In this document: piece by piece, positions 1-64,000 of the stretch
How positions within the stretch are numbered: the first letter of the stretch is position 1
Layout of the letters: each line of letters begins with the position of its first letter
DNA from: a virus
IMG/VR virus record: IMGVR_UViG_3300010165_000001
Location: 1-64,000 of that record
Strand: one strand, 5' to 3'
DNA: 64,000 bases
Translations under genes and position numbers: made by a program
The notes under the pieces: model-generated
The model's input: only the letters and a program-made list of their open reading frames with translations
What the model was told of the DNA's origin: nothing
Database searches by the model: none

Positions 1-2
1 AA

Positions 3-80
3 GAGCAACCTCAAGAACAACAAACAGAACAATATCAAGAAGAACAAACAGAAGAAGAAGAAGAAGAAGAAGAGGAATAA
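3..80 (+). CDS. 3' end of a gene starting upstream of the window; poly-Glu tail (GAA x7 at 51-71)
   Basis: Only frame open from window edge to TAA 78-80 (..EQYQEEQTEEEEEEEEE*); terminator follows. Confidence 0.5.
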   Translation, partial: EQPQEQQTEQYQEEQTEEEEEEEEE

Positions 81-96
81 ACCTCTTCTTTTTTAT
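69..96 (+). terminator. rho-independent terminator
   Basis: GAAGAGG 69-75 / CCTCTTC 82-88 stem, then TTTTTTATTTT. Confidence 0.7.
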
Positions 97-149
97 TTTA
101 TAAACGTTGATATATTAGACTATAGAGCTTAAAAAAGTAGGTGTATAAA

Positions 150-506
150 ATGGATATAGGTATCTTAGTAACATCAATTTTAGCTTTTATTTCTTCTTTA
201 CTTATCTTAGGTATAATTATTGTTCAATTTAGACCTAAACAAACAATATTGTTCGATTCAATATTTTATGTTATAATATTAGTATCAACAGTATACTTAA
301 CAATAATGTTTAGGGAAACAGCATCATTAATTAGGTATGATATTCTAAATACTGTCTCAAATACATCACGTTACAGTTATTTTATTGATATTTGGATTGT
401 TATGTCTGTATCATCTATAGGTGTAATTGTAGGATACGTAATTGTAGAAATAATAAATTATGTTAAAAGAAAAAACTATGAAAGTATATGGTATAAAAAA
501 GATTAA
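150..506 (+). CDS. multi-pass membrane protein
   Basis: ATG 150 with GGTG SD preferred over track GTG 141; several hydrophobic spans. Confidence 0.65.
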   Translation: MDIGILVTSILAFISSLLILGIIIVQFRPKQTILFDSIFYVIILVSTVYLTIMFRETASLIRYDILNTVSNTSRYSYFIDIWIVMSVSSIGVIVGYVIVEIINYVKRKNYESIWYKKD

Positions 507-526
507 AAGATAATGGTGATTACAAA

Positions 527-892
527 TTGACATACGGACAAGATAAGAAGTGGGTAGAAGCTAAAAAATTTATTGAAGAGCAAGGAATGAAAAATAATTG
601 GATAGAAGTTGTTGATTATTATAGACAAATTGGTGGTAAGCACGTTACGGTATTTATTGCTATAGATAAAGTTAAATACATGATATTAGAAGCTACAACA
701 GATAATCAAGTTATTCTTGTAGATAAAGATAATCATATTAAACTTGAGGATTATGACATTGTTTATAATAGTCGAAAGATGTTTTATTATATCGAAGAAC
801 CCTTTGAAGTTAAGATAAATGTTAGTGAAGATATTAAGAATAGAACATTTAATAACTCTACTTCAATAACGATTGTTAGGAGTGAGGAATAA
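527..892 (+). CDS. hypothetical protein
   Basis: TTG start with GGTGA SD; abuts next gene. Confidence 0.55.
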   Translation: MTYGQDKKWVEAKKFIEEQGMKNNWIEVVDYYRQIGGKHVTVFIAIDKVKYMILEATTDNQVILVDKDNHIKLEDYDIVYNSRKMFYYIEEPFEVKINVSEDIKNRTFNNSTSITIVRSEE

Positions 893-2536
893 TTGGCAGA
901 CTTTTGGAAGTCTTTAAGGTTAGGTGGATTAAAAGATGGTACTGAGAACTACGATATAGAGTTACCTGAAGAAAACCTAGCACTAAACATAAGAGAGATA
1001 GAGAAAAATGCTAAAGACAATAATATTAATAAGTCTTTAAATGGAAATCAAAAAGCCTATGCAGAACCTTTTTTAACTGCTTTTGATTCAAACCCTGAAT
1101 ATAGGGATAAGAGTAGTTATACTAAGGGAGAACATAACTTACATGATGTACTTAAAAAGTTTGGAAGTAATCCAATCTTAAACTCAGTAATACTTACGAG
1201 ACAAAACCAAGTATCTATGTATTGTCAACCTGCTAGATACTCAGAAAAAGGTTTAGGGTTCCAAGTAAGAATGAGAGATTTTAATAAAGAACCTGGTAGA
1301 CAACAAAAAGAAGAGATTAAACGTATAGAAGAATTTTTACTTAACACAGGTAAAGATAAAGATATTGATAGAGATACATTCCAAAACTTCTGTAGAAAAA
1401 TTGTTAGAGATACGTATATATTTGACCAAGTTAATTTTGAGAAAATATTTAATAAAAAGACAAATAAACTAGAGAAATTTATAGCAGTTGACCCTAGTAC
1501 AATATTCTATGGAACAAATGCTAAAGGTGAGATTATTAAAGGTGGTCAACGTTACGTTCAAGTTATAGATAAGCAAGTTCGAGCTGCTTTTACTTCTAGA
1601 GAAATGGCAATGGGTATTAGAAACCCAAGAACAGATATAGGTTCAAGTGGTTATGGATTGTCTGAAGTAGAGATAGCTATGAGAGAGTTAATCGCCTTTA
1701 TAAATACTGAGTCTTTTAATGATAGGTTCTTCTCACATGGAGGAACAACTAGAGGTGTCTTACAGATTAAAACAGGACAGCAACAGTCCCAAAGAGCACT
1801 TCAAAACTTTAAGCGTGAATGGAAAAATAGTTTAAGTGGTATCAATGGAAGTTGGCAAATTCCTGTAGTAAGTGCTGAAGATATTAACTTTGTTAACATG
1901 ACACCAACTGCAAATGATATGCAGTTCGAGAAGTGGTTGAATTTTCTTATCAATATTATAGCCAGTTTATATGGTATTGACCCTGCTGAGATTGGTTTCC
2001 CTAATAGAGGAGGAGCTACAGGTTCTAAGGGTGGAAATACTTTAAATGAATCAGACCCTCAAAAGAAACTTCAACAATCACAAAATAAAGGTTTACAACC
2101 TTTACTTAGGTTCTTAGAGGATTTAATTAATAAACATTTAGTTGCAGAATTTGGAGACCAATATCTTTTCCAATTTGTTGGTGGGGATACGAAGTCCGAA
2201 GAAGAGAAATTAGATATATTAACTAAAGAAGTATCTACATTCAAAACAGTTAATGAAGCACGTAAAGAAAAAGGTCTTGAACCTATAGAAGGTGGAGACG
2301 TTATCCTTAAAGCTGAATATATCCAAGGTATTGGACAAGATATGAACAGAGAGAGATTTGAAGCTGAAAAAGAAGGATTATTAGGAAATGACTCACCAGA
2401 TAAGCTAGACCCAAGTAAGCAACCTCTTGATGGTACAGATGAAGATGTTAATGGTAAAGCTGATGAAATAGGTAAAGATGGACAACCTAAAGATGATAAA
2501 GTAGGATACCAAAAACAAACAATGGATGAAGAATAA
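893..2536 (+). CDS. portal-like protein (HK97-type portal family resemblance)
   Basis: 547 aa; SGYGLSEVE..FFSHGGTTRGVL..QFEKWLNFLINIIASLYGIDPAEIGF resembles portal core; acidic tail; TTG start after AGGAGTGAGGA. Confidence 0.6.
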   Translation: MADFWKSLRLGGLKDGTENYDIELPEENLALNIREIEKNAKDNNINKSLNGNQKAYAEPFLTAFDSNPEYRDKSSYTKGEHNLHDVLKKFGSNPILNSVILTRQNQVSMYCQPARYSEKGLGFQVRMRDFNKEPGRQQKEEIKRIEEFLLNTGKDKDIDRDTFQNFCRKIVRDTYIFDQVNFEKIFNKKTNKLEKFIAVDPSTIFYGTNAKGEIIKGGQRYVQVIDKQVRAAFTSREMAMGIRNPRTDIGSSGYGLSEVEIAMRELIAFINTESFNDRFFSHGGTTRGVLQIKTGQQQSQRALQNFKREWKNSLSGINGSWQIPVVSAEDINFVNMTPTANDMQFEKWLNFLINIIASLYGIDPAEIGFPNRGGATGSKGGNTLNESDPQKKLQQSQNKGLQPLLRFLEDLINKHLVAEFGDQYLFQFVGGDTKSEEEKLDILTKEVSTFKTVNEARKEKGLEPIEGGDVILKAEYIQGIGQDMNRERFEAEKEGLLGNDSPDKLDPSKQPLDGTDEDVNGKADEIGKDGQPKDDKVGYQKQTMDEE

Positions 2537-2538
2537 TA

Positions 2539-2570
2539 TTAACCCCTTAAAATAGGGGTTAATTATTTAA
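2539..2570 (+). terminator. rho-independent terminator
   Basis: TTAACCCCT/AGGGGTTAA stem 2539-2562 then T-rich. Confidence 0.7.
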
Positions 2571-2574
2571 ATAT

Positions 2575-2614
2575 TTGTTGACAACAAAAAACCTTTATGA
2601 TATACTAAGTATAT
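2575..2614 (+). promoter_or_regulatory. sigma-A promoter overlapped by two perfect palindromes
   Basis: TTGACA 2578-2583, 17 nt, TATACT 2601-2606; palindromes TTGTTGaCAACAA 2575-2587 and ATATACTaAGTATAT 2600-2614. Confidence 0.75.
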
Positions 2615-2635
2615 AAAATAAAAGGAGAGATTTAA

Positions 2636-2875
2636 ATGAATTATCATGTAGAAGATTTATACAAAGAGTTAAGTAGTAATTATAAAACAGCTAGAGAGAA
2701 TAAGATTGTAAAATCTAATCCACATTTACTTAAAGATGTAGAGGAAAATTTACATGAATTTGAGATATTGGTTAAAAATAGTATTAAGTTATCCACAATT
2801 CAAAAACAACAATTAATTTCAGACATGACAAAATCTAATGATTATTTAAAAAGTATAGTGACAAAATATAGGTAA
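2636..2875 (+). CDS. hypothetical small protein
   Basis: ORF; SD AAAGGAGAG. Confidence 0.7.
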   Translation: MNYHVEDLYKELSSNYKTARENKIVKSNPHLLKDVEENLHEFEILVKNSIKLSTIQKQQLISDMTKSNDYLKSIVTKYR

Positions 2876-2885
2876 GGATGATAAT

Positions 2886-3089
2886 ATGATAAAATGGTTA
2901 AAAGAGAATGTTTTTAATAACAAAAATAAAACATATCAAATTTGTTTTTTATATAGAAACACACAAAAACTCTATCTAAGAATAGAAGCTACAACACCTG
3001 CAAAAGCAGTTAAGGAAGCTAAAGAATATATAAACGAATTCTCTGCTAACAAAAATGATTATAAATTTCAAGGTGTAGAGGAAGTTTAG
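2886..3089 (+). CDS. hypothetical small protein
   Basis: ORF; SD AAGGA. Confidence 0.7.
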   Translation: MIKWLKENVFNNKNKTYQICFLYRNTQKLYLRIEATTPAKAVKEAKEYINEFSANKNDYKFQGVEEV

Positions 3090-3105
3090 AAAGGAAAAGG
3101 ATATT

Positions 3106-3312
3106 ATGGCTAGTAAAATAATGAAAAGAGTAAGGGAGAAGAAAGGTTATTCTGTTCGTTCTTTAGCAGATGAAATAGGTGTTAACTACTCTTCTATTTC
3201 TTTATGGGAGAATGGTAAACGTAAACCTAGAAATGCAAATGCAATTAAACTAGAAAAAATACTAGGTATGCCTTTACAAGAATTACTAAAGGAGGATACA
3301 AAAGATGACTAA
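3106..3312 (+). CDS. XRE-family helix-turn-helix protein
   Basis: YSVRSLADEIGVNYSSISLWENGKR is a classic Cro/C1-type HTH. Confidence 0.75.
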   Translation: MASKIMKRVREKKGYSVRSLADEIGVNYSSISLWENGKRKPRNANAIKLEKILGMPLQELLKEDTKDD

Positions 3313-3910
3313 CTCAGAAATATTAGAAGGATATTTAGATGAAGCTAGAGATAAAGTGGATACTTATGAACTTATGGAACTTAATGAAGTTGAAAGAGTT
3401 TTAGGTACAGAAAACTTTATGAAGCTTTATGAAACAATTGAAGACCATTTAACAATTGAAGAAAGACTACATGTTTATGGTTCATTGGATAAATTATTAA
3501 ATGCTAATAAAAGTGATTTTGTAAAATATGAAGAGGGTACAGTATATCGTAAACATTCACCTATAGAAGAGAAGGCAGAGTTCTATTCCTCAATATTGAG
3601 TGATAGTATTGGACAAGCAATTGAAGATATTCGATATAATCTTAAAAACACAGGAGAGACTGTAGTTATGAGTTCTATTATTGAATATATAGTCTTAGGT
3701 AGTGACTTAAGCGAAGAAGATTCTTTATACAGTACTGAAGTTATTAAGTATTTAAGAAAAAATAAAAATAACTTAAGTAAGATGTTAGATAACTTAAAAG
3801 TTATTGATGATAATGTTGAGAATGGTTATTACTTAGACATTAACTTCAACAAAGAGGAAGAGCCTAATGATAAAGAAATGTTAGAGATTTTAAAACTTAT
3901 CAATTTCTAG
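3305..3910 (+). CDS. hypothetical protein
   Basis: ORF; SD AAGGAGGA; overlaps previous stop. Confidence 0.7.
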   Translation: MTNSEILEGYLDEARDKVDTYELMELNEVERVLGTENFMKLYETIEDHLTIEERLHVYGSLDKLLNANKSDFVKYEEGTVYRKHSPIEEKAEFYSSILSDSIGQAIEDIRYNLKNTGETVVMSSIIEYIVLGSDLSEEDSLYSTEVIKYLRKNKNNLSKMLDNLKVIDDNVENGYYLDINFNKEEEPNDKEMLEILKLINF

Positions 3911-3922
3911 GAGGATTACCAT

Positions 3923-4117
3923 ATGTTAAAATGTTTGTATAGAGTAATTGTTGATGGTCGAGAAATGTTTGCGGTTGCTAAGAATGAAGATGAAGTTAAG
4001 AAACATTGTTTTGCTTTCTTTGATTATAATGATATAAAAGTGTATTTTTTAAATTACCAAGATAACGATAGTGAATTTCCTTATATTATTAATAGAGAGG
4101 ACTTCTTATATGCTTAA
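3923..4117 (+). CDS. hypothetical small protein
   Basis: ORF; SD TAGGAGGA. Confidence 0.65.
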   Translation: MLKCLYRVIVDGREMFAVAKNEDEVKKHCFAFFDYNDIKVYFLNYQDNDSEFPYIINREDFLYA

Positions 4118-4529
4118 ACTATATACAGATGGTGCAAGCTCATACAAGAGAGGTCTCTATGGCTCTGGATATGTAATTGTAGAAAACGACTCAGAAATCT
4201 ACAGTGCAAGTATTAAAGGAAAATACCCACAATTTGTTAAGTATAATAATGTTGCAGGTGAAATATTTGCTTGTCTTTATGGTGTTGAGAAGTGTATAGA
4301 ACTAGGTTATAAGTCTGTAGAAGTTTATGTAGATTATATTGGTTTGATTAAATGGCGTAGTGGTGCTTGGAGAGCTAAGAATGAATTAAGTCAAGCTTAT
4401 ATAAGTACAATGAGGCATCTAGAACAATATATTGATATAAACTTTAAAAAGGTGAAAGCACACTCAAAAGAATTAGGGGATAAATGGAATGAAAGGGCAG
4501 ATGACCTAGCAACAAGTTCAATCAACTAG
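4110..4529 (+). CDS. RNase H (RNase HI-like)
   Basis: YTDGAS..AGE..VDY..NERADDLA (DEDD pattern); internal ATG 4110 with AGAGAGGA SD preferred over track start 4071. Confidence 0.75.
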   Translation: MLKLYTDGASSYKRGLYGSGYVIVENDSEIYSASIKGKYPQFVKYNNVAGEIFACLYGVEKCIELGYKSVEVYVDYIGLIKWRSGAWRAKNELSQAYISTMRHLEQYIDINFKKVKAHSKELGDKWNERADDLATSSIN

Positions 4530-4539
4530 GAGTGGTAAT

Positions 4540-4686
4540 TTGGAATACGAGAACTTAGATATAGCTTTAGATTATATTAAAGGTAAAATACATGACCTAC
4601 AAATAGATAGTGAAGATGAGAAGAATAATGAACTTATTGATTCTTTAGAAGACTTATTATCATTTGTAGAACAAAATAGACAGTAA
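4540..4686 (+). CDS. hypothetical small acidic protein (48 aa, not in track)
   Basis: TTG start after AGGAGTGG; fills gap between RNase H and PhoH. Confidence 0.45.
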   Translation: MEYENLDIALDYIKGKIHDLQIDSEDEKNNELIDSLEDLLSFVEQNRQ

Positions 4687-4702
4687 GGGGATACTTGTAA
4701 AT

Positions 4703-5464
4703 ATGGCATACTTTGGAATTAGTGCAAAAAATGAAGAACAAAAATTAGCTTTGAGAGCTTTAGATAATGATAAACCTATAACAATTTTGACAGGTACTTC
4801 AGGAGTAGGTAAATCTTTATTAGCTCAAGCAGTTGGACTTGAAAAAGTTATAGAAACTAAAGAGTTTAAAAGGTTAATATATACTAGATTGCAAGTGGAT
4901 GTCGGGGCTGACAGAGGATTCCTACCAGGGAGTGATGGAGAGAAGTTATACCCTTATATCGCCCCCTTCTTAGATAATTTAGATGTTATGTCTTCTGAAA
5001 ATAGTAATATAAAAGATTATTTATTGTTTGAAGGTCAAGACGATAGTAAGAAAAAAGTTTTCTTTGATAGTATACAATCTATTCGAGGAAGGTCTTTAGA
5101 TGGATGGATTATTATAGATGAAGTTCAAAACTTAGATATACACACGATTACCGCTATAGCTACTAGGTTAAAAGCGGAAAATGCTAAGTTAATTCTGATG
5201 GGTAACTTTAGTCAAATTGATGATAAGAAATTAAGAAACCCTGAACAAAATGGTTTTTATCAATTACTAAAAGGTTTATATGAAAAAGACCCAGAACAAG
5301 AATTCTTTGACCATATTAATATGGTTCAAACACATAGACACCCTGTTGTAGATTTGATAGAAGATATTTTAAGGACAGATAAAAACGTAGACCCTGTATT
5401 CTATGAACTAGAGAACAGAGGAACATTAAAAGAATATAATAATAAATATGGTATAAAAGGTTAA
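4703..5464 (+). CDS. phoH: PhoH-like ATPase
   Basis: Walker A GTSGVGKS, Walker B IIDEVQNL, typical PhoH length. Confidence 0.85.
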   Translation: MAYFGISAKNEEQKLALRALDNDKPITILTGTSGVGKSLLAQAVGLEKVIETKEFKRLIYTRLQVDVGADRGFLPGSDGEKLYPYIAPFLDNLDVMSSENSNIKDYLLFEGQDDSKKKVFFDSIQSIRGRSLDGWIIIDEVQNLDIHTITAIATRLKAENAKLILMGNFSQIDDKKLRNPEQNGFYQLLKGLYEKDPEQEFFDHINMVQTHRHPVVDLIEDILRTDKNVDPVFYELENRGTLKEYNNKYGIKG

Positions 5465-5468
5465 GATA

Positions 5469-5732
5469 ATGATGGAATACAATAAAGAAACCGTACAAAA
5501 TAAAAATGAAATAGTATTTTATGATGAAATAGAAGAGAAGTATGTTAAGGAAGTTAATCATAATAGCGTACCTATCTCTTTTACAAAAATATTAGAAGAA
5601 GCTTTAGCGATACCTAATACAATTAAGTTTAAGAATTCTAGGAAGTATGAATCATTATTAGAGAACGATAATGTTACACCTATTAATAAAATAGAAACTA
5701 CAACATATACTACGAGATTAGAAGGCTTTTAA
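5469..5732 (+). CDS. hypothetical protein
   Basis: ORF; stop inside terminator stem. Confidence 0.6.
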   Translation: MMEYNKETVQNKNEIVFYDEIEEKYVKEVNHNSVPISFTKILEEALAIPNTIKFKNSRKYESLLENDNVTPINKIETTTYTTRLEGF

Positions 5733-5749
5733 TAGCCTTCTTTTTTTTT
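5721..5749 (+). terminator. rho-independent terminator
   Basis: GAAGGCT/AGCCTTC stem then T9. Confidence 0.75.
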
Positions 5750-5760
5750 ATATTTTATAC

Positions 5761-5789
5761 TTGTATTTTTAATAATTAGATGTTATAAT
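5761..5789 (+). promoter_or_regulatory. sigma-A-like promoter
   Basis: TTGTAT-17-TATAAT. Confidence 0.6.
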
Positions 5790-5821
5790 ATAGTTAAGTT
5801 AAAAGAAAGGATTGGTAAAAC

Positions 5822-5947
5822 ATGGAAGCAAAAGTAATTATAGAAGTAGAAGAAGCGAAAGAAATATTAGAAAAATTAGATAAAGGAACACCATTATATA
5901 ATAAGATTTTAAACCAAGTCGTAAATGCGAAAGGAGTAGGGAAATGA
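5822..5947 (+). CDS. hypothetical small protein (41 aa, not in track)
   Basis: ATG after GAAAGGA; ATGA overlap with next gene. Confidence 0.5.
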   Translation: MEAKVIIEVEEAKEILEKLDKGTPLYNKILNQVVNAKGVGK

Positions 5948-6378
5948 TTGTAATTAATAAAATAGTAGATGATATGGAAGAACTTTCCAGTAAAGCAGAT
6001 AATAAATATGTTTCTAATACATATAATAATGTAAGTAAATTAACAGATGAATATGAAGAAATTATGTTAGATAACTTAACACAAGCTACATTAAATATGT
6101 TAGAAACTCAAAATATATGTAAAGATGTACGTATGGATTCAGAGTTTGCAAATCAAATAAGAACACAAATTAGAATGAGAATTGAATGTCCAGAGTTAAA
6201 TTCAGAAGATTTTCATAACTTATGGTTAGAAGATATGAAAGAAAAGGGATATACTAGAGGTGATGTATTTTCTCAAAGAAATTTAACACACCCTAATGTT
6301 GTAGAATATAAATGTTTAAATAAAAATATCCACATTAAAGATAAAATTATAGATAACTTAGTAGATGCTTTTATTTAA
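5944..6378 (+). CDS. hypothetical protein
   Basis: ORF; SD AAAGGAG. Confidence 0.7.
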   Translation: MIVINKIVDDMEELSSKADNKYVSNTYNNVSKLTDEYEEIMLDNLTQATLNMLETQNICKDVRMDSEFANQIRTQIRMRIECPELNSEDFHNLWLEDMKEKGYTRGDVFSQRNLTHPNVVEYKCLNKNIHIKDKIIDNLVDAFI

Positions 6379-6395
6379 TACATGTTAAAACATAA

Positions 6396-6420
6396 TAAGG
6401 GTCTAATAAACCCTTATTTT
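6396..6420 (+). terminator. rho-independent terminator
   Basis: TAAGGG/CCCTTA stem then TTTT. Confidence 0.6.
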
Positions 6421-6451
6421 TAACTTAATATAAAAAAATAGTATAATTTAG

Positions 6452-6480
6452 TTGACAGTACATTTTAAACATGATATTAT
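6452..6480 (+). promoter_or_regulatory. sigma-A promoter
   Basis: TTGACA-17-TATTAT. Confidence 0.75.
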
Positions 6481-6509
6481 TAATATATAAGGTATAAGGA
6501 GGAAATCAA

Positions 6510-6935
6510 ATGGTTAAAATAAAAACTAAGAAAACTATGAACTTACCACAGTTGATTGAATGGGCGTGGGAAAATGATGTAACAAATACATGGCATAGAG
6601 CTAGTAATGTTGAAGAGTATATCTCGGAAGTATTTTTCGATGCAACGGGATTACCTCGGTTTTCAAACACATTCAATAAAAATGATACTTTCACAGTCGA
6701 AGTCGAAGAAGAAATTACGGAAGATACAGAAATACCTAGATTATTAACTACATTCAAAAAGATATATTTAAAAGATAACTTTGGTTATCAACGAGTGAGA
6801 ATTGATGATAACTATCCAATTAAACTCATGTTGGATAAAGCAGAAGCCCATAGTGAACCATTAGAAACACTACACCTTGTTAATAACGATGGCACACACA
6901 CTTTAATCTGGCGTGACGGGAGATTGATTGAATGA
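6510..6935 (+). CDS. hypothetical protein, paralog of 51123..51554
   Basis: Shares NLPQLIEW and NKNDTFTVEVEEEITEDT with the minus-arm copy. Confidence 0.7.
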   Translation: MVKIKTKKTMNLPQLIEWAWENDVTNTWHRASNVEEYISEVFFDATGLPRFSNTFNKNDTFTVEVEEEITEDTEIPRLLTTFKKIYLKDNFGYQRVRIDDNYPIKLMLDKAEAHSEPLETLHLVNNDGTHTLIWRDGRLIE

Positions 6936-7009
6936 AAGAATTTACGGTTTGGTTATCAGTGGTAATCATATTGGCAATCATACTATGGATAATGTGGATA
7001 ACTATATAA
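6932..7009 (+). CDS. tiny single-TM peptide (25 aa, not in track)
   Basis: MKEFTVWLSVVIILAIILWIMWITI; ATGA overlap with upstream stop. Confidence 0.4.
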   Translation: MKEFTVWLSVVIILAIILWIMWITI

Positions 7010-7022
7010 AGGAGTGATTAGG

Positions 7023-7640
7023 GTGAAAAAGGTAATGAATATCGAAGATAAGTCATTTAGTCAAAAGGAATTTTTCGAGAAGCATAAAGCAGGTAAAGAA
7101 CATTTACCATTAAGAGAAAAAAGGTGTAGTGAATGCCCTTCTACTGATATGTATTACGAAATTTCAAAAGGGTTATCGGAACAAGAAACTGAATTACAAG
7201 TAGATTGTGCTAGCAGTTGGTTTTGTCACTGTACACCTAACAAATCATGCAGAGGTGTAGCTGATTATTTAAGCACTAAAGGTAATATCGACATAGAAAA
7301 TAACAAAATAGTACCTAAGGAGAGATTAGGAATGGAAGAGTTAGTAAAATCAGTAGAACAATGGAGTAAAGATAAAGGACTAGATACAGGAAATCGTTTT
7401 GTACAATATGCTAAGGCATCTGAAGAATTTGGTGAGGTTGGTGCTGCACTGTGTCGTGACAACCATGAAGATTTAAAAGATGGAATTGGAGATGTAGTTG
7501 TAACAATGATTATTTTAGCACAACAAAATGGTATGAATTTAGAAGAATGTTTAGAGCAAGCGTATGGAGAAATAAAAGATAGAAAAGGTAAGATGTCTAA
7601 AGATGGCTCATTTATTAAAGAAAGTGATATTAATGAGTAA
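7023..7640 (+). CDS. mazG: MazG-like nucleotide pyrophosphohydrolase with Cys-rich N-terminal domain
   Basis: C-half EEFGEVGAAL..DGIGDVVVTMIILA..AYGEIKDRKG; N-half has 7 Cys; GTG 7023 after AAGGAG; internal AAGGAGAG + ATG 7332. Confidence 0.75.
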   Translation: MKKVMNIEDKSFSQKEFFEKHKAGKEHLPLREKRCSECPSTDMYYEISKGLSEQETELQVDCASSWFCHCTPNKSCRGVADYLSTKGNIDIENNKIVPKERLGMEELVKSVEQWSKDKGLDTGNRFVQYAKASEEFGEVGAALCRDNHEDLKDGIGDVVVTMIILAQQNGMNLEECLEQAYGEIKDRKGKMSKDGSFIKESDINE

Positions 7641-8304
7641 AGCCATAGATATGACAGGATACAAGTTTAATGGTTGTGAAGTAATAGAAAAAGAGAGTTA
7701 TAAAATACATGATAGAGTTGCATGGCTATGCGTGTGTTATTGTGGAGAATATTTTTCTGCAACAGGGAAACATATTAGGAACGAAAGTGTAAAATCTTGT
7801 GGATGACTTAGAAAGGAAATATTGGGCAGTCAAGGTGAAAAAAATAAAAAGCATGGTGAAACAAATAGTAAACTTTATAGTGTTTGGCGAGGGATTAAGA
7901 AGAGATGTAGAGTTTCAAATACTCCAAACTACGAGAATTACGGTGGCAGAGGTATAGATGTTTGTGATGAGTGGTATTATGATTTTGAAAGTTTTAGAGA
8001 TTGGGCTATAAAAAATGGATATGAGGAAGGTCTATCAATAGATAGAGTAGATGTTAACGGGAATTATGAACCTTCTAACTGTCGATGGTCTACAATGAAA
8101 GAACAACAAAATAATAGAAGAAATACAAAGTATGGAATGTATAAAGGAGAGATGATGACATTTTCGGAAATTGCCGAAATAACAGGGTTGTCTCTTCAGT
8201 CAATTCACTATCGTCATAAAAACAATATCGATTTTGAAAAACCAAAAAAACAATTAAAAAAATCTAAAGAAATACCAGAAAATAAATCTGAAGACTTAAA
8301 GTAA
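7633..8304 (+). pseudogene. HNH/homing-endonuclease-like gene interrupted by one in-frame TGA (7804-7806)
   Basis: Track ORFs 7603..7806 and 7822..8304 share a frame; ..VKSCG-TGA-LRKE..HGETNSKLYSVWRGIKKRC..YGGRGI.VCDEW. Confidence 0.6.
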
Positions 8305-8314
8305 AGGTGAGAAT

Positions 8315-8476
8315 ATGAAGAAAATAATAATTATACTATCAATTACAATACCACTTATTATATTAACGAAATATCTTATTCAAGAATTAAACTACTACTT
8401 AACAGCAAATGACGATATAGATTTACCAGGTTTCAACGAAATAGACCACAAACATTTAAATGGGGTTTTTAAATGA
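8315..8476 (+). CDS. small membrane protein (53 aa, not in track)
   Basis: MKKIIIILSITIPLIIL..; SD AAAGGTGAG; ATGA overlap with next gene. Confidence 0.5.
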   Translation: MKKIIIILSITIPLIILTKYLIQELNYYLTANDDIDLPGFNEIDHKHLNGVFK

Positions 8477-8667
8477 AAGATGAAATGAATGAACGGACTG
8501 TAAGAGTAGATTACACAGTGTCTTTAACTAAACATATTACTTGGAATGTAGACTTTAGTAAAGACCAAAACATTGAGGAAGAAATAGAAAAAGATATGAA
8601 TAAAAACCCAAATGATTATTTAGATGGAAATATTAAAAATATTAATGTAAACGACATAAACTATTAA
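8473..8667 (+). CDS. hypothetical small acidic protein
   Basis: ORF coupled to previous. Confidence 0.6.
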   Translation: MKDEMNERTVRVDYTVSLTKHITWNVDFSKDQNIEEEIEKDMNKNPNDYLDGNIKNINVNDINY

Positions 8668-8730
8668 CAAAATGATATATTAAAAATGTGTCAATTGGCA
8701 CAAACTCCATAATATCTTTTTTCCTTTTTA

Positions 8731-8756
8731 CCCCTGACTTCGGTTAGGGGTTTTTG
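8731..8756 (+). terminator. rho-independent terminator
   Basis: CCCCTGAC-ttcg-GTTAGGGG then TTTTT. Confidence 0.75.
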
Positions 8757-8757
8757 T

Positions 8758-8786
8758 TTGCAATTAATTATCTTTTGTGTTATACT
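8758..8786 (+). promoter_or_regulatory. sigma-A-like promoter
   Basis: TTGCAA-17-TATACT. Confidence 0.65.
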
Positions 8787-8815
8787 TAATATAGAAAATA
8801 AAAGGAGAATGATAT

Positions 8816-9232
8816 ATGGATACAAAGGAATTTTTAGAAACACAAGGTAAAAATGAACAAGAACTTAAGGAAATTAAACAGAAAGTTTTAGATAATGCTT
8901 TTTATGTTACTCAAGATATAAATTTGTTCGAGAAACCAAGTGAGCAAGTTTTAGACTATTTAGGAACTGCAATCATAGATTTAAGTAGTTACTTTGATTA
9001 TACAATCACTAAGGAAGACATTAGTATTCCTAGTCACTATAATGGTGAGGTGGATGTTATCCAATTTCTACAGGAAGAATATTTCACAAGAGAGCAATTT
9101 GTAGGGTCTATGGTATTTAATATTGTAAAATACACAACACGTTTAGGACGTAAAGATGATACGTACAAAGAGTTAATTAAAATCTTTACTTACTTTGTCA
9201 GACTAAGAGAAGGTCTTTCTTTCTATGAATAA
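8816..9232 (+). CDS. hypothetical protein (DUF3310-like C-terminal motif)
   Basis: FNIVKYTTRLGRKDD resembles the KY..R.G.K motif of DUF3310; SD AAAGGAGAA. Confidence 0.6.
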   Translation: MDTKEFLETQGKNEQELKEIKQKVLDNAFYVTQDINLFEKPSEQVLDYLGTAIIDLSSYFDYTITKEDISIPSHYNGEVDVIQFLQEEYFTREQFVGSMVFNIVKYTTRLGRKDDTYKELIKIFTYFVRLREGLSFYE

Positions 9233-9602
9233 GAAACTTTTGGCACAATTAATCGAAGTATTCCTGGAAGAAATATTAGACGAAAGCTACGTGTTCTTAG
9301 ATGGTAATGTGGCTACACATGCACATAACTTAGGAACAACACGTTATTATACAGCTAGAGTAAATGACAATAAACGTGGAGAAGTTATTTATGTTAAAGT
9401 AGACCTAGATTATATGGCGGAACATTGTTTCAACTTAGAGGATGTTCACATTCATTTAATAGATGTAATACTAGAGAAGACATTGACACAATACGAACTC
9501 AACAAACTTTATAAAGAAAATCCAAACAAAGTAATCACAACATTCTTAGAAAAATATGTAAAATGCTACATTAATTATGAGGAGTGTGAAAAAGAATGTT
9601 AG
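9225..9602 (+). CDS. hypothetical protein
   Basis: ORF overlapping previous stop. Confidence 0.6.
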   Translation: MNKKLLAQLIEVFLEEILDESYVFLDGNVATHAHNLGTTRYYTARVNDNKRGEVIYVKVDLDYMAEHCFNLEDVHIHLIDVILEKTLTQYELNKLYKENPNKVITTFLEKYVKCYINYEECEKEC

Positions 9603-9769
9603 AAGTTAGTAAAGAATTTTTAGCAGAATTAGCAAAAAGTAATAGTCCTGTGTTAAACGATAAGCCTTTGAAGAACGAAAAATATGATATTGGTTTTGAA
9701 TTAGACGGTTTTAAATATAAATTCTCATATGATGGTACGTATTGGAATTGGGAATACTTCGCAAAGTAG
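9596..9769 (+). CDS. hypothetical small protein (57 aa, not in track)
   Basis: ATG overlaps upstream stop; open to TAG 9767-9769. Confidence 0.45.
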   Translation: MLEVSKEFLAELAKSNSPVLNDKPLKNEKYDIGFELDGFKYKFSYDGTYWNWEYFAK

Positions 9770-9840
9770 GTTAGACTATGAATATTCTAGAATATATTAA
9801 AATCAAAATAGAGTTACTAATTCAAAAACTTAAAAGAAAT

Positions 9841-9871
9841 AGAGACACCTAAAAAAGGTGTCTCTTTTTTA
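9841..9871 (+). terminator. rho-independent terminator
   Basis: AGAGACACC/GGTGTCTCT stem then T6. Confidence 0.8.
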
Positions 9872-9900
9872 TTGACATAGATATTTATATGTGATATTAT
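9872..9900 (+). promoter_or_regulatory. sigma-A promoter
   Basis: TTGACA-17-TATTAT directly after terminator. Confidence 0.75.
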
Positions 9901-9929
9901 ATATACATAAACAATAAAGGAGAGGTTTT

Positions 9930-10949
9930 ATGGAATTTGATAAAAAGAAATTAAAAGTAAAACGATTTTTAACAGGGGAAGGTAAATATTTAAATGTATT
10001 TAACCACTCGTATACGGAAAATGGCAAGAAGGTACTTTTAGTTTCAGTTAAAAAAGAAATTGATTTAGATACATTAGAGAGACCATTAACTGAGGAAGAC
10101 TTTAACTTCGTTTTTAAAATTATTCAAGTTAATGGGTATTGTGCAACACACTGTGACCATAATGATTTTTATAACTATTTAGCTGACGTAAAAGACTTTG
10201 AAGAAGGTACTCGATTAGCTTTTGATTTTATTGAAGAAAACTTAAGAGATAAAAACATGGAAGAATCATTGCATTTTATTAATGAAGTTAACAAGCTTTC
10301 ACCATTTTTAACTAAGTGGAAAGATTATATTGAACAAAGAGATGAAATTGGTGATTATCCTAGAACTAATAACTTTAACACATTAAATAAGAACAATAAT
10401 AGGTATGTACATTATTTTAGACAAGGGGATAATGATGGTATTATTTTCTATTTATATGATGAAGAATTAGATAAGAAAATCCCTGTTACTGTAGTAGAAG
10501 GAGACTTAAACACATTAAGTGTATCACTTGATAGTGTCTACCAGTTTAGAATACCAAATGAACTTGAAGATATAGAACAATGGATAAGTGATTGTTTATT
10601 AGGAGCTAAAAGTGAGTACTTACACGCAAAAGAAAAAGCAGAAAAAGGTACCCAAGAGAAAGATAGACTACCTATGATTTTTGCTATGTTATCATCTCCG
10701 ATTTATATTGGTGGATATTTACCTACTTCAAACATAACTGTAAAAAATGAAAATACTTTAAATATAGATTTAACAATGGGATATAAAATAACTTTAAAAT
10801 ATAATAAAAAAACTAATAAAACAACATTCAATTTAACACTAAACGAAGCGGAAACTACACTTGTAAATGTTGTTAAAAATAAAGAGATTAAAAATATTGA
10901 AGATTTACGTAAGTATCTACATGAGGTTGCAGAACCCTTACTTATGTAA
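9930..10949 (+). CDS. hypothetical protein (339 aa)
   Basis: ORF; SD AAAGGAGAGG. Confidence 0.7.
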   Translation: MEFDKKKLKVKRFLTGEGKYLNVFNHSYTENGKKVLLVSVKKEIDLDTLERPLTEEDFNFVFKIIQVNGYCATHCDHNDFYNYLADVKDFEEGTRLAFDFIEENLRDKNMEESLHFINEVNKLSPFLTKWKDYIEQRDEIGDYPRTNNFNTLNKNNNRYVHYFRQGDNDGIIFYLYDEELDKKIPVTVVEGDLNTLSVSLDSVYQFRIPNELEDIEQWISDCLLGAKSEYLHAKEKAEKGTQEKDRLPMIFAMLSSPIYIGGYLPTSNITVKNENTLNIDLTMGYKITLKYNKKTNKTTFNLTLNEAETTLVNVVKNKEIKNIEDLRKYLHEVAEPLLM

Positions 10950-10954
10950 TTTAT

Positions 10955-10985
10955 AGAGGTTCTTAATTGAACCTCTAATTTTTAA
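10955..10985 (+). terminator. rho-independent terminator
   Basis: AGAGGTTC/GAACCTCT stem then T-rich. Confidence 0.7.
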
Positions 10986-10992
10986 ATAAATG

Positions 10993-11021
10993 TTGACATA
11001 CAGATAATAGTATTGTATATT
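10993..11021 (+). promoter_or_regulatory. sigma-A promoter
   Basis: TTGACA-17-TATATT. Confidence 0.7.
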
Positions 11022-11042
11022 ATAAATAGGAGGATGATAGGA

Positions 11043-11375
11043 ATGAAATCAGATTTAATTATTAGGCAATCGTATCATGGTTCAGGTGGAAAAGAAGGTT
11101 ATAGATATAAAGTACTTAATTCAGATTATGAGTTTATAGGATGGATTGATGACTTTCCTATTAATCATGAGAGCCATTTATTTGAGATTAGAGGTGTATT
11201 TTATAGCTCTATATATGAAGAAGAGGACAATACACCCAATGGAGAAAAATATGAAATTGTTTATATTCATTTAGAGAAAGCATCAAGTATTAAATATTTA
11301 CACATTCCTGTAACTAGAGACAAACGTACTAAAGAAATTACAGAACGTTTACTTGACTTTAATAAGGAGGATTAA
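11043..11375 (+). CDS. hypothetical protein
   Basis: ATG 11043 after TAGGAGGA; track start 11013 lies inside the promoter. Confidence 0.65.
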   Translation: MKSDLIIRQSYHGSGGKEGYRYKVLNSDYEFIGWIDDFPINHESHLFEIRGVFYSSIYEEEDNTPNGEKYEIVYIHLEKASSIKYLHIPVTRDKRTKEITERLLDFNKED

Positions 11376-11376
11376 A

Positions 11377-11565
11377 ATGGAGACATGGTATGCTTTATGT
11401 TATTATGATAAAGTAGGTAAGAAAAAAGTACCTAGACAAATCAGAGCAAATAGGGATATTTCTATCTTAGAAGAACTTAAAGAAAGATTAGAAGAACGTA
11501 ACCCAGATACAGAGTACTCTATAAAAACAACAAAAGAATTTGATAAAATCAGAAATAATATGTAA
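11377..11565 (+). CDS. hypothetical small protein
   Basis: ATG 11377 after AAGGAGGA preferred over track start 11353. Confidence 0.65.
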   Translation: METWYALCYYDKVGKKKVPRQIRANRDISILEELKERLEERNPDTEYSIKTTKEFDKIRNNM

Positions 11566-11636
11566 TTTTATTATAAAATATTACAATAAAAATAAGATAG
11601 TTAACGGATTACTTATAGTTTTAAGTAGGTGGTAAT

Positions 11637-11795
11637 ATGGTAGATATTATAATTTTAATTATTGGATTAATACTATTTTTAGCTAGTGGATATAAATTAA
11701 TTTTAGGTAAATATTATGATGATACAGATTTAAAAAAGTTGTTTACAATTTTTAGTATTGGTGTTATACTATTACTTGTAGGATTTATATTATAA
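11637..11795 (+). CDS. small two-TM membrane protein (52 aa, not in track)
   Basis: MVDIIILIIGLILFLASG..IGVILLLVGFIL; SD AGGTGG. Confidence 0.5.
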   Translation: MVDIIILIIGLILFLASGYKLILGKYYDDTDLKKLFTIFSIGVILLLVGFIL

Positions 11796-11810
11796 AGGAG
11801 AGAATTACAA

Positions 11811-12035
11811 ATGAATTATAAAAAGGTATTAGAAACTATTAAAAAGAATAAACCATGTAAGGTTAGATTTAGTGGTAGTATTTTAGCGATTACTAATACA
11901 GAATTTAATGCAGACACTGATAAAGGTGTATTACAGATTGATGTATCAAATATTAATAAAGATGATTACATTAAGCTACAACAGTATTGTTTAGAAAGAG
12001 ATGATTATACTGTAGCAGGAACTATTTTGTTTTAA
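11811..12035 (+). CDS. hypothetical small protein
   Basis: ORF; SD AAAGGAGAG. Confidence 0.7.
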   Translation: MNYKKVLETIKKNKPCKVRFSGSILAITNTEFNADTDKGVLQIDVSNINKDDYIKLQQYCLERDDYTVAGTILF

Positions 12036-12053
12036 ACAAGGAGGGGATATATC

Positions 12054-12566
12054 ATGTATTTACAAGACTATATAGGAAAATATATTCAGAAAGAGAAAGA
12101 ATATGGTTATCAATCTACTTGTTTAGTTGATGATTATGTTAAAAGGTTAACAAGAAATAAATATGAAACTAAACTTCATGCTAGAGCCACTATGTATGAG
12201 GATTTACCTAAGTCATGGAAAATTATAAGATGTAGAGGTTCTTTTAAAATGGATGATTACAGAGAAGGAGATATTTTCGTAGATAAGGATGCTTCTGATT
12301 TTGGGTTTAATGGTATCATTTTAAGTAATCAAGACCCTTATAAAGTAACTGTAATTACACAGAACAGAACAGGAAAAGGAACAAACCCTGTAGAAAAACA
12401 TACTTATGATAAACGTAATATAAGTTATATTGTTAGACCTTCACAAGAAGATTATATTCTGAACTTTAAAAAATCTTATAAAGAAGAAAAAGTAACAATA
12501 ACAAAACAAGAGTACAATAAGTTAGTAGATGCTTATAATAAACTAAAAGAAGTACTTGATAAGTAG
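12054..12566 (+). CDS. hypothetical protein
   Basis: ORF; SD AAGGAGGGG. Confidence 0.7.
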   Translation: MYLQDYIGKYIQKEKEYGYQSTCLVDDYVKRLTRNKYETKLHARATMYEDLPKSWKIIRCRGSFKMDDYREGDIFVDKDASDFGFNGIILSNQDPYKVTVITQNRTGKGTNPVEKHTYDKRNISYIVRPSQEDYILNFKKSYKEEKVTITKQEYNKLVDAYNKLKEVLDK

Positions 12567-12576
12567 GAGGCTTTAA

Positions 12577-13173
12577 ATGGATATTAAAGTATACTTTATA
12601 CTAATTAATAATGGAGCTCCTTGGTATCCTGATGCTTATGAACATCAAGTAATGCAAAGTAATAGTACTTTGGAAACCTTCTTAAGTTCTTATAAATCAG
12701 AGTACAAATATAAAATTAAAAATGAACAAGATATAGCAAAGAAAGAGATAAAGAGTTTACTAGGTTTTAATGATTTTGAGTATATATTTAAGATTGATAA
12801 AAGGTATTTTGAATTGCAAAAAGGAATAGTAAATATACAAAGAGTAAATACTGATAGCTTTATCAATACAATAATAATAGATGAAGATATAAAATATAAT
12901 ATTACCATGGAGGACATTCTAAAACATAAAGATGAATCTAAACGAGAAGATTACTATTTACTTAAAGAGTTTAAGAAAGAAGAACTTAATGTTTTAGAAG
13001 GTGTTAAACCTAATATTACAGTAGAGGTTAATTTAGAAGAGTTATTAAATATTCATAGAGTTATAGATAAAATTAATTATATAAGAGGTTCAGTAGGTAG
13101 ACGAGGTAATAACTTTTATGTTAAACTATTTATGAAAGATTTAATAAGAAAAGAGGGATTAAATGGATATTAG
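12577..13173 (+). CDS. hypothetical protein
   Basis: ORF; SD TAGGAGG. Confidence 0.7.
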   Translation: MDIKVYFILINNGAPWYPDAYEHQVMQSNSTLETFLSSYKSEYKYKIKNEQDIAKKEIKSLLGFNDFEYIFKIDKRYFELQKGIVNIQRVNTDSFINTIIIDEDIKYNITMEDILKHKDESKREDYYLLKEFKKEELNVLEGVKPNITVEVNLEELLNIHRVIDKINYIRGSVGRRGNNFYVKLFMKDLIRKEGLNGY

Positions 13174-13891
13174 TAAATGTAAAGAATTGACATCGATTGA
13201 ATTTGGTAGTACATATCAAGGAACGAGTGATGAACACTCAGACTTAGACTTAATGTTTATTGTCCAACAACCGTTAGAAGATGTTATCTTTAGAAACAAT
13301 GAGAAAGCAAGTTATCACTCAGGAGATGTAAGATATTACTCTGTAGAGAGGTTTGTATCTTTAGTTTTAAAAGGTGGTTTTGATAATATACTATTACTAT
13401 GTGCACAACTTGAACAAGCTGAAGATTCAGAAATCAACAAGAAAGTACTACATCACTTTTATGACCGTAGTTTCTTTTCTATATTTGTTCGTTCAAGGTT
13501 CAAAGAACAAGTTTATTCAGTATGTGGACAGCTCAATAAGTATATGAACAAAGACCACTTAACAGGTAAAGAGAATGTTAAAGTTAAAACATTTATGTAT
13601 CATTTAAATAAATATAAAGATATTTTAGATAATTTTGATACTTACATTGACTACACTACATTTTCTAAAGTAGACTTACCAAGTTATGTTATAGATACAA
13701 AACGTAGCGATGATAAGTTCTATATAGACAAAGAGTATGCAGAAAACTTAATTCAAGAAGTTAAAGAAAAATTAAAAGAGAACAAAACAACAATTAAAAG
13801 ACTAAGAAAGTTATCAGAACATATAGAACAAGAAATTAAAAAAGATGTAACTAGATTTTTAATGGCAGAAAAACTTAGAGAGATATTGTAA
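13163..13891 (+). CDS. Pol-beta-superfamily nucleotidyltransferase (RlaP-like)
   Basis: N-terminal GSTYQGTSDEHSDLDLMF (GS..DxD NTase signature). Confidence 0.6.
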   Translation: MDISKCKELTSIEFGSTYQGTSDEHSDLDLMFIVQQPLEDVIFRNNEKASYHSGDVRYYSVERFVSLVLKGGFDNILLLCAQLEQAEDSEINKKVLHHFYDRSFFSIFVRSRFKEQVYSVCGQLNKYMNKDHLTGKENVKVKTFMYHLNKYKDILDNFDTYIDYTTFSKVDLPSYVIDTKRSDDKFYIDKEYAENLIQEVKEKLKENKTTIKRLRKLSEHIEQEIKKDVTRFLMAEKLREIL

Positions 13892-13905
13892 AAGGAGAGA
13901 TTTAA

Positions 13906-14148
13906 GTGGAAAAATTAGTAAAAGATTATGAAAAGGCATTAGAAAGTATGATTAAGGTTTATGGTATAAGAGTAGATAGAGAAGACTTGACTGTAGAAGT
14001 TATTTTGAATACAAATCATACAGGTGAACCACAAATTGTTAGAGGTAAAGAAGGATTTGTTAGTAACTTAGTTAATGTATTATCAAAAGATAAAGGTTAT
14101 AGAGATTATTTTTCAGTTGAATTAGAGAATTTAAATATTATTTTATAA
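13906..14148 (+). CDS. hypothetical small protein
   Basis: GTG start after AAAGGAGAG. Confidence 0.65.
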   Translation: MEKLVKDYEKALESMIKVYGIRVDREDLTVEVILNTNHTGEPQIVRGKEGFVSNLVNVLSKDKGYRDYFSVELENLNIIL

Positions 14149-14168
14149 AAATTAGGAGGAGTTATATT

Positions 14169-14408
14169 ATGGAATGGTTTACAGCAGATAAAGGGTTTAA
14201 TCAAGAGCAAGCAGATTTTTCTAATTACGTAGGGGAGTTACTACAAAATCCTGAGTATAGATATGTAGATAGAGATGTCATTGGTCATTGTATCTCTTGT
14301 TTAAGTGTATTACATCGTTCAGGAGAAGACATCAACGAATTAGCTAAGAAGGCTGATGAGTTATTTAACACTATCGTAGATAAACAGGATAATATAGAAA
14401 ATAATTAA
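14169..14408 (+). CDS. hypothetical small protein
   Basis: ORF; SD TAGGAGGAG. Confidence 0.7.
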   Translation: MEWFTADKGFNQEQADFSNYVGELLQNPEYRYVDRDVIGHCISCLSVLHRSGEDINELAKKADELFNTIVDKQDNIENN

Positions 14409-14422
14409 ATAAAAAACTTTAA

Positions 14423-14460
14423 CTCTATCTATTGACATAGGTAGAGTTTTATTATATAAT
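14423..14460 (+). promoter_or_regulatory. terminator hairpin with -35 box in its loop, fused to promoter
   Basis: Stem CTCTATCTA 14423-31 / TAGGTAGAG 14438-46, loop TTGACA 14432-37, TTTT, TATAAT 14455-60. Confidence 0.7.
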
Positions 14461-14493
14461 AAGAGTATATCAAATAAGGAGATGATGATAACG

Positions 14494-15528
14494 ATGGGTA
14501 AGGTAAAAAGAAAATGTAAACGATGGAAGCAGGAGGAAATTGAGATAGCTAAAAGTTTATATAAAAGTGGTATGAATCTTAGTGAGATTGGAAGAGAGGT
14601 AGGGAGACCGTCAGGGTCGGTAAGAGTTAAATTGTCGGAGTTGGGGATTCATAAAGTTGATAAGGTATACTTATGGGACATTGAAAGTGTTAGAGGTCAT
14701 ATAATAGATATAGATGAAGCAAAGACACTTACACATCAAAGTCATGAACGAATAATGTTTCAATGTTCTACTGTTGGATGTGAGAATACTAAAATGATGC
14801 TTGTTAAGAATTTAGTAAAACAAGGTTTCTCTTGCCCTAACTGTTCAACAGGAATCAGCTATCCCGAATCATTTTTCACAGCATATTTAGAAGTTAAAGG
14901 AATTCCATACGAGACACAGGTTATATATGAAGATTTAAGTGATAGAAGATATGATTTCCGTATACAGTTAAAGGGGACTATATTTTTATGTGAAACACAT
15001 GGCATACAGCATTATCATACAGAAGATATGGGTTATCATAAAGTTGAAACTATTCAAAAATCAGATTCTGTCAAGAGGGAATATGCTAAATCAAATGGAA
15101 TCAATTACATTGAATTAGATTGTAGGAAATCAACTTTTGAATTTATTAGAAATAGCATTGAAAGTAATAAATACTTACCTAATATAGAAGATAAAGAAAT
15201 TCCAAATATGCTAGAGTTAATGGAATTAAATTCTAAATACCCAGTGAAAAAAATTATCAGAATGTATGAATCAGGAAAATCATCTTATCAAATAGGTGAG
15301 GAGTTAGGGTATGATGCCATAATAATACAGAGAATCCTTAAGCATAATAATATTAAATTGCGTGATAAGAAGCGTATGGTGCGACTTGTAGAAACTAATC
15401 AAATTTATGTATCAATTGCGGAAGCACAACGTCAAACAGGGATTCATGGTAGTAATATCAGTATGGCTTGTAATGGAAGACGAAAAAAAGCAGGTAGTTA
15501 TCATTGGGAATATGTTGACAATGAATAG
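14494..15528 (+). CDS. free-standing homing-endonuclease-like protein (HTH modules + Zn-ribbon/nuclease-like core)
   Basis: C-terminal VETNQIYVSIAEAQRQTGIHGSNISMACNGRRKKAGSYHWEYV is NUMOD1/IENR1-like; CPNC ribbon; ..DFRI..CETHGIQHY core; ATG 14494 preferred. Confidence 0.5.
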   Translation: MGKVKRKCKRWKQEEIEIAKSLYKSGMNLSEIGREVGRPSGSVRVKLSELGIHKVDKVYLWDIESVRGHIIDIDEAKTLTHQSHERIMFQCSTVGCENTKMMLVKNLVKQGFSCPNCSTGISYPESFFTAYLEVKGIPYETQVIYEDLSDRRYDFRIQLKGTIFLCETHGIQHYHTEDMGYHKVETIQKSDSVKREYAKSNGINYIELDCRKSTFEFIRNSIESNKYLPNIEDKEIPNMLELMELNSKYPVKKIIRMYESGKSSYQIGEELGYDAIIIQRILKHNNIKLRDKKRMVRLVETNQIYVSIAEAQRQTGIHGSNISMACNGRRKKAGSYHWEYVDNE

Positions 15529-15577
15529 AAAGTATTATATACTTAGTAAAACACACATTTTATAGGAGGATTTAACC

Positions 15578-15802
15578 ATGTGGGAAATTTATTCTTTGTA
15601 TATGATTAAAGAAGATGAGAAGATAGCAGTGGAGTATTATTCTGATAAAGAAACAAGTTGGTTAAAGGAAGAAGGTCAATATTTATTAGAAGATACAAGT
15701 TTTGATAGGTATGAAATATTAGGAATGTTAGGTACGTGTGGGAAGAAAAAGCAAGAGGTATTAAAAGGATACAAAATACAAATTTATGAGGAGGAGTTAT
15801 AA
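15578..15802 (+). CDS. hypothetical small protein
   Basis: ORF; SD TAGGAGGA. Confidence 0.65.
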   Translation: MWEIYSLYMIKEDEKIAVEYYSDKETSWLKEEGQYLLEDTSFDRYEILGMLGTCGKKKQEVLKGYKIQIYEEEL

Positions 15803-16029
15803 TGAGTTTATCAGACATCTATGTACAGTTAAACCAATTAGGATTTCAAGTAGAATTTTTAGGGGATGTAGATAATAAATATGCTACACTAAAAGTCGAT
15901 GGTTACTATATTGAAAATAGAATCGTAGATAGCGGTTTTAGAATTACAGGCAAAGGTACATTTCTATCTGTACTCGAAGGTGAGGATGTAGTAGGATTTT
16001 TTAAAAATAAATTTTATAAGGAGGGTTAG
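15802..16029 (+). CDS. hypothetical small protein
   Basis: ORF; SD GAGGAGGAG. Confidence 0.65.
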   Translation: MSLSDIYVQLNQLGFQVEFLGDVDNKYATLKVDGYYIENRIVDSGFRITGKGTFLSVLEGEDVVGFFKNKFYKEG

Positions 16030-16032
16030 GTT

Positions 16033-16227
16033 GTGCTAAATTTAGAACATGATTATACAATAAGGACTGTCGATAACAGGAAATATTCTTATGAGACTAG
16101 TTATAAAGCATTAGGCTCTGTATATAGAGAAGTTATGGGTAACGATTATATAGAGGTAACTAAATGGGCTAAAGATAAAAAAGTTGTTATTGATACTAAA
16201 CATATTGTATCTATTGAAAAGTGGTAA
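16033..16227 (+). CDS. hypothetical small protein
   Basis: GTG start after AAGGAGGG. Confidence 0.6.
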   Translation: MLNLEHDYTIRTVDNRKYSYETSYKALGSVYREVMGNDYIEVTKWAKDKKVVIDTKHIVSIEKW

Positions 16228-16246
16228 ATAATAAGGAGGAATTATA

Positions 16247-16606
16247 ATGGATTATGAAAAAGAAATAGATAGATTAAAAACTAAGAATTATGAATTAGAA
16301 CAAAGACTAATGAACGAATCACGAGATGCTGCGATGTTGAGAAAACTAAATAAAGAACTATCAGAACATATTAATAAACTCTCAAGGGAAGGGATTATAG
16401 ATAGTCAAATTTATGTTATTGTGTATATAAAATACGAAAACGAAGGTGATGGCGAAGCATTTGCAAACCCGAAGTATTTTACCAATAAAGATAATGCGAT
16501 TCACCAATTAGAAAAAGAAGGGTTTGAACATATGCGTGGTGATGAATATTCAGCAACTTGGTATTTGCACGCAGAGATTAAGTTATTAACTAAGGAGGAA
16601 TTATAA
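16247..16606 (+). CDS. hypothetical protein with coiled-coil N-terminus
   Basis: ORF; SD AAGGAGGA. Confidence 0.7.
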   Translation: MDYEKEIDRLKTKNYELEQRLMNESRDAAMLRKLNKELSEHINKLSREGIIDSQIYVIVYIKYENEGDGEAFANPKYFTNKDNAIHQLEKEGFEHMRGDEYSATWYLHAEIKLLTKEEL

Positions 16607-16824
16607 TGTATAGATTTTTATTGTTTAGTTATGCTGACTATTATCCTATTGGTGGTATGAGAGATTTAGAGTTTAAATTTAATGTTTTTTATGAGTTAGT
16701 AAATAACAAGGATGATTTATATTTAAGTGACTATATTGAAATATATGATATTAAATATGACAGTACACTATATATTCGTAACAAAGAAACGATATTAAGT
16801 GAATTTAGAGACTATTTAGGATAA
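16606..16824 (+). CDS. hypothetical small protein
   Basis: ORF; SD AAGGAGGA. Confidence 0.65.
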   Translation: MYRFLLFSYADYYPIGGMRDLEFKFNVFYELVNNKDDLYLSDYIEIYDIKYDSTLYIRNKETILSEFRDYLG

Positions 16825-16858
16825 TTTAAAATGATAATTTTATAGGAGAGATTAATTA

Positions 16859-17209
16859 ATGGATGAATTAAAACTTATACCAACTTATAGAGTGGTAAAT
16901 AGATATAATGTAAGTAAAAACAAAGTTGAGATACTACTTGTTAACCTAGCTAACGATTTTGATGTTATCACAATAAAAGTATCAAAAAATGCTAGTAACA
17001 TGATTGCAGATAGCTCATGTTATTCTATTACTACAAGAACCAAGAGAACATGGTATACACTTTGGTTAGGTAAAAAAGAAGAACACCATGTGTTAGGTAA
17101 TATAGATGAAGAAGGTAAAGTACTCATGACTATAAATTCACCACCACTATCAGATAAAGCTATAGATAATTTTAAAAAAGAATGGAAAAGAGTAAATTAT
17201 AATGAATAA
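16859..17209 (+). CDS. hypothetical protein
   Basis: ORF; SD TAGGAGAG. Confidence 0.7.
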   Translation: MDELKLIPTYRVVNRYNVSKNKVEILLVNLANDFDVITIKVSKNASNMIADSSCYSITTRTKRTWYTLWLGKKEEHHVLGNIDEEGKVLMTINSPPLSDKAIDNFKKEWKRVNYNE

Positions 17210-17295
17210 CACAACAGAAGATACTGTTACTTATGTTATAAATAGAATAGAGTAACTAGGTTATAATATACAGGTGCATAGAGAGGATTATGGGT

Positions 17296-17404
17296 ATTAT
17301 ATAAGTATTTACTTATAATAAGATGGTATATTATAAGTGATATATAATGTATAAAGGAGATAGCGATATGGCAGTATTAAAGATATACAATAAAGAAAAA
17401 GAAC
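17296..17404. repeat. left copy of ~109-bp direct repeat (about 90 percent identical to 21286-21394)
   Basis: Direct alignment by eye, 11 mismatches; covers upstream region, SD and first 12 codons of the fibre gene. Confidence 0.85.
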
Positions 17405-19491
17405 TTATCCTTGTAAGCCAAGAATTTACAGGAGATAAAGGGTGGGGATTACTTACTGACCTTATACCCTATACTACTTATGAAGAAGGAACATACTTTG
17501 TAAGTTGGGAAGATAAAAATTATGAAACAGAATTAATACCAGTACCTAAATTTAAAACAGAAAGTAGTACAAATAAAGAATTAGTATTTTACTTTAAAGA
17601 TGCTTTAACAGTTAAACCTATGACTGCTTATGATATTGCAGTTAAAAACGGATTTAGCGGTACAGAAAAAGAATGGGTCGAGTCTATTAAAGGGGAGAAA
17701 GGAGATAGTGGTTTAAACCTTACACAAGGTGGAAGTGCTTATGAGTATGCTCTAGATAATGGTTTTGAAGGAACTGTAGAAGAGTGGTTAGAATCTCTTA
17801 AAGGAGACAAAGGTGATACAGGTGAACAAGGACCTAAAGGACCACAAGGACCTAAGGGTAACAAAGGAGATAAAGGGGAACCTTTAAGATTCTCAGATTT
17901 AACCGAAGAACAAATACAATCATTAAAAGGTAAAGATGGAACTATGACCTTTGAAGACTTAACAGAAAAGCAAAGAGAATCCCTTAAAGGAGCTCAGGGA
18001 GAAGATGGTCTATCTGCATATGAAATAGCAAAAAAATTAGGTTATGAAGGTACAGAAAGTGAATGGGTAGAAAGTCAAGACATTAAAATAAACACAGTTA
18101 AAAAAGAAGCTACTGAAGACCCTTATTACAATGAGATAGTATATAATACTTACTTTGATGACAATTCAAAAAGCATTTATCACGTAGTAGACATACCACA
18201 CAAAGATAAAGACGGGAATCTTATAAAGTTAAAAACAGATAAACCAGCAGAGCCTACAACTGCTAGAGAATTTTCAAATAAATACCAACCTAGTGCGATA
18301 ATAAATTCCTCCGTATTTAATACAAGAACCTTAGTACCTTCAGGTGTGCAAATACAAGATGGTGAAATAATAGAAGATAAACGTTCAGGTACATTAAGAA
18401 CGTTAGGTATCAAGGATGATAATACGTTAATAGATTTCACTTCTGATGTAACAGCTCAAGAAATACTAGATAAGGGTATAAAAAATACTGTGACAGGTTT
18501 TTACCCTATATTAAATGGAGAAGAAAAACCTTACACTACTATTGAAAATGCAAGTTCTAATGTTAATGAACAACACCCTAGGCAGATAATAGCACAAAGA
18601 CCTAATAAGGACTTAATGTTTATTACCGTAGAAGGTAGGACTACCGATAGCGTGGGTATGACTTATGACCAAATGCACGACCTATGTAAAAGATTAGGTG
18701 CTAGTTATGCTTATTGCCTAGATGGTGGAGGTTCTGCTCAAACTGTAGTAAGAGGTAATTTACTAAACCGTCAAGTAGATAATAAAGGAATGTCAGAAAG
18801 GATAGTCCCAGATTTCCTTTATGTAACTAAAGATTCTGATAATAAAAATTCAATTGTTAGTCAGAATTATGATACAGGGAATATTACTAAGAAATTAACA
18901 GAAATTATGTACACAATGTCTAATATTAATGGTGTACCTAGTAATCTAAGTTTTAGTAGTAATTTAGATACTATAGATAAAACAGGATTTTATTGGTCTT
19001 ATAAGGATACTATAGGTGTTCCAGGAGAAATGAGTTATGGTATCCTACACTTCCAAATTTCTGCTAACTCAGCTATGCAGGTTGCCTTTCCTTATCACAA
19101 TAGAGATAGTGAAATTAAATATAGAAGAACAACAGGAACAGGAACTACAAATCAATGGCATGATTGGAGGGGTAATGACACTTCAACATGGAACGGTTTA
19201 ATTTTAGCTGATGGTTGGTCAAATTATGGAAACGGAGAGCCAGGGTTAGGGTATTCACAACAAGGAAATAAAGTATATCTTAAAGGAACTGTGAAAGGAA
19301 GCTCATCTAATAATGTAGTAGCTATTTTACCCGAAGAACTAAGACCTAAAATAATGTTTGTAATCCCTTCTACTAGTAGAGAAGGAGACCAATATAAAGC
19401 CTCAGCTATTAAGATAAACCCACAAGGGGAGGTACAATTACTTAACCCTACTACAGAATGGAATATTATAAGTGTTACGTATTTAATATAA
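17368..19491 (+). CDS. collagen-like fibre/receptor-binding-type protein with phosphodiester glycosidase (DUF2233/NAGPA-like) domain
   Basis: N-terminal FN3-like module shared with 52573 and 52826; three SAYE.A..GF.GT..EW..S motifs; GXY runs (GDKGDTGEQGPKGPQGPKGNKGDKGEP); YCLDGGGSAQ; ATG 17368 after AAGGAG. Confidence 0.7.
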   Translation: MAVLKIYNKEKELILVSQEFTGDKGWGLLTDLIPYTTYEEGTYFVSWEDKNYETELIPVPKFKTESSTNKELVFYFKDALTVKPMTAYDIAVKNGFSGTEKEWVESIKGEKGDSGLNLTQGGSAYEYALDNGFEGTVEEWLESLKGDKGDTGEQGPKGPQGPKGNKGDKGEPLRFSDLTEEQIQSLKGKDGTMTFEDLTEKQRESLKGAQGEDGLSAYEIAKKLGYEGTESEWVESQDIKINTVKKEATEDPYYNEIVYNTYFDDNSKSIYHVVDIPHKDKDGNLIKLKTDKPAEPTTAREFSNKYQPSAIINSSVFNTRTLVPSGVQIQDGEIIEDKRSGTLRTLGIKDDNTLIDFTSDVTAQEILDKGIKNTVTGFYPILNGEEKPYTTIENASSNVNEQHPRQIIAQRPNKDLMFITVEGRTTDSVGMTYDQMHDLCKRLGASYAYCLDGGGSAQTVVRGNLLNRQVDNKGMSERIVPDFLYVTKDSDNKNSIVSQNYDTGNITKKLTEIMYTMSNINGVPSNLSFSSNLDTIDKTGFYWSYKDTIGVPGEMSYGILHFQISANSAMQVAFPYHNRDSEIKYRRTTGTGTTNQWHDWRGNDTSTWNGLILADGWSNYGNGEPGLGYSQQGNKVYLKGTVKGSSSNNVVAILPEELRPKIMFVIPSTSREGDQYKASAIKINPQGEVQLLNPTTEWNIISVTYLI

Positions 19492-19507
19492 AACAATAAA
19501 TAAAGTA

Positions 19508-19536
19508 TTGACATTCTAATTACTATCCTTTATACT
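19508..19536 (+). promoter_or_regulatory. sigma-A promoter
   Basis: TTGACA-17-TATACT. Confidence 0.7.
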
Positions 19537-19571
19537 AAGTATATAATCAATTAGGAGGTAATACATTACGA

Positions 19572-19759
19572 ATGAATTATAAAGCGTATAAACACTATTT
19601 AATAAATTAGAGAAGCAGTTAGAAGATAAAGAATGTTGCGAAAATGAACAATCAGGGTATAAATATATACTAAATTTTCAAAAGGGTCTTAACGATATAG
19701 GTTTCGAAGTACTATACTATGATGATTTAAAAGATATTATAGAAGAACAAAAAGACTAA
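19572..19759 (+). pseudogene. small gene split by a 1-nt frame change
   Basis: ATG 19572 after AGGAGG stops at TAG 19608; the -1 frame is open 19592-19759 (..LEKQLEDKECCENEQSGYKY..EEQKD*) and has no start codon. Confidence 0.4.
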
Positions 19760-19787
19760 TTGAGTTACCAGGATAGTGTGGTATAAT
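19760..19787 (+). promoter_or_regulatory. extended -10 promoter
   Basis: TTGAGT-16-TGgTATAAT. Confidence 0.5.
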
Positions 19788-19840
19788 TTAACAATAAAGT
19801 TGAAATACTAAAGAGACTTGTAAAACACTTATAAAAATAC

Positions 19841-19869
19841 TTGACAAAAGTAAAAACTAATGATATGAT
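19841..19869 (+). promoter_or_regulatory. sigma-A promoter
   Basis: TTGACA-17-TATGAT. Confidence 0.65.
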
Positions 19870-19903
19870 AAAGGTGATAATAAAATAAAAGGAGAAATGT
19901 AAA

Positions 19904-20236
19904 ATGGCAAGAGTAAAAATAAGTAATGTACTTGAAAAAATGTGTGTGGGGAAACTAAAGGAAGAGGTATATAAAAAAAATACTTACGCTTTCGATAACT
20001 TACACAATCACCTATTTAAGTTAAAACTAGACTATTTTAAAAACTCAAACGACCCACATTATCATGATTTACCTGATGAGCTAGTATTCAAAGGTACGTA
20101 TAAAGAGTTATATGATGAAGTGTATAGTAGTGGGTTAATTGAGTCAGAGTATGCTTACGCAAGTAAACTTAAAGAAGAAAATCAATACGGTTCGTTAATT
20201 CAGGTTAAAGTCGGAGAAGTAGAAGTAATTAAATAA
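19904..20236 (+). CDS. hypothetical protein
   Basis: ORF; SD AAAGGAGAA. Confidence 0.7.
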   Translation: MARVKISNVLEKMCVGKLKEEVYKKNTYAFDNLHNHLFKLKLDYFKNSNDPHYHDLPDELVFKGTYKELYDEVYSSGLIESEYAYASKLKEENQYGSLIQVKVGEVEVIK

Positions 20237-20245
20237 AAATTTTGA

Positions 20246-20283
20246 CCCTATCTATTGACTTAGATAGGGTTTTAGTATATAAT
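20246..20283 (+). promoter_or_regulatory. terminator hairpin with -35 box in its loop, fused to promoter
   Basis: Stem CCCTATCTA/TAGATAGGG, loop TTGACT 20255-60, TTTT, TATAAT 20278-83. Confidence 0.7.
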
Positions 20284-20313
20284 AAGAGTATATCAAATAA
20301 GGAGATGAAATGT

Positions 20314-20595
20314 ATGGAAGTCATTATTAAATTAAAAAAAGAATTAGTAGATGAAAATATCTCAGAATTGTTCGTAGGAGTAGAAGTATCGACAATAATG
20401 AATAAAGGTTGGGTATCGTTAAAAGTATCTTATGAGGAGAATAACGTTAATCAATTAAGTTACCATTTAGATGTATTATTTAAAGAGTATTTTAAATATC
20501 ATGACCGTATTGGGATGAGAATTAATAACATGACTTATATGGCAACAAGTGATAATAAAAATGTAAAAGAAATTATGCAGAAATTACTCAAATAG
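20314..20595 (+). CDS. hypothetical protein
   Basis: ATG 20314, 9 nt after AAGGAG; track start 20242 lies inside the promoter. Confidence 0.65.
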   Translation: MEVIIKLKKELVDENISELFVGVEVSTIMNKGWVSLKVSYEENNVNQLSYHLDVLFKEYFKYHDRIGMRINNMTYMATSDNKNVKEIMQKLLK

Positions 20596-20705
20596 GAAAA
20601 ACTAATAAGAATATAAAAAATTAGTCAACCTTAATAAAAATCCACGAAAGGCGTGGTTGACGTTAAATATTACGAATAAAAGAATCATTTTATAGGAGGT
20701 AGAAT

Positions 20706-20945
20706 ATGATACTAAACTTATTAATCAGTTTAAGTATTGTCATAGGATTTGTAATAATCATGTATTTTGTCGCATTAATAATAATTAATATAGCATTTAA
20801 AATAGAATCATTTATTAAAAGAAAAAAAGAAGAAGTAGGATTAGAAAAATGGTATAGAGTGGACACTATTATCAGAAGTGTTTTATTGATAAGTGGAATG
20901 ATTGCACTATTAACATTTTTTGTTTACACTATTCTTTTTACTTAA
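20706..20945 (+). CDS. two-TM membrane protein
   Basis: Hydrophobic N- and C-terminal spans; SD TAGGAGG. Confidence 0.7.
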   Translation: MILNLLISLSIVIGFVIIMYFVALIIINIAFKIESFIKRKKEEVGLEKWYRVDTIIRSVLLISGMIALLTFFVYTILFT

Positions 20946-20966
20946 AACATAAATTTTATTTTAGTG

Positions 20967-20995
20967 TTTACATTTAATAAGTAATATGGTAAGAT
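20967..20995 (+). promoter_or_regulatory. sigma-A-like promoter
   Basis: TTTACA-17-TGgTAAGAT. Confidence 0.55.
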
Positions 20996-21021
20996 TAATA
21001 TATAATAAATTAGGAGGAATT

Positions 21022-21246
21022 ATGATGAAAAAGAAATTTACAATTGAAGTTGAAATGGAAGAAAGATGGGTTAATGATTTTATGTCAATGTTAAATAAAA
21101 TGGAATATCTTGGCAGCTTAGGAGCTTCAAGAACAGTTTCTATATTTTCAGATGGCGATGGGGATTTTCAACCTAAATTTAAATCGGATGTAGAATGGGA
21201 AAAAATAGAATCTGATATAGAAGACAATCATTATGATGCAGGATAA
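21022..21246 (+). CDS. hypothetical small protein
   Basis: ATG 21022 after TAGGAGGA; track start 20986 overlaps the promoter. Confidence 0.65.
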   Translation: MMKKKFTIEVEMEERWVNDFMSMLNKMEYLGSLGASRTVSIFSDGDGDFQPKFKSDVEWEKIESDIEDNHYDAG

Positions 21247-21285
21247 AACATACATTTTATAGGGGAAGTTATAATGGGGATAGGC

Positions 21286-21394
21286 ATTATATAAGTGTTT
21301 ATCTATAACAAGGTGAAATATTATAAGTGATATATAATGTATAAAGGAGATAACGATATGGTGGTATTAAAGATATATAATAAAGAAAAAGAAC
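21286..21394. repeat. right copy of ~109-bp direct repeat
   Basis: Aligns with 17296-17404. Confidence 0.85.
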
Positions 21395-21450
21395 GTATGG
21401 AGTTGTACGAAGAAATTAAGCATATGTATAATCTTAAAGTAAAAGATTAA
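21358..21450 (+). pseudogene. 30-codon remnant duplicating the 5' end of the fibre gene
   Basis: MVVLKIYNKEKE.. versus MAVLKIYNKEKE.. at 17368; diverges after codon 12, stops at 21448. Confidence 0.45.
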
Positions 21451-21493
21451 CCTTGTTATATTAATCATAAATGTATAATAAGGGGTAATTATA

Positions 21494-21856
21494 TTGGACT
21501 TAGAAAATCAATTATATATGTACAAAGCACATGTTGATAATGTTGTAGATGGTGATACAGTTGATATTACTTTAGACCATGGATTTAATTTTTATTCAAA
21601 ACAACGTGTACGGTTATTGAGTGTAGATACTCCAGAACGTGGTCAAGAGAATTACCACCAAGCTACTGAGTTTACAGAAAGTAAACTATTAAATCAGAAC
21701 GTGGTTGTACAGACTTACAAATCAGATAATTTCGGTAGATATTTAGCTACTATATTCTACTTAGAGAATAATGAGTATAAAAGTATTAGTCAAGAACTAA
21801 TGAATAAAGGACTTATAAAACCAAATAGTAAATGGAATACTTTAGAACGAGAATAA
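21494..21856 (+). CDS. staphylococcal-nuclease-like (SNase/thermonuclease) protein
   Basis: VVDGDTVDI..QRVRLLSVDTPER..GRY pattern; TTG start. Confidence 0.65.
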   Translation: MDLENQLYMYKAHVDNVVDGDTVDITLDHGFNFYSKQRVRLLSVDTPERGQENYHQATEFTESKLLNQNVVVQTYKSDNFGRYLATIFYLENNEYKSISQELMNKGLIKPNSKWNTLERE

Positions 21857-21872
21857 ATTTCTCGTTCTTTTT
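21845..21872 (+). terminator. rho-independent terminator
   Basis: GAACGAGAA/TTCTCGTTC stem then TTTTT. Confidence 0.8.
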
Positions 21873-21903
21873 CTTTTATTGACTTTTTTTATTTATATTT
21901 TAG

Positions 21904-21932
21904 TTGACACTTACTTTTAATTATGTTATAGT
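21904..21932 (+). promoter_or_regulatory. sigma-A promoter
   Basis: TTGACA-17-TATAGT. Confidence 0.7.
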
Positions 21933-22003
21933 AGATGTATAAATAATAAGGATTATATAGATAATGATAGAAATTTGTTTATACAGCAGAAAGGATGTAA
22001 TTT

Positions 22004-22234
22004 ATGGATTATGAAACGTTTTTAGCTTTCTTTGATGAAATGAGGGAATGTAAAGTTAAAAGAATTGGGGAATACACCTTAGAGTACGTTTACTTTGGCA
22101 ATGTAATGATGAACCACCCACCTGAAGAGCATATTTATTATATCAAAGATAACGATACTATTAATGCTACTATTGGGGATGACTTTATAGCAAAAAAAGG
22201 TGTGGGAGTAGTTACAGTAATGGTAGTAAAATAA
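22004..22234 (+). CDS. hypothetical small protein (zero-frame product)
   Basis: ORF; SD GAAAGGA. Confidence 0.65.
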   Translation: MDYETFLAFFDEMRECKVKRIGEYTLEYVYFGNVMMNHPPEEHIYYIKDNDTINATIGDDFIAKKGVGVVTVMVVK

Positions 22235-22377
22235 AAGATTTTAATACAATTACAGATTACCTAGACTATTTGTACGATATATGGGAAGAAGAAAATAAAG
22301 AAAAGTTAGAAAAAGCATTAATAGACCTAGAAATAGAAAAACGTAAAAAAGATAAATTAAATAAATTTTTAAGGTAA
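22192..22377 (+). other. start-less -1 frame extension downstream of an A7 run (candidate frameshift product)
   Basis: A AAA AAA G at 22192-22199; the -1 frame is open to TAA 22375-22377, which abuts the next SD. Confidence 0.4.
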
Positions 22378-22389
22378 GGAGAGATAGTT

Positions 22390-22842
22390 ATGGAAACAAT
22401 AACATTCTATAGATTGTTAGACCTATTCAAAGATAGAAAAACGTTAAATAAACTCAATAAAGGTAATTTTATAGTTAAAAAACTTGCATATAATCATGAC
22501 AAGAGTAGTAAAGGACATAATGTACACTTTTATTTTGAGACACCCAACTTTGAAAACTTTTTCACAATTATTGTTAAATTAAATTCTTTTGATGGTTACG
22601 GTAATGATGATATTGAACTTTATCTATTGGCAGGATATACAAGTGGTTTCGTAAGAAAACGAATACCAAATACTTATGATGATTTCTTTAAAACCTTTAT
22701 CCAACTCAGAGATGAGTATATCGAGTATAGAGGAGAGTTCAAAGAATCAAACAAAAAAGAATATGATAAAGAAAACCAAGCAAATATAGAGAAACAAAAA
22801 CAACTAGACAAAATGAAAAATACTTTAGATAAGTATTTATAA
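22390..22842 (+). CDS. hypothetical protein
   Basis: ORF; SD TAAGGAGAG. Confidence 0.7.
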   Translation: METITFYRLLDLFKDRKTLNKLNKGNFIVKKLAYNHDKSSKGHNVHFYFETPNFENFFTIIVKLNSFDGYGNDDIELYLLAGYTSGFVRKRIPNTYDDFFKTFIQLRDEYIEYRGEFKESNKKEYDKENQANIEKQKQLDKMKNTLDKYL

Positions 22843-22857
22843 GGAGGAATAATACTG

Positions 22858-23106
22858 GTGAAGTATGATATTAATGAAAAAAGTTATGATGTAAAGGATT
22901 TAGTATTATCAATTATATATGAAAACTATAGTGATGAAGTAGATAAAGAAATAGAAACTATCTACCAAAAAGCAGAAGCCTTCGATGAAATTGTAAATGA
23001 ACTCCACTATCAGTTACAAAATCTAGAGCGTTGGCAAACTTTAGACCAAAAAGATTGTCAAACACTAAAACAAATACTAGAAGAAAATACTAAGGAGGAT
23101 AACTAA
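22858..23106 (+). CDS. hypothetical small protein, related to 49234..49458
   Basis: Shares IYQKAEAFDEIV / VYRKAKAFDEVI motif; GTG start after AAGGAGGA. Confidence 0.65.
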   Translation: MKYDINEKSYDVKDLVLSIIYENYSDEVDKEIETIYQKAEAFDEIVNELHYQLQNLERWQTLDQKDCQTLKQILEENTKEDN

Positions 23107-23351
23107 TGGAATTTTTTATAGATAGAACAAGCACAATTAATAAAAAGCCTATAGAAGGTGCCTATATAAAGAAATTGGAAGATGTAGACCAAAAAGGTAA
23201 CCCATTTACTATAGAACGTTGGGGTGTAGAAATTAATAGCTTAGAAGAGCTTATAGAGTTAAGTAACCAAGAGGGTGAAGTTATTATTAATACTAGAGGT
23301 GACTCACAATTTTCACCTTACTTAGAAATATATGATTATTATAGAGAGTAA
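23106..23351 (+). CDS. hypothetical small protein
   Basis: ORF; SD AAGGAGGA. Confidence 0.7.
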   Translation: MEFFIDRTSTINKKPIEGAYIKKLEDVDQKGNPFTIERWGVEINSLEELIELSNQEGEVIINTRGDSQFSPYLEIYDYYRE

Positions 23352-23366
23352 AGGAGGATAACTAAT

Positions 23367-23615
23367 ATGAAGCTATATCAAGTAGAACATAATAATTGTG
23401 AACAATATGAAGATAATTATTCTTATAGAGAAGATAAAGTTTACACAAATAAAGAGAACTTAATTAAACGTATTAAAGCAGAAGGGTATGAAGAAAAAAG
23501 AGGTGGTTACCCTCCAGATGGGTATACTTACTATTATAAAGATAATATAGAAGATGTACCATTATTTAGAGAAGATATGATTACTATTCATGAGATAACT
23601 TTAAAAGAAAATTAA
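23367..23615 (+). CDS. hypothetical small protein
   Basis: ORF; SD AAAGGAGGA. Confidence 0.7.
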   Translation: MKLYQVEHNNCEQYEDNYSYREDKVYTNKENLIKRIKAEGYEEKRGGYPPDGYTYYYKDNIEDVPLFREDMITIHEITLKEN

Positions 23616-23629
23616 ATAAAAAAATTTAA

Positions 23630-23667
23630 CTTTACGTATTTACTTTCGTAGAGTTTTACTGTATAAT
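23630..23667 (+). promoter_or_regulatory. terminator-like hairpin with -35 in loop, fused to promoter
   Basis: CTTTACG/CGTAGAG stem, TTTACT 23639-44, TTTT, TATAAT 23662-67. Confidence 0.6.
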
Positions 23668-23696
23668 AAAAGTATAACTAATAAGGAGGAATTATA

Positions 23697-24206
23697 ATGG
23701 AAGATTTAGACAGTAAATTTGACAGTATATTGGAAAGTATTTCAAATATGACTGATGAACAAATTGAAAGTATTAATAAGGATTTAAAAAGAAAAGAACA
23801 GAAGAGAGATTTAATTTCAAGGAAAGCTGAGAATAAAGATTTTGATTTAAATAAGATGTTTGGAGAGGTAATAGATATATACGGAAGTATATCGACAGAA
23901 GATATTCTTTATTCTTATGAAGATAGTTATAAACATCTATATACAAGTGAAGAATTTATGCACCAAGAATTAGACTCTATATGTATGTATGTTAATAACT
24001 TTTACAATGACAATAAAATGGAATATCCACCATTCTATATAGATACTTATTTTGGTATGGATATTTACTTACGATATAATGGTGAATTGTTTAGGTATTT
24101 CTATATGCAAGGGCAAGGAACAGCAGAAGGTTTCACTAAAGGTGGTTTAGCTAAGAGAGTTAAGTATTGCTTGAACTTAAATACTGAGACAGTTGAAAGA
24201 ATTTAA
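23697..24206 (+). CDS. hypothetical protein (last plus-arm gene)
   Basis: ORF; SD AAGGAGGA. Confidence 0.7.
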   Translation: MEDLDSKFDSILESISNMTDEQIESINKDLKRKEQKRDLISRKAENKDFDLNKMFGEVIDIYGSISTEDILYSYEDSYKHLYTSEEFMHQELDSICMYVNNFYNDNKMEYPPFYIDTYFGMDIYLRYNGELFRYFYMQGQGTAEGFTKGGLAKRVKYCLNLNTETVERI

Positions 24207-24245
24207 AACACACATTGGAGTCTTAAATAATAGGCTCCTTGTTTT

Positions 24246-24413
24246 ATGTTGACATTTATTAGCTAGTCTAATTATGTTGACATTTTATTTTTATGAATTT
24301 AAATTTTAAAATCATTAGTGTTGACATTTATATAATAAGGTACTACTTATATAATTACGGGGTGGGTGAACGGGTATGTATAAGAGAGATAAATAACTAA
24401 TCATGTTGACTTT
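24246..24413. repeat. four RTGTTGACWTT boxes
   Basis: 24246-57, 24274-85, 24318-29, 24403-13; none has a well-spaced -10. Confidence 0.6.
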
Positions 24414-24806
24414 ATATTTCAAGAAAAATGTAATTCTAAAAATTTTACCACCAAAATTTTACCAGAAAAATATAAGCCCCAAGAGAGTGTGGGGTAGGTC
24501 TCACACAACCCACATGTTATGGCATATTATAACGGGGGTACTAAATTGTACACAACTCAATAAAAGATAATTAAAATAGAGATAAAATAATTACCTTTTT
24601 TTTATATTAATTATTTTATTCTTTAAGAAATTATTTTATTATTTTAAATTAATTTTTTTATATATTTTAATTATTCATCACAGACCGATTCAACCTCTAT
24701 TCTAAGGACAATAAATCTTTTAGGTACTATTTATCCTAAATAGATATGAAGTACAATGAGAGGGCTCTGTGTGGCTCTCATAATGAATAGAGAAGCGGAC
24801 AAAAAA

Positions 24807-24828
24807 AAGACTATCAATTGATAGTCTT
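24807..24828 (-). terminator. terminator (perfect 22-nt palindrome)
   Basis: AAGACTATCAATTGATAGTCTT followed by T8 in minus sense. Confidence 0.75.
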
Positions 24829-24903
24829 AAGGAATTTAACTAATTTTTCCAAGTCTTTAGTATTCTTCTTTAGTTTGTTTATCTCTTTATCTAATTTGTC
24901 CAT
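24814..24903 (-). CDS. 29-aa Lys-rich helical peptide (not in track)
   Basis: MDKLDKEINKLKKNTKDLEKLVKFLKTIN; SD GAGGAGG; stop inside terminator. Confidence 0.45.
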   Translation of the reverse strand: MDKLDKEINKLKKNTKDLEKLVKFLKTIN

Positions 24904-24946
24904 TGTATAGCCTCCTCAATGCTTACTATGTGCCTCTGTATATCTA

Positions 24947-25426
24947 TTATAGGTCTCTCTCTTCTATTATGATTTGAGCTACCAGTTCAACTGCTAAGCA
25001 TACAAAATTAATTTTATCTTGGTCTGTAGGTAATACCTCTACATCGTTCATACAGTCAAATATAAGCTCCTCTTGTTCCTCCTCGTCCATATCGTACCAA
25101 TCTTCATGAGTCTCTGCGAGTTGTGTTGCTTCGTCTTGCATGAGGTCTAGCATATCTTCATACTCCGTAAAGCTTGTGTTAATCTCACTATTTAATAACT
25201 CCATAAGCTCAACATTTATAATATCGTAAAAAGTATCATGTGTTAAGTCCTCCACGTATTCAAGTATAACCGCTTCAATATCGTCCTCATATCTGTTAAA
25301 GAAATCTACCACGTCTGAAGTATAAATAAGTTCCCCGATTGCTCCGCTTTGTACTCCGTAAGTTGCTACGTCTTCGATTGTGCTTTGTTCTTGTCCCTGT
25401 AAAAATTCTTTTATTGTGTTTGTCAT
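24947..25426 (-). CDS. highly acidic protein (candidate DNA mimic / anti-restriction)
   Basis: 159 aa, very rich in D/E; last gene of the early array; conserved GGGAATTGAT leader. Confidence 0.7.
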   Translation of the reverse strand: MTNTIKEFLQGQEQSTIEDVATYGVQSGAIGELIYTSDVVDFFNRYEDDIEAVILEYVEDLTHDTFYDIINVELMELLNSEINTSFTEYEDMLDLMQDEATQLAETHEDWYDMDEEEQEELIFDCMNDVEVLPTDQDKINFVCLAVELVAQIIIEERDL

Positions 25427-25431
25427 AATAA

Positions 25432-25509
25432 ATCAATTCCCTTCTTATTTGTTACACTAAGTATATCATGGTTACAAGTTACTGTCAATAGTTTTTTTAA
25501 ACTTTTTTA
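25432..25509. repeat. 78-bp promoter+leader cassette, copy 1
   Basis: Apparently identical to 25748-25825; holds UP tract, TTGACA (rc 25483-88), TATACT, leader to SD. Confidence 0.9.
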
Positions 25510-25743
25510 AACTAATTTCCAGTTGATATCTGAAATGTATTCCTCTAGGTCTTCCAAAGTTTCTGCAAATTTGATTGATTGTAGAGTATCAGAAGTTACC
25601 ACAACCGCTTCTGTGTCATGAATTTCATTGTCTAAGATATTATTGTCTATGTGGTCGATATACTCCCAAATTAGGGCGTGCTTTACGCTCTCAAGTGTTG
25701 CTATACTAATTACGATTTGGTTTTCTTGGTTTAATAATTTCAT
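25507..25743 (-). CDS. acidic small protein
   Basis: ATG 25743, 10 nt after GGGA; track TTG start 25752 rejected. Confidence 0.65.
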   Translation of the reverse strand: MKLLNQENQIVISIATLESVKHALIWEYIDHIDNNILDNEIHDTEAVVVTSDTLQSIKFAETLEDLEEYISDINWKLV

Positions 25744-25747
25744 TTGT

Positions 25748-25825
25748 ATCAATTCCCTTCTTATTTGTTACACTAAGTATATCATGGTTACAAGTTACTG
25801 TCAATAGTTTTTTTAAACTTTTTTA
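25748..25825. repeat. 78-bp promoter+leader cassette, copy 2
   Basis: See 25432-25509. Confidence 0.9.
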
Positions 25826-26033
25826 TTTCTTTTTTCTAGGTGTTTTGCTTCCTTAACTTGTTAATACAAGTATATCATGAAGCGGTTATTGTGTCAACAA
25901 TTTTTTAAAAGTTTTTTAACTTCTTTTTTTAAGTGTTCCGCTTCCTTACTACACTCTATATATTACAGTATAATGATATAAAAGTCAATAGATTTTTGAA
26001 ACTTTTTTAAATAAATTATTTTGAAGAAAGGTA

Positions 26034-26062
26034 TTGACAAACCGTAGGAATTATTATATAAT
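26034..26062 (+). promoter_or_regulatory. consensus sigma-A promoter on the plus strand with no ORF downstream
   Basis: TTGACA-17-TATAAT. Confidence 0.7.
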
Positions 26063-26213
26063 GGAAGTGGACGGTTATTTTTTTATAAAAAAGGACGGAC
26101 TCCCCCCGAAACCCCTTCTTTGGTCTTGGGCTCCTTAACCTTATATCTATATTATACTATGTATTGTAAGAATTGTCAACACTTTTTATAAACTTTTTTA
26201 ATTAATTTAAGTA

Positions 26214-26242
26214 TTGACAACCAGTAGCAAAATTGATATAAT
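26214..26242 (+). promoter_or_regulatory. consensus extended -10 promoter on the plus strand with no ORF downstream
   Basis: TTGACA-17-(TGa)TATAAT. Confidence 0.7.
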
Positions 26243-26248
26243 TAAGAT

Positions 26249-26398
26249 GATACCATAAAATACCTATAATTTTTTTATATAATATTATTTTTATACTAAA
26301 ATTATCGTTCACTTCATTATCTCAAAAATATTCACATTTGTCAAGCCCTAATTTAAAATAAAATAACCGCTTCAAGAATTTAATCCGAAGCGGTTTAT
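26249..26398 (+). ncRNA. candidate ~150-nt sRNA (promoter 26214 to hairpin 26365-26395)
   Basis: No ORF above 3 codons; contains the complement of the early-leader motif (26264-26283); inference only. Confidence 0.25.
26365..26395 (-). terminator. terminator hairpin using the GAAGCGGTT stem
   Basis: AACCGCTTC/GAAGCGGTT; minus sense followed by ATTTTATTTT. Confidence 0.7.
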
Positions 26399-26407
26399 AT
26401 AAATTTT

Positions 26408-26788
26408 TTATTTCATGATATTTAGTAATGTTGTATGTAATTCTTCAATATCTGATTGGTCTACAATGTACAATACACCGTTAATCTTGATGCTTATAGC
26501 TTCTTGTCCGTAAACTTCAATTAAACGTCTTACAATTCCTTTTAATTCAACTGTCATGAATTTTGCATTGTCTTGCATGTAGTACCATTCAAGATTTAAG
26601 TTGTTATCTTCCATGATACGTTTTTCATCTTCTGAATACCATTGACCTTTGATTTCTGTTATTGTACATCCGCCCGCTTCTATTGTGATACTATTTACAT
26701 ACTCTTGAATACGTTTGTCCGCAATTTCCACGCCGTTGTTATCCTCTTTAGGTATAATAATCTCAATTTTATTTTGTAGTTTAAACAT
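26408..26788 (-). CDS. hypothetical protein
   Basis: ATG 26788, 10 nt after AAGGA; earlier TTG/ATG are too close to the SD. Confidence 0.7.
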   Translation of the reverse strand: MFKLQNKIEIIIPKEDNNGVEIADKRIQEYVNSITIEAGGCTITEIKGQWYSEDEKRIMEDNNLNLEWYYMQDNAKFMTVELKGIVRRLIEVYGQEAISIKINGVLYIVDQSDIEELHTTLLNIMK

Positions 26789-26884
26789 TTTCATCAATTC
26801 CTTTTCTCTTTGATTTGTTAATACAAGTATATCATCTATATGCTAGATTGTCAACAGTTTTTTTAAACTTTTTTTTACTAGGTT

Positions 26885-26950
26885 GGAAGCGGTTTGACCG
26901 CTTCCCTTACCTTACAATTTAATAATAACATGCTAGGTCTTGAAAGTCAA
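26885..26950 (-). promoter_or_regulatory. orphan promoter + stem-loop unit
   Basis: TTGACT (rc 26945-50)-17-TATTAT, then GGAAGCGGT-ttg-ACCGCTTCC 26885-26905; no ORF before the next promoter. Confidence 0.55.
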
Positions 26951-26959
26951 GCCTTTTTA

Positions 26960-27211
26960 TTAAAAGTTTTCAATTTCTTTTTTAGTCATTTTATCATGAC
27001 CATGTTGCATAATAAATTCGTTCACATGTCTTGCAGTAGTTTGTGAGTAGTAACCAATTTCTACAATGTTATTGTTTTCATCTAATTCACAAACATCTGT
27101 GTTATAGCTTGTTAAAATCTTGTGACCGTTGTCCAATACGTCTACGACTGCTTTTCCGTAAAAACTTTTTTGTGTACTGTAAATGCTTTCTAATTTGTAT
27201 GTGTTATTCAT
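26960..27211 (-). CDS. hypothetical small protein
   Basis: ORF; AAGGAATTGAT leader. Confidence 0.7.
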   Translation of the reverse strand: MNNTYKLESIYSTQKSFYGKAVVDVLDNGHKILTSYNTDVCELDENNNIVEIGYYSQTTARHVNEFIMQHGHDKMTKKEIENF

Positions 27212-27310
27212 AATTAATCAATTCCTTTTCTGTTTTATTTGTTATCTTAATAATATCATGGTTTCAAGTTACTGTCAATAGTTTTTTTTAAACTTTTTTT
27301 ATTTAGGTTA

Positions 27311-27375
27311 GAAGCGGTTTGACCGCTTCCCTTACCTTACAATTTAATAATATCATGTAGTGCTTAAGTTGTCAA
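27311..27375 (-). promoter_or_regulatory. orphan promoter + stem-loop unit (second copy)
   Basis: TTGACA (rc 27370-75)-17-TATTAT, then GAAGCGGT-ttg-ACCGCTTC 27311-27329; ~70 bp similar to 26885-26950. Confidence 0.55.
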
Positions 27376-27378
27376 CAC

Positions 27379-27510
27379 TTATTTTGAATATTTTACAATT
27401 TTATTTGCTTTTAGAAATGTAACATCTTGACGGTAGTTTTTTAATTCTTCTGCAAATCTTTCATTATTTTTCATTCCGATTAAGTTTAAAGTTGTTGTAA
27501 TTTTTTTCAT
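27379..27510 (-). CDS. 43-aa basic peptide (not in track)
   Basis: MKKITTTLNLIGMKNNERFAEELKNYRQDVTFLKANKIVKYSK; AAGGAATTGAT leader and own promoter (rc -35 27572-77). Confidence 0.45.
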   Translation of the reverse strand: MKKITTTLNLIGMKNNERFAEELKNYRQDVTFLKANKIVKYSK

Positions 27511-27580
27511 TTTTCATCAATTCCTTTTCTGTTTGATTTGTTACCTTAATATTAACACGTTGTTTCTAGGTTGTCAATAG

Positions 27581-27727
27581 TTATCTAATAAAAATATTTA
27601 TATTATCTTGAATTCTGATAAGATAATCAATTGTAACAACAATTCCAGTAGTACCGAATAAAGTAACTAGCTTGTCTGTCAGTGGTGTAGATTTATATTT
27701 TTTATTATTGAATTTAAATTTTATCAT
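27581..27727 (-). CDS. 48-aa peptide (not in track)
   Basis: SD AGGAGGT 8 nt upstream; own promoter (rc -35 27784-89). Confidence 0.55.
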   Translation of the reverse strand: MIKFKFNNKKYKSTPLTDKLVTLFGTTGIVVTIDYLIRIQDNINIFIR

Positions 27728-27792
27728 TTTGTGTTACCTCCTAATTAATTTGTATCTAAATTATAACATACAGTAAATAAAACTGTCAAACA

Positions 27793-27867
27793 TTAATTTT
27801 TATTTTTTTCTTCCATGTAACCATAAATAAAAGCACTCATCATCACAAAACCAAATATAAATATCAT
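27793..27867 (-). CDS. 24-aa hydrophobic peptide (not in track)
   Basis: MIFIFGFVMMSAFIYGYMEEKNKN; SD AAGGAG; own promoter (rc -35 27920-25). Confidence 0.3.
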   Translation of the reverse strand: MIFIFGFVMMSAFIYGYMEEKNKN

Positions 27868-28114
27868 TTCTTTCAACTCCTTATCTTGTATCTAAACTAT
27901 AACATATAATACTAAATAAAGTCAAACATTAATTTTAAGCCCTAGAGAGCAAAGAGAAGTCCATTCTGTATACATTCAATAATAATTAGGATAAATACAT
28001 CATATAATAGAAGAAACTAAATAAACACACTCCAAAGTACCCTGTATAAGATAATACAATGAAGCGGTTAAAATAGAGCATAAAAAAATAATTTAAAAAA
28101 GTTTTAAAAACCTA

Positions 28115-28143
28115 TTGCAATTTATATCAAACTGTAGTATCAT
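28115..28143 (+). promoter_or_regulatory. plus-strand promoter with UP tract, no ORF downstream
   Basis: TTGCAA-17-TATCAT preceded by AAAAAAGTTTTAAAAACCTA. Confidence 0.6.
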
Positions 28144-28149
28144 TATAAG

Positions 28150-28225
28150 TGAAGTAAGAAAGAGGAGACCAGCCTGATAACCTCTATAAACCTCGGATAG
28201 GTTGGGGAGAAGGCACCCCCTAAAC
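28150..28225 (+). ncRNA. candidate structured sRNA (three adjacent GC-rich hairpins)
   Basis: AGAGG/CCTCT 28161-85, AACCT/AGGTT 28189-203, GGGG/CCCC 28204-19 in AT-rich DNA; strand uncertain because an antisense promoter sits at 28356. Confidence 0.25.
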
Positions 28226-28386
28226 TCATTTAAGTAGTAGACAACTCTATAAATTATTTATATAATTCCCCTAGAATACAATTGAACACAATATAAAAAC
28301 TTTTTTATATATAAAAAAGTCATCTCACTTTAATTATACACCTATTTTAACCACTTGTCAATACCCAATTTTACACTATTTTGTTA

Positions 28387-28415
28387 TTGACATTCATGCC
28401 GAATTTTGATATAAT
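28387..28415 (+). promoter_or_regulatory. consensus extended -10 promoter on the plus strand, no ORF downstream
   Basis: TTGACA-17-(TGa)TATAAT. Confidence 0.7.
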
Positions 28416-28954
28416 GGAATTGATGACCTAAAATACCTATAATTTTTTTATATAATACTATTTGAATAGAAGCGGATGCAATATATTAATTACTGAATAA
28501 GGTTGCCCGATTCATATCTGTAGCAAATCCTTTAGTCAATTAATACGTTACCATATTAAAGTAAACTATATAATTTTTTTTATATAATAACAAATGAATA
28601 GAAGAGGTCATAAACTAATAACTATTGAATAATGTTATATACAACTATATAATTTTTTTATATAATAACAAATGAATACAACCGCTTCAAATACTATAAG
28701 AATATTATACAATTGATTACAAGCCATTAGCCAACGAATACAATTCATTAACTATTCATTAGTACACAATATAATATCATTAGCATTGATTAGCCCACAA
28801 TTAGATAGTAAAATTATAGAATAAAATAAGTATTGAAGCGGACACAATACAATAACTATTGAATAATGTTTACTACAATAAGTTAAAAAGTTTAATAGGT
28901 GGGTAGGCAATATAAATATAATGTTATCTTATGGGGTGGTTAAAGAATTCCCAG

Positions 28955-29194
28955 GTTCTAATATATTTTAGTTATTCTATATTTTAGTTATTCTATAAAT
29001 TATTTATTCTATAATAAAGTTATCCTATAATAAAATTATACAATATAAAGGTTAAATAGTTCCTGTAGTATCTTATAATAAAGTTATTCTATAAATAAGT
29101 TAATCAATAAATAAATTAATCAATAAATAAATTAATCAATATTAAGGTTATTCAATTTTTCTTTTATTCTATACAGTAATTAATATATAATTTT
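28955..29194. repeat. degenerate 16-bp tandem array, ~15 units (consensus GTTATTCTATAAATAA)
   Basis: Units in register every 16 bp from 28955 or 28971 to 29178 or 29194, including three near-perfect TTAATCAATAAATAAA units at 29100-29147. Confidence 0.85.
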
Positions 29195-29221
29195 TTTATA
29201 TAAATTTAAACAAATAAAAAA

Positions 29222-29243
29222 CCCTAGGAATCTAATCCCAGGG
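29222..29243 (-). terminator. rho-independent terminator
   Basis: CCCTGGGA/TCCTAGGG stem (one G-U) then T6 in minus sense. Confidence 0.7.
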
Positions 29244-29267
29244 AATTCTATAATTTTTTTATATTAT

Positions 29268-29504
29268 TTAAATATATTGTTTTAATTCTTGCATATTATG
29301 AGAAACTTTTTTACTAACATAATAATTAGATAATTTTTTTATAATTTCCCACTGTTCGTTTATTTCATCTACAATAATAAATTCGTTATTATTTAATTCA
29401 TATACTATAGGTTCATCATAAACATATAATAAATTTTCCAATTCATTTTCATTTGGTTCAGTTGTAATCAATTCATTTTCTAATACATAATAATTTTTTG
29501 TCAT
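29268..29504 (-). CDS. hypothetical small acidic protein
   Basis: ORF; AAAGGATTGAT leader preceded by motif copy. Confidence 0.7.
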   Translation of the reverse strand: MTKNYYVLENELITTEPNENELENLLYVYDEPIVYELNNNEFIIVDEINEQWEIIKKLSNYYVSKKVSHNMQELKQYI

Positions 29505-29533
29505 TTTAAATCAATCCTTTTTTTATAATTTTT

Positions 29534-29800
29534 TTATATTTCTAACATTGCATTTAAATCTTCTAACACTTCAATAATATAATTATGAAATAATATAGGT
29601 GTAACATTAGAATTTTTATATAACTTTTCTTCATCTGTTATAATTGCATTATTTAATGCTATGCTATCTTGAATTTGAAAATAATTATTTAATTCTTTTA
29701 ATTCATTTAAAGTTACATCATAATTGAGTGCAATTCTATTTATTTCTTCATCAGTTCCAAAAAGTACAATTTTAATAATTTCATTTAATTTTTTATTCAT
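29534..29800 (-). CDS. hypothetical small protein
   Basis: Internal ATG 29800 after GGGA SD; track start 29932 would overlap the upstream gene and its hairpin. Confidence 0.6.
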   Translation of the reverse strand: MNKKLNEIIKIVLFGTDEEINRIALNYDVTLNELKELNNYFQIQDSIALNNAIITDEEKLYKNSNVTPILFHNYIIEVLEDLNAMLEI

Positions 29801-29849
29801 AATATCATATCCCTTTTTTATAAATTTTTTATTTAATTCAGAAGCGGTT

Positions 29850-30128
29850 TTAATTCTTAACCGCTTCATTATGTCTTGCTTCTGCTTCTGCATGAGTATC
29901 AGGGAAATCGAACGTGCGGACTGTTTTGCCAAATTCTGATGTTACAGTCGTTTTAGTGTGGTAGTAACCAAAGATAGTATATTTTTTATTTGTACGTCTC
30001 TCACCTTTCCAACGTTCATCAATAAAGCTAGTTTTGAATTGGTCATGTGTTAAGTACATTTCTATTGTTTCACCGTCTAAATTTGTGTAAGTCATTTTAA
30101 TTGCTTTCATTTGGTTTAAGTTTGTCAT
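29850..30128 (-). CDS. hypothetical small protein
   Basis: ATG 30128 after AGGATTTGAT; stop lies in GAAGCGGTT hairpin. Confidence 0.65.
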   Translation of the reverse strand: MTNLNQMKAIKMTYTNLDGETIEMYLTHDQFKTSFIDERWKGERRTNKKYTIFGYYHTKTTVTSEFGKTVRTFDFPDTHAEAEARHNEAVKN

Positions 30129-30309
30129 AATAATCAAATCCTATTCTATAATTTTTTTATATAATTCTAATATTCGTTATTTGCTAGGTGGTTTGTCTTA
30201 TTTGTTATCTTAATAATAACATGTATCTTGTAAGCTGTCAATACTTTTCTTTAACTTTTTTAAAAAGTTTTTTTAAGATGTGCTTGATTACCTTACAAAT
30301 ACAATTTTA

Positions 30310-30408
30310 CTACAGTTTGTTTAGTGAGTCAATAGCTTTTTTAAATTCTTTTTGCAATTTCTCAATTTCTTTTTTATCTTGCTTGAGTTTCTTAAGTAGT
30401 AAACTCAT
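30310..30408 (-). CDS. 32-aa Lys-rich helical peptide (not in track)
   Basis: MSLLLKKLKQDKKEIEKLQKEFKKAIDSLNKL; GGGGG SD; own promoter (rc -35 30515-20). Confidence 0.4.
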   Translation of the reverse strand: MSLLLKKLKQDKKEIEKLQKEFKKAIDSLNKL

Positions 30409-30576
30409 AATATATTGCCCCCAATTCTATAATTTTTTTTTATTTAATTTCCTTATTTGCTTAAGTTCCTTTTTGATTACCTTACAAATACTATTATATC
30501 AAGTTATAAGATAATTGCAATAGTTTTTTTAAATTTGGTAGTGCTTTAACGTGGTAAAAGGTTAAAGCACTTTTTT

Positions 30577-30744
30577 TTATTTTGCTACAATCCCATCAAC
30601 TAAAGTTAAACCATTTATTTTTTCAATTATTTTAGTTACGGTAATATTATATTGTGTATCATTTAATTCACTTTCTATATAATCCCCTACAACTAAATTA
30701 TTTTTTTGTACTTTTACGTTTTTTATAATTTGAACAGTTTTCAT
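30577..30744 (-). CDS. 55-aa protein (not in track)
   Basis: SD TAGGAGAA; followed by an 11-bp-stem hairpin. Confidence 0.55.
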   Translation of the reverse strand: MKTVQIIKNVKVQKNNLVVGDYIESELNDTQYNITVTKIIEKINGLTLVDGIVAK

Positions 30745-30786
30745 ATTTTATTTTCTCCTATTCTATAATTTTTTTATTTAAATATA

Positions 30787-31089
30787 TTAATCAAGAATTT
30801 CAATTTGATTAATTATTTTTTGATTTCTAATGATATATAACATTCTATTAATATATAAAAATGTTAAACCGTATTTATGAAACATCGTTCCATATTCTTG
30901 TGGTAACTGTTTTTTAAAAAACTTTTGTTTCTGATAAAACTCAACGTAACCCTGTTTGGTTTGTATAAGTAACTGCAAATATTCGCCTTGTGGTTTACCA
31001 TATACGATATAATTTTCATTACGTCTGTCTATAGCACCATATAAACCAAATACCCCTATTATATTTTGTATATCTTTATTCTTTTTCAA
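30787..31089 (-). CDS. hypothetical protein
   Basis: TTG start after GGAAGGTGA; ~230-nt leader from promoter with rc -35 at 31331-36. Confidence 0.6.
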   Translation of the reverse strand: MKKNKDIQNIIGVFGLYGAIDRRNENYIVYGKPQGEYLQLLIQTKQGYVEFYQKQKFFKKQLPQEYGTMFHKYGLTFLYINRMLYIIRNQKIINQIEILD

Positions 31090-31405
31090 TTAAATCACCT
31101 TCCGTATTTTTTAATAAGTTATCTATTTGTTATCTGTCTAATACTATACATGATATTAATATAAAAAACAACCCCCCAAATTAAAGAAATTTTTTTAGGT
31201 CTTAATTTTTGTTTTATATGGAAGAAACTGGAAATTAAGCAAAAAATAAATAGTATAATTTTTTTATATAATTCTGTATATAAGACAGACAGACCCCTCT
31301 AATTATTATGATAAAGGATAATACCCGATTTGTCAATACACAATTTTACACTTTTTTTAAATTGTCATAAAGTGTAAAATTTCTCATTTAATTTATTTAA
31401 AAGTA

Positions 31406-31433
31406 TTGAAATTATATATCAATCTGCTATAAT
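31406..31433 (+). promoter_or_regulatory. plus-strand promoter for 31492..31773
   Basis: TTGAAA-16-TATAAT, then the shared initial transcribed sequence AGTATTTGTAAGGTAATCAA. Confidence 0.6.
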
Positions 31434-31491
31434 AGTATTTGTAAGGTAATCAAACAACCTTAACAAATTAAATGAAAAGGATTGATATATA

Positions 31492-31773
31492 ATGAAAATT
31501 TACAATGAGGACAACACACAATTAATCGAAGTAATAGACGGATTAGACAACGGTCTAGCAATTAGCCAAACATTTAGAAATAGCACATATGAATTCTATA
31601 AAGAAAATAATAATATTCTTGTAAGATTAGACAGTGAAACAATTGGGCATATTGAGAGAATTCCATATGGCACATATGAACAGTTAAGATTTGAAGATTG
31701 GGACACTGAAAAAATTCTAATAATTGAATGGTTGGATGAGTTAGATGCTTATATTTTTGAATATGAAGTTTAA
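31492..31773 (+). CDS. hypothetical small protein (only plus-strand gene in the early region)
   Basis: ORF; AAAGGATTGAT leader as in the minus-strand genes. Confidence 0.65.
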   Translation: MKIYNEDNTQLIEVIDGLDNGLAISQTFRNSTYEFYKENNNILVRLDSETIGHIERIPYGTYEQLRFEDWDTEKILIIEWLDELDAYIFEYEV

Positions 31774-31794
31774 TATATAAAAAAATTATAGAAT

Positions 31795-31826
31795 ACACTG
31801 GGAATAATATTCCTGGTGTATTTTTT
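31795..31826 (+). terminator. rho-independent terminator
   Basis: ACACTGGGA/TCCTGGTGT stem (G-U pairs) then ATTTTTT. Confidence 0.7.
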
Positions 31827-31868
31827 ATGTTAATTAAATTTTTTTATAGGGCGATATTTCTTCATTCC

Positions 31869-32140
31869 TACTTATGCTTTTTACGATTTGATAAAAGTTA
31901 GAATATACTTATGCTTTTTACGTTTTCAATTTACTTCTAAATATGAATTGGAAATACTAGAAACATACTTAGGCTTTTTTACGATTGGACAAAACCTCAT
32001 TCCTACTTGTCTTTTTTACGTTTTGATATTTCTTTATTCATACTTATGATTTTTACTCTTACAGAGACACTACAGAGTGGTCTCCTTGGACTTCATTTCA
32101 TTTTAGGATTAATCCTACCTTCTTTATTCATACTTGTCTA
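31869..32140. repeat. six degenerate TACTTRKSTTTTTACG-type repeats
   Basis: Copies start near 31869, 31906, 31966, 32004, 32041, 32131. Confidence 0.6.
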
Positions 32141-32179
32141 AAACAAGCTCCTATTATCTCTCTGATTAAACATAAAAAA

Positions 32180-32203
32180 AACTACCCAACTTAATGAGTA
32201 GTT
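32180..32203 (-). terminator. rho-independent terminator
   Basis: AACTACTCA/TGGGTAGTT stem then T8 in minus sense. Confidence 0.7.
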
Positions 32204-32208
32204 AACAT

Positions 32209-33114
32209 TTATGGTATAAGTAAATCTAGTTCTTCTATTGTTTCATATACTAATGGTTCTTCATCGAGTATTTCATATCCATTATTATCGTATGCTCGAA
32301 TAGTAATTTTATTGTAATTTTCATGAGGTTTAATAATAGTAATCGCATCCTTACTTTCAATTGCTACAAAATTAACTTTATCATCCTTGCAATCAATTGA
32401 ATAAGTAAAATAACATGAGTCTAAATGTTTTATAACCTCTTCGATTACATCATCTACTAAAGCATTTTCACTTATAACAGAATTTAGTTCTTCAATACTA
32501 CCAATTTCTACTGATTTTACGTACCCTACTAAGTTTGATAAATACAACTTACCTTTATTCTCGAAAAATTCTAAGTCTCTTCCAGGAAATTTTACACTAA
32601 TTTTATCACCTGTATCATCAAAAGCATAGCCTGTATCAACTAAATAATTGAAAACCTTAACTAGCTTATCCTCTTTTAAAATACTACCAATCTCTTTTTG
32701 TACATTCCTACTTAGGAAAGTTTCTAATTCTTGAGAAGTCATTTCAAAATTTAGGTCTCCGATAAATAAAACGAAGTCTTTTTCTGAACCTTTATTTATA
32801 ACAATCTCTTTACTATCTAACTTGATATATACTTGGAAATCTCCTGATAAATATTCAAGGTCAAAATCTAGTTCATACTTGTCTAAAAGTGATTCTAGTT
32901 CTACTAGATTCTCATTCTTAATTTGCTTAATAATATTATTTAAAGCAATTTTTTCACCTTCAATATCAAATAATACTGCATCTATACTTGTGACTTTTGA
33001 ACCTATATATTCCTTTACGTTTTTTTTAAGTTTCTCGTCACCTTCTATTCTTTCTGTAAGTAAATCATCTAATAATTCTAGTACCTTTGTTTGGTATCTT
33101 GTTTTATTTGTCAT
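32209..33114 (-). CDS. hypothetical acidic protein (301 aa)
   Basis: ORF; SD TAGGAGGA. Confidence 0.7.
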   Translation of the reverse strand: MTNKTRYQTKVLELLDDLLTERIEGDEKLKKNVKEYIGSKVTSIDAVLFDIEGEKIALNNIIKQIKNENLVELESLLDKYELDFDLEYLSGDFQVYIKLDSKEIVINKGSEKDFVLFIGDLNFEMTSQELETFLSRNVQKEIGSILKEDKLVKVFNYLVDTGYAFDDTGDKISVKFPGRDLEFFENKGKLYLSNLVGYVKSVEIGSIEELNSVISENALVDDVIEEVIKHLDSCYFTYSIDCKDDKVNFVAIESKDAITIIKPHENYNKITIRAYDNNGYEILDEEPLVYETIEELDLLIP

Positions 33115-33134
33115 TATAAATTCCTCCTAATTTT

Positions 33135-33317
33135 TTAATAGTAATAATATACTGGTGTTGTCCATACTTGGTATGAATGATATACAACACACAGTGAAAA
33201 TGCTAATAACATTAATTGAAACCAAAGTTGTTCTTTATCTCCAACTTGATAACATTCCCATACATTTCTTAATAAGTATACTGAAGCCATGATACTAATA
33301 ATCATTGCAAATCCCAT
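33135..33317 (-). CDS. small two-TM membrane protein
   Basis: ORF; SD AAGGAG. Confidence 0.6.
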   Translation of the reverse strand: MGFAMIISIMASVYLLRNVWECYQVGDKEQLWFQLMLLAFSLCVVYHSYQVWTTPVYYYY

Positions 33318-33337
33318 AGTCTTTTCACTCCTTATTC

Positions 33338-33631
33338 CTACTTGTCTTTTTTACCGAATCTCTCTTGTGCTAATTTAGACATTTGCTCTCTCGTCTCTTT
33401 CTTAACAGGTTTTCTAAAGCTAATTAAGTCCTCTTCTAATTTTACTCTAATATATGTTGGTGTACCATTTTCATATTGTTCTACAACCTCTGCTTGAGGG
33501 TATTGTTTTAGTATTTTTGTGATGTGTTTCCTAGTTGAACTCTCGATAATCCAACATCCATTTAGTGCATCCCATACACAAACTGTTTCCATCTCTTCTT
33601 TAGGTACACCTGTTTCTGTTATTTTAACCAT
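33338..33631 (-). CDS. hypothetical protein
   Basis: ORF; SD TAGGAGGA. Confidence 0.65.
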   Translation of the reverse strand: MVKITETGVPKEEMETVCVWDALNGCWIIESSTRKHITKILKQYPQAEVVEQYENGTPTYIRVKLEEDLISFRKPVKKETREQMSKLAQERFGKKDK

Positions 33632-33646
33632 TTAATTTTCCTCCTA

Positions 33647-34018
33647 TCATCCTTTAATATTACTAATTAATTCTTTGATAGCTACATACTCAGGTGCGAA
33701 TATTCCTATAATGTTAAAACCAATCAATAAAAGTCCTACACATGCTAATATTGCTATAATTAACCAACCTGAAATAGCTATTGTTGTGCTTGAGTCTAAT
33801 ACGTATACGTCTGAGTCATTTAAGGAACTTTTCTCCCCTAACTTATCAATAGTTCGGTCTGCATACTTAAATACAAAAGGAATAATAGCTAAACATATTA
33901 AACCTATTAGGGTATACACTATACTAGAAGCCCAAACCCCTTGTACATATGTTTCAAATCCTTGGCTACTTATGTCTTTCAAATACTTTCCTACTTCATT
34001 AATCATTTTATCATCCAT
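33647..34018 (-). CDS. membrane protein, paralog of 35227..35631
   Basis: Two hydrophobic spans; shared C-terminus PEYVAIKELISNIK / PEIYAIKEILYQIK. Confidence 0.7.
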   Translation of the reverse strand: MDDKMINEVGKYLKDISSQGFETYVQGVWASSIVYTLIGLICLAIIPFVFKYADRTIDKLGEKSSLNDSDVYVLDSSTTIAISGWLIIAILACVGLLLIGFNIIGIFAPEYVAIKELISNIKG

Positions 34019-34238
34019 TTAATTCTCCTCCTATATAGTTAATACTTCTAATTGAATCTACCATTATTATAGTATAACCTTCTATGTTATGCAAGTCATT
34101 TTTAACTTTATCTACGTTTTTATTCAATGAAACAAATATAATTTTTCTCGTATCATCGATGTAAATATCCATACCATCTTCATTATTTGTTAAAATCGTA
34201 TTTTCTTTTTTATTCAACAGGTTCACCACTTTCCTCAT
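34011..34238 (-). CDS. hypothetical small protein
   Basis: ORF overlapping the lipoprotein gene's 3' end; weak SD. Confidence 0.5.
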   Translation of the reverse strand: MRKVVNLLNKKENTILTNNEDGMDIYIDDTRKIIFVSLNKNVDKVKNDLHNIEGYTIIMVDSIRSINYIGGELNG

Positions 34239-34629
34239 AATAACCTTTCTCTTGAAACTTTCTTTCTTTTTCTCTATTTTCTTCTACCTGACGATTTACG
34301 CCCTCTTTCCATCTCTCGTATTCACCTTCTTCGTAACCATAACTTCCTCCACTAAATTCTATTAACTCTTCTTCAGCTTCCTCTGCGTGAGGGTCTACCC
34401 ATTCATCTTCAGATGTATCAACAGTAGCTCCATTTTCTTCATAAGGTACTTCTTCTAGTTTCTCCTGTCCACCTTCTTCTTCCCACCAAGGTACGTTAGG
34501 GTCATCTTTCTTTGTTTCTACTTGTGTTTTTTCTTTTGTTGGTTCCTCTTTACTTACTTGTTCTTCATTTCCACATGCTCCTAGTAACAATACACTACCT
34601 ATAACTAAACTTCCTAATAATTTTTTCAT
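34210..34629 (-). CDS. lipoprotein with acidic mature domain
   Basis: MKKLLGSLVIGSVLLLGAC: signal peptide + lipobox LLGAC. Confidence 0.75.
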   Translation of the reverse strand: MKKLLGSLVIGSVLLLGACGNEEQVSKEEPTKEKTQVETKKDDPNVPWWEEEGGQEKLEEVPYEENGATVDTSEDEWVDPHAEEAEEELIEFSGGSYGYEEGEYERWKEGVNRQVEENREKERKFQEKGYYEESGEPVE

Positions 34630-34661
34630 TTAAATCGTCTCCTTTTATTTGGTATATACTT

Positions 34662-34690
34662 AGTATAAATGATTTCTATAAGATTGTCAA
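34662..34690 (-). promoter_or_regulatory. sigma-A promoter
   Basis: TTGACA-17-TATACT in minus sense. Confidence 0.7.
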
Positions 34691-34692
34691 TA

Positions 34693-34797
34693 CTATTTTT
34701 TAAATAAATCTACTAAAGAATAAATACTACTTACAATGATAGTTAATAACACTAATAATACTACGAAGCCTGAGAATATACTTCCAATTGTAATCAT
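34693..34797 (-). CDS. 34-aa single-TM peptide (not in track)
   Basis: MITIGSIFSGFVVLLVLLTIIVSSIYSLVDLFKK; SD TAGGAGGTG. Confidence 0.5.
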   Translation of the reverse strand: MITIGSIFSGFVVLLVLLTIIVSSIYSLVDLFKK

Positions 34798-34882
34798 TCT
34801 AACACCTCCTAATTGATTATATATTAAATATAACATACCCGCTTCATAGCTGTCAAGAATAGAAGCAGGTATTTCATTTCAC

Positions 34883-35215
34883 TTATTCTTCTGTATGTTC
34901 TTCATTTAAGCTTAACACTGTTCTTTTATTCAAATTAGTTGTATTTCTATCATAGTAGCCTTTAAGGTTTTTAATCTTAGTGTTATTCTCAAGTATAACT
35001 TTATTAACACTATAAGATTTATTATCCATGAAATTGTACATATCTATTAACTCATATATTTTTTCATATATTTTTGCCTGTTCAAGCATTAATTTTTTTC
35101 TGTAACTACTTAATTCATTTGTTTCTTCTTCTAGTTCTTGTATCTTATCTTTAAACGGTTCGTTATTCAATAGTTCAGTAATATACTCTTTATCAATTTT
35201 AATTTCTTCATTCAT
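34883..35215 (-). CDS. hypothetical coiled-coil protein
   Basis: ORF; SD TAGGAGAG. Confidence 0.65.
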   Translation of the reverse strand: MNEEIKIDKEYITELLNNEPFKDKIQELEEETNELSSYRKKLMLEQAKIYEKIYELIDMYNFMDNKSYSVNKVILENNTKIKNLKGYYDRNTTNLNKRTVLSLNEEHTEE

Positions 35216-35226
35216 AATTATCTCTC

Positions 35227-35631
35227 CTATTTAATTTGATATAATATTTCTTTTATAGCATAGATTTCTGGTACGCTTAGTCTCATAACCCCAGAGTATA
35301 CTAAGAATATAGATGATATAATCCCAATAGCAGATACCCCAAATAATAACACTACGATAATTATTCCAGAATCTGTAAACTCAATATCTTCAAAATAATC
35401 AATTTCAAAAACACTATTGTCTCTATCTGTTCTTTTAACTTTACTGTATTGTTTTTTGATAAATAATACAGTAAAAAATACAAATAGTAAAATCAAGAAA
35501 GCTCCTACAAGCTGACAAATACCTGTAATAATTTCATATTTAATCAATGAATCCCAAGCATGTGTACCTAACCCATTTAACTTCTCACTCAATACGTCTA
35601 CTCTATCTAATACCTTATCTTCTAGTTTCAT
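35227..35631 (-). CDS. membrane protein, paralog of 33647..34018
   Basis: See 33647..34018. Confidence 0.7.
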   Translation of the reverse strand: MKLEDKVLDRVDVLSEKLNGLGTHAWDSLIKYEIITGICQLVGAFLILLFVFFTVLFIKKQYSKVKRTDRDNSVFEIDYFEDIEFTDSGIIIVVLLFGVSAIGIISSIFLVYSGVMRLSVPEIYAIKEILYQIK

Positions 35632-36245
35632 TTGTTTCCTCCAATTTTAATTTTTTTAATATCTAGATTAAACTCTACCATTCCTTTATCTTCTAAACCA
35701 AAGATTTGGAAAGTATTATTATCTTTATACAATACAAACTTATCTTTAACAACTTTCATATCCATATCTTCATCAAACATTGATTGAATATACTTAAGAA
35801 CTGTGTTGTGTCCTGTAAGTTCTTTTAAGTAACTCTCTACGTCTTTACGTGTTAGGTAAGAATTATTCAATTTATAAATTCTAGTTCTAACTGTTCCTGC
35901 ACCAATAAACATATTGTCTACATGACAGTTCGTTCTATCTCCGTCTTTAAAACATACATTACCTGTTCTAATATCTCCACGTGACTGACTAATCAATTCT
36001 GGAAATGTACTTGCGATTAAGTGTGCTCTTGAGTATGATGTTTTCTTAGGATGTAGGAAATATACAATTTCATGAGCAGTGTGCTTAGGATGATACTTTC
36101 GTGTCATAGTCCCTTTAATCAATTTCTTAGTTTTTCTATTACGAATCATTCCATTTATATTCGCTTCAAATAAACTATTTTGTGGGATAACCCTCCAGCC
36201 TGTTTCAGGTTGGATTGAGCTATCTAAATGTTCTCTTGTCTTCAT
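35628..36245 (-). CDS. HNH homing-endonuclease-like protein (NUMOD4-like N-terminus)
   Basis: GWRVIP..NGMIRN..K.IKG then HLIASTF.. and DGDRTNCHVDNM; ATG 36245, 7 nt after GGAGGAG. Confidence 0.6.
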   Translation of the reverse strand: MKTREHLDSSIQPETGWRVIPQNSLFEANINGMIRNRKTKKLIKGTMTRKYHPKHTAHEIVYFLHPKKTSYSRAHLIASTFPELISQSRGDIRTGNVCFKDGDRTNCHVDNMFIGAGTVRTRIYKLNNSYLTRKDVESYLKELTGHNTVLKYIQSMFDEDMDMKVVKDKFVLYKDNNTFQIFGLEDKGMVEFNLDIKKIKIGGNK

Positions 36246-36274
36246 AATCATTCTCCTCCTATAAATCTATCGTT

Positions 36275-36778
36275 TTACTCCCAAAATCCCCATTCATTAT
36301 TTTCTTTTTCTTTTACAATATAATTATAACTTACTTCATCTAACCCATCATCAAGAAATTCTTTTAATCTTTTCTTACGATTAATTAAAACATGTAAGTT
36401 TCCATTATTAGCCATTTGTGTATCTTGATAATTATTTATATACTCACTATCCCAATCCCAATCAACAAAGTATTCTTCTTTTGAATCATAATATGCAACT
36501 TCTATACTTGTTATATCTTCATGTTGCATCAATCTTTGAGAACAACTAAGAATTTCTTTATCATCTTCGTTAAACATTCCTAATGTTTTAATTATTTCTG
36601 GTTTAATAATTTCTAAATATATACTATTAGCAGTTTGTATCTTATCAATAGCATTGATTGCTGTTCGTCTTACGCTCATATCTACATCTTCAATAATTAT
36701 GTTTCCTAAATGCTTAGTTGGAATCTTTATATATTCACAGTTTTCTAAAACTAGCACTATTTCTTTTACTTTTGTCAT
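36275..36778 (-). CDS. hypothetical protein
   Basis: ORF; SD TAGGAGGA. Confidence 0.7.
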   Translation of the reverse strand: MTKVKEIVLVLENCEYIKIPTKHLGNIIIEDVDMSVRRTAINAIDKIQTANSIYLEIIKPEIIKTLGMFNEDDKEILSCSQRLMQHEDITSIEVAYYDSKEEYFVDWDWDSEYINNYQDTQMANNGNLHVLINRKKRLKEFLDDGLDEVSYNYIVKEKENNEWGFWE

Positions 36779-37095
36779 AATGTTTTTCCTCCTAATTGTA
36801 GATTGTGATAATTATATATGTCCTTTGTTACGCTCTTAATAAAATATTTAATAGCAAAGTCTTCATTACCTTCTTTAACTCTATCATAACTAAACTCTGG
36901 TGTTACAAAGATAACAAATCCTCCTAAATCTATCCCATTATCAAACACATCAAATGTAATCATTTCTCCATCAAAAGTTTTAATTCTAAATTCCTTATCT
37001 GTACCTAAATTTTTAGGGAAGTGCATTTTCCCTTGTTCATATAACCACTCTACAGCAATTCCAAATAGTCTTTCTACATTTTCTTTACTTAACAT
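36775..37095 (-). CDS. hypothetical protein
   Basis: ATG 37095 after AAAGGGA; track start 37137 lies in the promoter. Confidence 0.6.
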   Translation of the reverse strand: MLSKENVERLFGIAVEWLYEQGKMHFPKNLGTDKEFRIKTFDGEMITFDVFDNGIDLGGFVIFVTPEFSYDRVKEGNEDFAIKYFIKSVTKDIYNYHNLQLGGKTL

Positions 37096-37127
37096 ATTAA
37101 TCATTCCCTTTCTTAATTTGTACATTA

Positions 37128-37156
37128 AGTATAACATGGTAAGAAAGAAGAGTCAA
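37128..37156 (-). promoter_or_regulatory. sigma-A promoter
   Basis: TTGACT-17-TATACT. Confidence 0.7.
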
Positions 37157-37161
37157 TAGTT

Positions 37162-37362
37162 TTATCGAGTAATTTTAAATTGTTTTGTCTTTAAGTCTAC
37201 CTTAAATCTGTAACCTCTAAATTTAAAGGCTCGTTTAAGATACTTAACGTCCTCTTTCGTTAACTCCAGCTCTAAAAACCCTACAGAACGATATAGAGAA
37301 CCATTGTCTCTAAAATCTTCCGTCTCTTTTAGCATAAAATTATCTAGTTTATCTTTATCCAT
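37162..37362 (-). CDS. hypothetical small basic protein
   Basis: ATG 37362 after AAGGAGG preferred over track start 37398. Confidence 0.6.
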   Translation of the reverse strand: MDKDKLDNFMLKETEDFRDNGSLYRSVGFLELELTKEDVKYLKRAFKFRGYRFKVDLKTKQFKITR

Positions 37363-37363
37363 A

Positions 37364-38461
37364 CTAAACCTCCTTAAATGGTAATGTTTTTGAGTCATCT
37401 AGTTCTACTTTACCTGTAGTGTTATTGTATACCATATCAGGTACTTCTTTATGTTTAAAAGGTAGAATATTTTTACTCTCTTCTAGAATATCTTTAATAT
37501 TGCGAAGTAAAAGCTCATACTTTCCAAAAGAACCATGTCTTGTGTCTAAATCATTCTTATTATAACTATATTGTTTATGGAATGGTTTAACTTCAAAGTA
37601 ATACGTATTGAATTCATTAAGGTATTCAAACTTCATTGTATAGTCCTCTTCCACAACTAAAGAATCCATATCTAAATTAAATCCATTAATACGTACATTC
37701 ATCATACTTCTGAAAGCATCTGTAAAGTTAGATAAATCATAAAGTAGCTTACTTTCAATCTCTTCTAATGCAGGGTTAATCTCAGCTAAGCTATTAACTC
37801 TTTTATAATAACTATCAAAATATTCTTCATTTATAACATAAGAATGTATACCTCTAGAAAATATGTCAGATTTAATAAGCCTATTTCCATGGTAAATCTT
37901 TACTTCTTCCTTTGGGTCAAACATTCTAGTAAAATCTTGAATGGTTATAGGTATATGGTTATACTCTAAAAGTAACTTATTATCTTCTTCACCTACAATT
38001 AAATCTTTAAAGTTATTTTTAATATCTAAGAATAAATTAAAATCTTCTTTATATGTTTTAATTTGTTTTAACATCTCTCTAACATCTTTAAGTACCTCTG
38101 CCTTTAATATCCATTTACCTACGTCCCTAGACATATGTCCACTTGAATAATTACTATCATCTTTTAAGTGTCTAAATTCCACAAAAAAAGTATCCTTTAT
38201 TGCAGAATCTTGTATAGATACTTCTAACTTGTAACCTAAATAACTAAATGCAAAGTATTCTGTTTCGTTAGTTATATATTCAACACCTTCTTCATTTAAA
38301 CATTTCTTTATAATTTCAGAAATGGTTGATTTACTTAGTTTTTCTTCTTTTTTAACTACTTCTTCCTTTATATCTTCCCCTTCATTATAGACAGACCAAA
38401 CAACACCAACTATTAAAACTAAACAAAATAATACACAAATTCCTATTGTAATCCAAACCAT
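37364..38461 (-). CDS. N-terminally membrane-anchored protein (365 aa)
   Basis: MVWITIGICVLFCLVLIVGVVW anchor; SD AAGGAGGA. Confidence 0.7.
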   Translation of the reverse strand: MVWITIGICVLFCLVLIVGVVWSVYNEGEDIKEEVVKKEEKLSKSTISEIIKKCLNEEGVEYITNETEYFAFSYLGYKLEVSIQDSAIKDTFFVEFRHLKDDSNYSSGHMSRDVGKWILKAEVLKDVREMLKQIKTYKEDFNLFLDIKNNFKDLIVGEEDNKLLLEYNHIPITIQDFTRMFDPKEEVKIYHGNRLIKSDIFSRGIHSYVINEEYFDSYYKRVNSLAEINPALEEIESKLLYDLSNFTDAFRSMMNVRINGFNLDMDSLVVEEDYTMKFEYLNEFNTYYFEVKPFHKQYSYNKNDLDTRHGSFGKYELLLRNIKDILEESKNILPFKHKEVPDMVYNNTTGKVELDDSKTLPFKEV

Positions 38462-38474
38462 AATTATTTCCTCC

Positions 38475-38717
38475 TTATACTAACCCTAAATATTTTAACA
38501 TTTTATTTGCTTCTACTTCATTCAGTTCTTCTAAGTACAGATACACACTTAGAAATCTATTCTGTAATCTAAACTTATAATAAGGATTCTTAGTCCTTAG
38601 TATAAATGTTACCATCTGTGATAACGTTGCTCTGATATAAGGTATCTTATCTTCCTTTGTTCTTAAAATCTTTTTACTATCTTTCATTATAAATTTATAT
38701 CGTTCTCTTTCTGTCAT
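38475..38717 (-). CDS. hypothetical small protein
   Basis: ORF; SD AAAGGAG just downstream of the tRNA. Confidence 0.65.
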   Translation of the reverse strand: MTERERYKFIMKDSKKILRTKEDKIPYIRATLSQMVTFILRTKNPYYKFRLQNRFLSVYLYLEELNEVEANKMLKYLGLV

Positions 38718-38741
38718 ATAAGTACTCCTTTTTATTATTAG

Positions 38742-38818
38742 TGCCCTGTATAGGATTTGAACCTATACAATCACATGGTTTAGGAGACCATGGCTCTATC
38801 CTATTGAGCTAACAGGGC
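38742..38818 (-). tRNA. tRNA-Arg(CCU), 77 nt, no encoded CCA, 8-nt variable region
   Basis: Hand-folded cloverleaf: acceptor GCCCTGT/ACAGGGC, D GCTC/GAGC with GG, anticodon stem ATGGT/ACCAT, loop CTCCTAA, T arm ATAGG-TTCAAAT-CCTAT. Confidence 0.75.
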
Positions 38819-38846
38819 ATGTAGGTAGCTCTCACTACCTATTAAA

Positions 38847-39236
38847 TTATTTATAACTCTGTGAGTCTATTTTGTTAATATATTCTTGAATATCTTTATC
38901 TAAATCTTTAGTCATCTTATTTAATTGCTTAGCTAATTTTTTCTCACTGTGACCTTTTTTAATAATACTTCCTTTAGTTACAGGTTCTGGGTCTACATAC
39001 AAACCTTTAGCTCTTTGTGTATTTAATTCAAATTGTTCCTTACGTTCTTGTTCTTCTAAATACACAATAGATAGTGTATTAACTAATGTTGTTCCTAGTG
39101 TCGTAACTTTATTTATCGTGTGTTGATGTTTTGTGACTTTACCTTTCGTGAACACAATACTATTGTATAAATCTAACCCACTTAATACTAAATTACTAAT
39201 CTTTAATGCTCTAATTTTCTTTTTTCTGTTTAACAT
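38847..39236 (-). CDS. hypothetical basic protein
   Basis: ORF; SD AAAGGAGAG. Confidence 0.65.
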   Translation of the reverse strand: MLNRKKKIRALKISNLVLSGLDLYNSIVFTKGKVTKHQHTINKVTTLGTTLVNTLSIVYLEEQERKEQFELNTQRAKGLYVDPEPVTKGSIIKKGHSEKKLAKQLNKMTKDLDKDIQEYINKIDSQSYK

Positions 39237-39266
39237 AATATCTCTCCTTTAATTATTTATGTACTT

Positions 39267-39296
39267 ATCTTACCACACTTCATTATTGCTTGTCAA
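39267..39296 (-). promoter_or_regulatory. sigma-A-like promoter
   Basis: TTGACAAGCAATAATGAAGTGTGGTAAGAT. Confidence 0.6.
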
Positions 39297-39299
39297 TAC

Positions 39300-39566
39300 T
39301 TAGATTAATAAATTTAAAACTATTAGTAATAACATACCTATAAGACTTGCAATACTCAAACCTTTAATGTAAGTTGTCATTCCTATATAGTATAGAATTA
39401 ATACACCCAAACCTATCAAAATAGACACATCAAAAGTAATAACTAACTTAATTAATTCTAACAAGAATACAAGTAAGAATAAATTTATTGGTACAATCCC
39501 ATACTTAAAGCCTTGTACTATTAGAATAATAAATAATATCATAGATATAAAACTAAAAACTTCCAT
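39300..39566 (-). CDS. multi-TM small membrane protein
   Basis: Almost entirely hydrophobic; SD AAGGAGG. Confidence 0.7.
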   Translation of the reverse strand: MEVFSFISMILFIILIVQGFKYGIVPINLFLLVFLLELIKLVITFDVSILIGLGVLILYYIGMTTYIKGLSIASLIGMLLLIVLNLLI

Positions 39567-39587
39567 TACCTAACCTCCTTAAATACA

Positions 39588-39616
39588 ATTATACAGACTT
39601 CATTCCTACTTGTCAA
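39588..39616 (-). promoter_or_regulatory. sigma-A promoter
   Basis: TTGACAAGTAGGAATGAAGTCTGTATAAT. Confidence 0.7.
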
Positions 39617-39626
39617 CACTAAACTT

Positions 39627-39652
39627 AAAAAAATAAGGGAAATTAATCCCTT
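39627..39652 (-). terminator. rho-independent terminator
   Basis: AAGGGA/TCCCTT stem then ATTTTTTT in minus sense. Confidence 0.65.
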
Positions 39653-39801
39653 AAATTAATGTAGTTATACTTCCTATGAAAGTAAGCTTGCCATTCTTCT
39701 TTTTTCATATTCTTAAAAGGACTTTCCACTTTTACTTCTCTCTTCTTGTGTACTGCTGTTTGTCTACTTTCTTCTTTAAGTAAATCTCTAAGATTCTTCA
39801 T
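39643..39801 (-). CDS. 52-aa basic protein (not in track)
   Basis: ATG 39801 overlaps the upstream gene's end; stop inside the terminator; weak SD. Confidence 0.4.
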   Translation of the reverse strand: MKNLRDLLKEESRQTAVHKKREVKVESPFKNMKKEEWQAYFHRKYNYINLRD

Positions 39802-40009
39802 TACGATTACCTAACAATATCTCTTTATGCACTTTATCACGTAAGAATTTTGCAAACTCATCATCAGAAGAAAAGACAACCTCTTCATCACTATCTTCTT
39901 GAAACTCATTAATTAAGTCTAATACTGAAGCTATGAAAGTATCTTCATCAGTTGTATACATATGAAGTAGCCTTAAGTCTCCTAAGATACTTTGAATACA
40001 TTTATCCAC
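39788..40009 (-). CDS. hypothetical small acidic protein
   Basis: GTG start after AGAGGTGA. Confidence 0.65.
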   Translation of the reverse strand: MDKCIQSILGDLRLLHMYTTDEDTFIASVLDLINEFQEDSDEEVVFSSDDEFAKFLRDKVHKEILLGNRNEES

Positions 40010-40218
40010 TATAAATCACCTCTAATTGCAATAATCAAAATCATTATACCTGCAAAACATAAAAATAAGCTTGCCATACTATATATTAAACCGAGTGTAA
40101 TTGTTCCTACATAAAAGTATACCGAAGCTATAGCTATATAATAAGCTGAAAAGTAAATAATAATTAAGCTTATTGCAATCAATAATAATCTTACAAACAA
40201 TCCTTTCACAGTCTTCAC
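40009..40218 (-). CDS. two-TM small membrane protein
   Basis: Start may be GTG 40209 rather than 40218. Confidence 0.6.
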   Translation of the reverse strand: MKTVKGLFVRLLLIAISLIIIYFSAYYIAIASVYFYVGTITLGLIYSMASLFLCFAGIMILIIAIRGDL

Positions 40219-40619
40219 TCCCTTATATACAAGGTATTATTGAATGTGATACTTCCTTCTTCTGATAAAGTCTTTCTACTATTATCAATCTTCAAAGGAT
40301 TATATACTGTATAATATCTCCATATCTTACTATTATCTTCTACTGTTTTTACTTTACCATCAATCTCATCATAATACTTTAATAACTTTTTAACTTTCCT
40401 ATGATAACTCCAATATGATTTAAATGTATGGAACCCATAACGTTTCCATACATAAAAAGGTATCTTATAATCTGGTAACTGACTTTCTTTACCAAATTGA
40501 TACTCATATATACTTGGGATATTATCTAAGAATACAAAACCTTTAAGGTTAAAGTCATTAGAACTATAAGGACTACATAAGTAAAGTAACCTATCTAAAT
40601 CTCTAAAAAACTTCTCCAT
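40215..40619 (-). CDS. hypothetical protein
   Basis: ORF; SD TAAGGAGA. Confidence 0.7.
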   Translation of the reverse strand: MEKFFRDLDRLLYLCSPYSSNDFNLKGFVFLDNIPSIYEYQFGKESQLPDYKIPFYVWKRYGFHTFKSYWSYHRKVKKLLKYYDEIDGKVKTVEDNSKIWRYYTVYNPLKIDNSRKTLSEEGSITFNNTLYIRE

Positions 40620-40634
40620 AATATCTCTATCTCC

Positions 40635-40703
40635 TTACGACATCCACCAAAGAATTAAAACAACAATAACTGTAATAATTGCTACCCAAATTATTGATTC
40701 CAT
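40635..40703 (-). CDS. 22-aa TM peptide (not in track)
   Basis: MESIIWVAIITVIVVLILWWMS; TAATG overlap with the upstream stop. Confidence 0.35.
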   Translation of the reverse strand: MESIIWVAIITVIVVLILWWMS

Positions 40704-41086
40704 TACTTATCACTCGTCTCATCATCAAAATCTCGGACAAACTTATACTCTGCTACTGTACTTCCGTCTTTATTTTCTTTGTAAATTCTCATAAGCTTAA
40801 ACTTGTGTCCTTCTTTTAATTCACTTGTTTTATAAGAATCTAGGTCGATACTATTTTTTCCTGTTTTACCAGGTATATAAGACGGTAAATCCTCTACAAA
40901 ATACGCTCTATTGTTTTTAATTTCTTGTAATGTAAAATTTTCTATATAATCCACACTGTTTGTTTTATTTATTGGAACTTCATAGTTACTCTTTAATTCT
41001 CTATCCATAAGATAGAATATGCTTGCAATTGCAAACAATAACAAAACAAGAATTAAAAGTAAAATACCTTGTTTTCTTTTATTCAT
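40703..41086 (-). CDS. N-terminally anchored or secreted protein
   Basis: MNKRKQGILLLILVLLLFAIASIFYL. Confidence 0.7.
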   Translation of the reverse strand: MNKRKQGILLLILVLLLFAIASIFYLMDRELKSNYEVPINKTNSVDYIENFTLQEIKNNRAYFVEDLPSYIPGKTGKNSIDLDSYKTSELKEGHKFKLMRIYKENKDGSTVAEYKFVRDFDDETSDK

Positions 41087-41781
41087 TATTTTTCACCCTC
41101 AAATATATAAACTTCTCTGTCAATAATAGGGCAAAACACCATTTTCTTATTTCCTTCTAGTAATTCTTTATACTTTAAACTTCGTTTAATATCTTCATCT
41201 GGATTAGTTAATTCTTTGTACCTGCTTAAGACTTCATCAATTCTATTATCAAAATAGTTTTGGTCTACTATCTCTAAGTAATCTACTTTAGCATTACTCA
41301 TTAAGATTTTATTGTCTCCAATATCTTCAACTTCCTTAACCTTTAAACCTTCTTCTAACTTCTGAACCATTTCTCCTTGTGTAATGCTATTATCACCAAT
41401 TTTGAATAATAGTTCACAGTTATTCACATAATCTAGTGTATCTTTAGATATAGGTTCTTCTCCCATATCTTCAACTTCTAGAATATAATCTTCTAAGTTC
41501 ACAGGTTCTTTACCTAAAGCAATGTAACTACCTTGAGGAATATCATAGAATTCACTTGCATACTTATCTACATGAATATATAGAAGGTTTGCTTGTTCAT
41601 TCTTTTTAAGTTCCTCAAAGTCTCCAATAAAATCACTTGTATTGTCTTTGAATAAGTTATTAATCATTGTCTCCTTAGTGTAGTTATGGTTCTCAACTTT
41701 TTCATGAGTACCTTCAGGTAGACTTTCTAATTTCTTAGATTGTTTAAGTTCATTAATTCTATCTTGTATATTTTTACGCAA
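41086..41781 (-). CDS. hypothetical acidic protein
   Basis: ORF in operon. Confidence 0.7.
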   Translation of the reverse strand: MRKNIQDRINELKQSKKLESLPEGTHEKVENHNYTKETMINNLFKDNTSDFIGDFEELKKNEQANLLYIHVDKYASEFYDIPQGSYIALGKEPVNLEDYILEVEDMGEEPISKDTLDYVNNCELLFKIGDNSITQGEMVQKLEEGLKVKEVEDIGDNKILMSNAKVDYLEIVDQNYFDNRIDEVLSRYKELTNPDEDIKRSLKYKELLEGNKKMVFCPIIDREVYIFEGEK

Positions 41782-41795
41782 TATAAATCTCTCCT

Positions 41796-42224
41796 TTAGT
41801 CACTAAGGATTTCTTCTCTCTCTTTATCTTTTCTTGGTACATCATATTTATCTAAGATATAGTATAAACCATTCTTATATAAATCATACTTCTCATAAAT
41901 ATCTTTAAGTTTCATAAACTGATAATCATTAATTAATTCTTGTAAGACTTTTGGATTATCTAGAATATGACTTACTCTTTCTTCTACCTTTAAACTCTTT
42001 CTACGATTTAATCTACCATAGTTATTAACAACAGATTGTACAGTACCACTACTAATCTTAAACTCTTTCATAATTTCTCTCATTGTAAAACCTGCATAGT
42101 AAGCTTCACAAATTGCTTTTTCCTTTTCAGTCTTGAAAGACTTCTTACTAATTGGTGTATACTCTTTCTTTGGTGTTACCTTTTGTTTATCTTTATTACT
42201 TAATTTAATTTCCACAATACCCAC
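41796..42224 (-). CDS. DNA-binding protein with sigma-70 region-4/LuxR-like HTH
   Basis: AYYAGFTMREIMKEFKISSGTVQSVVNNY. Confidence 0.55.
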   Translation of the reverse strand: MGIVEIKLSNKDKQKVTPKKEYTPISKKSFKTEKEKAICEAYYAGFTMREIMKEFKISSGTVQSVVNNYGRLNRRKSLKVEERVSHILDNPKVLQELINDYQFMKLKDIYEKYDLYKNGLYYILDKYDVPRKDKEREEILSD

Positions 42225-42230
42225 TCCTAA

Positions 42231-42671
42231 TTAATATTTATTTAAATCTGATTCTTTATATACATTTGAATCATTACTTACAGTATACCAGTAATCTTTA
42301 TTATTGTCAATATAAATATTTGTAATTTCTGCAATATCTTTTTCAAACCCATCAACAGGGTTATAAGATACAGGTTGCCCAATCTTAAATCTGTTATCTT
42401 GTTCTTGCCATTCAGAATCTAAATACACTTTATAGTTCATTAAAGCATTTAAAGAATAATTATTTAATTGCCAATAACGATTATAATAGAAGGTTTCTTT
42501 TTTAGTATCTAGACTTGTTTCTGTAGCTGTATACTTTCCTTTCTTAATACGTATTAAGACTGGTGTACCTTCTTGGTCTACTCTTAAAACATTACCTTCT
42601 TCTAATAATCTTACTATATCTACAATACTATCTATCGGTTTTAATTCTTTAACTTCTTTTAAATCAGACAT
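42231..42671 (-). CDS. hypothetical protein
   Basis: ORF in operon. Confidence 0.7.
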   Translation of the reverse strand: MSDLKEVKELKPIDSIVDIVRLLEEGNVLRVDQEGTPVLIRIKKGKYTATETSLDTKKETFYYNRYWQLNNYSLNALMNYKVYLDSEWQEQDNRFKIGQPVSYNPVDGFEKDIAEITNIYIDNNKDYWYTVSNDSNVYKESDLNKY

Positions 42672-42682
42672 TTAAACTCTCC

Positions 42683-43423
42683 TTAAATAGAGTATCCAAT
42701 ACGTTCTAATGATTCCTTAAGTTTTCTATCTTCATCATCTAAGTCTAAGTTTCTGTAGAATTCTTCTTCGACCTCTTGCATTTTATTTAATACTTCTTCA
42801 TGTTGGTCTTCTGGAATATATTCTAACATTGTTTCAGTCATAGCGGTTTCCTTAGCTACTTGTTTTAACTGTAATTCTCTTAAACCTAATAAAGACATTC
42901 CTTTTAATTGACCATCAGTAATCTTATCTTTAATTTCAATAGCTTTCATAGCAATACTAGGGTCTAGTGTGTAAATCTCATCTAAACCTATATCACCTTT
43001 ACTAATAATTTTATCTAAGAAACTAACATCATCTAAAAGGTCTCTCGTCTTACTCATTGTAGCATTAAAAGGATGGTTTTCACTATTAGGGTTTGTATCT
43101 AGAATATCTTGTTCTTTATGTTCTATAGAAACAACATTTGTTTTCTTACGTTTATCTAGATAGTCACCTAAGTCCCAACCATTCTTAACACATTCTTCTC
43201 TAGATTTACTATATCTAGACAATGAAGGAATAGAAATATCAAAATCATATGCTTGACAAAGCTCTTGTATCTCTTCTAAAGTATATCCTTTATCTAAAGC
43301 ATTGTGTACTTTAGAGGATAGCTCTTTATTATTATAAAGCTTTGTTTGAACATTTTCTCGTTTTGGTTTCTCTTGTTTTGACTTTGCATCATTTTTATTT
43401 CTTAAATTTTTCTTATTACTCAT
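42683..43423 (-). CDS. hypothetical protein with basic N-terminus and possible HTH
   Basis: LDKGYTLEEIQELCQAYDFDISIPSLSRYSK; SD TAGGAGCG. Confidence 0.6.
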   Translation of the reverse strand: MSNKKNLRNKNDAKSKQEKPKRENVQTKLYNNKELSSKVHNALDKGYTLEEIQELCQAYDFDISIPSLSRYSKSREECVKNGWDLGDYLDKRKKTNVVSIEHKEQDILDTNPNSENHPFNATMSKTRDLLDDVSFLDKIISKGDIGLDEIYTLDPSIAMKAIEIKDKITDGQLKGMSLLGLRELQLKQVAKETAMTETMLEYIPEDQHEEVLNKMQEVEEEFYRNLDLDDEDRKLKESLERIGYSI

Positions 43424-43743
43424 TATCCTTACGCTCCTAATATAATAGTTAAACTTTTTGAATTGAAAATTATAGTTAAATATGACCCTTAAATCATTGA
43501 CACTAAAGGGTTTAGTATTTCGGTTTTCAGTATTAATATATCAACTTTTTACAGTTTTTAATTAATAATAGTTCTCACTATAAAAAAGTACACTAAGTAG
43601 TATATTTTTTAACTGTATATATTGTATATACACACTATACATACTGGAAATATTTTCTAAACCATTTTCATTTTTTATTTCTAAAGTGAAAACCATTTTC
43701 AAAATATCTAACTATTAACTATACAATTATGTGTATGAAAAAT

Positions 43744-43968
43744 CTATTTAGTACGGTCTACATCATCTAAATTCTTTAGTTCAGGCTCTGAATTAGACTC
43801 AGAAGTTACTTCTTCAGAATCAGACTCATAGTCATCTTCCTCATCGTATCCCTCATCATCATAATATAATTGGTCATATAAACCATCTTCCCAATTCTCA
43901 TCTATCTTTTTACTTAGGTATAAACCTACACCTGCACAAACCATGAATATTAAAATATACATAAACAT
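43744..43968 (-). CDS. single-TM protein with acidic tail
   Basis: MFMYILIFMVCAGVGLYL then a D/E/Y-rich tail. Confidence 0.65.
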   Translation of the reverse strand: MFMYILIFMVCAGVGLYLSKKIDENWEDGLYDQLYYDDEGYDEEDDYESDSEEVTSESNSEPELKNLDDVDRTK

Positions 43969-43977
43969 GTAAAAAAA

Positions 43978-44029
43978 CCTCCTTGATTAATTATACTCTT
44001 AGTATACATTAATCAAGGAGGGTTGTCAA
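43978..44029 (-). promoter_or_regulatory. long terminator hairpin sequestering the downstream SD, with an internal promoter
   Basis: Arms 43978-91 / 44008-21 (14 bp) plus inner TATACT/AGTATA; U7 follows; TTGACA (rc 44024-29)-17-TATACT (rc 44001-06). Confidence 0.6.
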
Positions 44030-44032
44030 GCA

Positions 44033-44959
44033 TTAAATATAAATTGTTAGTTCTTTTTCTTTACCAAAATTAAAGTTTAACTCAAATCTTGTATTATCTG
44101 CTTTAGATATAACTTCTGCACTTTTTAATTTACTTAAGTCTAAATTAATAAATGAATTACTACTCAAGACAGATACTCTTTGGTCTTCTTGATTAACAAT
44201 AATACGCATACCTTTATAATTAATATTAAATAGGTTTACTCTAAGTTCTTCACCTGAATAATAAGCTCCACCTATTTCTTTATTTAATATTGTGTTACCA
44301 CTAATCAACATTAGTAAGTTTCTAGCACTTGTAGGTGTTAAAGATTCTTCTAATGATAACTTACCTAATAAAGTTTCTCCGTCATATTCTGGTACTGTAG
44401 TTAATATCTCTACACCATGTGTGTATTCTACACCCTCATCATTAAAATCAGTTACAATACCCGTTTCATAAATACGGTATAAACGATATTTATTATCTTT
44501 ACCTATCTTGAAGTCTTGGTATTCTACAGTAGGATTAACAAACTGATGTCTCATACTTACTCTAAAGTTTTCTGAAGTCTTCATATCTTTAAGGATTTGA
44601 GCAGTTAAGAAACCTTGTCCTACATTAAGTTGTCCATAAAGTTCATTCATATTTATGTCTGCAAAACCTGTTTGTTCTGCAATATACATAAAATCTTTAA
44701 GTCTATCTACATCAGAAGCATGAACTTTAAGTATACTTGTAAATTCTATGTTACTTGTATCAGATACATCATAGATATAAGAGTCACTAACAATACCTTC
44801 TATCATATTATCACTAATAACTTTTACACCTAATACTTCAAATTCTTTTTTCTTTAACTTATTTAAAAATGATTGTATTTTCATTTCTTTAATTGTACTT
44901 TTCATTTCTGTTTTATCCATAACTCTAATTCTATCCTTTCTTTTGGTCTTTAGATTCAT
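44033..44959 (-). CDS. hypothetical protein (308 aa)
   Basis: ORF in operon. Confidence 0.7.
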   Translation of the reverse strand: MNLKTKRKDRIRVMDKTEMKSTIKEMKIQSFLNKLKKKEFEVLGVKVISDNMIEGIVSDSYIYDVSDTSNIEFTSILKVHASDVDRLKDFMYIAEQTGFADINMNELYGQLNVGQGFLTAQILKDMKTSENFRVSMRHQFVNPTVEYQDFKIGKDNKYRLYRIYETGIVTDFNDEGVEYTHGVEILTTVPEYDGETLLGKLSLEESLTPTSARNLLMLISGNTILNKEIGGAYYSGEELRVNLFNINYKGMRIIVNQEDQRVSVLSSNSFINLDLSKLKSAEVISKADNTRFELNFNFGKEKELTIYI

Positions 44960-45389
44960 TAGTTAGACTTCTAGCTTTCCTACCAGAAACTCTAACCCTA
45001 TATCTAAAGATAATAATTAAGTTTGTTTGAGTAAATGTTCTTTGTTCTCTAATACTACATTTACCTAACAACTTTTTCCCTTTTCTTATATAATATACCC
45101 TATCTGTATGAAGAATATCTTCCGTTTTCTTATGCTGTCTTACTGTAAGGAATTGTTCTTTAATATTTAAGAAATCTGTAATTAAATTTAAGGCATATTT
45201 TCTTTGTAGACTTAAATCTTTAGATGATACATTTTTATATACTTTAACAAAAGCTATTTTATACTTAATTGTTTTAGCACTATCACTAATTTCTACTTTC
45301 TTTCGTTTATAAAATAAGGGTTTGTTATTTACACCTAACATATTTCCTAAGGGAGCATAGTTAACAAAAGGTTTATTTTTCTTTGTCAA
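44931..45389 (-). CDS. hypothetical basic protein
   Basis: ORF overlapping both neighbours. Confidence 0.6.
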   Translation of the reverse strand: MTKKNKPFVNYAPLGNMLGVNNKPLFYKRKKVEISDSAKTIKYKIAFVKVYKNVSSKDLSLQRKYALNLITDFLNIKEQFLTVRQHKKTEDILHTDRVYYIRKGKKLLGKCSIREQRTFTQTNLIIIFRYRVRVSGRKARSLTNESKDQKKG

Positions 45390-46125
45390 GTAAATCCCCC
45401 ATTTCTGTGTTTAAAGCTTTAAAGAAGTTATCTTCAACAATCTTCCATCTATCATTATAACCATAAATAACAGTTCTTGTAAAGAGTTTATAAGCATTAT
45501 TCCATCCTAAATAACTAAGTAAACCATTAATAATCTGTGGTTTTGTATTTCTTTTTCTAGAAAAAGCTAAGTTATTCGCATGCCCTTCACCTGAAGAGTG
45601 TCCTTGAGCATTAATATTGTATCCTGTTCTAAATGTAACAGGGTCTCTTACGTACCTCATTAGAATAAGTAATACGTTCTTCCATAAAATATTCAAACAA
45701 TGATAAGGATTTCTATGTGGGCTATATGTTGCTTGCTTGTACTTACCTATCATTACTTCACCCTTAAACTCTATATAACTTAAAATACCTACATGATTAT
45801 GGTTATGGTCTTTTAAAATCTTCTCTACTTTAGGTAAATGTTTGTCATGACAGAGTACATATACATAAGAACACACCTGACTATAGTAAAACATTTGTTT
45901 ATTCAGTCTATGTGTGGAATCTCTCTCTGTCTTGATTTCTATACCTAATGTATGCCCGTTTTTATCTAATACAAAACAGTCCATAATACACTTACCTTGT
46001 GCTATAGCTTTCTCATTATATATACGAATGTCATCTATATCACTTGTAATCCCATCATCGTAGAATAAATGTCTTTCTTTTAATACTGCCTTCTTGATAT
46101 CTGCTTCATAAAATTTCTTAGACAT
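45373..46125 (-). CDS. possible PD-(D/E)XK-fold nuclease
   Basis: ..MDCFVLDKNGHTLGIEIKTERDS.. fits D..(D/E)xK; ATG 46125 preferred over track start 46167. Confidence 0.45.
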   Translation of the reverse strand: MSKKFYEADIKKAVLKERHLFYDDGITSDIDDIRIYNEKAIAQGKCIMDCFVLDKNGHTLGIEIKTERDSTHRLNKQMFYYSQVCSYVYVLCHDKHLPKVEKILKDHNHNHVGILSYIEFKGEVMIGKYKQATYSPHRNPYHCLNILWKNVLLILMRYVRDPVTFRTGYNINAQGHSSGEGHANNLAFSRKRNTKPQIINGLLSYLGWNNAYKLFTRTVIYGYNDRWKIVEDNFFKALNTEMGDLLDKEK

Positions 46126-46657
46126 TGATATTATCTTCCACCATTCTCTGATACTCTGAAATAACACTTTCTAATGGAACATAAGACTTAACCCAAGATA
46201 TTGTTTCTAATGAAATAAACACTCCTGTGTAGTCCCCACCTGTTTGTTTTGCTCCTTTATTACTATAAATCGTACCTTCAGGTCTACGTTCAAAGAAACC
46301 TTTACCATACTTACCTGTAATAGTATCTCTACCATTATGAACAACTACAGAAGCAAATAAAGGGTCTTCATAAACAGTTTTATACTCATACTTATCTCCT
46401 ACACTACGTCTAATAGAATCACTTAATGTTGTTCCTCCAGGTAAGAGTTTATCAGTTTTATTGATAGAAACTTTCTTATGTGCTCTTGTAGGTTTATCAG
46501 ACTTAGGGTCTTGCACCCTATAAACTAACACATACTCCTCTCCATATTCCTCAATATAAACTATGTAATACTGCGGAACATCTTTAAAGTAATATATACC
46601 TTCACTAATACGTGTTGTTAGGTTATTTTCTTCCATATTTAAGTTACTGAATTCCAT
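46118..46657 (-). CDS. hypothetical protein
   Basis: ORF; SD GAGAGGTGA. Confidence 0.65.
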   Translation of the reverse strand: MEFSNLNMEENNLTTRISEGIYYFKDVPQYYIVYIEEYGEEYVLVYRVQDPKSDKPTRAHKKVSINKTDKLLPGGTTLSDSIRRSVGDKYEYKTVYEDPLFASVVVHNGRDTITGKYGKGFFERRPEGTIYSNKGAKQTGGDYTGVFISLETISWVKSYVPLESVISEYQRMVEDNINV

Positions 46658-46678
46658 CTATTTCACCTCTCTCTATCT

Positions 46679-46720
46679 ATTATAGCATAAAAAAAGAGAT
46701 AAGTCAAATTACTTATCTCT
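46679..46720 (-). promoter_or_regulatory. terminator hairpin with -35 box in its loop, fused to promoter
   Basis: AGAGATAAGT/ACTTATCTCT stem 46695-46720, TTGACT (rc 46702-07), T-run, TATAAT (rc 46679-84). Confidence 0.65.
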
Positions 46721-47035
46721 CTTCTGTAACAATGATACAATTAAATTACCTAGTAAAGTACATACAGTATATAAGATGTAAGCACCTACTGTTACCCATA
46801 TTACATTATTAAATGTAAATGATAAAGGTGTAGTAGGTATTTTTAAAACTATACATCCTACAATAATAAATACCAATTGAGGTACAATTGTATAACTATA
46901 TGTCCATTTAGGAAAGCTCTCTCCTGTTCTTTGGAAAGCTTTCCTTTCTTCAATTAGTCCTGTAGTTACTTGAACAGCTGTGTTAACTGTTGTGACAAAT
47001 AATAAAACATATATAACAATATTAATTAGTTCCAT
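46709..47035 (-). CDS. three-TM membrane protein
   Basis: Hydrophobic spans throughout. Confidence 0.7.
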   Translation of the reverse strand: MELINIVIYVLLFVTTVNTAVQVTTGLIEERKAFQRTGESFPKWTYSYTIVPQLVFIIVGCIVLKIPTTPLSFTFNNVIWVTVGAYILYTVCTLLGNLIVSLLQKRDK

Positions 47036-47043
47036 TTGCTCAC

Positions 47044-48288
47044 CTACAAATAAACTGTTTTAAGTTCAATATCATCTGAATTATGTTCCAAGAACAATAA
47101 TTGCTGAGAAGGTGCTGTACGTGATAAGTTAAGTTCTTTGCTATATGTGTTATAACCAATCGTACTACCTACTGTAATATGTTGTCTTGTATAATCTTCT
47201 TGTTTAACTTTAAGATGGTGTACATGTCCTGTAATAAGGATATCAAACACTTGGTCTTTAATAAACTTAGGAATATGGTTTACATTACCTTTAAGTGTAT
47301 CTCCATGATTTACAATAATATTCTTACCACATACTTGGTCTTCAATTGTGTATACATCGTCCCTATTATCAATAATTTCAATACCATTAAATAATTCTAA
47401 TTCCTGTAAATTAATCAATGTATCTAAAACAATGTAAGCTACATTATCATTGTAAATCTTTTCATTCTTATTACCTTGTAAACGGTCATGATTTCCACCA
47501 ATCATACCAAACTTCAAGTTACCTTCAGTTACATCACTAATTTGTTGGATTACATCAATCAATAATCGAGTACCTTTTGTAATTTGCTCTGATAAAGTAA
47601 ACTCTGTATCAAATGCTTGGTTTACATTTCTCATTGAAACGTGTTCGATAAGGTCTCCTACAAAGTATATTGTAACATTACGAATATCTCTTTCCAAGAT
47701 TTCTTTTACTGTTTTATTAACAAAGTGTTGGATACGTTCTTTTAAGATTTCAAAGTTATATCCACCTGTTTTAGAATCTTTAAACTGGTAACCAATATGA
47801 GTATCGCTCAATAATACAACTAATTCTTTATCATTAGACTCTTTAATAGTAATACCTGATTCTCTATCTAAGATAGGTTCCTCAATAGACTTAAAATCTT
47901 CTCTTAAGTCTTGCATAAGTATTGTAGTATAAGCATGAGGTTCTTGTTGTTTCCTAACCTCTCTTAGTTCGGCTAACCTACGCTTGTTATCTACAACATA
48001 GTTAGATACAGCATCTACGAGTTTCTTATCTTCAAAAGGTTTATCACCTGTAACTCCTTCTACTGTATCTAAAGTAATTTCACCATCAATTGCTTGTTCT
48101 TTAATATCTGCTAAATAATTATCAGCATCGATTTCATTATAAATCTCTTGTATCTCTTTTGCCCTTACTCTATCTAATCCTAGTTCATTGATAATCTTAT
48201 TGAATTTAGATGATACAATCTTACCTTCATCTCTTAATAAGACACCAAAGACGACTGCATATACTTCTTCTACTGTGTTAAACTTCAT
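47044..48288 (-). CDS. Mre11/SbcD-like metallophosphoesterase with ~150-aa N-terminal extension
   Basis: LSDTHIG, VGDLIEH, GGNHDR, VNHGD, TGHVHH motifs in canonical order. Confidence 0.75.
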   Translation of the reverse strand: MKFNTVEEVYAVVFGVLLRDEGKIVSSKFNKIINELGLDRVRAKEIQEIYNEIDADNYLADIKEQAIDGEITLDTVEGVTGDKPFEDKKLVDAVSNYVVDNKRRLAELREVRKQQEPHAYTTILMQDLREDFKSIEEPILDRESGITIKESNDKELVVLLSDTHIGYQFKDSKTGGYNFEILKERIQHFVNKTVKEILERDIRNVTIYFVGDLIEHVSMRNVNQAFDTEFTLSEQITKGTRLLIDVIQQISDVTEGNLKFGMIGGNHDRLQGNKNEKIYNDNVAYIVLDTLINLQELELFNGIEIIDNRDDVYTIEDQVCGKNIIVNHGDTLKGNVNHIPKFIKDQVFDILITGHVHHLKVKQEDYTRQHITVGSTIGYNTYSKELNLSRTAPSQQLLFLEHNSDDIELKTVYL

Positions 48289-49006
48289 TGTTCTCCTCCA
48301 TAAATTTCTTTATTTGTTTTCCTAATACGTTAATGTGACTAGGTATAAACATACTTACAATATTTGAATGTTCTGGATAGTCTAAGTTAAATATTTCACA
48401 CACTTTATCTTTGTCTACATCTTTCATATAAATAGTTAAGATGTCATTATTACTTCTAGTTTGTGAAACAGTAATAAATAAACCACTTGTATTTTTAAGT
48501 GCTTCGTGTGCTAATAATATCTTAAGTTTAGGGTCATTCTCATATAATAAATAGATATGTTTATCACCTATATTACTATAATAACACTTTTCTATTAATT
48601 CGTCAAGCTTAATTGGGTTATTATCCGAAATAAAACTTTGAATATTTTGATTGTATTCTAAAAAGTTAAAGTAATTATCGTGTTCTAATGCTACTCTCTT
48701 AAGTTCTTTGCTACTTTCAAGTAAACCTAAATAAAGTAATTGATGAATGATACTATAATGTTTCTTATCTTCTCCTACAGTATTAAAACCTTGAGGCATT
48801 GTACCTATGTTAGTGATAAAGTAAGTATTCTTGTTTTTAAAATAATCAAACTTACCTTCTTTATAGATGAAACCGATTAAAATATATTGTTCATTATCTA
48901 CATATCTAATAGGTTCTTTTTCTATATCTGATATACCATGAGTTTCTTTAAACAATCTAGGTATATATTTACTTTGTGTACTTTTCTCATTATATATAAC
49001 TATCAT
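48278..49006 (-). CDS. hypothetical protein
   Basis: ORF overlapping the downstream start. Confidence 0.7.
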   Translation of the reverse strand: MIVIYNEKSTQSKYIPRLFKETHGISDIEKEPIRYVDNEQYILIGFIYKEGKFDYFKNKNTYFITNIGTMPQGFNTVGEDKKHYSIIHQLLYLGLLESSKELKRVALEHDNYFNFLEYNQNIQSFISDNNPIKLDELIEKCYYSNIGDKHIYLLYENDPKLKILLAHEALKNTSGLFITVSQTRSNNDILTIYMKDVDKDKVCEIFNLDYPEHSNIVSMFIPSHINVLGKQIKKFMEENNEV

Positions 49007-49020
49007 ATAAACCTCCTTGT

Positions 49021-49233
49021 CTATCCCATAATATTATCGTCATCTAATTTATCGATATACTTTCTTACAGAATCGTTTTTAGTTTCGATGTTTTTTATAG
49101 CTTTGCAAATATGATTAGTTCCTAATGTTATCGCTGCAACTATCAGTAAAGTATCGAATTTAAAATCGTGAAATTTACTCATACCTTCTTTGAGGTTGGC
49201 ATATACCTTTTCAAGTTCTATTAAAGAATACAT
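49021..49233 (-). CDS. hypothetical small protein
   Basis: ORF abutting upstream gene. Confidence 0.6.
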   Translation of the reverse strand: MYSLIELEKVYANLKEGMSKFHDFKFDTLLIVAAITLGTNHICKAIKNIETKNDSVRKYIDKLDDDNIMG

Positions 49234-49458
49234 TTACTCGTCCTCCTTGTCGTACTCATAGTCATATACCAATGTACGTATATCGTCTGCTAAGTCCTGT
49301 GAAACAAATTCTGTTTTAACTTTTTTAATCACTTCATCAAAAGCCTTAGCTTTGCGATAGACTTCTTGTAGTTCTTTTAATATCTCTTTCTTTTCACTCT
49401 CGACCCACACACCTGATAACTTAGCAATTAAATTTTTCGTCTCATATTCATACGCCAT
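49234..49458 (-). CDS. hypothetical small protein, related to 22858..23106
   Basis: VYRKAKAFDEVI motif. Confidence 0.65.
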   Translation of the reverse strand: MAYEYETKNLIAKLSGVWVESEKKEILKELQEVYRKAKAFDEVIKKVKTEFVSQDLADDIRTLVYDYEYDKEDE

Positions 49459-49800
49459 CTAATCACGCTCCAATCTATCAATGTAGTTAACCAAATCTAT
49501 ATAACGACTTACCCCTGGGTTCATTTCTGCTTTTGTCCGTATGTGACTGGTTAGGGTGGTGTATCTATCTTCTATTACTTCAAACGATTCTTGATAGCGA
49601 TAACATTTAACCCTAAGGTCTCTATAGAACTCCTGTAACTCCTCGTTCTCTCGTTCCAACCGTTTATTATTCGCACGCAAGACGATTAAATCATCCACAC
49701 AGTGTTGGTACGCTTTTTTGTATTGATTAAGTTCATTCATTACTTGTCTATATTCATTTTCAGACATTGTTATTCTATCGCTTTTGACATCTATTCTCAC
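49459..49800 (-). CDS. coiled-coil protein
   Basis: GTG start inside the 20-bp repeat AAGGAGTGATGGCGAGTG. Confidence 0.65.
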   Translation of the reverse strand: MRIDVKSDRITMSENEYRQVMNELNQYKKAYQHCVDDLIVLRANNKRLERENEELQEFYRDLRVKCYRYQESFEVIEDRYTTLTSHIRTKAEMNPGVSRYIDLVNYIDRLERD

Positions 49801-49817
49801 TCGCCATCACTCCTTTA
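49798..49817. repeat. 20-bp perfect direct repeat, copy 1
   Basis: cactcgccatcactccttta, identical to 50213-50232; encodes SD + GTG start in minus sense. Confidence 0.9.
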
Positions 49818-50024
49818 TTGATTAGGTAATCCATAACTCATGCACTCATTAAACAGTTCATCTTGTGCTATCCCTTTTTTGAGTTCGTGTATTTTATTAC
49901 TCACTTCTTCATTACTCATCATCTTTATTTCAGTTTTTGATAACATACCTTCTTCAGATATATCGCTGTCATAATACTGTGCTTGTAATGATTGAACATA
50001 CTTTACTTGTTTATCTGTAGCCAT
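49815..50024 (-). CDS. hypothetical small protein (MATDKQVKYVQSL..), related to 51624..51842
   Basis: ATG 50024 after GAGGAGTGA preferred over track start 50057. Confidence 0.6.
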   Translation of the reverse strand: MATDKQVKYVQSLQAQYYDSDISEEGMLSKTEIKMMSNEEVSNKIHELKKGIAQDELFNECMSYGLPNQ

Positions 50025-50029
50025 TTTAA

Positions 50030-50215
50030 TCACTCCTCGTAATTTCGTGTGTTCCATATCTTAACTAACTTATCTACGCTATCTGTTTTAACGTGTAACC
50101 ATGTAGAAGGTTGTAATTTACATTTAGTGTTAGTACATTCAACTAAAGCTTTGTCGAAACTATAACTTAAATCTGCACGACCTCCACAAAAGGGGCAGGG
50201 TTTTAATAATTCCAC
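50030..50215 (-). CDS. Lar-family restriction-alleviation-like zinc-ribbon protein
   Basis: LKPCPFCGG..ECTNTKC..IWNTR in 61 aa matches the Lar family pattern. Confidence 0.65.
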   Translation of the reverse strand: MELLKPCPFCGGRADLSYSFDKALVECTNTKCKLQPSTWLHVKTDSVDKLVKIWNTRNYEE

Positions 50216-50232
50216 TCGCCATCACTCCTTTA
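50213..50232. repeat. 20-bp perfect direct repeat, copy 2
   Basis: See 49798-49817. Confidence 0.9.
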
Positions 50233-50764
50233 GTAAATGTGGGTGTTCGTATATTCTTTGTCTAATAACGCTACGGTCACAACCGTATATTCTTGATATC
50301 TGACTTATGTTTAGTCCATTGTCTAAATGTGACTTTAACTCTTTCAAATCAATGTTGTATTTCCTCTTATATTTAATACCTTTCCTATTCTTATTTGCTT
50401 TAGAAATACCTTCCTTATGTTTTTCTGTAAATTCTCTTCCAGTTAAATGGTTAGATAAATGAGTAAAACTATCTAACACCTCTAAATTGTTTTTTGAAGA
50501 ATCTAATTTATTTTCGTTTATATGATGAACATGCTCATTAGTTTCTAATTTTCTATCTAACCAATACATCATTAACAATCTATGAACATGATATTTTTTA
50601 TCATGTATTGATACGCACGGATAACAACCATGCATATATATTTTCTTTTTGCTCAATGTTGGTTTACTCTGAAACCATAGAATTGCTTTTTCTAGTTCTT
50701 CATAATCAACAATACAATTAGCTACATTATTAAATTTAATAGGTTTTTGATTATTCACTGTCAT
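50222..50764 (-). CDS. HNH endonuclease with C-terminal HTH
   Basis: HVHRLLM..HVHHINENKLDSSKNNLEVL..HLSNH; LNISQISRIYGCDRSVIRQRI. Confidence 0.75.
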   Translation of the reverse strand: MTVNNQKPIKFNNVANCIVDYEELEKAILWFQSKPTLSKKKIYMHGCYPCVSIHDKKYHVHRLLMMYWLDRKLETNEHVHHINENKLDSSKNNLEVLDSFTHLSNHLTGREFTEKHKEGISKANKNRKGIKYKRKYNIDLKELKSHLDNGLNISQISRIYGCDRSVIRQRIYEHPHLLKE

Positions 50765-51122
50765 ATTCTAATAACTCCTTATGCTCAAATTTATTACCAA
50801 TGATTTCAAAAAGTCCGTTTAAATCTTCATGCCATGACAAATACTGTTTAACACCTTCTGAATAAAATTTTGCACTGCCGTATTTGACTACACCAATGTG
50901 TCTACCATGTTCACCGTATTTTGTTTTAACAACATCTCCCTCAAACACCTCAACACCATGCTTGTCTTTAAGCCCTGTGGATTGGAGGAGTATAATATCC
51001 TTAAAATCTGCTACTTCTGTGTATTTTCCATTTTCATATACAATCTCTTTATATTTATAATTAATCTCTTGTACATCTACAATGATTCCTGTTCCTTTTA
51101 AATACGCTCTAAACTTAATCAT
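50751..51122 (-). CDS. YopX-family protein
   Basis: MIKFRAY..TGLKDKHGVEVFEGDVV..GVVKY..F pattern. Confidence 0.6.
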   Translation of the reverse strand: MIKFRAYLKGTGIIVDVQEINYKYKEIVYENGKYTEVADFKDIILLQSTGLKDKHGVEVFEGDVVKTKYGEHGRHIGVVKYGSAKFYSEGVKQYLSWHEDLNGLFEIIGNKFEHKELLEYDSE

Positions 51123-51554
51123 CTACTCCACCAGCCCTTTATCGTGTGTCCAAATTAAATGTGGTATTCCTTTATCATCAAAATAAGTTATGCTTAATTG
51201 TTCACTCACATACATCAAGCTGTCAGATTGACTTAATACACTTTTCTTACATTTATCTTCATACCAATGTGTTTCAATTTTATCGTTGTCTTTTTTGTAA
51301 GTTAATAATAAATAATTAAACACTGTATCTTCTGTGACCTCCTCCTCGACTTCGACTGTGAAAGTGTCTTTATTATTTATAGATTGACTTGTTCTAACAC
51401 CGTAACCATCTACAGAAAACTGCACATAAGGGCTGTATTCGTCATGTTCTTTTGTTAAATATAGTTTGCCTTTTACCAACTCTGGATTATTAAATCCCCA
51501 CTCAATCAACTGCGGTAAGTTTAATTCTTTCTTTTGTTTAATCTTCATAACCAT
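51123..51554 (-). CDS. hypothetical protein, paralog of 6510..6935
   Basis: NLPQLIEW, NNKDTFTVEVEEEVTEDT. Confidence 0.7.
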   Translation of the reverse strand: MVMKIKQKKELNLPQLIEWGFNNPELVKGKLYLTKEHDEYSPYVQFSVDGYGVRTSQSINNKDTFTVEVEEEVTEDTVFNYLLLTYKKDNDKIETHWYEDKCKKSVLSQSDSLMYVSEQLSITYFDDKGIPHLIWTHDKGLVE

Positions 51555-51623
51555 TCTCCTCCATTACTTTCCTGTATAGTTTAACATACTAAGATAAATA
51601 AGTAAAGCTATTTTTTTATTTTT

Positions 51624-51842
51624 TTATCTATCTCCTACATCTTCACAGTAGCACTCTGCTTCTATCTCTATCCATAAGTCTTCTATCTCTTTAATATATA
51701 CGAAAGCTTCATCAATTGTTAGAGAGTCAAAGTCTATGTCTTCATGTATACTGTACTCCTTAATGAAAGCTACCTGTTTAGGGGTGGCTTTATTAATTTC
51801 TTTGTGTTCATGATTAAGTAATCTCTTGAAGTTTCTATTCAT
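51624..51842 (-). CDS. hypothetical small acidic protein
   Basis: ATPKQVAFIKEY motif as in 49815..50024. Confidence 0.6.
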   Translation of the reverse strand: MNRNFKRLLNHEHKEINKATPKQVAFIKEYSIHEDIDFDSLTIDEAFVYIKEIEDLWIEIEAECYCEDVGDR

Positions 51843-52213
51843 AACATATCTACCAATCTCATTAAATCAATAACAGTATCATTGTATTCAGGACTACCAT
51901 TTAATTCTCTTAGTTTAGATAGTTTATCTTTAACTATAGCTTTAATCTTTTCATCTCTACTATCTTTAAGGTTAGGATTCTCATCTAAATATTTTAAAAC
52001 TTTCTCTATATTTCCATTTATGATTTTAAAGTTTTCGTATTCAAAATCAGGTATTGTTTTAATATATTCAAACAAACCGTCTATGGAAGCTTTATTTAAA
52101 TCAGCTTTATCTTTAATATCCCATGTATTTCTTAAAGTATTTTTAATATCATGGTCTTCTAACAACTTTATCCTTGATTTAATATCTCGTAATAAAACCA
52201 TTTCCTCTGTCAT
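51839..52213 (-). CDS. hypothetical protein
   Basis: ORF coupled to neighbours. Confidence 0.65.
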   Translation of the reverse strand: MTEEMVLLRDIKSRIKLLEDHDIKNTLRNTWDIKDKADLNKASIDGLFEYIKTIPDFEYENFKIINGNIEKVLKYLDENPNLKDSRDEKIKAIVKDKLSKLRELNGSPEYNDTVIDLMRLVDML

Positions 52214-52215
52214 GA

Positions 52216-52470
52216 TTATTCCTCCTCTTTCTCTTTCTTATACATGTAACCGAAAGTATCTCCACCTGGTTCTGTGAACCCATACTCACTAATACCATAT
52301 CCATTACCTACTCGAATAAAATTAATTTCATCTGCAATAGCTTGAACATTTAGTGTCTTAGTAGAAACTTTATCAAATACGACTGCAATATCTTCATTGT
52401 CTTTTACATCTTTCATTTTCTCTCTTACCTTTTCTAAATCATTCCACGTTCTAAATGTAATTACTTCCAT
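52216..52470 (-). CDS. hypothetical small protein
   Basis: ORF; SD AAAGGAGAGG. Confidence 0.65.
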   Translation of the reverse strand: MEVITFRTWNDLEKVREKMKDVKDNEDIAVVFDKVSTKTLNVQAIADEINFIRVGNGYGISEYGFTEPGGDTFGYMYKKEKEEE

Positions 52471-52502
52471 GTAAAACCTCTCCTTTTATTTGATATGTAT
52501 AT

Positions 52503-52562
52503 ACTATACCATAGTTAATAGTTTATGTCAATAAAAAAAGACCAACAAATTAATGTTGGTCT
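52503..52562 (-). promoter_or_regulatory. terminator followed by promoter
   Basis: AGACCAACA/TGTTGGTCT stem + T7, then TTGACA (rc 52526-31)-17-TGgTATAGT. Confidence 0.7.
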
Positions 52563-52572
52563 AAAATATTTT

Positions 52573-52809
52573 TTAAGCTTCAGGTTCTCCCGACTCTTCT
52601 GGTTGTTCAGCTTGTTCTGTTGTAAATGTAGGTACATCTACTTTAGCACTTTCCCCTGATTCATTAGAGAACGAGACTTGGAAAGTACCTTCAGGATACT
52701 CAGTTCCTGCATCTAAGCCACTAATAGTAGCTTTAGCAGAACCATCTTCCCCTACTTCTGTATATTGTACTACTTCTTCACCTTTATAAACATTGAATAC
52801 TTTTGCCAT
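52573..52809 (-). CDS. FN3/Ig-like single-domain protein
   Basis: Same ~65-aa module as the N-termini of 52826 and 17368 (..Y.G....G......I..L...T.YP.GT.QV....ESGES.KVDVP.F.T). Confidence 0.65.
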   Translation of the reverse strand: MAKVFNVYKGEEVVQYTEVGEDGSAKATISGLDAGTEYPEGTFQVSFSNESGESAKVDVPTFTTEQAEQPEESGEPEA

Positions 52810-52825
52810 AAGTTAGAGTTTCCTC

Positions 52826-53341
52826 CTATACGATAATATCTGCTGTTGTTTCACTTGGTTCTACAGTTACATCTTCAGGTGCATCAGGTATTGGGTCTTT
52901 TACAGTTACTTCACAAGTAGCTTGTTTATTACCTTCTTCACTTGTAACAGTAATAGTAGCTGTACCTGGACTAATTGCTAATACACTACCTGAATCATCT
53001 ACAGTAGCAACGTCTTCATTATCTGAAGAGAAACTTACATTTTTATTATCTGCTTCATTAGGACTTACTGTTGCTGTTAGGGTATCTGTTTGTTCAGTTT
53101 CTAATTCTAAAGTGTTTTTATCTAAAGATACACTAACTACACCAACAGATTTAGTTTTAAATTCAGGAACATCTACCTTATCACTTTCACCCGATTCATT
53201 TTCAAAAGCAACTTGATATGTTCCTTTAGGATATGTCGTATTAGAGTCTAAGTCTGTAATTGTAACAGAAGCAATATCTCCTTGTTTTTCTCCAGATGTT
53301 AATAATTCTTCACCTTTATACAAATTTAACTTTTCTACCAA
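52826..53341 (-). CDS. Ig-like protein (FN3-like module + Big_2 domain)
   Basis: VSLDKNTLELETEQTDTLTATVSPNEADNKNVSFSSDNEDVATVDDSGSVLAISPGTATITVTS is a typical Big_2. Confidence 0.75.
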   Translation of the reverse strand: MVEKLNLYKGEELLTSGEKQGDIASVTITDLDSNTTYPKGTYQVAFENESGESDKVDVPEFKTKSVGVVSVSLDKNTLELETEQTDTLTATVSPNEADNKNVSFSSDNEDVATVDDSGSVLAISPGTATITVTSEEGNKQATCEVTVKDPIPDAPEDVTVEPSETTADIIV

Positions 53342-53359
53342 AACATTTCATCCTTTCAA

Positions 53360-54010
53360 TTATTCAGCAGATACATCTGCTTCTTTTTCTTTTGGCTCTA
53401 CGTCTACATTTTCTGGTTCTTTAGGTGCTTCGATTTCTTTTTCTTCTTTAGCTACTGATTCAGCTACACCTTCTGGGTATGGTCTCATTTCAGTACGTGT
53501 TGAACCCCAAGCAAAACGTTCTTCTCTTGCTCGTGCAGAAGGTGTATCAGAGTCTTCAAAGTTCTCTGCATCTTCATCAGAGCTATCTTTAACACCGAAA
53601 GCATCTTCTGTATTTGTAAAGAATACGTTATAAACACCTAATGTAAAGTTATCATAAGCAAATGCTAAGAAAGCTTGTAATACTTGTTTAGCTTTGTCTA
53701 ATCCTTTAATATCTTCTTCACGAATAATTGGGTGTTCGTATGGGTCTGTAACTGTACTTACTACGAAATATACAATATCTCCATCAGTGTAAATGATTGG
53801 TGATTTCTTACGTGTAACAAGTGTACCTTTACCATCAGTTTCTACTGGGTATACAAAGTACTCTTCACCTTCTTGAACCACTTTATAAGAGTATACCCCA
53901 TTATGTGTTCCTGTATAACCGTCTGCATTTGTTTTAACTTCTAGATATTTATTATTAATATCTACTGTACCATCTTGAAAGATTACATCTTTCAATACTT
54001 CTTTAACCAT
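53360..54010 (-). CDS. hypothetical protein (possibly virion-associated)
   Basis: Leads the Ig-like gene trio; no sigma-A promoter upstream. Confidence 0.6.
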   Translation of the reverse strand: MVKEVLKDVIFQDGTVDINNKYLEVKTNADGYTGTHNGVYSYKVVQEGEEYFVYPVETDGKGTLVTRKKSPIIYTDGDIVYFVVSTVTDPYEHPIIREEDIKGLDKAKQVLQAFLAFAYDNFTLGVYNVFFTNTEDAFGVKDSSDEDAENFEDSDTPSARAREERFAWGSTRTEMRPYPEGVAESVAKEEKEIEAPKEPENVDVEPKEKEADVSAE

Positions 54011-54086
54011 TTATTTTCATCTCCTAATTGATTTAAATTATTATTATTGTTTTCAGTAATAATATATCACTCATACGGTACTCTTC

Positions 54087-54740
54087 CTACATTTCCCACG
54101 TATTATTTTCAGTATTCACTCTACCTTTAACAATATCTATATCCTTATTATTACTTTCATGTGCATGTAACTTAAACCTTATAAAATCTTTTAGTTCTGT
54201 TAATGTTCGTGTAACATCTTTTCTAGGTACTTCCATTCGACTAGCTACATTAGATACAATGATAGGGTCATCTACATTCTCATCATTTGTAAATATTTCA
54301 TGTAATAACTCACTCTCAACTTCAGTGAAATCAACACCATCGAATAAATAACTTACCAAATCATTCATATATAAATCACTATCACTTGATTCGATAATCG
54401 TTTCTAATGTATCATCATCATTACCAAATACAACATTAGCTTCCCTATCTCTATTCTTTTTAACATAACTATTTCTAACTCTCATTGTTAATTTACTTTT
54501 AATGTAATAAGGGAAGTCTACTTCACTATGAATATTATATTCTTTAACAAGTTTAATGAATTGCTCATTAATGTATTCTAAGAGTTCTTCTTTCTTAACA
54601 TAACTATCCATTTGGTTTGCAAATCTATAATATAGAGCATATCTAAGGTTTTTATAGTTGTGCATAAGCTTATCTATGTCTCTATCTAATTCATGACTCA
54701 ATCCTTCTGTATCTATTACATATCTATTTCCATTATTCAA
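54087..54740 (-). CDS. phage RNA polymerase sigma-factor-like protein
   Basis: Region-2-like EQFIKLVKEYN..FPYYIKSKLTMRVRNSYVKK and C-terminal HTH-like RMEVPRKDVTRTLTELK; position next to recA as in Twort/SPO1-like phages. Confidence 0.55.
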   Translation of the reverse strand: MNNGNRYVIDTEGLSHELDRDIDKLMHNYKNLRYALYYRFANQMDSYVKKEELLEYINEQFIKLVKEYNIHSEVDFPYYIKSKLTMRVRNSYVKKNRDREANVVFGNDDDTLETIIESSDSDLYMNDLVSYLFDGVDFTEVESELLHEIFTNDENVDDPIIVSNVASRMEVPRKDVTRTLTELKDFIRFKLHAHESNNKDIDIVKGRVNTENNTWEM

Positions 54741-55099
54741 CTCATTTCACTCCGATACGGGTTAGCTCCCTCTACAATAATCTTTACTTTATTATATTTA
54801 TCTTGTACATATATATCTGAATAATGAATTGTTCTAGGTACTTGGATATTTTCTCCATTAAATCTAGTAATAGAATAACCCCTACACCATCTATCATATA
54901 CATCAGTAATGTAAATTACCATTGCATCTGTGTAAGGAAATCCACTTTCTTCATAGATAATATACAATCCATTCTCTTTAATATATTTGAACCTTGTCTT
55001 AATATCTCTATAAGGTTCAGGTACTGCTTCTAAATAAGATTCATCTTCTAAACTCTGTTTAATACGTTCTAGGTTATCATCAATCATATTACTTGTCAA
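54737..55099 (-). CDS. hypothetical protein
   Basis: TTG start after AAGGAGG. Confidence 0.6.
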   Translation of the reverse strand: MTSNMIDDNLERIKQSLEDESYLEAVPEPYRDIKTRFKYIKENGLYIIYEESGFPYTDAMVIYITDVYDRWCRGYSITRFNGENIQVPRTIHYSDIYVQDKYNKVKIIVEGANPYRSEMS

Positions 55100-55116
55100 G
55101 ACACTTACCTCCTTTT

Positions 55117-55143
55117 AAAACAAGAAGACCTTTATTGGTCTTC
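55117..55143 (-). terminator. terminator overlapping the recombinase stop codon
   Basis: GAAGACC/GGTCTTC stem then TTGTTTT. Confidence 0.6.
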
Positions 55144-56358
55144 CTGCTCTCCTTTTGTTTCTTCTTTAGGTTTTTCTTTTTCTAATTCATCATAATATTC
55201 TTCTAGTGCTTTATATTCAGGTATAGTTGTAATATCTACATCTTTATTCTTTAATGGTGCATACCCTTTAGGGAAATTTGCTACATAAGTACGTTTAAAT
55301 AGCTCTTCAAACAACTCAGGGTCTTCCTTAAGTCTAGGAGTCCATTCAGCATCACGTAATTTAATCTCTTCACCATTTAAAGTAACATAATTTCTCCATG
55401 CTCCTTTAGTAATAAAACCTTTTTCTACTGCTTCTTGATAAATTGTATACTCAGGGTCTAAACCATTAATAACTTCTCCTGTAGGTAAATCCCATTCTGA
55501 AAGTAAATCAGCACTTGCTTTTTGATTAGGTCTAGATAATTTAGATTTCTTAGTTTCTAATCTCATAGAGTGTCCTGAATATTCTTCTTTACCTGCTGTT
55601 TCTTTATGTTGTTTTACTTGTGCTCCTTTATTAACTTTAAGTCTTAAACTAGCACTATGCTCAAAAGCTTTACCCCCACCAGATTTAACTTTATCCCCAT
55701 ACATACCTGCATCCATGTCGTCTCTTGCTTGGTTTACAACAATAATACCTGTGTTTGTATTATTTAATTTAGGTGTTATAGCATTAATAACTTTTTGTGT
55801 GGCAGAAGCTCTTATACCCATCTGTTTAGTATCAATACCGCCATCTATTTCTGTTTGTGAACGTGTAGCACCTAGTGAATCCCATATAAATACAATAGGA
55901 ACACCTGGGTACTTCTCATTAAAAGTATCTACCCAATACTCTAACTCCTTACCTACTTGTTCAATAGATAACTCAACTGTATTTTTAAGTCTCTGACCTT
56001 CTCCTGCTTGAATAGAGAATATCTTAGTAATATCCACACCTAGTTGTTCCATTCTTGCATTATCGGCTGTACCTTCTGTATCTACCCAAACAGTAATAAT
56101 ACCTAAATCAATTAGTGTTTTTGTTAGGTGCACAGCAAAAGTCGATTTACCGCTACTAGGTATCCCGTAAACCTCGGTAAGTCTTCCTAAAGGAATCCCT
56201 CCACCCATAATTCTATCATATTGAGGTACTCTTGTAGGTAATATATTTTTAATATCTGCTTTGTTTGTATCTGATAGGATTGTCAATCCCATTTCTTTAC
56301 CTAAATCAATTGTATTTAAATCAGACATATCAAATTGTTTTTTACTGCTTCTTGCCAT
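55132..56358 (-). CDS. RecA/UvsX-family recombinase
   Basis: Walker A GIPSSGKST, IVFIWDS, VVNQARD.. core typical of RecA-like ATPases. Confidence 0.8.
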   Translation of the reverse strand: MARSSKKQFDMSDLNTIDLGKEMGLTILSDTNKADIKNILPTRVPQYDRIMGGGIPLGRLTEVYGIPSSGKSTFAVHLTKTLIDLGIITVWVDTEGTADNARMEQLGVDITKIFSIQAGEGQRLKNTVELSIEQVGKELEYWVDTFNEKYPGVPIVFIWDSLGATRSQTEIDGGIDTKQMGIRASATQKVINAITPKLNNTNTGIIVVNQARDDMDAGMYGDKVKSGGGKAFEHSASLRLKVNKGAQVKQHKETAGKEEYSGHSMRLETKKSKLSRPNQKASADLLSEWDLPTGEVINGLDPEYTIYQEAVEKGFITKGAWRNYVTLNGEEIKLRDAEWTPRLKEDPELFEELFKRTYVANFPKGYAPLKNKDVDITTIPEYKALEEYYDELEKEKPKEETKGEQEDQ

Positions 56359-56384
56359 AAATCTTTTCCTCCTTTTGTATACCT

Positions 56385-56415
56385 AAAAAATAAAGTAGCA
56401 CAGTTAAGTGCTACT
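56385..56415 (-). terminator. rho-independent terminator
   Basis: AGTAGCAC/GTGCTACT stem then TTATTTTTT. Confidence 0.7.
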
Positions 56416-56424
56416 ATTAAATTC

Positions 56425-57594
56425 TTATAGTCCAATATTCCCTAGAATATCGTCTACACTCTTCATTTTGTTCTGTGATTGCTGTTCTTGAGGAATATTA
56501 GGTTGTTCTTGTTGTTGTTGTGCTTGTTGTTGTTGTTGTGTATTGAATGGTACTTGTGAGTCATCTACACTACCTGTACCCACACCAGACCATGGATTAC
56601 CTTGTTCTGGTTGTGATTGTTGTTGAGCTAAGTTATTCCAATCAACATTACCTTGTTGAGTAGATTGAGACTGTTGAACAGGCTGTTGTTGCTCTACAGG
56701 TTGACTTTGAGTTGGAGCTCCTAAGTTTGAAGGCATTTGATTATCGATTTGTTGCTGTGAAGGTGATTGTCCTCCAGATTGACCTTGACTTGGTGCTGTA
56801 TTACCATCATCTTCAAAATCAAAGTTCTTGATTGATTTATCTGTACCATTAATACTGTTGATTACAAAGTTTACAAAACCTGGTGAACTTTCCTCTGTTG
56901 GTTCAGCCATTTTTTGAATGTCACTTGTTAAGTTTTCCCATCCTTGTGGTAATTGACCTAAATCTTGACGTTGGTAAACTTCTGCTTTATAACTTGTATC
57001 TGTTCCTTGACCTGTACGATATAGTTTAACTGCAAAGGCATGGTTTTCTGAGATAAAATTTAAGTTAGAATCTTGTGTTGGCATTAAGTTTTCATCTTGT
57101 AACTTAACTGATAAGTCGTCAAATAATGTTTTTGTTAATTCCATAGGTGCTACAAGAACATTACCCATAGGGTCTACTTGATATTGGAATTGACCTTGAT
57201 TAGATACTAATGGGATTACGTTTACTAAATAACGTTGTGCAGGGTTTGTATTATAGTCATTAATCTTAACGTTATTATTCTTCCAGTTAGAAATAAATGA
57301 ATCTAATACTGATTCTCCCATAGTGAATGGTAATGTGAATGGTGAACTTGTAGCTGTTCCATCACCTTTAACATAGTTTAAGAAAATACTACGGAATTTA
57401 CTAAAGAATTGAAGACCTTCTGTATCTTCTTGTGTTTTAACTCCTGGTAATACACGTACAATAATCTCAGGGTTTTGTTTATTTAAACGAATTGTTTTAT
57501 TCTTTGGTTGGTATCTCTCTTGTTGGTTATTATTGAAATTACTCTCTGTACTTTGTTGTTCTTGTGATAAAAAATTACTAAATGAATTCATCAT
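56425..57594 (-). CDS. gp32-like ssDNA-binding protein with Q-rich linker and acidic tip
   Basis: IVRVLPG, RYLVNVIPL, AFAVKLYRTGQGTDTSYKAEVY parallel T4 gp32 [36 protein letters not shown]; ends ..VDDILGNIGL. Confidence 0.5.
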   Translation of the reverse strand: MMNSFSNFLSQEQQSTESNFNNNQQERYQPKNKTIRLNKQNPEIIVRVLPGVKTQEDTEGLQFFSKFRSIFLNYVKGDGTATSSPFTLPFTMGESVLDSFISNWKNNNVKINDYNTNPAQRYLVNVIPLVSNQGQFQYQVDPMGNVLVAPMELTKTLFDDLSVKLQDENLMPTQDSNLNFISENHAFAVKLYRTGQGTDTSYKAEVYQRQDLGQLPQGWENLTSDIQKMAEPTEESSPGFVNFVINSINGTDKSIKNFDFEDDGNTAPSQGQSGGQSPSQQQIDNQMPSNLGAPTQSQPVEQQQPVQQSQSTQQGNVDWNNLAQQQSQPEQGNPWSGVGTGSVDDSQVPFNTQQQQQAQQQQEQPNIPQEQQSQNKMKSVDDILGNIGL

Positions 57595-57611
57595 ATTTAT
57601 TCCTCTCCTAA

Positions 57612-58094
57612 TTAATATTGTAGTGGACTTGTAATACCACCATTTTTATTTGTTTTTCTTTGTTCAGCACCTAAGTGTGTTAGAGCATTTACCCTTTGCT
57701 CGAAAGCTTTGACTATATAATTTAATTGTTTAGTCTTATAAGACCAATCCTCTACAATGTTTAATTGATTCTGATAGTTTTGATTAATAAACACATCAGC
57801 CTCAATCATATCTTTTGTAGGCTTTTCACCTTTTTGCTTATAGGCTTGTCTAACTGTTAAGTTTAACTGACTACCTATGGTTTCTAACTTTCTTTGCTCT
57901 GCTTCATAATATCGTCTTACAATTTCTAATAATGAAGCCCAATAAGCATACTTGCCTGACTGCTTCATAAACTCTTCGTTGATATTATTCTCATCAATCA
58001 TTAATTCATCATTAATGTTAAGATTTTCCCTATTACCATTCTTATCAATGATTGTAAAAGTATCAAAATCTAAACTATCAACATAAATTTCCAT
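57612..58094 (-). CDS. UvsY-like recombination mediator (tentative)
   Basis: GKYAYWASLL..RKLE..TKDMIEADV..WSYKTKQLNYIVKAFEQRVNAL resembles the T4 UvsY pattern; sits beside the SSB and recombinase genes. Confidence 0.4.
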   Translation of the reverse strand: MEIYVDSLDFDTFTIIDKNGNRENLNINDELMIDENNINEEFMKQSGKYAYWASLLEIVRRYYEAEQRKLETIGSQLNLTVRQAYKQKGEKPTKDMIEADVFINQNYQNQLNIVEDWSYKTKQLNYIVKAFEQRVNALTHLGAEQRKTNKNGGITSPLQY

Positions 58095-58122
58095 CAAATT
58101 CCTCCTTTCCAGTTACCTATCT

Positions 58123-58151
58123 ATTATAACATCTGTTTCCATTCTTGTCAA
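58123..58151 (-). promoter_or_regulatory. sigma-A promoter inside the 3' end of the upstream gene
   Basis: TTGACA-17-TATAAT. Confidence 0.7.
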
Positions 58152-58741
58152 GCTCGATATTTCATACACATAAAGAAACATATAATAATTAAGATTAGAT
58201 TAACTACTTCTGTTATAATAACATGTATATAAGCATTTGTCAATAACAAATTAAGTATTAAAAATAATATAGCCATTCCTAAAATAAAGTATAGTAAAGG
58301 GCTTGTACCTACTGCTGTTTTCCTTACTACAAATCTAATTATCTGGTCTACATATGCTAAAATAATTGTTATTGTCGCTATAGACTGTAAACTGCTTAGT
58401 GAAATATCAAATACAAAGTAAACCATTAAGTTTATTACTATATATAGTATTGTATATAATATTCCGATTGCTTGGTATCTTAATATATTCTTCCAAGCTA
58501 ACATAATTAAAGCTAAAAACATATTACAACCTACTACAACAATATTTACAATATCTGCTCCTGTGATAATTAAAGTGTAGAAACTAAATGAAACTGTAGT
58601 TAATACCAGTTCCCAAAATAATTGTGATACTCCTTCTACGCTCTTATCTATATACATAGCTCTTAATCCAGGAAGATAGCCTACAATGTATAGTATCCCA
58701 GATAAAAAGAATAATATCCATGCTAGTGCTTCTATGTTCAT
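58148..58741 (-). CDS. multi-pass membrane protein (PQ-loop-like)
   Basis: About 6 hydrophobic spans; LPGLRAMYIDKSVEGVS resembles a PQ-loop motif. Confidence 0.6.
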   Translation of the reverse strand: MNIEALAWILFFLSGILYIVGYLPGLRAMYIDKSVEGVSQLFWELVLTTVSFSFYTLIITGADIVNIVVVGCNMFLALIMLAWKNILRYQAIGILYTILYIVINLMVYFVFDISLSSLQSIATITIILAYVDQIIRFVVRKTAVGTSPLLYFILGMAILFLILNLLLTNAYIHVIITEVVNLILIIICFFMCMKYRA

Positions 58742-59046
58742 TGTTCTTTAATCCTTACTTCTTTTATTTTTAAACTATGATATTTCGTTTCTATTGTATC
58801 TTCCAGTATTCCATTAAAGATTACATCACTACTTATAATTAATGAAGAATGTTCTCCTGTGATAATTAGCTCAATATTACTATTATCTAATTTATTAGTA
58901 TGTTCTATAACAAGTTCATACCCTATTTTTCCTTTACTTTCCAATTCTAAAAATTTGTACATATCAATATTATGTTTTTCAAGATAATCTATTCTTGATT
59001 TTTTCGATAACTTAGAAAACACTCTAGGTTCTTGTTCTCTTGCCAT
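58738..59046 (-). CDS. hypothetical protein
   Basis: ORF coupled to neighbours. Confidence 0.65.
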   Translation of the reverse strand: MAREQEPRVFSKLSKKSRIDYLEKHNIDMYKFLELESKGKIGYELVIEHTNKLDNSNIELIITGEHSSLIISSDVIFNGILEDTIETKYHSLKIKEVRIKEQ

Positions 59047-59645
59047 TACGTATTACTCCCTAATTTTTCTAATCTCTTTAAAACTTCTTCCCAAGAGATA
59101 AATCCCTCTCCATTGGTCAATGACAAAATCATGCCATAGATAAATTGGTTCGTACTAAATTCAGCTCTATCAGGGTCATTGTAAGGTTTACCATGCCCTT
59201 GACGAATATCTGAACAATAAATTAAAACAGGTTTATTTACAATATCTACAGCTAATCTATAAGCATCATTAAGATGTTCGTCAGATATAACACTATTATT
59301 ATCTACAGTATGCTTAGCTTTATTGATAGTTTGTTGTGCTTGGTGTTTCATACCTAATAAGATACCTAGCTCTGCAATTGTCCCTAATCCTTCATTAAGA
59401 ATATCAAATACAAAAATATCTGATTCTTGCATAGCTTTAAAATCGTTACTTAAGATACGTTCCGCTAACTTAGTTTGTTCTGCGTTAGCTTTATCATTAA
59501 TTGATTTATCTTTATGAGGACTATAAGGAGTTACTCCTATAATGCCTTCTACTTGTTTATGTTGTTTGTCTCTATAATCTACCATAGCTTGGTTAAGTAG
59601 ATGACCTCCTAGATAACAAACTTTATCTTTAATATAATTAGTCAT
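59046..59645 (-). CDS. nucleoside 2-deoxyribosyltransferase-like protein
   Basis: CYLGGHLLNQ..SPH..SDIFVFDILNEGLGTIAELGILLG pattern. Confidence 0.55.
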   Translation of the reverse strand: MTNYIKDKVCYLGGHLLNQAMVDYRDKQHKQVEGIIGVTPYSPHKDKSINDKANAEQTKLAERILSNDFKAMQESDIFVFDILNEGLGTIAELGILLGMKHQAQQTINKAKHTVDNNSVISDEHLNDAYRLAVDIVNKPVLIYCSDIRQGHGKPYNDPDRAEFSTNQFIYGMILSLTNGEGFISWEEVLKRLEKLGSNT

Positions 59646-59660
59646 TTATCTTTTCTCCTT

Positions 59661-59840
59661 TTAACTTAATAATGTTATCATAGAACCTATAATTAATACT
59701 CCAACCATACATACTACTGATTGAGTTAAATACATACTACTTGTAATTTCATTTCCATTTTTAGCTTCTTTAATAGAAAGAAAACTGTATACTAATTGGA
59801 ATACAAATAAAGCAATCAAAAACATAAAAGCTACTGTCAT
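59661..59840 (-). CDS. 59-aa two-TM membrane protein (not in track)
   Basis: TAATG overlap with the upstream stop; hydrophobic. Confidence 0.5.
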   Translation of the reverse strand: MTVAFMFLIALFVFQLVYSFLSIKEAKNGNEITSSMYLTQSVVCMVGVLIIGSMITLLS

Positions 59841-60061
59841 TATTTATCCTCCTTTTTATTTACAATTGCTAAAAGAATAATACTCACACTAGCTAAAAAT
59901 GCTAGTACAATTAAACCTGGTAGGTTTAGTACTGTAGATAAGAATAGTGATAAAGCACTTACTACGTATACTAAACCACATAATACAATTGTAAGTAATA
60001 CAATCGTTACCATTTTAATAAACCAGTTACTATTTAAAAATACATTAGCTAAGTAATTCAT
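59840..60061 (-). CDS. two-TM small membrane protein
   Basis: Hydrophobic ORF. Confidence 0.65.
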   Translation of the reverse strand: MNYLANVFLNSNWFIKMVTIVLLTIVLCGLVYVVSALSLFLSTVLNLPGLIVLAFLASVSIILLAIVNKKEDK

Positions 60062-60072
60062 TTATAGTCATC

Positions 60073-60195
60073 CTATATAATCATCGCCAGCCTCTTGACT
60101 AATTTCGTATTCCCTTTCAATATCTTCTTCTGATTTACCTTGTAATCTTCTGCAACTTCACCATATTCATCAAATAAAAAATCTAAAAGTCCCAT
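60073..60195 (-). CDS. 40-aa ORF (not in track); reading frame uncertain
   Basis: TAATG-coupled ATG 60195; an alternative acidic frame (..EEDIEREYEISQEAGDDYIG*) has no start. Confidence 0.3.
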   Translation of the reverse strand: MGLLDFLFDEYGEVAEDYKVNQKKILKGNTKLVKRLAMII

Positions 60196-60446
60196 TATAA
60201 AACCTCCTCAAAGTCGTAGTCTAAAGCATCTAATACTTCTGTTAATATTAAGTGTTCTTGGTCTAAGCTAACTGTTGTTGTTTTTAAATCATTATCTAAA
60301 ATCTCTGCGTAATAATCTTCTACAAAATCCATTGTAATTGAATGTCCTTCCGAATCCTCAACAGTATAATACCCTTGACTTCCATCTACTTCTAATCCTT
60401 CGTTTTCTAATACTTCAATAATACGGTTTTGTTTTTCTGTAATCAT
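60195..60446 (-). CDS. hypothetical small acidic protein
   Basis: ORF; SD AAAGGAGAG. Confidence 0.65.
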   Translation of the reverse strand: MITEKQNRIIEVLENEGLEVDGSQGYYTVEDSEGHSITMDFVEDYYAEILDNDLKTTTVSLDQEHLILTEVLDALDYDFEEVL

Positions 60447-60475
60447 TTAAATCTCTCCTTTAATTTTATATATTA

Positions 60476-60504
60476 ATTGTACCACGACTCAAAAGTAATG
60501 TCAA
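60476..60504 (-). promoter_or_regulatory. extended -10 promoter
   Basis: TTGACA-17-TGgTACAAT. Confidence 0.7.
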
Positions 60505-60517
60505 TCATTATTTTAAA

Positions 60518-60646
60518 TTATTTTCCACCTTCTTCTGAAAATCTACTTAGTTCTTCAATTTGAGCTTTAAGCTCTTTGTTTTCTTTTCTTAGTTCCTCAT
60601 TCTCTTTGATTAGTGCTTCTTGATAATCTGTATCGTATTTATTCAT
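60518..60646 (-). CDS. 42-aa coiled-coil peptide (not in track)
   Basis: MNKYDTDYQEALIKENEELRKENKELKAQIEELSRFSEEGGK; SD AAGGGGAG. Confidence 0.45.
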   Translation of the reverse strand: MNKYDTDYQEALIKENEELRKENKELKAQIEELSRFSEEGGK

Positions 60647-60658
60647 TTATATCTCCCC

Positions 60659-61171
60659 TTAATCAAATTTTCTCCATTCTTTAATAAAATCTTTATATTC
60701 TTTATCTTCGTGTTCCCAAGTTAAAGTAATCTCACCATCAATATCTCTGTAAAGTTTAGCTTCTATATTACTTGAGTCATAGTATCTACGATAATCCAAA
60801 TCCCTTTTCTTTTCATTTTCATTGAATTCTTCTACATAACCCTTAAGTGTTGTTAATATAGATTTATTAATATTTTCATTTGATTCTAATTCTAGTTTTC
60901 GTTTAGGGACGGAAACATAACTTGCCCAACCTACATAGATAGGTAGTATTGTATAATCTTTATACCCTTTCATATCTAAATTAACAAGTACGTAAACTTG
61001 GAATGGATAAAATTCATCTTCATAATCCTCCCAAATCTCATGAACTTTATCTACAATTGGTTTAGGTTCTTCATTTTCTTTTTGCCTAACAACAAGTCTC
61101 TCAAAGTCTCTGAATGGGCTCGTAATGAGCAATTCATTACCATATACTTTTAAGTCTTCAAAGTTAATCAT
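60659..61171 (-). CDS. hypothetical protein
   Basis: ORF coupled to the upstream gene. Confidence 0.7.
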   Translation of the reverse strand: MINFEDLKVYGNELLITSPFRDFERLVVRQKENEEPKPIVDKVHEIWEDYEDEFYPFQVYVLVNLDMKGYKDYTILPIYVGWASYVSVPKRKLELESNENINKSILTTLKGYVEEFNENEKKRDLDYRRYYDSSNIEAKLYRDIDGEITLTWEHEDKEYKDFIKEWRKFD

Positions 61172-61533
61172 TACAATTCCTCCAATACAGTATTAAGAGT
61201 TTCAAAGAATTCTTCTTCTTGTTTACGTTCATTTAATATATAATCTGATTCTTTTTTAACTTCTTCTTTAATATATTCTACTAACTCTTTAAGTCCTCTT
61301 AGTTCTTTACTATTCACTACAAAATTATAATCACTTATATGGTAAACATCTATATCTACTTTTCTTAAACTTCCTGGAGTATTGTCTGCAAATCCCATAT
61401 ACAAGTATGGTATAGATACATGAAAGTCTATAACTTCCATTTTTTTTCTCACGTTATATAATTCAAATATTCCGATTGTTAATTTTTCTTTGTTTTCTTT
61501 AGACAAAAAATATTTTTCTAATAAATCAATCAT
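61171..61533 (-). CDS. hypothetical protein
   Basis: ORF; SD AAAGGAGGAG. Confidence 0.7.
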   Translation of the reverse strand: MIDLLEKYFLSKENKEKLTIGIFELYNVRKKMEVIDFHVSIPYLYMGFADNTPGSLRKVDIDVYHISDYNFVVNSKELRGLKELVEYIKEEVKKESDYILNERKQEEEFFETLNTVLEEL

Positions 61534-61560
61534 ATTATCTCCTCCTTTATTTCTAATACA

Positions 61561-61599
61561 AGTATATAATAAAAGGAAACCTAAGTCAATAGGTTTCCT
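61561..61599 (-). promoter_or_regulatory. terminator hairpin with -35 box in its loop, fused to promoter
   Basis: AGGAAACCTA/TAGGTTTCCT stem 61574-99, TTGACT (rc 61584-89), TTTTATTA, TATACT (rc 61561-66). Confidence 0.7.
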
Positions 61600-61608
61600 A
61601 AACTTTTT

Positions 61609-64000
61609 TTAAATTTCTTGATATAAATGTTTCTGTTCTTCCACTTGACTAATTGCTTCTTTATATTGCTCTTCATTAATTTTCTTAGATTCAAAGTAAT
61701 CACTTAATTTATCTAATGCTAAATGATATTTAATGTATCCTTGATAGGATTTAAAAGTTTCTATCTCTTCTTCATCATATTCAACAGCATCATTATAGTT
61801 AAATCCTATTTCCATATCTGCATCTATAGGGTATCTTATCTTTTCTCCTTTATAGTCTACAAATAAGAAATCAAAAGGTAAATTCTCCATACAAGTAAGA
61901 ATAACTTTAGACATTGTTTTAACTTCTTCTGGAGGGCAATCTACAACTATACTATCATGTACTGTAGCTACTAATTTACTTCTCATATTTCTTGTTTGAA
62001 TATATTCATCTATATATGTTATTGCCATATTAGTAAAGTAAGCTCCCCCACCTTGAATAACTGTATTAAATGATTGTCTTAAAGCTTCATTCTTTTTCTT
62101 TCTATCTGTACTTTGAGCATCTGCTAAAAATCTTCTATGTCCATTCATTGTTTCTACATAACCATTTTCCTGAACAAAATTATGAACATCATCTATAGAT
62201 TGTTTAACTTTAGGTTTAGTAGCATAATATTTATTAAATATATCTTCTGCTTCATCTACAGTCATATTATTTTTCCCTGCAAACGATTGCGGTGTTTCCC
62301 CATAAGCTAAACCGAAGTTAACAGCTTTACTAGCTTGTCTTTCTTCTTTAGTTACTTCATCTACAGGTTTTTTATACATAATACTTGCAGTAGCTTTATG
62401 AATATCTTCCCCATTTAAAAATGACTCTAACATATTTTCATCTTTAGTATATAGTCCTATAACCCTCATTTCAAGAGAACTATAGTCTGCCATTAGATAA
62501 ATACCATCTTTAAATCTAGATGTATAAGAACGTTTAATTGGGTGCCAATAATCAAAATCACTAACGTTATTTGTATGTGCAGGTTGGTTTTGAAGATTCG
62601 GATTATTACTTGAAAGTCTAGAAGAGGCAGTACCTGTTTCGTTAAAGTTACCATGAACATTACCTGTCTGAGGATTAACTATTTTAGGTAACTTCTTAGT
62701 GAAACTATTTCTCTTAGTTTGAAGACTTGCATAATACTGTAATAATTCAACAAACTCTTTTGTACCTTCATTTACATCTAATTCACCTAAAATATATTTT
62801 AAAGCATTTTTATCAGTTTTATAGTCTGACCAAGATAATTCACTTTCTGGAATATTTGCATTGAAAGGTTTATCTTTTACATACTGTTTGTCATAAGGTA
62901 AATGTAATCCTAAAATATCGTAAAGTATTTCACCTTTATGTTCTCCTGAGCTTGGACTAAACTTCCATCCTCCATCTTTAAACTTAGTTCTATATTCAGC
63001 TAACTCTTTATCTCTATCTTTAGGTGGTTTATTCTCAAATTCTTCTAAACCTTTTTCAAAGAGATTATATCTTATTTCTTCAAACTCAAGTACCGCCCAA
63101 TGTTTTCTCATTTCTTCGTGAGTCTTTTCCATTTCTTCTCTATAAGCCTTATCATTATTTTCCATATAGTCTAGGTCTGTATGGAACCCATTACTTTGTA
63201 TTCTGGCTAATGTTCTTGTTAGTCTTGGGTAATCTTCCTTTAGAAGCCTAAGAACTTTAGGTCTATCTTGCTTCTCTAACTTTCTTAATACTTCACAATA
63301 AATTCTTCGACAAACATCAACGTCTCCACTAGCGTAAGGGTGCATTAGTTCTACAGGGAACCAATCATAACTAAATTTACCTCCATCTACTTCATTAATA
63401 ACATTCTTCTGTTCTCTGAATTTATTAATTAAGTTAATAGCTGTAGTTATTGTGTATTCCTTACCTTTATCAGATAAGTTCATATACTCTTCTGATTCTT
63501 CTAACACATTTTGATTAATGTGTTCTTTTGTTACAACTTCTGGGTTAAGATTTAAGTTAGTGTATTGTTCTTCTAAATCTTTAGTGAAATCAATATTGTC
63601 TTCTATCCACTTCTTATACTCATTCGCTTTAATGCCATATTCTTTTTTAGCTATCTTCTTGTTTTCTTTCTGTATCTCTTTCATTTCTTTATCTAATTCT
63701 TTTAAGAGTTTTGTAATAAACCATACTTTAAAGTTTTCTAATGGCTCATCATACCCTCCCATATCAGTGGCTTCATAAGCTAAATTTGTAAGCCTTAAAG
63801 ACTCACTTGCTTCTTGAGATACTGCTAAATACCAACCTACCTTAGTATCTTCATTACTTTCAAAATCTGTAAATCCTTCAGTAGTCATAAGGAAGTTAAT
63901 ATCATATCTACCGTTATGAAGGACTTTTACATCTTGATTATTAGCTAACCATTCTTTCATTAAACTTAACACTTCATCAATATCTTGTTGTCCATTAGCC
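61609..64000 (-). CDS. family A DNA polymerase (5' end beyond window)
   Basis: Motif A DYSSLEMRV, motif B RQASKAVNFGLAYG, motif C VHDSIVVD; frame stays open past track start 63972 to the window edge. Confidence 0.9.
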   Translation of the reverse strand, partial: ANGQQDIDEVLSLMKEWLANNQDVKVLHNGRYDINFLMTTEGFTDFESNEDTKVGWYLAVSQEASESLRLTNLAYEATDMGGYDEPLENFKVWFITKLLKELDKEMKEIQKENKKIAKKEYGIKANEYKKWIEDNIDFTKDLEEQYTNLNLNPEVVTKEHINQNVLEESEEYMNLSDKGKEYTITTAINLINKFREQKNVINEVDGGKFSYDWFPVELMHPYASGDVDVCRRIYCEVLRKLEKQDRPKVLRLLKEDYPRLTRTLARIQSNGFHTDLDYMENNDKAYREEMEKTHEEMRKHWAVLEFEEIRYNLFEKGLEEFENKPPKDRDKELAEYRTKFKDGGWKFSPSSGEHKGEILYDILGLHLPYDKQYVKDKPFNANIPESELSWSDYKTDKNALKYILGELDVNEGTKEFVELLQYYASLQTKRNSFTKKLPKIVNPQTGNVHGNFNETGTASSRLSSNNPNLQNQPAHTNNVSDFDYWHPIKRSYTSRFKDGIYLMADYSSLEMRVIGLYTKDENMLESFLNGEDIHKATASIMYKKPVDEVTKEERQASKAVNFGLAYGETPQSFAGKNNMTVDEAEDIFNKYYATKPKVKQSIDDVHNFVQENGYVETMNGHRRFLADAQSTDRKKKNEALRQSFNTVIQGGGAYFTNMAITYIDEYIQTRNMRSKLVATVHDSIVVDCPPEEVKTMSKVILTCMENLPFDFLFVDYKGEKIRYPIDADMEIGFNYNDAVEYDEEEIETFKSYQGYIKYHLALDKLSDYFESKKINEEQYKEAISQVEEQKHLYQEI

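Follow-up and report, generated by a model that had tools for sequence, protein, structure and literature searches.

A repeated A/T-only sequence at gene and module boundaries in the long terminal repeat of a Kayvirus-like Staphylococcus phage

In phage T4, RegB cuts within the GGAG of the Shine-Dalgarno (SD) motif, and the binding site of RegA covers the start codon. The attC sites of integrons are imperfect palindromes, which are recombined as folded single strands by the tyrosine recombinase IntI. Lambdoid phages reportedly carry boundary or linker sequences at their module junctions, a view connected with the modular theory of Susskind and Botstein and with the work of Clark and colleagues from 2001. 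In T4-like phages, the promoter-early stem-loop (PeSL) combines a strong sigma-70 promoter with a stem-loop terminator (Arbiol et al. 2010, PMC2839356; Comeau et al. 2014, PMC4122927).

The window analyzed here, a stretch of 64,000 nucleotides, comes from a myophage of Staphylococcus that is Kayvirus-like (Twortvirinae). Multiple copies of an A/T-only sequence of about 23 nt, called M in the following, lie in the central part of the phage's long terminal repeat (LTR).

The repeat and its distribution

In the mRNA sense, M reads ATTAT-ATAAAAAAATTATA-nAAT, and its 14-nt core is TATAATTTTTTTAT. The repetition noticed in the initial annotation was confirmed: each listed copy was found within 1-3 nt of the position given, those near 29816 and 30425 as weaker matches (A6T3 for the first; A9, with divergence in the 5' half, for the second), and three copies had been missed (26398-26411, 29329 and 28246-28266). 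M is far more common than in shuffled sequences. When up to one mismatch was allowed, the core occurred 15 times in the window, compared with a mean of 2.3 (maximum 7) in block shuffles of local composition, and a 21-mer with up to three mismatches gave 12 matches versus 0.15 expected, a number reached in 0 of 100 dinucleotide shuffles. A mismatch-tolerant scan found no copy in the rest of the 64 kb, in agreement with the earlier statement, and all copies lie at 26265-31790, within 5.5 kb (26.2-31.8 kb). Beyond about 23 nt, the information content across 114 different flank contexts is at background, which makes M a discrete element. Its sole G is not conserved, position +14 being T in 46% of the copies. 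M holds two direct ATTATA/TATAAT hexamers, 13 bp apart, and is non-palindromic, without dyad symmetry.

M is restricted to the LTR and is spread over genera. Phage K has nine copies per LTR, compared with three weak one-mismatch matches in its 131-kb unique region, and in phage K and its relatives the LTR end that is first to enter the cell has one copy within its final ~80 bp. Further copies were found in Baoshanvirus, in Sepunavirus SEP1 (eight within 5.4 kb) and in several relatives without classification, with a single copy in Twort; the exact sequence is kept over four genera and more than 100 contexts.

Several established element types were rejected as descriptions of M. It is not a promoter, as it has no conserved -35 element, is unlike the late -10 TGTTATATTA, and coincides with no transcription start site (TSS) listed for phage K; nor is it a terminator or a member of an Rfam family, as no Rfam match was obtained. 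Structure prediction revealed no stable or conserved RNA structure in M.

Placement relative to genes, terminators and promoters

In all cases, M is co-oriented with local transcription; all copies described below are on the minus strand, except for the single inverted copy already noted, which belongs to the sole inverted gene. M occupies the seams between leader and SD-ORF, between ORF and SD-ORF, between ORF and terminator, and between terminator and promoter, and it is also found 22 nt (21-23) downstream of antisense-directed consensus promoters. The earlier description of a motif fused to the SD motifs of unrelated early genes was therefore correct but incomplete, since M borders every type of module and not ORFs alone.

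At gene starts, 3-7 nt separate M from the SD motif 3' to it; M contains no GGAG, and its end is 18-21 nt from the start codon in at least 12 unrelated ORFs. The five SD fusions described before were all correct (ATG at 30128, 30744, 30408, 29504 and 29800), and the flanked genes, as claimed, lack mutual homology. A perfect 21-mer copy (30143-30165) separates the leader of promoter 30241-30213 from the SD motif of ORF C, the A9 variant (30424-30446) separates the leader of promoter 30520-30493 from that of a 32-aa ORF (30310-30408), and at 30760-30782 a copy follows the ORF 30787-31089 stop codon and precedes the SD motif of ORF 30577-30744. Similarly, the copy at 29520-29542 lies past the ORF B stop codon and before the SD motif of ORF A, and the A6T3 variant (29815-29837) is found between the SD motif of ORF B and a hairpin past the ORF C stop codon. 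This GAAGCGG hairpin (29841-29867, minus strand) is a second conserved joint, and its 5' arm codes for EAVKN*, the C-terminus of ORF C. In phage K, the published promoters at 3586(-), 3709(+) and 4219(+) put M inside 5'UTRs. The copy at 31250-31272, about 30 nt into the transcript of promoter 31336-31308, has no adjoining SD motif, and an M-like sequence (29325-29347, one mismatch, at 29329) inside ORF A is kept in PSU5, J51 and phiSA_BS2. Only a subset of the early genes bears M.

Both previously described cases of M between a stop codon and a terminator hold: the copy at 29245-29267 lies between the ORF A stop codon (29268) and the terminator 29243-29222, and the inverted copy (31772-31794, plus strand) between the stop codon of the plus-strand ORF 31492-31773 and the terminator 31795-31819. 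A third is provided by the copy at 26394-26416 (one mismatch, 26398-26411), which covers the stop codon of ORF 26408-26797 and abuts the terminator hairpin 26365-26395 of that ORF; read in the opposite direction, it is the U-rich tail following this hairpin, and its orthologue is an exact copy in EW13 and WV. Just downstream of the intrinsic terminator 29222-29243 (minus strand) lies another copy (29182-29204), and this M-terminator-M module is present in 131 Staphylococcus phage records.

Two antisense-directed consensus promoters on the plus strand fire into M. The promoter at 26214-26242 (TTGACA-17-TATAAT) is followed, 22 nt past its -10, by the copy at 26261-26283 (exact core 26265-26278), which lies between a convergent promoter pair, 37 nt past the -10 of the minus-strand promoter 26344-26316. 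The promoter at 28387-28415, which is conserved in phiSA_BS2, is followed at the same distance by the copy at 28434-28456, at the beginning of an ORF-free region (28380-29200) into which this promoter fires. The region holds tandem repeats and four M copies, among them the T8 variant at 28565-28588 and the copy at 28644-28666, both within a 78-nt repeat. It has unannotated counterparts of 78-91% identity in phiSA_BS1/2, PSU4, Golestan101 and JDF86, and a 16-bp tandem array adjacent to M repeats the half-site-like TTCTATAAT. A degenerate copy at 28244-28266 (two mismatches, 28246-28266) is flanked by the convergent promoters 28115-28143 (+) and 28361-28333 (-) and is homologous to a double copy in phage K (5013-5042). 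In 11 of 121 unique M contexts, a TTGACA-17-TATAAT promoter has its -10 end 21-23 nt upstream of anti-M (10 perfect 12/12 matches and one 11/12), whereas any promoter of at least 10/12 within 15-30 nt is found at 2.7% of random LTR positions. M thus occupies a fixed +16 position relative to the antisense promoters, an arrangement kept in PSU5, EW5, WV, phiSA_BS2 and L010; among the modules found by the promoter-spacing scan, phage K has no clean promoter-22-nt-anti-M module.

Cassette exchange and possible roles of M

Alignment with relatives places the deduced crossovers inside M. Three ORF cassettes bounded by M, namely C (29850-30128), B (29534-29800) and A (29268-29504), occupy 29268-30128 on the minus strand and were assigned to PHROG families of unknown function or to none. 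Their order is C-B-A in the window, C-A-B in PSU5 and C-B in EW5, M is the only sequence common to the joints, and every combination of the 3' ends of C, B and A with the 5' ends of B, A and the terminator is seen across the three phages. The alternative idea of the initial annotation, a DNA linker for cassette recombination, is thus directly supported, as relatives differ in cassette order or presence with the joints inside M. Promoter modules, terminator modules and ORFs are each bracketed by M, and one conserved antisense-promoter module leads into three unrelated downstream sequences, the switch occurring directly past M. Comparison of K gp011 with ORF C shows a replaced ORF in a slot with retained M and TIR, and K gp009 and 31492-31773 are unrelated ORFs, yet M and the terminator are 92% identical. 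The linkage of the 35 nt upstream with the 35 nt downstream of M is intact in only about half of the inter-phage pairs, but it breaks about equally often 35 nt downstream, past the shared TIR, and therefore M is not the sole joint. HSP endpoints over the LTR are weakly enriched near M (17 versus 10.1, P of about 0.05), and at orthologous joints M shows a modest excess of conservation over its flanks (91% versus 80%, 96% versus 89%, and 95% versus 98%). With 23 bp, M is close to the minimum length for homologous recombination.

The best explanation, which we put forward tentatively, is that M is a transcribed module-boundary ("connector") sequence specific to the central LTR of Kayvirus-like Twortvirinae. 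M lies at the seams of functional modules in a single orientation relative to transcription, and since each module has this direct repeat on both sides, homologous exchange at M could insert, delete, replace or permute modules while leaving promoter, SD motif, ORF and terminator unbroken. Partners in the exchange might be co-infecting phages, the two copies of the LTR or stretches of a concatemer. The conserved TIR and hairpin sequences beside M are further exchange sites, and exchange would presumably be driven by general homologous recombination or copy-choice without a dedicated recombinase. In RNA, M may be only a generic unstructured A/U platform directly 5' of the SD motif and not a specific operator, and its conservation would reflect repeated exchange together with this generic role. 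The outcome would be a natural cassette system for fast-evolving host-takeover genes. Nevertheless, a pure recombination scar need not keep an exact sequence, and conservation of this kind is usually the sign of a sequence-specific first-order function; the fixed distances of 22 nt from perfect antisense promoters and of 18-21 nt to start codons also hint at a function beyond homology.

One such function, an RNA operator, was preferred in the initial annotation, but we consider it unlikely. M would be a specific cis-element for a phage translational repressor, a sequence-specific endoribonuclease or a host RNase (e.g., RNase Y/J) that acts on single-stranded A/U-rich RNA, binding or cleavage just 5' of SD motifs and terminator hairpins would co-ordinate translation or stability of a subset of early mRNAs, and recombination at M would be a by-product of its repetition. 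M is indeed invariably in sense orientation in early transcripts, within 5'UTRs and intercistronic regions; the constant spacing to the start codons, the identical core across genera and the predicted largely unpaired state are consistent with such an element, and sites before SD motifs and 3' hairpins would fit a processing that detaches protective 5' and 3' structures. However, no computation specifically supports the operator, and it is disfavored by the many copies without a translation start, around and past terminators and between ORF-less convergent promoters. In addition, the only G is variable, just a subset of early genes is marked, the 10 LTR proteins tested contain no RegA/RegB-like, nuclease or RNA-binding domain, the PHROG families are of unknown function, and the published promoter and terminator tables of phage K show neither coverage steps nor an unpredicted TSS at M.

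It is rather less probable that M is the target of phage antisense RNAs whose 5' ends complement it. The promoter at 26214-26242 would produce an RNA of about 150-170 nt ending at the hairpin 26365-26395 and the U-rich anti-M, that at 28387-28415 a long non-coding RNA containing anti-M several times, and pairing beside the SD motif or terminator of several mRNAs would block ribosomes or make RNase III substrates. The enrichment and conservation of the promoter-M arrangement and the conserved, unannotated ORF-free region past the second promoter argue for this possibility, as do predicted duplexes of -10 to -22 kcal/mol and the reported small RNA snc002 (K 5022-5067, minus), which is on the antisense strand and overlaps the phage K double copy. 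The complementarity itself is not evidence, since both strands carry the same DNA element. Furthermore, the duplexes are weak and A/U-only, the authors of the phage K study did not find a target of snc002 in the phage, the clean module is absent from phage K itself, sense promoters are only about 75 bp away, so that cis-antisense pairs or transcriptional-interference devices are equally possible, and an inverted M-bounded promoter cassette would also be explained by a connector. A DNA-level protein-binding or structural site appears improbable, the most so of these proposals. It might be a roadblock between promoter and ORF, at which an early-gene shut-off protein of the phage halts RNA polymerase, a sigma-A-dependent pause element with two TATAAT hexamers in the antisense non-template strand at +16, or an easily melted element for recombination-dependent replication. 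The two direct hexamers, the fixed +16 position, the adjacent tandem array of half-site-like repeats and the copy near the first-entering LTR end are in line with it. But a site in double-stranded DNA would not need strict co-orientation with transcription, M has no dyad symmetry and does not resemble the consensus of Kayvirus late promoters, the LTR proteins tested yielded no candidate DNA-binding protein, and convergent transcription would not favor unwinding.

Comparison with known systems

The shuffling cassette PeSL of T4-like phages is the closest analogue. Like PeSL, M is a short conserved non-coding repeat of a large virulent myovirus, concentrated where the genome is hyperplastic, expressed early and rich in ORFans, is placed between the stop codon of one gene and the SD motif of the next, and contains the joints of insertion, deletion and replacement differences between relatives. 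M nevertheless lacks the defining parts of PeSL: it is neither promoter nor terminator but a 23-nt, A/T-only, non-palindromic sequence inside the transcript, downstream of the promoter, and it brackets promoters and terminators as well.

The arrangement resembles integron arrays in that mostly promoterless small ORFs in one orientation are each bounded by the same repeated site, with a promoter and a first site upstream, and in that cassette order and content differ among relatives. Unlike attC, M lacks dyad symmetry, the LTR proteins tested include no evident integrase, and exchange at M is presumably homologous. With the RegB and RegA sites, M shares the property of being a short sequence that recurs in a virulent myovirus where translation of unrelated early genes begins, and through which these genes could be shut off together after transcription; unlike these sites, it lies 5' of the SD motif and is also found away from starts. 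The boundary sequences of lambdoid phages are, like M, short, conserved, located at gene or module boundaries and proposed to focus homologous exchange. However, they are diverse and locus-specific, whereas M is one sequence, with about 10-24 copies in each LTR, always in the same orientation, and is shared across genera.

Extent and distribution of the repeat M

M, an A/T-rich repeat of ~23 nt in the long terminal repeat (LTR), is strongly clustered in the window. A 21-mer search with ≤3 mismatches returned 12 matches against 0.15 expected, and the 14-nt core, with ≤1 mismatch, has 15 copies against a mean of 2.3 and a maximum of 7 in block shuffles. All 15 core copies lie within 26265-31790, which bears out the claim of the initial annotation that copies are confined to one cluster. 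The coordinates given there were each correct to a few bases and all listed copies are real, two of them (29816 and 30425) being weaker variants, but the list lacked three further copies, at 26398, at 29329 and, in degenerate form, at 28246. The five fusions of M to Shine-Dalgarno (SD) sites, the two cases of M between a stop codon and a terminator, the single inverted copy and the lack of relationship among the flanking genes were all recovered as described.

When 114 distinct contexts from 12 loci were aligned, the information content was high over ATTAT-ATAAAAAAATTATA-nAAT (mRNA sense) and fell to background on either side, so that M is a discrete element of ~23 nt and not the tip of a longer homology. 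It consists of A and T except for one non-conserved G, and is built as a direct repeat, ATTATA-N7-ATTATA, without dyad symmetry.

The proposed scan of a complete genome and of relatives showed that M is LTR-confined in phage K, with nine copies per LTR (3152-5042 and 8407) and only three one-mismatch matches in the 131-kb unique part. Multiple copies are also present in PSU5, EW5, EW13, WV, Baoshanvirus J51, phiSA_BS2 (~24 copies within 6 kb) and Sepunavirus SEP1 (8 copies within 5.4 kb), and there is a single occurrence in Twort. Exact-match searches of IMG/VR and of bacterial genomes, one for each of 185,579 species, gave, among the matches listed, scattered single chance hits outside Twortvirinae-like contigs; on these listed matches, a host-derived or general bacterial element was rejected. 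The M string is absent from the searched literature, to which Łobocka et al. 2012 (Adv Virus Res) did not belong; nor is it mentioned in the transcriptome papers on Kayvirus and Herelleviridae that were searched.

Megablast of window 26.0-32.2 kb matched Staphylococcus Herelleviridae (Twortvirinae) exclusively (282 records), in fragments over the terminal-repeat-encoded 'Tre' genes, and no record covered more than 40% of it; the closest of all phage records searched is PSU5, with 92% identity across 40% of 26000-32200 in five pieces. Since coverage of these 6.2 kb by any deposited phage stays at or below 40%, the window LTR is a combination of cassettes absent from the searched collection, each piece of which is known elsewhere. 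Comparison with the phage K LTR by tblastx placed its start at ~35.2 kb and its end at ~24.2 kb of the window, in reversed orientation, and the M cluster thus lies within the central half of the LTR. In Kayvirus-type phages the LTR is the host-takeover region and the earliest to be expressed (phage K/Kayvirus transcriptome literature); the genes around M in the window LTR are small, lie on the minus strand and are of unknown function.

Placement of M relative to genes and signals

Seven kinds of placement can be distinguished in the mRNA sense. M is found in 5' leaders ahead of the SD motif (30147, 30428 and, farther upstream in its leader, 31254), with sigma-A promoters 21-52 nt upstream of M; between the stop codon of one ORF and the SD motif of the next (30764, 29819, 29524); after a stop codon and ahead of a terminator hairpin (29249, 31777, 26398); immediately past a terminator (29186), as part of an M-terminator-M module that 131 phage records contain; between convergent promoters that enclose no ORF (26265, 28246); as a repeated unit in an ORF-free region that is conserved but unannotated (28438, 28569, 28648); and, in phage K and several relatives (not clearly in the window), ~70 bp from the end of the LTR that is first to enter the cell. 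In phage K, the promoters published for gp009, gp010 and gp011 confirm the location in early 5'UTRs. Wherever an ORF follows, the end of M is 18-21 nt from the start codon, a spacing that applies to at least 12 ORF families, unrelated to one another and differing in their SD motifs, and 3-7 nt from the SD motif itself. Inverted genes carry their M copies in inverted orientation as well (window 31777; phage K 3152 and 3520).

Two further locations should be noted. At 8407-8420 in phage K, M lies beside poly-G tracts, at most ~80 bp from the right LTR end, and likewise in PSU5, EW5, EW13, WV and SEP1; the right LTR end of phage 812 is ejected first (2026 cryo-EM study). No clear orthologue of this copy was found in the window, where a match with two mismatches lies at 24648 in the other orientation. 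In addition, an M-like copy at 29329-29342 lies in frame inside ORF A (29268-29504, minus strand, 78 aa) and is conserved at the corresponding position in PSU5, J51 and phiSA_BS2. The 80-nt piece that comes after this copy in J51 follows a segment that does not cluster with the window's upstream part of ORF A, an arrangement that may reflect in-ORF exchange yielding chimeric proteins.

Several conventional roles can be dismissed. Neither TATAAT hexamer of M has a conserved -35 at 16-18 nt, in either orientation, and the RNA-seq promoter tables of phage K contain no transcription start site or coverage step at M, which rules out a sigma-A promoter. The Kayvirus late promoter is an extended -10 motif, TGTTATATTA, without a -35 (Kornienko 2020); of its 10 positions M matches 7 at most, and in phage K it is early genes that follow M, and with this difference in consensus a late promoter is ruled out as well. 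No self-complementarity or hairpin was found in M, which folds weakly and is predicted to be mostly unpaired in seven transcript contexts, and Rfam 15 covariance models run on 23.5-33.5 kb gave just one sub-threshold chance hit, so that an intrinsic terminator or structured RNA is excluded; the terminator hairpins are separate modules adjoining M. At the stop-M-hairpin sites M could serve as the U-tract for termination in the opposite direction, which is convincing only at 26365-26411.

Exchange of modules at M

The best-supported conclusion is that M is a transcribed connector at module boundaries where LTR modules have been exchanged, together with the adjoining hairpin sequences and the conserved sequence directly downstream of M (TIR). 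Ten LTRs were cut at M and the pieces clustered. On the minus strand of the window the order is ORF C (29850-30128), ORF B (29534-29800), ORF A and terminator, in PSU5 it is C, A, B and terminator, and in EW5 and EW13 C, B and terminator, a C-homologous ORF not having been identified in EW13 or WV. In blastn comparison with PSU5, three blocks abut or overlap exactly at M copies and differ in order. At six types of joint (C/B, C/A, B/A, A/B, A/terminator and B/terminator), the common sequence is M plus a few flanking A/T bases. This reordering, with joints in M, supports the fallback proposal of the initial annotation that the repeat is a recombination linker.

Promoter and terminator modules are likewise bracketed by M, and in a conserved module consisting of an antisense promoter, 22 nt and M, three unrelated sequences are joined directly after M. 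Phage K gp011 and ORF C have promoter, leader, M, SD motif and ATGACAAAC in common, as well as a 3' hairpin encoding EAVKN*, while their bodies are unrelated. Phage K gp009 and window ORF 31492-31773 have the 3' M and terminator in common (92% identity), the ORFs not being homologous; the inverted window gene was rejected as a homologue of TreI or K gp009.

M is not the only joint. For pairs of M copies from different phages, similarity of the 35 nt upstream of M was accompanied by similarity of the 35 nt downstream in 56%, and the reverse held in 49%; linkage was lost about equally often 35 nt further downstream, past the shared TIR. Across the whole LTR, HSP endpoints near M are weakly enriched (17 versus 10.1, P~0.05), and with this weak support and the adjacent TIR as an equally frequent joint, M was not retained as the dominant breakpoint. 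At joints anchored on the flanks alone, M is modestly more conserved than its neighbours, an excess too modest for strong purifying selection on M relative to the flanks, which was rejected. Other repeated elements, namely promoters, leaders and hairpins, serve as joints as well. The weak endpoint enrichment and the joints at TIR and hairpins indicate that the central LTR is a mosaic in which variable ORFs alternate with short, conserved pieces of regulatory sequence; of these pieces, M is the shortest and has the most copies and the widest distribution.

Two other repeated elements were observed. The heptamer GAAGCGG/CCGCTTC (24792-29867 and 34839) is nearly LTR-exclusive (19 of 20 window occurrences) and belongs to conserved hairpins in leaders and behind ORFs; one of these (29841-29867) encodes the C-terminal EAVKN* of the unrelated ORF C and K gp011, and is thus a second recombination joint, reaching into coding sequence. 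A second portable expression module, which lacks M (25432-25509, 25748-25825, 26798-26875, 27222-27299 and 27511-27582), comprises an UP element, TTGACA-17-TATACT or TATTAT and a ~40-nt leader ending in AAAAGGAATTGATGAAAATG; it is repeated ahead of other unrelated tre genes, two copies being 100% identical across 78 nt.

Possible functions of M and comparison with known systems

As its first-order function, M is tentatively viewed as a generic A/U-rich spacer before the SD motif that also provides homology for exchange; this ranks first among the options, if somewhat short of an even chance. More specific functions are kept under consideration because of the identity of the core across genera and the two fixed spacings. 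Next in rank, and unlikely, is a specific site for an RNA-binding protein or for cleavage. The initial annotation had preferred such an RNA operator, following the logic of RegA/RegB, and M indeed lies 5' of the SD motif in early transcripts; however, ten LTR proteins contained no RegA/RegB-like, nuclease or RNA-binding Pfam domain, no RegA/RegB-type or other RNA-binding protein was found beside M, and no start site or coverage step coincides with it in the phage K tables. A DNA-level site is the least probable option.

Ranked between these two, and doubtful, is the possibility that M is the target of antisense RNAs from consensus promoters. In 11 of 121 unique M contexts, a TTGACA-17-TATAAT promoter is directed against the early genes (ten perfect 12/12, one 11/12), its -10 ending 21-23 nt before the complement of M (anti-M), whereas 2.7% of random LTR positions have any promoter of ≥10/12 at 15-30 nt. 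Two such consensus promoters fire toward M in the window, at 26214-26242 and 28387-28415 (plus strand), each with a sense promoter facing it ~75 bp off. From the former, a ~150-170-nt RNA is predicted that starts with anti-M and stops at hairpin 26365-26395, with a second anti-M as U-rich tail; from the latter, transcription would run into ORF-free repeats. The small RNA snc002 of phage K (5022-5067, antisense strand) overlaps a double M copy (phage K transcriptome literature), and predicted M/anti-M duplexes have energies of -10 to -22 kcal/mol. The promoters at fixed spacing, snc002 and the duplexes keep this model alive, but M and anti-M are complementary by their very nature, and an inverted promoter cassette with M at its borders is accounted for just as well by the connector model. 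In an extended version, which is similarly doubtful, the LTR would be a self-contained antisense network, in which small and long non-coding RNAs from perfect-consensus antisense promoters, with 5' ends or repeats complementary to M, would pair immediately 5' of the SD motif and terminator hairpin of a subset of host-takeover mRNAs, leading to translational block or RNase III cleavage and a timed shut-off, with sense M RNAs from the facing promoters acting as sponges.

The ORF-free parts of the LTR have further features. Three face-to-face pairs of near-perfect sigma-A promoters, 26034-26062(+)/26179-26151(-), 26214-26242(+)/26344-26316(-) and 28115-28143(+)/28361-28333(-), have no ORF between or after them and would give overlapping, complementary short RNAs. 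The first pair encloses a G+C-rich hairpin and terminator (26097-26114); the arrangement is kept in relatives and agrees with the LTR small RNAs reported for phage K. The ~800-bp region 28380-29200 is conserved, at 78-91% identity and without annotation, in phiSA_BS1/2, PSU4, Golestan101 and JDF86. Its repeats comprise a 16-bp tandem array of TATAATAAAGTTATTC (~11.5 copies, 28962-29156), one of 78 nt (28564-28722) and one of 31 nt (28707-28801), and the region could be transcribed from the promoter at 28387-28415 as a long non-coding RNA, or act as DNA in the manner of iterons. Another ORF-free stretch, between terminators 31795-31819 and 32180-32203, contains at 31840-32056 a ~17-nt unit (TACTTATGCTTTTTACG and variants) in four to five copies, spaced at ~37-100 bp.

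Phage therapy against Staphylococcus aureus relies mainly on Kayvirus-type phages (K, 812, ISP, Sb-1 and relatives). The genes of their terminal repeats, expressed before all others, have a presumed role in host takeover, but they differ from isolate to isolate and almost none has a known function. One connector sequence on either side of promoters, ORFs and terminators accounts for the free remodelling of the LTR, and for engineering, M sites offer natural, tolerated points for the insertion or exchange of payload genes. Should M prove to act as an RNA operator or as an antisense target as well, the host-takeover genes marked by it would make up a regulon.

Comparison with known systems sets M apart from several of them. 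T4 RegB cleaves at GGAG within the SD motif and the RegA site overlaps the start codon, whereas M lies upstream of both. Integron attC sites are imperfect palindromes (R''-L''...L'-R') able to fold, and act with the IntI integrase, in contrast to the direct repeat M; a recombinase domain was not found among the ten LTR proteins tested. The closest likeness is to the PeSL elements of T4-like phages: both are intergenic, lie between the upstream stop codon and the downstream SD motif and are concentrated in a variable early region (for M the central LTR, in the window and phage K), and in both the joints of indels, replacements and permutations fall in the element, as in the orders C-B-A, C-A-B and C-B. 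Recombination between nearby PeSL copies yields encapsidated mini-circles. However, a PeSL contains a sigma-70-type early promoter (-35, -10 and upstream A/T tract) and a stem-loop that terminates or attenuates transcription, while M has neither, its promoters lying upstream and its hairpins forming separate adjoining modules. As both PeSL hallmarks were tested and are absent, M works like PeSL cassettes without being a member of the PeSL family, and the concept is thereby extended from T4-like phages of Gram-negative hosts to an unrelated family of myoviruses with Gram-positive hosts, with a structurally different element.

Follow-up and report, generated by a model that had tools for sequence, protein, structure and literature searches.

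Cis-antisense RNAs that are transcribed from facing promoters include OOP of lambda, sar of P22, Anti-Q/prgX of pCF10 and RNA I of ColE1. PeSL elements are mobile promoter/stem-loop cassettes of T4-type phages. The terminal repeat of phage T5 contains a repeat-rich non-coding region that has been proposed to be an injection-stop region; we know of no two-step DNA entry in the Twortvirinae.

The Staphylococcus phages mainly used in therapy are Kayvirus and related Twortvirinae, in which expression after infection begins with the long terminal repeat (LTR); most LTR products are without known function. We report here that the "gap" in the centre of the LTR is not empty, and that it contains an unannotated, structurally conserved small-RNA gene between two facing promoters (core 28115-28361), with a fold that is under selection. 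The gene is a concrete handle on the control of immediate-early expression, and setting the conserved core apart from lineage-specific repeat DNA is useful for genome annotation and for engineering, because it shows which parts of the LTR may be removable. A small-RNA core with a cis-antisense role, flanked by lineage-specific repeats, is the best explanation of the block as a whole, and we advance it as a credible but tentative one.

The block in question (27868-29267 of the window, by which we mean the whole 64-kb stretch of DNA that was analysed) lies inside the LTR of a Staphylococcus Twortvirinae phage. The homologous place is annotated as LTR or repeat_region in the records of relatives, and the flanking ORFs encode a TreN-like protein (27581-27727; phrog_3325, E 1.2e-18) and other LTR-encoded proteins. 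At the centre of the LTR, the block forms the non-coding control region that extends from the end of an early operon to the promoters of the TreN-like genes, which encode small membrane proteins. The operon's end occupies 29186-29267 on the minus strand and consists of a copy of an A/U-rich leader motif (TATAATTTTTTTATATAAT) at 29249-29267, an intrinsic terminator with a T-run at 29243-29222, and another motif copy at 29186-29204. A query with 28420-29270 matched 133 records, and in most of them the segment 29177-29270 shows 87-94% identity; this segment aligns with phage K 4849-4941, the site of the annotated gp012 terminator of K; a scan of IMG/VR with the conserved terminator pattern returned 0 matches. 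At the other end, a promoter-like site on the minus strand (27896-27925; TTGACT-18-TATAGT with TG, 10/12) precedes a hydrophobic ORF of 24-27 codons (27793-27876). The TreN-like gene is served by a promoter at 27789-27760, of which this site is a tandem copy, and the two lie in a direct repeat (D7; 27745-27800 and 27881-27936) that is 80% identical.

As the sequence-only reading had stated, the block lacks ORFs of note: a listing for 27877-29267 gives micro-ORFs of 20-52 aa only. None of the block's micro-ORFs matched PHROG, and three flanking small ORFs matched clearly. When 28420-29182 was translated in six frames through stops, each frame contained 20-31 stops and had no PHROG match at E <= 0.1. 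The HNH proteins of K and RODI gave only E > 0.1 against the block by tblastn, with no HNH remnant, and tblastn of neighbouring proteins likewise revealed no remnants.

The structured RNA element is approximately 82 nt in length (28153-28234, plus strand) and is supported by a covariance model and by covariation. Helix 1 is formed by AGAGG (28161-28165) and CCTCT (28181-28185); it is 100% paired across the family, and its third pair occurs as three Watson-Crick types. A long-range helix of 7 bp joins CCAGCCT (28169-28175) to AGGTTGG (28199-28205), with a G.U pair at 28172/28202. Family-wide, 98.4% of its cells are paired, five of its seven pairs are compensatory, and the G.U is present in 27/27. 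In long-form members, the window included, helix 1 encloses the 5' strand of the long-range helix; the two helices are predicted to adopt an H-type pseudoknot topology. A variable GC hairpin (~28204-28219) and a near-invariant tail (CTAAACTCATTTAA, 28220-28233) follow. Conservation extends to the loop word GCCU. The long-range helix of window-type copies has a 3' strand that overlaps the hairpin by two G residues. There is no clear intrinsic terminator 3' of the element in the window, where the tail ends in U3 only; Sepunavirus and ZCSS1 copies have U5-U8.

Folding and covariation in related phages, which the sequence-only reading had named as a check, could be followed through 29 distinct homologs, and both helices covary. 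From 15 K-type sequences in a plain MAFFT alignment, RNAalifold recovered the 7-bp helix, with four covarying pairs and the G.U invariant. When both helices were scored in these 15 sequences, 98.9% of cells were paired (42-52% in slid registers), and double changes were present at 6 of the 12 pairs with no one-sided changes. The covariation value was 0.429 against 0.108 in shuffles, and none of 500 shuffles reached it. An all-subtype MAFFT alignment displaced the 3' arm of helix 1 by two columns, and K-type-only and model-based alignments were used instead. Across all three subtypes (29 distinct rows of ~220 homologs), 99.0% of cells were paired, 7 of 12 pairs were compensatory, and the G.U was kept in 27/27. 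The invariant G.U fixes the functional strand, since the opposite strand would have an A.C mismatch. A covariance model built from the 15 K-type sequences only (R1) finds the window element at 28153-28234 on the plus strand with 52.1 bits (E 1.3e-8), full length over model positions 1-83.

Folding of the single sequence is by itself uninformative. The GC island folds no better than its shuffles (z = +0.52 on the plus strand, 0.01 on the minus strand), so its hairpins alone are not evidence. The three adjacent hairpins of the sequence-only reading (28161-28185, 28189-28203 and 28204-28219) are exactly the minimum-free-energy stems, but they are not stable beyond shuffles, and the middle one, 28189-28203, is unconserved and competes with the covarying long-range helix. 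Searches of the block against Rfam 15 (including tRNA, tmRNA and S. aureus sRNAs) gave no gathering-level match; at E <= 10 the best match on the element was DUF805 RNA (17.2 bits against a threshold of 51.1, E 5.2), and ARAGORN called no tRNA there. A GC island at 26.1 kb has an arrangement similar to that of the element locus; it was tried as a second family member and rejected, being undetected by the model even with filters off.

The element family is common to more than 200 staphylococcal Twort-like phages, therapy phages included, with 209 K-type and 12 window-type records. Some genomes carry two diverged copies, one of the long and one of the short form. Among the 185,579 bacterial and archaeal genomes scanned with the element pattern there was one chance match only; a 14-mer from the element gave 120 chance matches in unrelated contigs of IMG/VR, which were disregarded. 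None of the records examined annotates the element as an RNA, and a few overlay a "hypothetical protein". The K copy occupies K 5042-5123 on the K minus strand, which corresponds to the window plus strand. At the same locus and on the same strand, in the LTR between gp012 and gp013, snc002 has been listed at K 5022-5067 (K minus strand) on the basis of a prediction program and an RNA-seq coverage threshold of at least 5-fold only (Finstrlova et al. 2022, PMC9241854, Table 1). Of the element, the published snc002 spans no more than the final 26 nt, together with the adjoining motif, and its promoter, structure, conservation and phage target are not reported in that paper (PMC9241854). Covariation, the strand-specific G.U and the same-strand overlap with snc002 thus bear out the 28115 transcript as a conserved structured RNA.

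The promoter of the small RNA (28115-28143, plus strand; TTGCAA-17-TATCAT, with an A/T-rich tract upstream and a predicted start at ~28150) is weak by consensus, at 9/12, and its position is conserved in 28/29 homologs. Its 17-bp spacing is constant in 28/29 family copies while the spacer sequence diverges, and it lies 6-29 nt upstream of the element across copies (9 nt in the window). Facing it is a consensus early promoter on the minus strand (28333-28361; TTGACA-17-TATAAT, 12/12); the minus-strand promoter claimed earlier, directed back across 28115, is thus present in the sequence. In 28/29 copies the facing promoter scores 11-12/12 and is located 49-165 nt downstream of the element (98 nt in the window). 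It belongs to a segment, 28291-28388, that is conserved in many Twortvirinae, and its orthologue is an unlisted phage K promoter at ~K 4963-4991 on the K plus strand. Neither of the two K transcriptome papers, supplements included, tabulates the promoters that flank the element in K, which places the RNA gene outside both sets of promoters. The first ~30 nt of the minus-strand transcript contain a perfect A/T palindrome (CTTTTTTATATATAAAAAAG, 28299-28320; a 22-nt inverted self-match, 100% by local BLAST), and similar palindromes are present behind the homologous phage K promoters and at 26062-26095 of the window.

A further consensus promoter with an extended -10 (TTGACA-17-TGnTATAAT, 12/12 with TG) is located on the plus strand at 28387-28415, back to back with 28361. 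The two plus-strand promoters claimed earlier both stand, 28387 by its sequence and its phage K orthologue and 28115 by its conserved position. The description of the block's promoters as convergent fits one pair: 28115 (plus) and 28361 (minus) converge, but 28361 (minus) and 28387 (plus) are divergent. The two 12/12 sigma-70 promoters of the block (28387-28415, plus; 28361-28333, minus) are among 9 perfect sites in the 64-kb window, where 0.23 are expected.

The likely role of the RNA is to act in cis, as an antisense RNA to the leader of an immediate-early transcript. The sigma-A-type promoter at 28115-28143 would drive the plus RNA, whose first ~80 nt would form the two covarying helices and then the GC hairpin, and the near-perfect early promoter at 28361-28333 would fire towards the small-RNA gene from ~190 bp away. 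Because the promoters face each other, the two transcripts would be complementary over ~175 nt, a stretch that includes the A/U-rich leader motif, which also precedes several early genes. The motif copy concerned (TATAAATTATTTATATAAT, 28248-28266, plus strand, 2 mismatches) is anti-leader on the plus RNA and leader motif on the facing minus transcript. Among 25 aligned homologs, most have a motif copy 3' of the element; the sequence at that position has diverged in the Sepunavirus-type homologs (Quidividi, C1C, PG1, BE06) and in ZCSS1. By cis-antisense action, and with polymerases colliding between the two promoters, the plus RNA may limit or time the transcript that runs from 28361 towards the TreN-like genes. 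Overlapping convergent units are predicted from sequence in the window and in 28/29 homologs. Both promoters are predicted to fire in vivo in the window phage, and the end of the RNA is likewise a prediction. Covariation speaks for the importance of the fold and not for antisense pairing, which is a predicted working mode. Against an antisense role, proximal promoters (27789 and 27925) serve the TreN-like genes, so the 28361 transcript may not matter for them, and the element and TreN of phage K are separated by an HNH gene.

The same minus-strand transcript could be read as an attenuator, in which the element, as part of the leader of the 28361 transcript, would encode a short leader peptide whose stop overlaps helix 1. 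An ATG at 28229 opens 28 codons in the window and 14 in K-type copies, and it is placed ~21 nt past the leader motif, a spacing seen in real genes. In the alignment the 14-codon K-type frame is kept and ends in TAG at the helix-1 arm, and a conserved CTTTCTTAC follows helix 1 on the minus strand. We regard this reading as highly improbable, because the invariant G.U would be A.C on that strand, the ATG has no Shine-Dalgarno and is missing from some short-form copies and from those of Sepunavirus-type phages and ZCSS1, codons 2-6 show non-conservative changes that leave the hairpin potential intact, and a 5-bp stem with a 15-17-nt loop is a poor terminator. Small ORFs on the element were rejected on either strand: on the plus strand there is an SD-like AGAGGAG and no start codon, and the minus-strand ATG ORF is unconserved and lacks a Shine-Dalgarno.

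Selection on the fold is also what would be expected if the RNA acted by its structure as an immediate-early decoy or inhibitor that binds a protein of the host or the phage, such as a nuclease or a target in defence or takeover. The two covarying helices and the conserved loop word agree with this, as do the position of the gene in the first-expressed DNA, the restriction of the element to phages and the presence of two diverged copies in some genomes. Within the window no trans pairing target was found, and neither 10-mers of the element nor its conserved tail were enriched elsewhere. The RNA bears no similarity to any Rfam family, however, and an antisense relationship explains the conserved facing promoter more simply; we consider a decoy unlikely. 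It is similarly doubtful that the pseudoknotted RNA is made within minutes from the first-entering DNA and serves as an immediate-early effector by binding a host factor. If true, this would mean an RNA-level host-takeover or anti-defence function in essentially all staphylococcal Twort-like therapy phages.

The conserved core and the DNA beyond it differ in distribution. The ~790 bp at 28389-29179 are missing from PSU5 and RODI, where the flanking segments abut, and are specific to this phage lineage. The promoter at 28387 is orthologous to that of phage K gp013, an HNH endonuclease gene (window TTGACATTCATGCCGAATTTTGATATAATGGAA, K TTGACATTAAGACCGAATTATTATATAATGGAA), which is listed by both phage K transcriptome studies; in K it drives the HNH gene, and in the window no gene lies behind it. 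What follows in the window is DNA made of duplicated pieces of promoter, leader and terminator, with a series of motif-led repeat units (28437-28900, plus strand) that has exact motif copies at 28438 and 28648, a one-base-longer (+1T) copy at ~28568 and a degenerate unit at 28814. The sequence-only reading had described three units of ~70 bp; the motif-led repeats are real, but there are four copies of 65 nt with 65-77% identity and spacings of 132, 78 and 156 bp. Three 31-bp tandem repeats are found at 28707-28801, and solitary GAAGCGG words, which are half-copies of a hairpin, are found at 28469, 28682 (minus strand) and 28835. The number of repeat units differs in Golestan101-M, the closest relative, and in BS2.

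These units had been proposed to act in trans, with the plus RNAs, chiefly the 28387 transcript, pairing as antisense or sponge RNAs with the shared early-leader motif and shutting off early translation. The motif is real and over-represented (22 matches at <= 3 mismatches against 1.69 expected), and on the minus strand it stands directly 5' of the Shine-Dalgarno of four early genes, starting at 30137 (exact) and at 29504, ~29797 and 30744 (2-3 mismatches). The three strong orphan plus-strand promoters of the LTR (26214, 28115 and 28387) are each followed by an anti-leader motif copy, and the K orthologue of 28387 is active in vivo. A sponge is nonetheless quite unlikely; against it stand the absence of the stretch from PSU5 and RODI, the variable copy number in close relatives and the lack of a structure signal in the fold of the 28387 transcript (z = -1.38). 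The duplex formed would be 19 bp long and contain nothing but A-U pairs. The ~20 nt of perfect complementarity that had been claimed for several early leaders holds for one or two and is imperfect for the others, an exact motif copy being present in one gene leader only. The K orthologous promoter drives a protein gene and not a motif array. Most motif copies do not adjoin genes, and nearly all of those in the LTR share one orientation, as simple module duplication predicts. The copies in the block are oriented in the same way and thus look like duplicated intergenic modules; the repeat units look like an expansion of such modules behind the orphan promoter.

The whole block might instead be non-functional debris, made up of remnants of lost cassettes and slipped repeats, with promoters and hairpins arising by chance. 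The lineage-specific ~790 bp, repeat-rich and variable in length among relatives, fit such a reading, as do the 28387 promoter without the gene that its K orthologue drives and the scattered GAAGCGG half-copies. For the core, debris is already contradicted by covariation: substitutions are compensatory and not one-sided, the element is 90-96% identical between genera that share little else of the block, and both flanking promoters are kept in 28/29 copies. Coding remnants of any kind were not detected in the block, and 28389-29179 shows no detectable protein similarity of the kind expected of a decayed HNH endonuclease/Tre cassette. The earlier alternative of a graveyard of decayed gene cassettes is therefore unsupported as decayed coding DNA, since protein remnants were not found, and is reasonable for duplicated promoter, leader and terminator pieces. 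For the block as a whole, we judge debris to be rather unlikely.

Next to the repeat units lies an A/T-rich array (28960-29190; 13.6% GC) in which a 9-bp core, TTAWTMWAT, recurs every 16 bp (TRF period 16), with 10 copies against 0.57 expected. PSU4, BS2 and JDF86, with 7-9 copies, preserve this phase in multiples of 16. An array phased alike in four phages could mark a region for DNA metabolism, either an origin-like region with a structured primer transcript and an initiator-binding array or a pause region for DNA entry like that of T5, and facing promoters around a structured RNA might recall RNA II/RNA I of ColE1. Phage K, PSU5, RODI, C1C and ZCSS1 all have the RNA element and lack the array, so the array and the RNA are not one functional unit; no DnaA-box-like consensus is apparent either. 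Such a role is very unlikely.

Compared with known systems, the block resembles the T5 region as a kilobase-scale, ORF-free and repeat-rich stretch in a long terminal repeat that is the first DNA both to enter and to be expressed. It differs from T5 in lying in the middle of the LTR and not at its inner end, and in a repeat part that is not conserved across the subfamily. The resemblance to PeSL elements is that short repeated modules of promoter, leader motif and hairpin recur between small early genes, although the sequences and the phage family are different. Modules of this kind could promote the shuffling, duplication and loss of cassettes, which would fit the expansion at 28389-29179. 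The small-RNA core has no sequence or structural homology to OOP, sar, Anti-Q or RNA I, and its pseudoknot-type fold is unusual for such RNAs; the partner that it is predicted to regulate is an immediate-early transcript from the LTR, in a phage that is strictly lytic. What it shares with these RNAs is the arrangement, in which a short structured RNA arises from a promoter that faces a stronger one and overlaps the longer transcript by 100-200 nt across its 5' leader.

The ORF-free block (27868-29267) lies in DNA of ~27% GC. Matches to it were confined to Staphylococcus Twortvirinae (Herelleviridae) and came in pieces only, the nearest relatives being the Baoshanvirus-like phages Golestan101-M, phiSA_BS2 (BS2), JDF86 and PSU4. 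The homologous place in relatives' records is annotated as a long terminal repeat (LTR), appearing as a 12,225-bp repeat_region in Stab22, as LTR 1-8486 in phage K and as "L-LTR" in A5W, 676Z and MSA6. Both flanks carry LTR genes on the minus strand of the window, namely 27379-27510 (phrog_3837), a TreN-like membrane protein at 27581-27727 (phrog_3325) and 29268-29504 (phrog_21531). Gene-free gaps occupy the homologous place in Golestan101-M (1.65 kb), phiSA_BS2 (2.3 kb), Stab22 (0.86 kb), phiIPLA-C1C (0.68 kb) and ZCSS1 (0.48 kb); in phage K the place is taken by an HNH endonuclease gene on the opposite strand. The sole tRNA in the window, a tRNA-Arg (anticodon CCT; 38741-38818, minus strand), lies away from the block.

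The absence of ORFs claimed in the sequence-only reading was borne out: the block holds micro-ORFs only, none with a family match, and the six frames of 28420-29182 contain 20-31 stop codons and gave no family match. Two of its promoters, at 28387-28415 (plus strand, with TG) and 28361-28333 (minus strand), are perfect 12/12 sites as described, while the third, at 28115-28143, is present but weaker than that pair at 9/12. The 28115(+) and 28361(-) promoters do face each other; 28361(-) and 28387(+), however, stand back to back. Nine perfect promoter sites were observed in the window versus 0.23 expected (~40-fold enriched), six of them within 24-33 kb.

The conserved core of the block is a structured RNA gene. 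Conservation along the block is patchy, and a GC-rich island stands out, with 90-96% identity to its counterparts in Sciuriunavirus ZCSS1 and Sepunavirus phiIPLA-C1C, two phages that have almost no other block sequence in common with the window. Another 209 records, phage K and most Kayvirus genomes among them, contain a diverged version of this element. When a covariance model was built from the phage K-like (K-type) copies only, it matched window 28153-28234 (+) at full length (52.1 bits, E ~1e-8). Across 25 aligned copies a single architecture was found on the window plus strand: -35 and -10 hexamers always 17 bp apart, the spacer itself diverging freely; a 5' segment rich in purines; a 5-bp helix (variants AGAGG/CCTCT, AGCGG/CCGCT, AGTGG/CCACT and AGCGC/GCGCT); a GC hairpin whose sequence varies; a tail, CTAAA-N-TCATTTAA, that is nearly invariant; and a copy of a 19-nt A/T motif that is diverged in Sepunavirus-type copies and ZCSS1.

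When 15 K-type sequences, simply aligned with MAFFT, were given to RNAalifold, a second helix of 7 bp emerged; it pairs the loop of the first with sequence further downstream, covaries at four of its pairs and has a G.U pair in 15/15 sequences. Since the 5-bp and 7-bp helices cross, the topology is that of an H-type pseudoknot. In this alignment 98.9% of cells of both helices pair, versus 42-52% in all slid registers, with double changes in 6/12 pairs and one-sided changes in none, and the covariation score of 0.429 (0.108 in shuffles) was reached by 0/500 shuffles. With 29 distinct rows, 99.0% of cells were paired, 7/12 pairs were compensatory and the G.U was kept in 27/27; that alignment was fitted to the model and leans towards structure, a bias from which the MAFFT-only 15-sequence result is free. 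The 28115 transcript had rightly been proposed as an RNA, and the case for it is stronger than the sequence-only reading could have known. The three hairpins offered for it were by themselves no evidence: they are minimum-free-energy stems but fold no better than shuffles, and the middle one is not conserved, has an uncompensated mismatch in Golestan101-M and competes with the covarying helix.

The helices by themselves are possible on either strand, but the minus strand would turn the invariant G.U into an A.C mismatch, which distinguishes the two. A same-strand promoter is present in 28/29 copies, with 6-29 nt between its -10 and the element. The phage K copy lies at 5042-5123 on the K minus strand (the window plus strand), preceded by TTGACC-17-TATACT; neither of two phage K studies gives a promoter near it. 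The phage K small RNA snc002 (5022-5067, minus; Finstrlova et al. 2022, PMC9241854) overlaps the last 26 nt of the K element and the adjacent motif, and is the sole, weak experimental hint of expression.

Even with filters off, the covariance model detected no second copy in the window's LTR. It also recovered a third, short subtype, comprising EW1 and second copies in BS2, JDF86, PG-2021_1 (PG1) and ZCSS1, in which only a simple hairpin is left of the long-range helix, still with the G.U. Several phages carry two diverged copies per LTR, mostly one long and one short form, each with its own promoter pair. These lie at locus positions 251-333 and 1570-1628 in JDF86, 125-184 and 1567-1648 in PG-2021_1, 952-1013 and 3002-3082 in ZCSS1, and 1804-1852 and 3081-3137 in phiSA_BS2, where both are short-form; O1-102 and B2-102 have one window-type and one K-type copy apiece. 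The records of PSU4 (OL436245.1), JDF86 (OQ129426.1), T2-102 (ON113344.1; element at positions 19-76) and RSM-J51Sa (PV020493.1) begin or end inside the LTR region or at most 1-2 kb from it, so record coordinates in this group have no bearing on physical genome ends.

The segment carrying the 28361 promoter (28291-28388) is widely conserved, and an opposite-strand promoter of 11-12/12 lies 49-165 nt beyond the element in 28/29 copies. Transcripts from such facing pairs are predicted to overlap by ~125-185 nt, taking in the element, the leader motif and an A/T palindrome (28299-28320) at the start of the minus-strand transcript. Given this geometry, cis-antisense RNA is our preferred mechanism. 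Together with polymerase collision, it would act on the immediate-early transcript heading to the TreN-like genes, for which there are also separate proximal promoters at 27789 and 27925. The strongest early promoters have a common start region, GAAGTG... followed by an A/T palindrome (TTTTTTA-N-TAAAAAA) and the leader motif, seen at window 28299-28320 and 26062-26095 and at phage K ~5000-5030, in either orientation and in different genera; this appears to be a conserved leader module close to the promoter.

A second ORF-free LTR stretch, 25753-26407, is built alike. Here a GC-rich island (~26085-26145), ending in a hairpin and T6 on the minus strand (26114-26097), lies between two perfect promoters that face each other, 26034-26062 (+) and 26179-26151 (-). 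A further perfect promoter, 26214-26242 (+, with TG), precedes an exact motif copy at 26265 and faces a minus-strand promoter at 26344. The island was not detected by the covariance model and has only AGCCCAAGA in common with short-form family members.

The remainder of the block is largely lineage-specific. PSU5 and RODI have nothing between the promoter segment (window 28291-28388) and the terminator segment (29177-29270), which marks 28389-29179 as extra DNA; it is common only to Golestan101-M, BS2, JDF86 and PSU4, at varying length. The 28387 promoter at its start matches the phage K gp013 (HNH) promoter nearly base for base through ~+12. The gp013 promoter is given as active in both phage K studies; behind its counterpart in the window there is neither a gene nor a detectable HNH remnant, and the 28387 transcript gave no structure signal (z = -1.38). 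The repeat units noted earlier are present as four copies of 65 nt (65-77% identity), led by the motif; their downstream parts are similar to sequence found near promoters in other parts of the LTR. The extra DNA also contains a 31-bp triplet repeat and isolated GAAGCGG words. At 28960-29190 (13.6% GC) there are 10 copies, versus 0.57 expected, of a 9-bp core, TTAWTMWAT, phased at 16 bp (1.5 helical turns); the phase is kept in PSU4, BS2 and JDF86, with 7-9 copies, and Kayvirus, Sepunavirus and ZCSS1 lack the array. It may be a set of protein-binding sites or a minisatellite. At the end of the block stands the upstream operon's conserved terminator, between two motif copies, in a segment that aligns to the phage K gp012 terminator.

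The motif, TATAATTTTTTTATATAAT, has 22 matches versus 1.7 expected, and within the LTR (~24.6-31.8 kb) almost every match is on the plus strand. Its minus-strand reading lies directly 5' of the Shine-Dalgarno sequence in four early genes, and its role could be in ribosome standby, in processing or in protein binding. These four are among ~12 good copies (26265-31790); the remainder follow gene-less promoters or lie on both sides of the terminator at 29222-29243, and a single copy, 31772-31790, is on the opposite strand. The proposal that the repeat units form an anti-leader sponge is without support, the units being lineage-specific, variable and oriented like the genic copies, although it is not refuted. 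All three strong orphan plus-strand LTR promoters (26214, 28115 and 28387) are followed by a motif copy, so a weaker form of the idea survives, in which plus-strand RNAs with anti-leader sequence may be a recurring LTR theme.

The heptamer GAAGCGG occurs 20 times versus 0.5 expected, almost only in the LTR (18/20 in 24792-29867). Some copies form inter-gene hairpins GAAGCGGTT...AACCGCTTC (26367/26387, 26886/26898, 27311/27323 and 29841/29861); solitary copies include four in the block and one in a promoter spacer (25879), and the word also occurs in the phage K gp001 promoter spacer. The mechanical start (TTG at 29932) of ORF 29534-29932 (-) is probably wrong: an ATG at ~29797, together with a motif copy at 29819-29837 and the Shine-Dalgarno-like AAAAGGGA, points to a shorter protein, and with that start the hairpin at 29841-29867 falls where the upstream gene (29850-30137) ends.

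No Rfam family matches the element. A search of 185,579 genomes of bacteria and archaea for a 21-base pattern spanning it gave a single chance match; the pattern was found in three Twortvirinae-sized viral contigs. The element is therefore well supported as a new RNA family, the closest described object, snc002 of phage K, differing in that it takes in only the 3' edge. For the putative cis-antisense mechanism, the nearest functional analogues are, we presume, the cis-antisense RNAs made from facing promoters, such as lambda OOP, P22 sar, pCF10 Anti-Q and ColE1 RNA I.

What the first reader, a model, noticed from the sequence alone, without database searches (positions are those of the whole stretch)
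28955..29194. A ~240-bp array of about 15 degenerate 16-bp tandem repeats in ORF-free DNA
Reading in 16-bp register from 28971 gives gttattctatatttta, gttattctataaatta, tttattctataataaa, gttatcctataataaa, attatacaatataaag, gttaaatagttcctgt, agtatcttataataaa, gttattctataaataa, gttaatcaataaataa, attaatcaataaataa, attaatcaatattaag, gttattcaatttttct and tttattctatacagta. Weaker units flank these at 28955 and 29179. The phase is kept across the whole array. The core TTCTATAA is also the 5' part of the 13-copy early motif. No ORF spans the array. A phased array like this fits iterons of a replication origin, a cooperative binding platform for a phage DNA-binding protein (silencing or partition-like), or a terminal-repeat or packaging boundary.
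Basis: partly seen in the sequence, partly recalled or inferred. Interest (0 to 1): 0.75.

Follow-up and report, generated by a model that had tools for sequence, protein, structure and literature searches.

The report
Tandem repeats beside predicted phage genome end
The 16-bp repeat array is real, and it sits four bases from a sequence that marks the physical genome end in related Staphylococcus phages, so it is most likely a repeat block at the terminal-repeat boundary, possibly a docking site for the DNA-packaging machinery, and not a replication origin.

Summary
There are 15 phased 16-bp units at 28955-29194 in ORF-free DNA. Lag-16 autocorrelation is 0.67, against at most 0.52 in shuffles.

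The window is a Baoshanvirus (Twortvirinae, Herelleviridae) genome. On the minus strand the array runs straight into ACCTG|GGAATTCTTTAACC. This is the junction motif that starts the long terminal repeat (LTR) in Kayvirus and other Twort-like phages, and read-start pile-ups there map it as the left physical end. It occurs once in the window. A homologue of the inner LTR boundary lies near 24490.

The predicted LTR is therefore about 24493-28951. The array would then be the extreme right end of the unique genome. That is the position of the known variable 35-bp repeat of phage K/812.

All seven relatives with this junction carry the array, in register with the cut. They have 9 to about 30 units and differ by whole-unit indels. 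Each unit has a near-invariant core (TTATTCWATA) and a free 6-nt spacer. The same core lies inverted and dispersed inside the LTR start, also in phage K.

My best reading is a junction-adjacent variable repeat that acts as a pac-like protein-binding platform. Physical ends and binding were not tested.

The parts
28955..29194 (.). Array of 15 phased 16-bp units. Each has the core TTATTCWATA and a 6-nt variable spacer. Predicted to be the extreme right end of the non-redundant genome.
28938..28956 (-). Junction motif ACCTG|GGAATTCTTTAACC. The predicted nick, and so the left physical end, lies between 28952 and 28951, with the LTR extending towards lower coordinates.
   Evidence: It is the only match in the window, with 0 mismatches; 0.04 matches are expected even at up to 3 mismatches. 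It matches the junctions of K, Stab22, S25-3 and PG-2021_18. It also matches the mapped left end of IME-SA1/2/3, GGAATTCTTTTACC... (PMC3896407).
28890..28954 (-). Conserved first ~65 nt of the predicted LTR, C-rich on the minus strand. Present in all Baoshanvirus relatives.
28581..28866 (-). Six dispersed copies of the array core, in the orientation opposite to the array. They lie 86-362 nt inside the predicted LTR, within four 65-nt modules.
   Evidence: PWM scan. The largest such cluster in 100 shuffles had 4 hits, against 6 observed. Positions +86, +123/128 and +284 recur in relatives, and K has copies at +58, +85 and +149.
24493..28951 (-). Predicted long terminal repeat, about 4.46 kb. 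It holds orthologues of phage K gp014 (TreN, 27581-27727), gp015 (27379-27510), gp017 (25507-25752) and gp018 (24947-25426).
24470..24550 (+). Homologue of the inner LTR boundary of K and Stab22. The window reads ...GAGAGTGTG|GGGTAGGTC..., against AAGTACCTG|GGTAGACC in the K reverse complement.
   Evidence: alignment A1; the region is conserved in the same six relatives
29222..29243 (-). Intrinsic terminator that ends the leftward gene block just before the array. Homologous terminators exist in K and Stab22.
29268..29504 (-). Last gene before the array, 78 aa. Orthologue of Stab22 g013, which lies inside Stab22's 12.2-kb LTR.
28333..28415 (.). Divergent pair of perfect TTGACA-17-TATAAT promoters: minus strand 28361-28333 and plus strand 28387-28415. 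These are the first promoters inside the predicted LTR.

Best explanation
**What it is.** The array is a variable-number tandem repeat at the extreme right end of the non-redundant genome of a Baoshanvirus phage. It lies 4 nt from the site ACCTG|GGAATTCTTTAACC where the long terminal repeat, and so the left physical end of virion DNA, is predicted to begin.

**Anatomy.** Each 16-bp unit carries a 10-nt core (TTATTCWATA) in register with the cut. The same core lies in the opposite orientation, dispersed over the first ~370 bp of the LTR, so the cut is flanked by head-to-head motif sets.

**Proposed mechanism (inferred).** The array is the outer half of a pac-like recognition region. It would be a multi-site platform that loads the end-recognising protein (small terminase or an accessory factor) on concatemeric DNA and positions the nick that starts the LTR. 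Copy number drifts by whole-unit slippage or unequal recombination.

**Shown versus inferred.**
- Shown: the array, its phase, the conserved core, the junction-motif homology, the inner-boundary homology and the copy-number variation.
- Inferred: that this junction is the active end in this phage, and that any protein binds the array.
For: **The junction motif marks a genome end in relatives.**
- It is unique in the window and identical, except at one degenerate position, to the Kayvirus junction.
- The variant AGAACCTG|GGAA occurs at the K-type junction of PG-2021_18.
- Read-start pile-ups in Kayvirus put the left end at GGAATTCTTTTACC (PMC3896407).
- The 12-bp bracket TAAGTACCTGGG is described as characteristic of Twort-like phages (PMC4111496).
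- Many curated records start exactly there, including A5W, Fi200W and Sa83, the last 'inferred from NGS coverage'.

**A second boundary is present.** A homologue of the inner boundary lies at about 24490.

**A known counterpart exists.** In phage 812/K a variable 35-bp tandem repeat occupies the same position (PMC6445280; sequence).

**The array is conserved with the junction.** All 7 relatives carrying the junction have the array starting right at it. The dominant phase is 0 mod 16 in 7 of the 8 arrays. Unit counts run from 9 to about 30, and the end units are shared between relatives.

**The unit looks constrained.** Among 57 distinct units, T1 is kept in 56/57, T2 in 57/57, A8 in 56/57 and T9 in 57/57. 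Positions 11-16 are free.

**The core also lies inside the LTR.** Inverted core copies occur inside the LTR start in the window, its relatives and K.
Against: - No read-start or coverage data were available, so the physical end is inferred from homology alone.
- Homology to the K LTR beyond the first ~20 nt is not distinguishable from that of other AT-rich stretches.
- Stab22 keeps orthologues of the genes on both sides of the array inside one 12.2-kb LTR. If the prediction is right, the boundary has moved in this lineage.
- Stab22, S25-3 and PG-2021_18 have the junction but no repeat.
- Phage 812h1 lacks its 35-bp repeat entirely and is viable (PMC6445280). Such arrays are therefore not generally essential.
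- The Kayvirus repeat has an unrelated sequence although the cut site is shared.
- The inner boundary of the window lacks the inverted copy of the bracket.
Confidence: 0.5

Rival explanations
1. The array is a neutral by-product. It would be a minisatellite created and resized by slippage or unequal recombination next to a recurrently nicked concatemer junction, with no sequence-specific function.
For: - Copy number varies freely, from 9 to about 30 units, by whole-unit indels.
- Related genera with the same junction have no repeat.
- The Kayvirus counterpart ranges from 2 to more than 20 copies and is absent from viable phage 812h1 (PMC6445280).
- In K each unit copies the junction-proximal sequence.
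Against: Positions 1, 2, 8 and 9 are kept in at least 56 of 57 distinct units, while positions 11-16 vary in the same units. Uniform recent amplification does not predict this. The same core is conserved inside the LTR start across genera.
Confidence: 0.25
2. The array is a transcription-related element. It could be a binding array for a phage or host regulator that insulates or silences early promoters of the adjacent terminal repeat. Alternatively it could be a cluster of -10-like TATAAT boxes that soaks up RNA polymerase.
For: - Many units contain TATAAT or TATAAA.
- The array lies between a terminator and the densest cluster of consensus sigma-A promoters.
- In BS1/2, JDF86, Golestan101 and J51Sa, a TTGACA-17-TATAAT promoter points into the array.
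Against: - That promoter is absent in the window and in PSU4.
- The unit's -35-like hexamer TTATTC matches TTGACA at only 2 of 6 positions, and no array site appears among the listed promoter matches.
- K and Stab22 have the same terminator-promoter region without any array.
Confidence: 0.1
3. The array is a set of iterons of a phage replication origin, bound by a phage initiator.
For: Phased direct repeats in AT-rich non-coding DNA.
Against: - There is no DnaA box, even with 1 mismatch, between 21540 and 37355.
- No gene with an assigned replication function was found among those scanned around the array.
- There is no skew inflection at the array.
- The array is absent from related genera that share the replication genes.
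- The 16-bp period puts successive sites on opposite faces of the helix.
Confidence: 0.07
4. The array is a DNA-entry pause signal at the inner edge of the right terminal repeat, analogous to the repeat-rich injection-stop region of phage T5. It would hold back the rest of the genome until immediate-early LTR genes are expressed.
For: - The predicted LTR contains orthologues of four of K's five earliest transcripts, gp014, gp015, gp017 and gp018 (PMC9241854).
- Kayvirus has a unique left end and diffuse right ends (PMC3896407). That fits packaging that starts at the left, so the right end would be ejected first. This step is my inference.
Against: I know of no report of two-step DNA transfer in SPO1-like or Twort-like phages, and related genera lack the array.
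Confidence: 0.04

Closest known systems
[quoted passage not shown]
   Same: It has the same position, directly upstream of the ...ACCTG|GGAATTC... junction that starts the LTR. Its copy number is variable, and it is non-coding.
   Different: The unit length (35 vs 16 bp) and sequence are unrelated. The Kayvirus unit does not contain the TTATTCWATA core. Here the core is mirrored inside the LTR. The junction lies between the g013-like gene and TreN, not upstream of treA.
LTR-bracketing sequences of Twort-like phages (TAAGTACCTGGG / CCCAGGTACTTA; left end GGAATTCTTTTACC...; PMC4111496, PMC3896407)
   Same: The window has TTAGAACCTGGG followed by GAATTCTTTAACC. That is 10 of 12 for the bracket, and 13 of 14 for the LTR start counted as GGAATTCTTTAACC, in which the last two G's of the bracket are shared. 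It is unique in the window.
   Different: The inverted partner at the inner boundary is interrupted by a hairpin insertion. Use of this site as the end has not been shown for this genus.
pac/cos recognition arrays of other phages (SPP1 pacL-pacC-pacR, P1 pac hexamer repeats on both sides of the cut, lambda cosB R sites, T7 SRL/SRR repeats beside the terminal repeat). These comparisons are from my own knowledge and were not checked here.
   Same: Short repeated motifs flank a specific cleavage site on both sides, and the array is phased.
   Different: No binding protein has been identified. There are many more sites here, with a 16-bp tandem spacing. Comparable arrays are dispensable in sister genera.
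Iterons of plasmid and phage origins
   Same: Tandem, phased direct repeats with a conserved core.
   Different: There is no initiator gene, DnaA box or mapped unwinding element, and the array sits at a genome-end junction.

Membership tests
Twort-like LTR left junction (terminase cut site) | Sequence (T/G)(A/T)ACCTG|GGAA(TT/AA)CTTT(T/A)A at the start of the LTR | tested here: met
   Window minus strand 28956-28938 reads ACCTGGGAATTCTTTAACC. It was compared with K, Stab22, S25-3 and PG-2021_18.
Twort-like LTR left junction (terminase cut site) | Single copy per unit genome | tested here: met
   One match in 64 kb at up to 3 mismatches. The 166-bp query spanning the junction and LTR start gave one place per record in four relatives; BS1 and BS2 each gave a second place, which I did not examine.
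Twort-like LTR left junction (terminase cut site) | Inverted copy of the 12-bp bracket at the inner LTR boundary | tested here: inconclusive
   The inner-boundary region is homologous, but the bracket is disrupted: TAAG[CCCCAAGAGAGTG]TGGGG.
Twort-like LTR left junction (terminase cut site) | Read-start pile-up and two-fold coverage of the repeat | not testable with these tools
   No reads were available. SRR7698816 holds the identical locus.
Kayvirus right-terminal variable tandem repeat | Lies immediately upstream of the LTR start | tested here: met
   The array starts 4 nt from the predicted cut.
Kayvirus right-terminal variable tandem repeat | Copy number varies between isolates | tested here: met
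   From 9 to about 30 units in eight arrays, differing by whole-unit indels.
Kayvirus right-terminal variable tandem repeat | 35-bp unit TATTAYTACTACTAAGTACCTTTGTTATGTACTAC | tested here: not met
   The unit is 16 bp, with a TTATTCWATA core and no sequence similarity.
pac-type terminase recognition region | Repeated motifs on both sides of the cleavage site | tested here: met
   Tandem cores lie on the array side and inverted dispersed cores on the LTR side.
pac-type terminase recognition region | Bound by small terminase and required for packaging | not testable with these tools
   This needs EMSA or footprinting and deletion mutants. The Kayvirus counterpart is dispensable (PMC6445280).
Replication-origin iterons | Adjacent initiator gene, DnaA boxes or an unwinding element | tested here: not met
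   No DnaA box between 21540 and 37355. Most neighbouring genes scanned belong to PHROG families of unknown function, and none has a replication assignment.
Replication-origin iterons | Origin activity | not testable with these tools
   This needs marker-frequency or 2D-gel mapping.

The most novel reading that the evidence does not exclude
The array, the junction motif and the first few hundred bp of the LTR form a movable 'genome-end cassette'. In Baoshanvirus this cassette sits in the middle of the ancestral Tre gene block. It would thereby redefine which early genes are terminally duplicated: only orthologues of K's gp014-gp018 block, whose transcripts are the earliest in K. The phased TTATTCWATA array would be the nucleation platform, in effect the pac site, for the end-making enzyme. 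That would be the first defined recognition element for SPO1-like or Twort-like terminal-repeat generation.
Probability: 0.25. Interest if true: 0.65.

Novelty: new variant of a known kind. Interest (0 to 1): 0.45.

Why it matters
Twort-like staphylococcal phages are leading candidates for phage therapy, yet how their long terminal repeats are recognised and generated is not known.

- If the prediction holds, it fixes the genome ends of Baoshanvirus. All seven deposited or assembled genomes examined here are opened arbitrarily, none of them at this junction.
- It would show that the LTR boundary can move relative to the gene order.
- It offers a concrete conserved motif, TTATTCWATA, tandem outside the cut and inverted inside it, as a testable recognition element for packaging.
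- Practically, the array is a ready-made strain-typing marker. It is also a likely source of misassembly.

Tried and rejected
- **Known RNA families:** an Rfam scan of 24000-32500 at E<=1 gave only one chance miRNA hit.
- **Folding:** the array as single-stranded DNA (z +1.37) and the GC-rich stretch 28130-28326 as RNA (z -0.18) fold no better than shuffles.
- **DnaA boxes:** none near the array, and the window-wide count is at chance level.
- **Flanking inverted repeat:** the 9-bp repeat bracketing the array, AGAATTCCC...GGGAATTCT, is seen in the fold. It is not conserved in relatives, so I treat it as incidental.
- **Longer homology to K and Stab22:** a global alignment of the first 480 nt of their LTRs with the window's LTR start gave z of about 5.6 against shuffles. 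Other AT-rich control segments scored similarly, so homology beyond about 20 nt is not claimed.
- **IMG/VR scan for the junction 18-mer:** one unrelated GC-rich coding hit, L015, rejected as chance.
- **Metagenome scan** for the LTR-start 21-mer: nothing found.
- **Contigs ending at the junction:** I looked for these as a proxy for physical ends. The source contig (JGI 3300020216, 140,196 bp) and the Logan contig both run through it. No deposited Baoshanvirus record is opened there.
- **Literature:** I found no paper on Baoshanvirus termini.

Full report
**1. Observation.**
Tandem Repeats Finder reports period 16, 11.5 copies and 70% matches at 28970-29153. Autocorrelation is 0.674 at lag 16, and 0.59 at lags 32 and 48. 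The maximum over all lags in 5000 shuffles was 0.52. No ORF of 30 aa or more overlaps 28911-29267. The array is real and far beyond chance.

**2. Genomic context.**
The window is a Staphylococcus Twortvirinae phage. Its conserved part is 94-97% identical to Baoshanvirus genomes: RSM-J51Sa, PSU4, Golestan101-M, JDF86 and phiSA_BS1/2. The source is a 140,196-bp JGI metagenome contig, and an identical locus is in a Logan assembly of SRR7698816.
- Plus-strand genes run to 24206, and minus-strand genes run from 24947 to the end of the window.
- Orthologues of phage K terminal-repeat genes lie left of the array: gp018 at 24947-25426, gp017 at 25507-25752, gp015 at 27379-27510 (97.7% identical) and gp014/TreN at 27581-27727.
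- The genes right of the array (29268-29504 and 29850-30137) are orthologues of Stab22 g013 and g012.
- The array lies in a ~2-kb ORF-free gap. It is bordered on the right by a minus-strand terminator at 29243-29222 and on the left by a dense set of perfect TTGACA-17-TATAAT promoters.

**3. The key lead: the junction motif.**
All relatives share a conserved ~65-nt block that ends ...GGTTAAAGAATTCCCAGG, and the array starts immediately after it.
- On the minus strand this reads ...TTAGAACCTG|GGAATTCTTTAACCACC.
- In phage K, the right end of the unit genome meets the right LTR at ...CTAAGTACCTG|GGAATTCTTTTACCTC. Stab22 has CGTACCTG|GGAAAACTTTTACC. S25-3 and PG-2021_18 have ...GTACCTG|GGAAAAC and ...AGAACCTG|GGAAAAC.
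- The pattern ACCTGGGAATTCTTTWACC matches the window once, with no mismatch. Only 0.04 matches are expected even when 3 mismatches are allowed.
- Li et al. mapped the unique left physical end of Kayvirus IME-SA1/2/3 by read-start pile-up to GGAATTCTTTTACCTCTC..., with an ~8-kb LTR (PMC3896407).
- El Haddad et al. describe the 12-bp bracket TAAGTACCTGGG / CCCAGGTACTTA as characteristic of Twort-like phages (PMC4111496).
- Many curated records begin exactly at this sequence. Examples are A5W, Fi200W, Stab20 and Sa83, the last 'inferred from NGS coverage data'.

**4. The other boundary.**
Window 24380-24620 aligns with the reverse complement of the inner LTR boundary of K and Stab22 (alignment A1). 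The window reads ...AAAAATATAAGCCCCAAGAGAGTGTG|GGGTAGGTC...TATGGCA.... K reads ...AAAAAATAAGTACCTG|GGTAGACC...GTGGCA.... The same region is conserved in the same six relatives.
- The predicted LTR of this phage is therefore about 24493-28951, or ~4.46 kb.
- If the deposited records are circular permutations, the same two landmarks give about 3.5-8.8 kb in the relatives (my arithmetic).
- The predicted LTR holds orthologues of K gp014, gp015, gp017 and gp018, plus two other genes (26408-26797 and 26960-27211) with no K hit. K's five most abundant transcripts at 2 min are gp014-gp018 (PMC9241854).
- In Stab22 the orthologous genes on both sides of the array position lie inside one 12.2-kb LTR. 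The g013-TreN gap there has the terminator and promoters but no junction motif and no array. K likewise has none.
- So in Baoshanvirus the block 'array, junction, LTR start' sits where related genera have only an intergenic region. If it is used, the LTR boundary has moved.

**5. The array in relatives.**
Only six phages in the phage collection and one IMG/VR contig carry the conserved block, and all of them have the array.
- Cores that stay in register with the junction number 13 in the window, 9 in PSU4, 26 in BS1/BS2, 9 in Golestan101, 11 in JDF86 and 12 in J51Sa. The IMG/VR contig has 15 cores in its dominant register and 4 in register with the junction, after a 2-nt shift.
- Spacing 16 accounts for 92 of the core-to-core distances. 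The next most frequent spacing occurs 16 times.
- Arrays differ by whole-unit insertions or deletions while sharing end units. This holds for the window against PSU4 and for JDF86 against BS2.
- Among 57 distinct in-phase units, T1 is kept in 56/57, T2 in 57/57, A3 in 46, T4 in 46, T5 in 41, C/T6 in 48, A8 in 56/57, T9 in 57/57 and A10 in 40. At positions 11-16 no base exceeds 36/57.
- A near-invariant core with a free spacer at fixed phase argues for sequence-specific constraint, not recent amplification alone.

**6. The core on the other side of the cut.**
A weight matrix of the core gives 8 plus-strand hits in the array. It also gives a minus-strand cluster of 6 hits at 28581-28857, which is 86-362 nt inside the predicted LTR, with none in the array's orientation. 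Block shuffles never gave more than 4.
- Hits at +86, +123/128 and +284 recur in relatives.
- K has the perfect core at +58, with further copies at +85 and +149, in the same orientation. The sequence ACTTATTCTATAGTTAT at about +58 is also present in Stab22, S25-3 and PG-2021_18.
- The predicted cut is therefore flanked head-to-head: a tandem array outside and dispersed copies inside.

**7. Interpretation.**
Two things are well supported by homology. The array lies at the unit-genome/LTR junction, and it is the positional counterpart of the variable 35-bp repeat of phage 812/K. That repeat ranges from 2 to more than 20 copies and is absent in 812h1 (PMC6445280).

My preferred mechanism is inferred. 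The array is the outer arm of a pac-like recognition region that loads the end-making protein and sets the nick at ACCTG|GG.

The main rival is a functionless junction minisatellite. Arrays are missing in Stab22, S25-3 and PG-2021_18. The Kayvirus one is dispensable and unrelated in sequence.

A transcriptional role is weakened because the promoter that points into the array in four lineages is missing in the window and PSU4.

An origin function has no support. An entry-pause role like that of phage T5 is speculative.

**8. Limits.**
No reads were available, so the physical end and the doubled coverage are predictions. Similarity to the K LTR beyond ~20 nt is not specific. The inner bracket is disrupted. 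No binding protein is identified.

**9. Verdict.**
This is a new variant of a known kind of feature, a terminus-adjacent variable repeat of Twort-like phages. Two points go beyond what is described: a conserved core mirrored across the predicted cut, and an apparently relocated LTR boundary. Interest is moderate.

Noticed in passing
window 26265-31790 (for example 26265, 28438, 28648, 29186, 29249, 29524, 30147, 31254; 31775 on the minus strand): The motif TATAATTTTTTTATAT has 10 exact copies, and 18 with up to 2 mismatches against 3.1 expected. It lies about 20 nt downstream of consensus promoters and on both sides of terminators, in either orientation. It is also present in K (4850-5040) and Stab22 (6140-6330). 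It is a candidate operator or processing site for early transcripts.
   Followed up: partly
window 26034-26062, 26214-26242, 28387-28415 (+ strand): Three perfect TTGACA-17-TATAAT promoters point against the minus-strand Tre genes, with no ORF downstream. The one at 28387 would transcribe towards the predicted genome end and, in concatemers, through the array. They may drive antisense or non-coding RNAs.
   Followed up: no
window 28448-28878: Four copies of a ~65-nt module (28448, 28580, 28658, 28814) fill the first ~500 nt of the predicted LTR. Several carry a GAAGCGG-like motif, and the inverted array cores lie within them. They overlap the 78-bp and 31-bp repeats found by TRF.
   Followed up: partly
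window 25432-25509, 25748-25825, 26798, 27222, 30185: A 78-nt promoter/5'-leader module is repeated five times upstream of Tre genes, and two of the copies are 100% identical.
   Followed up: no
window 28130-28330 (- strand): A GC-rich non-coding stretch lies downstream of the consensus promoter at 28361-28333. It is positionally like the K region next to the reported small RNA snc002. Its fold is no better than shuffles (z -0.18) and it has no Rfam match.
   Followed up: partly
window 28944-28952 and 29240-29248: A 9-bp perfect inverted repeat, AGAATTCCC / GGGAATTCT, brackets the array. The right arm is part of the terminator. It is not conserved in relatives, so it is probably incidental.
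   Followed up: yes
window 24438-24494: A 14-nt tandem duplication (AAAAATTTTACCAC, 2.4 copies) and a hairpin (24477-24494) lie directly outside the predicted inner LTR boundary. Golestan101-M has a further duplication there.
   Followed up: partly
L003 (phiSA_BS2) 4144-5227 and 5729-6812: A tandem duplication, with a period of about 1585 bp, of three small genes lies just beyond this phage's array.
   Followed up: no
window 38741-38818 (-) and 35628-36251 (-): A tRNA-Arg(CCT) gene and an HNH endonuclease gene lie in the block to the right of the array.
   Followed up: no
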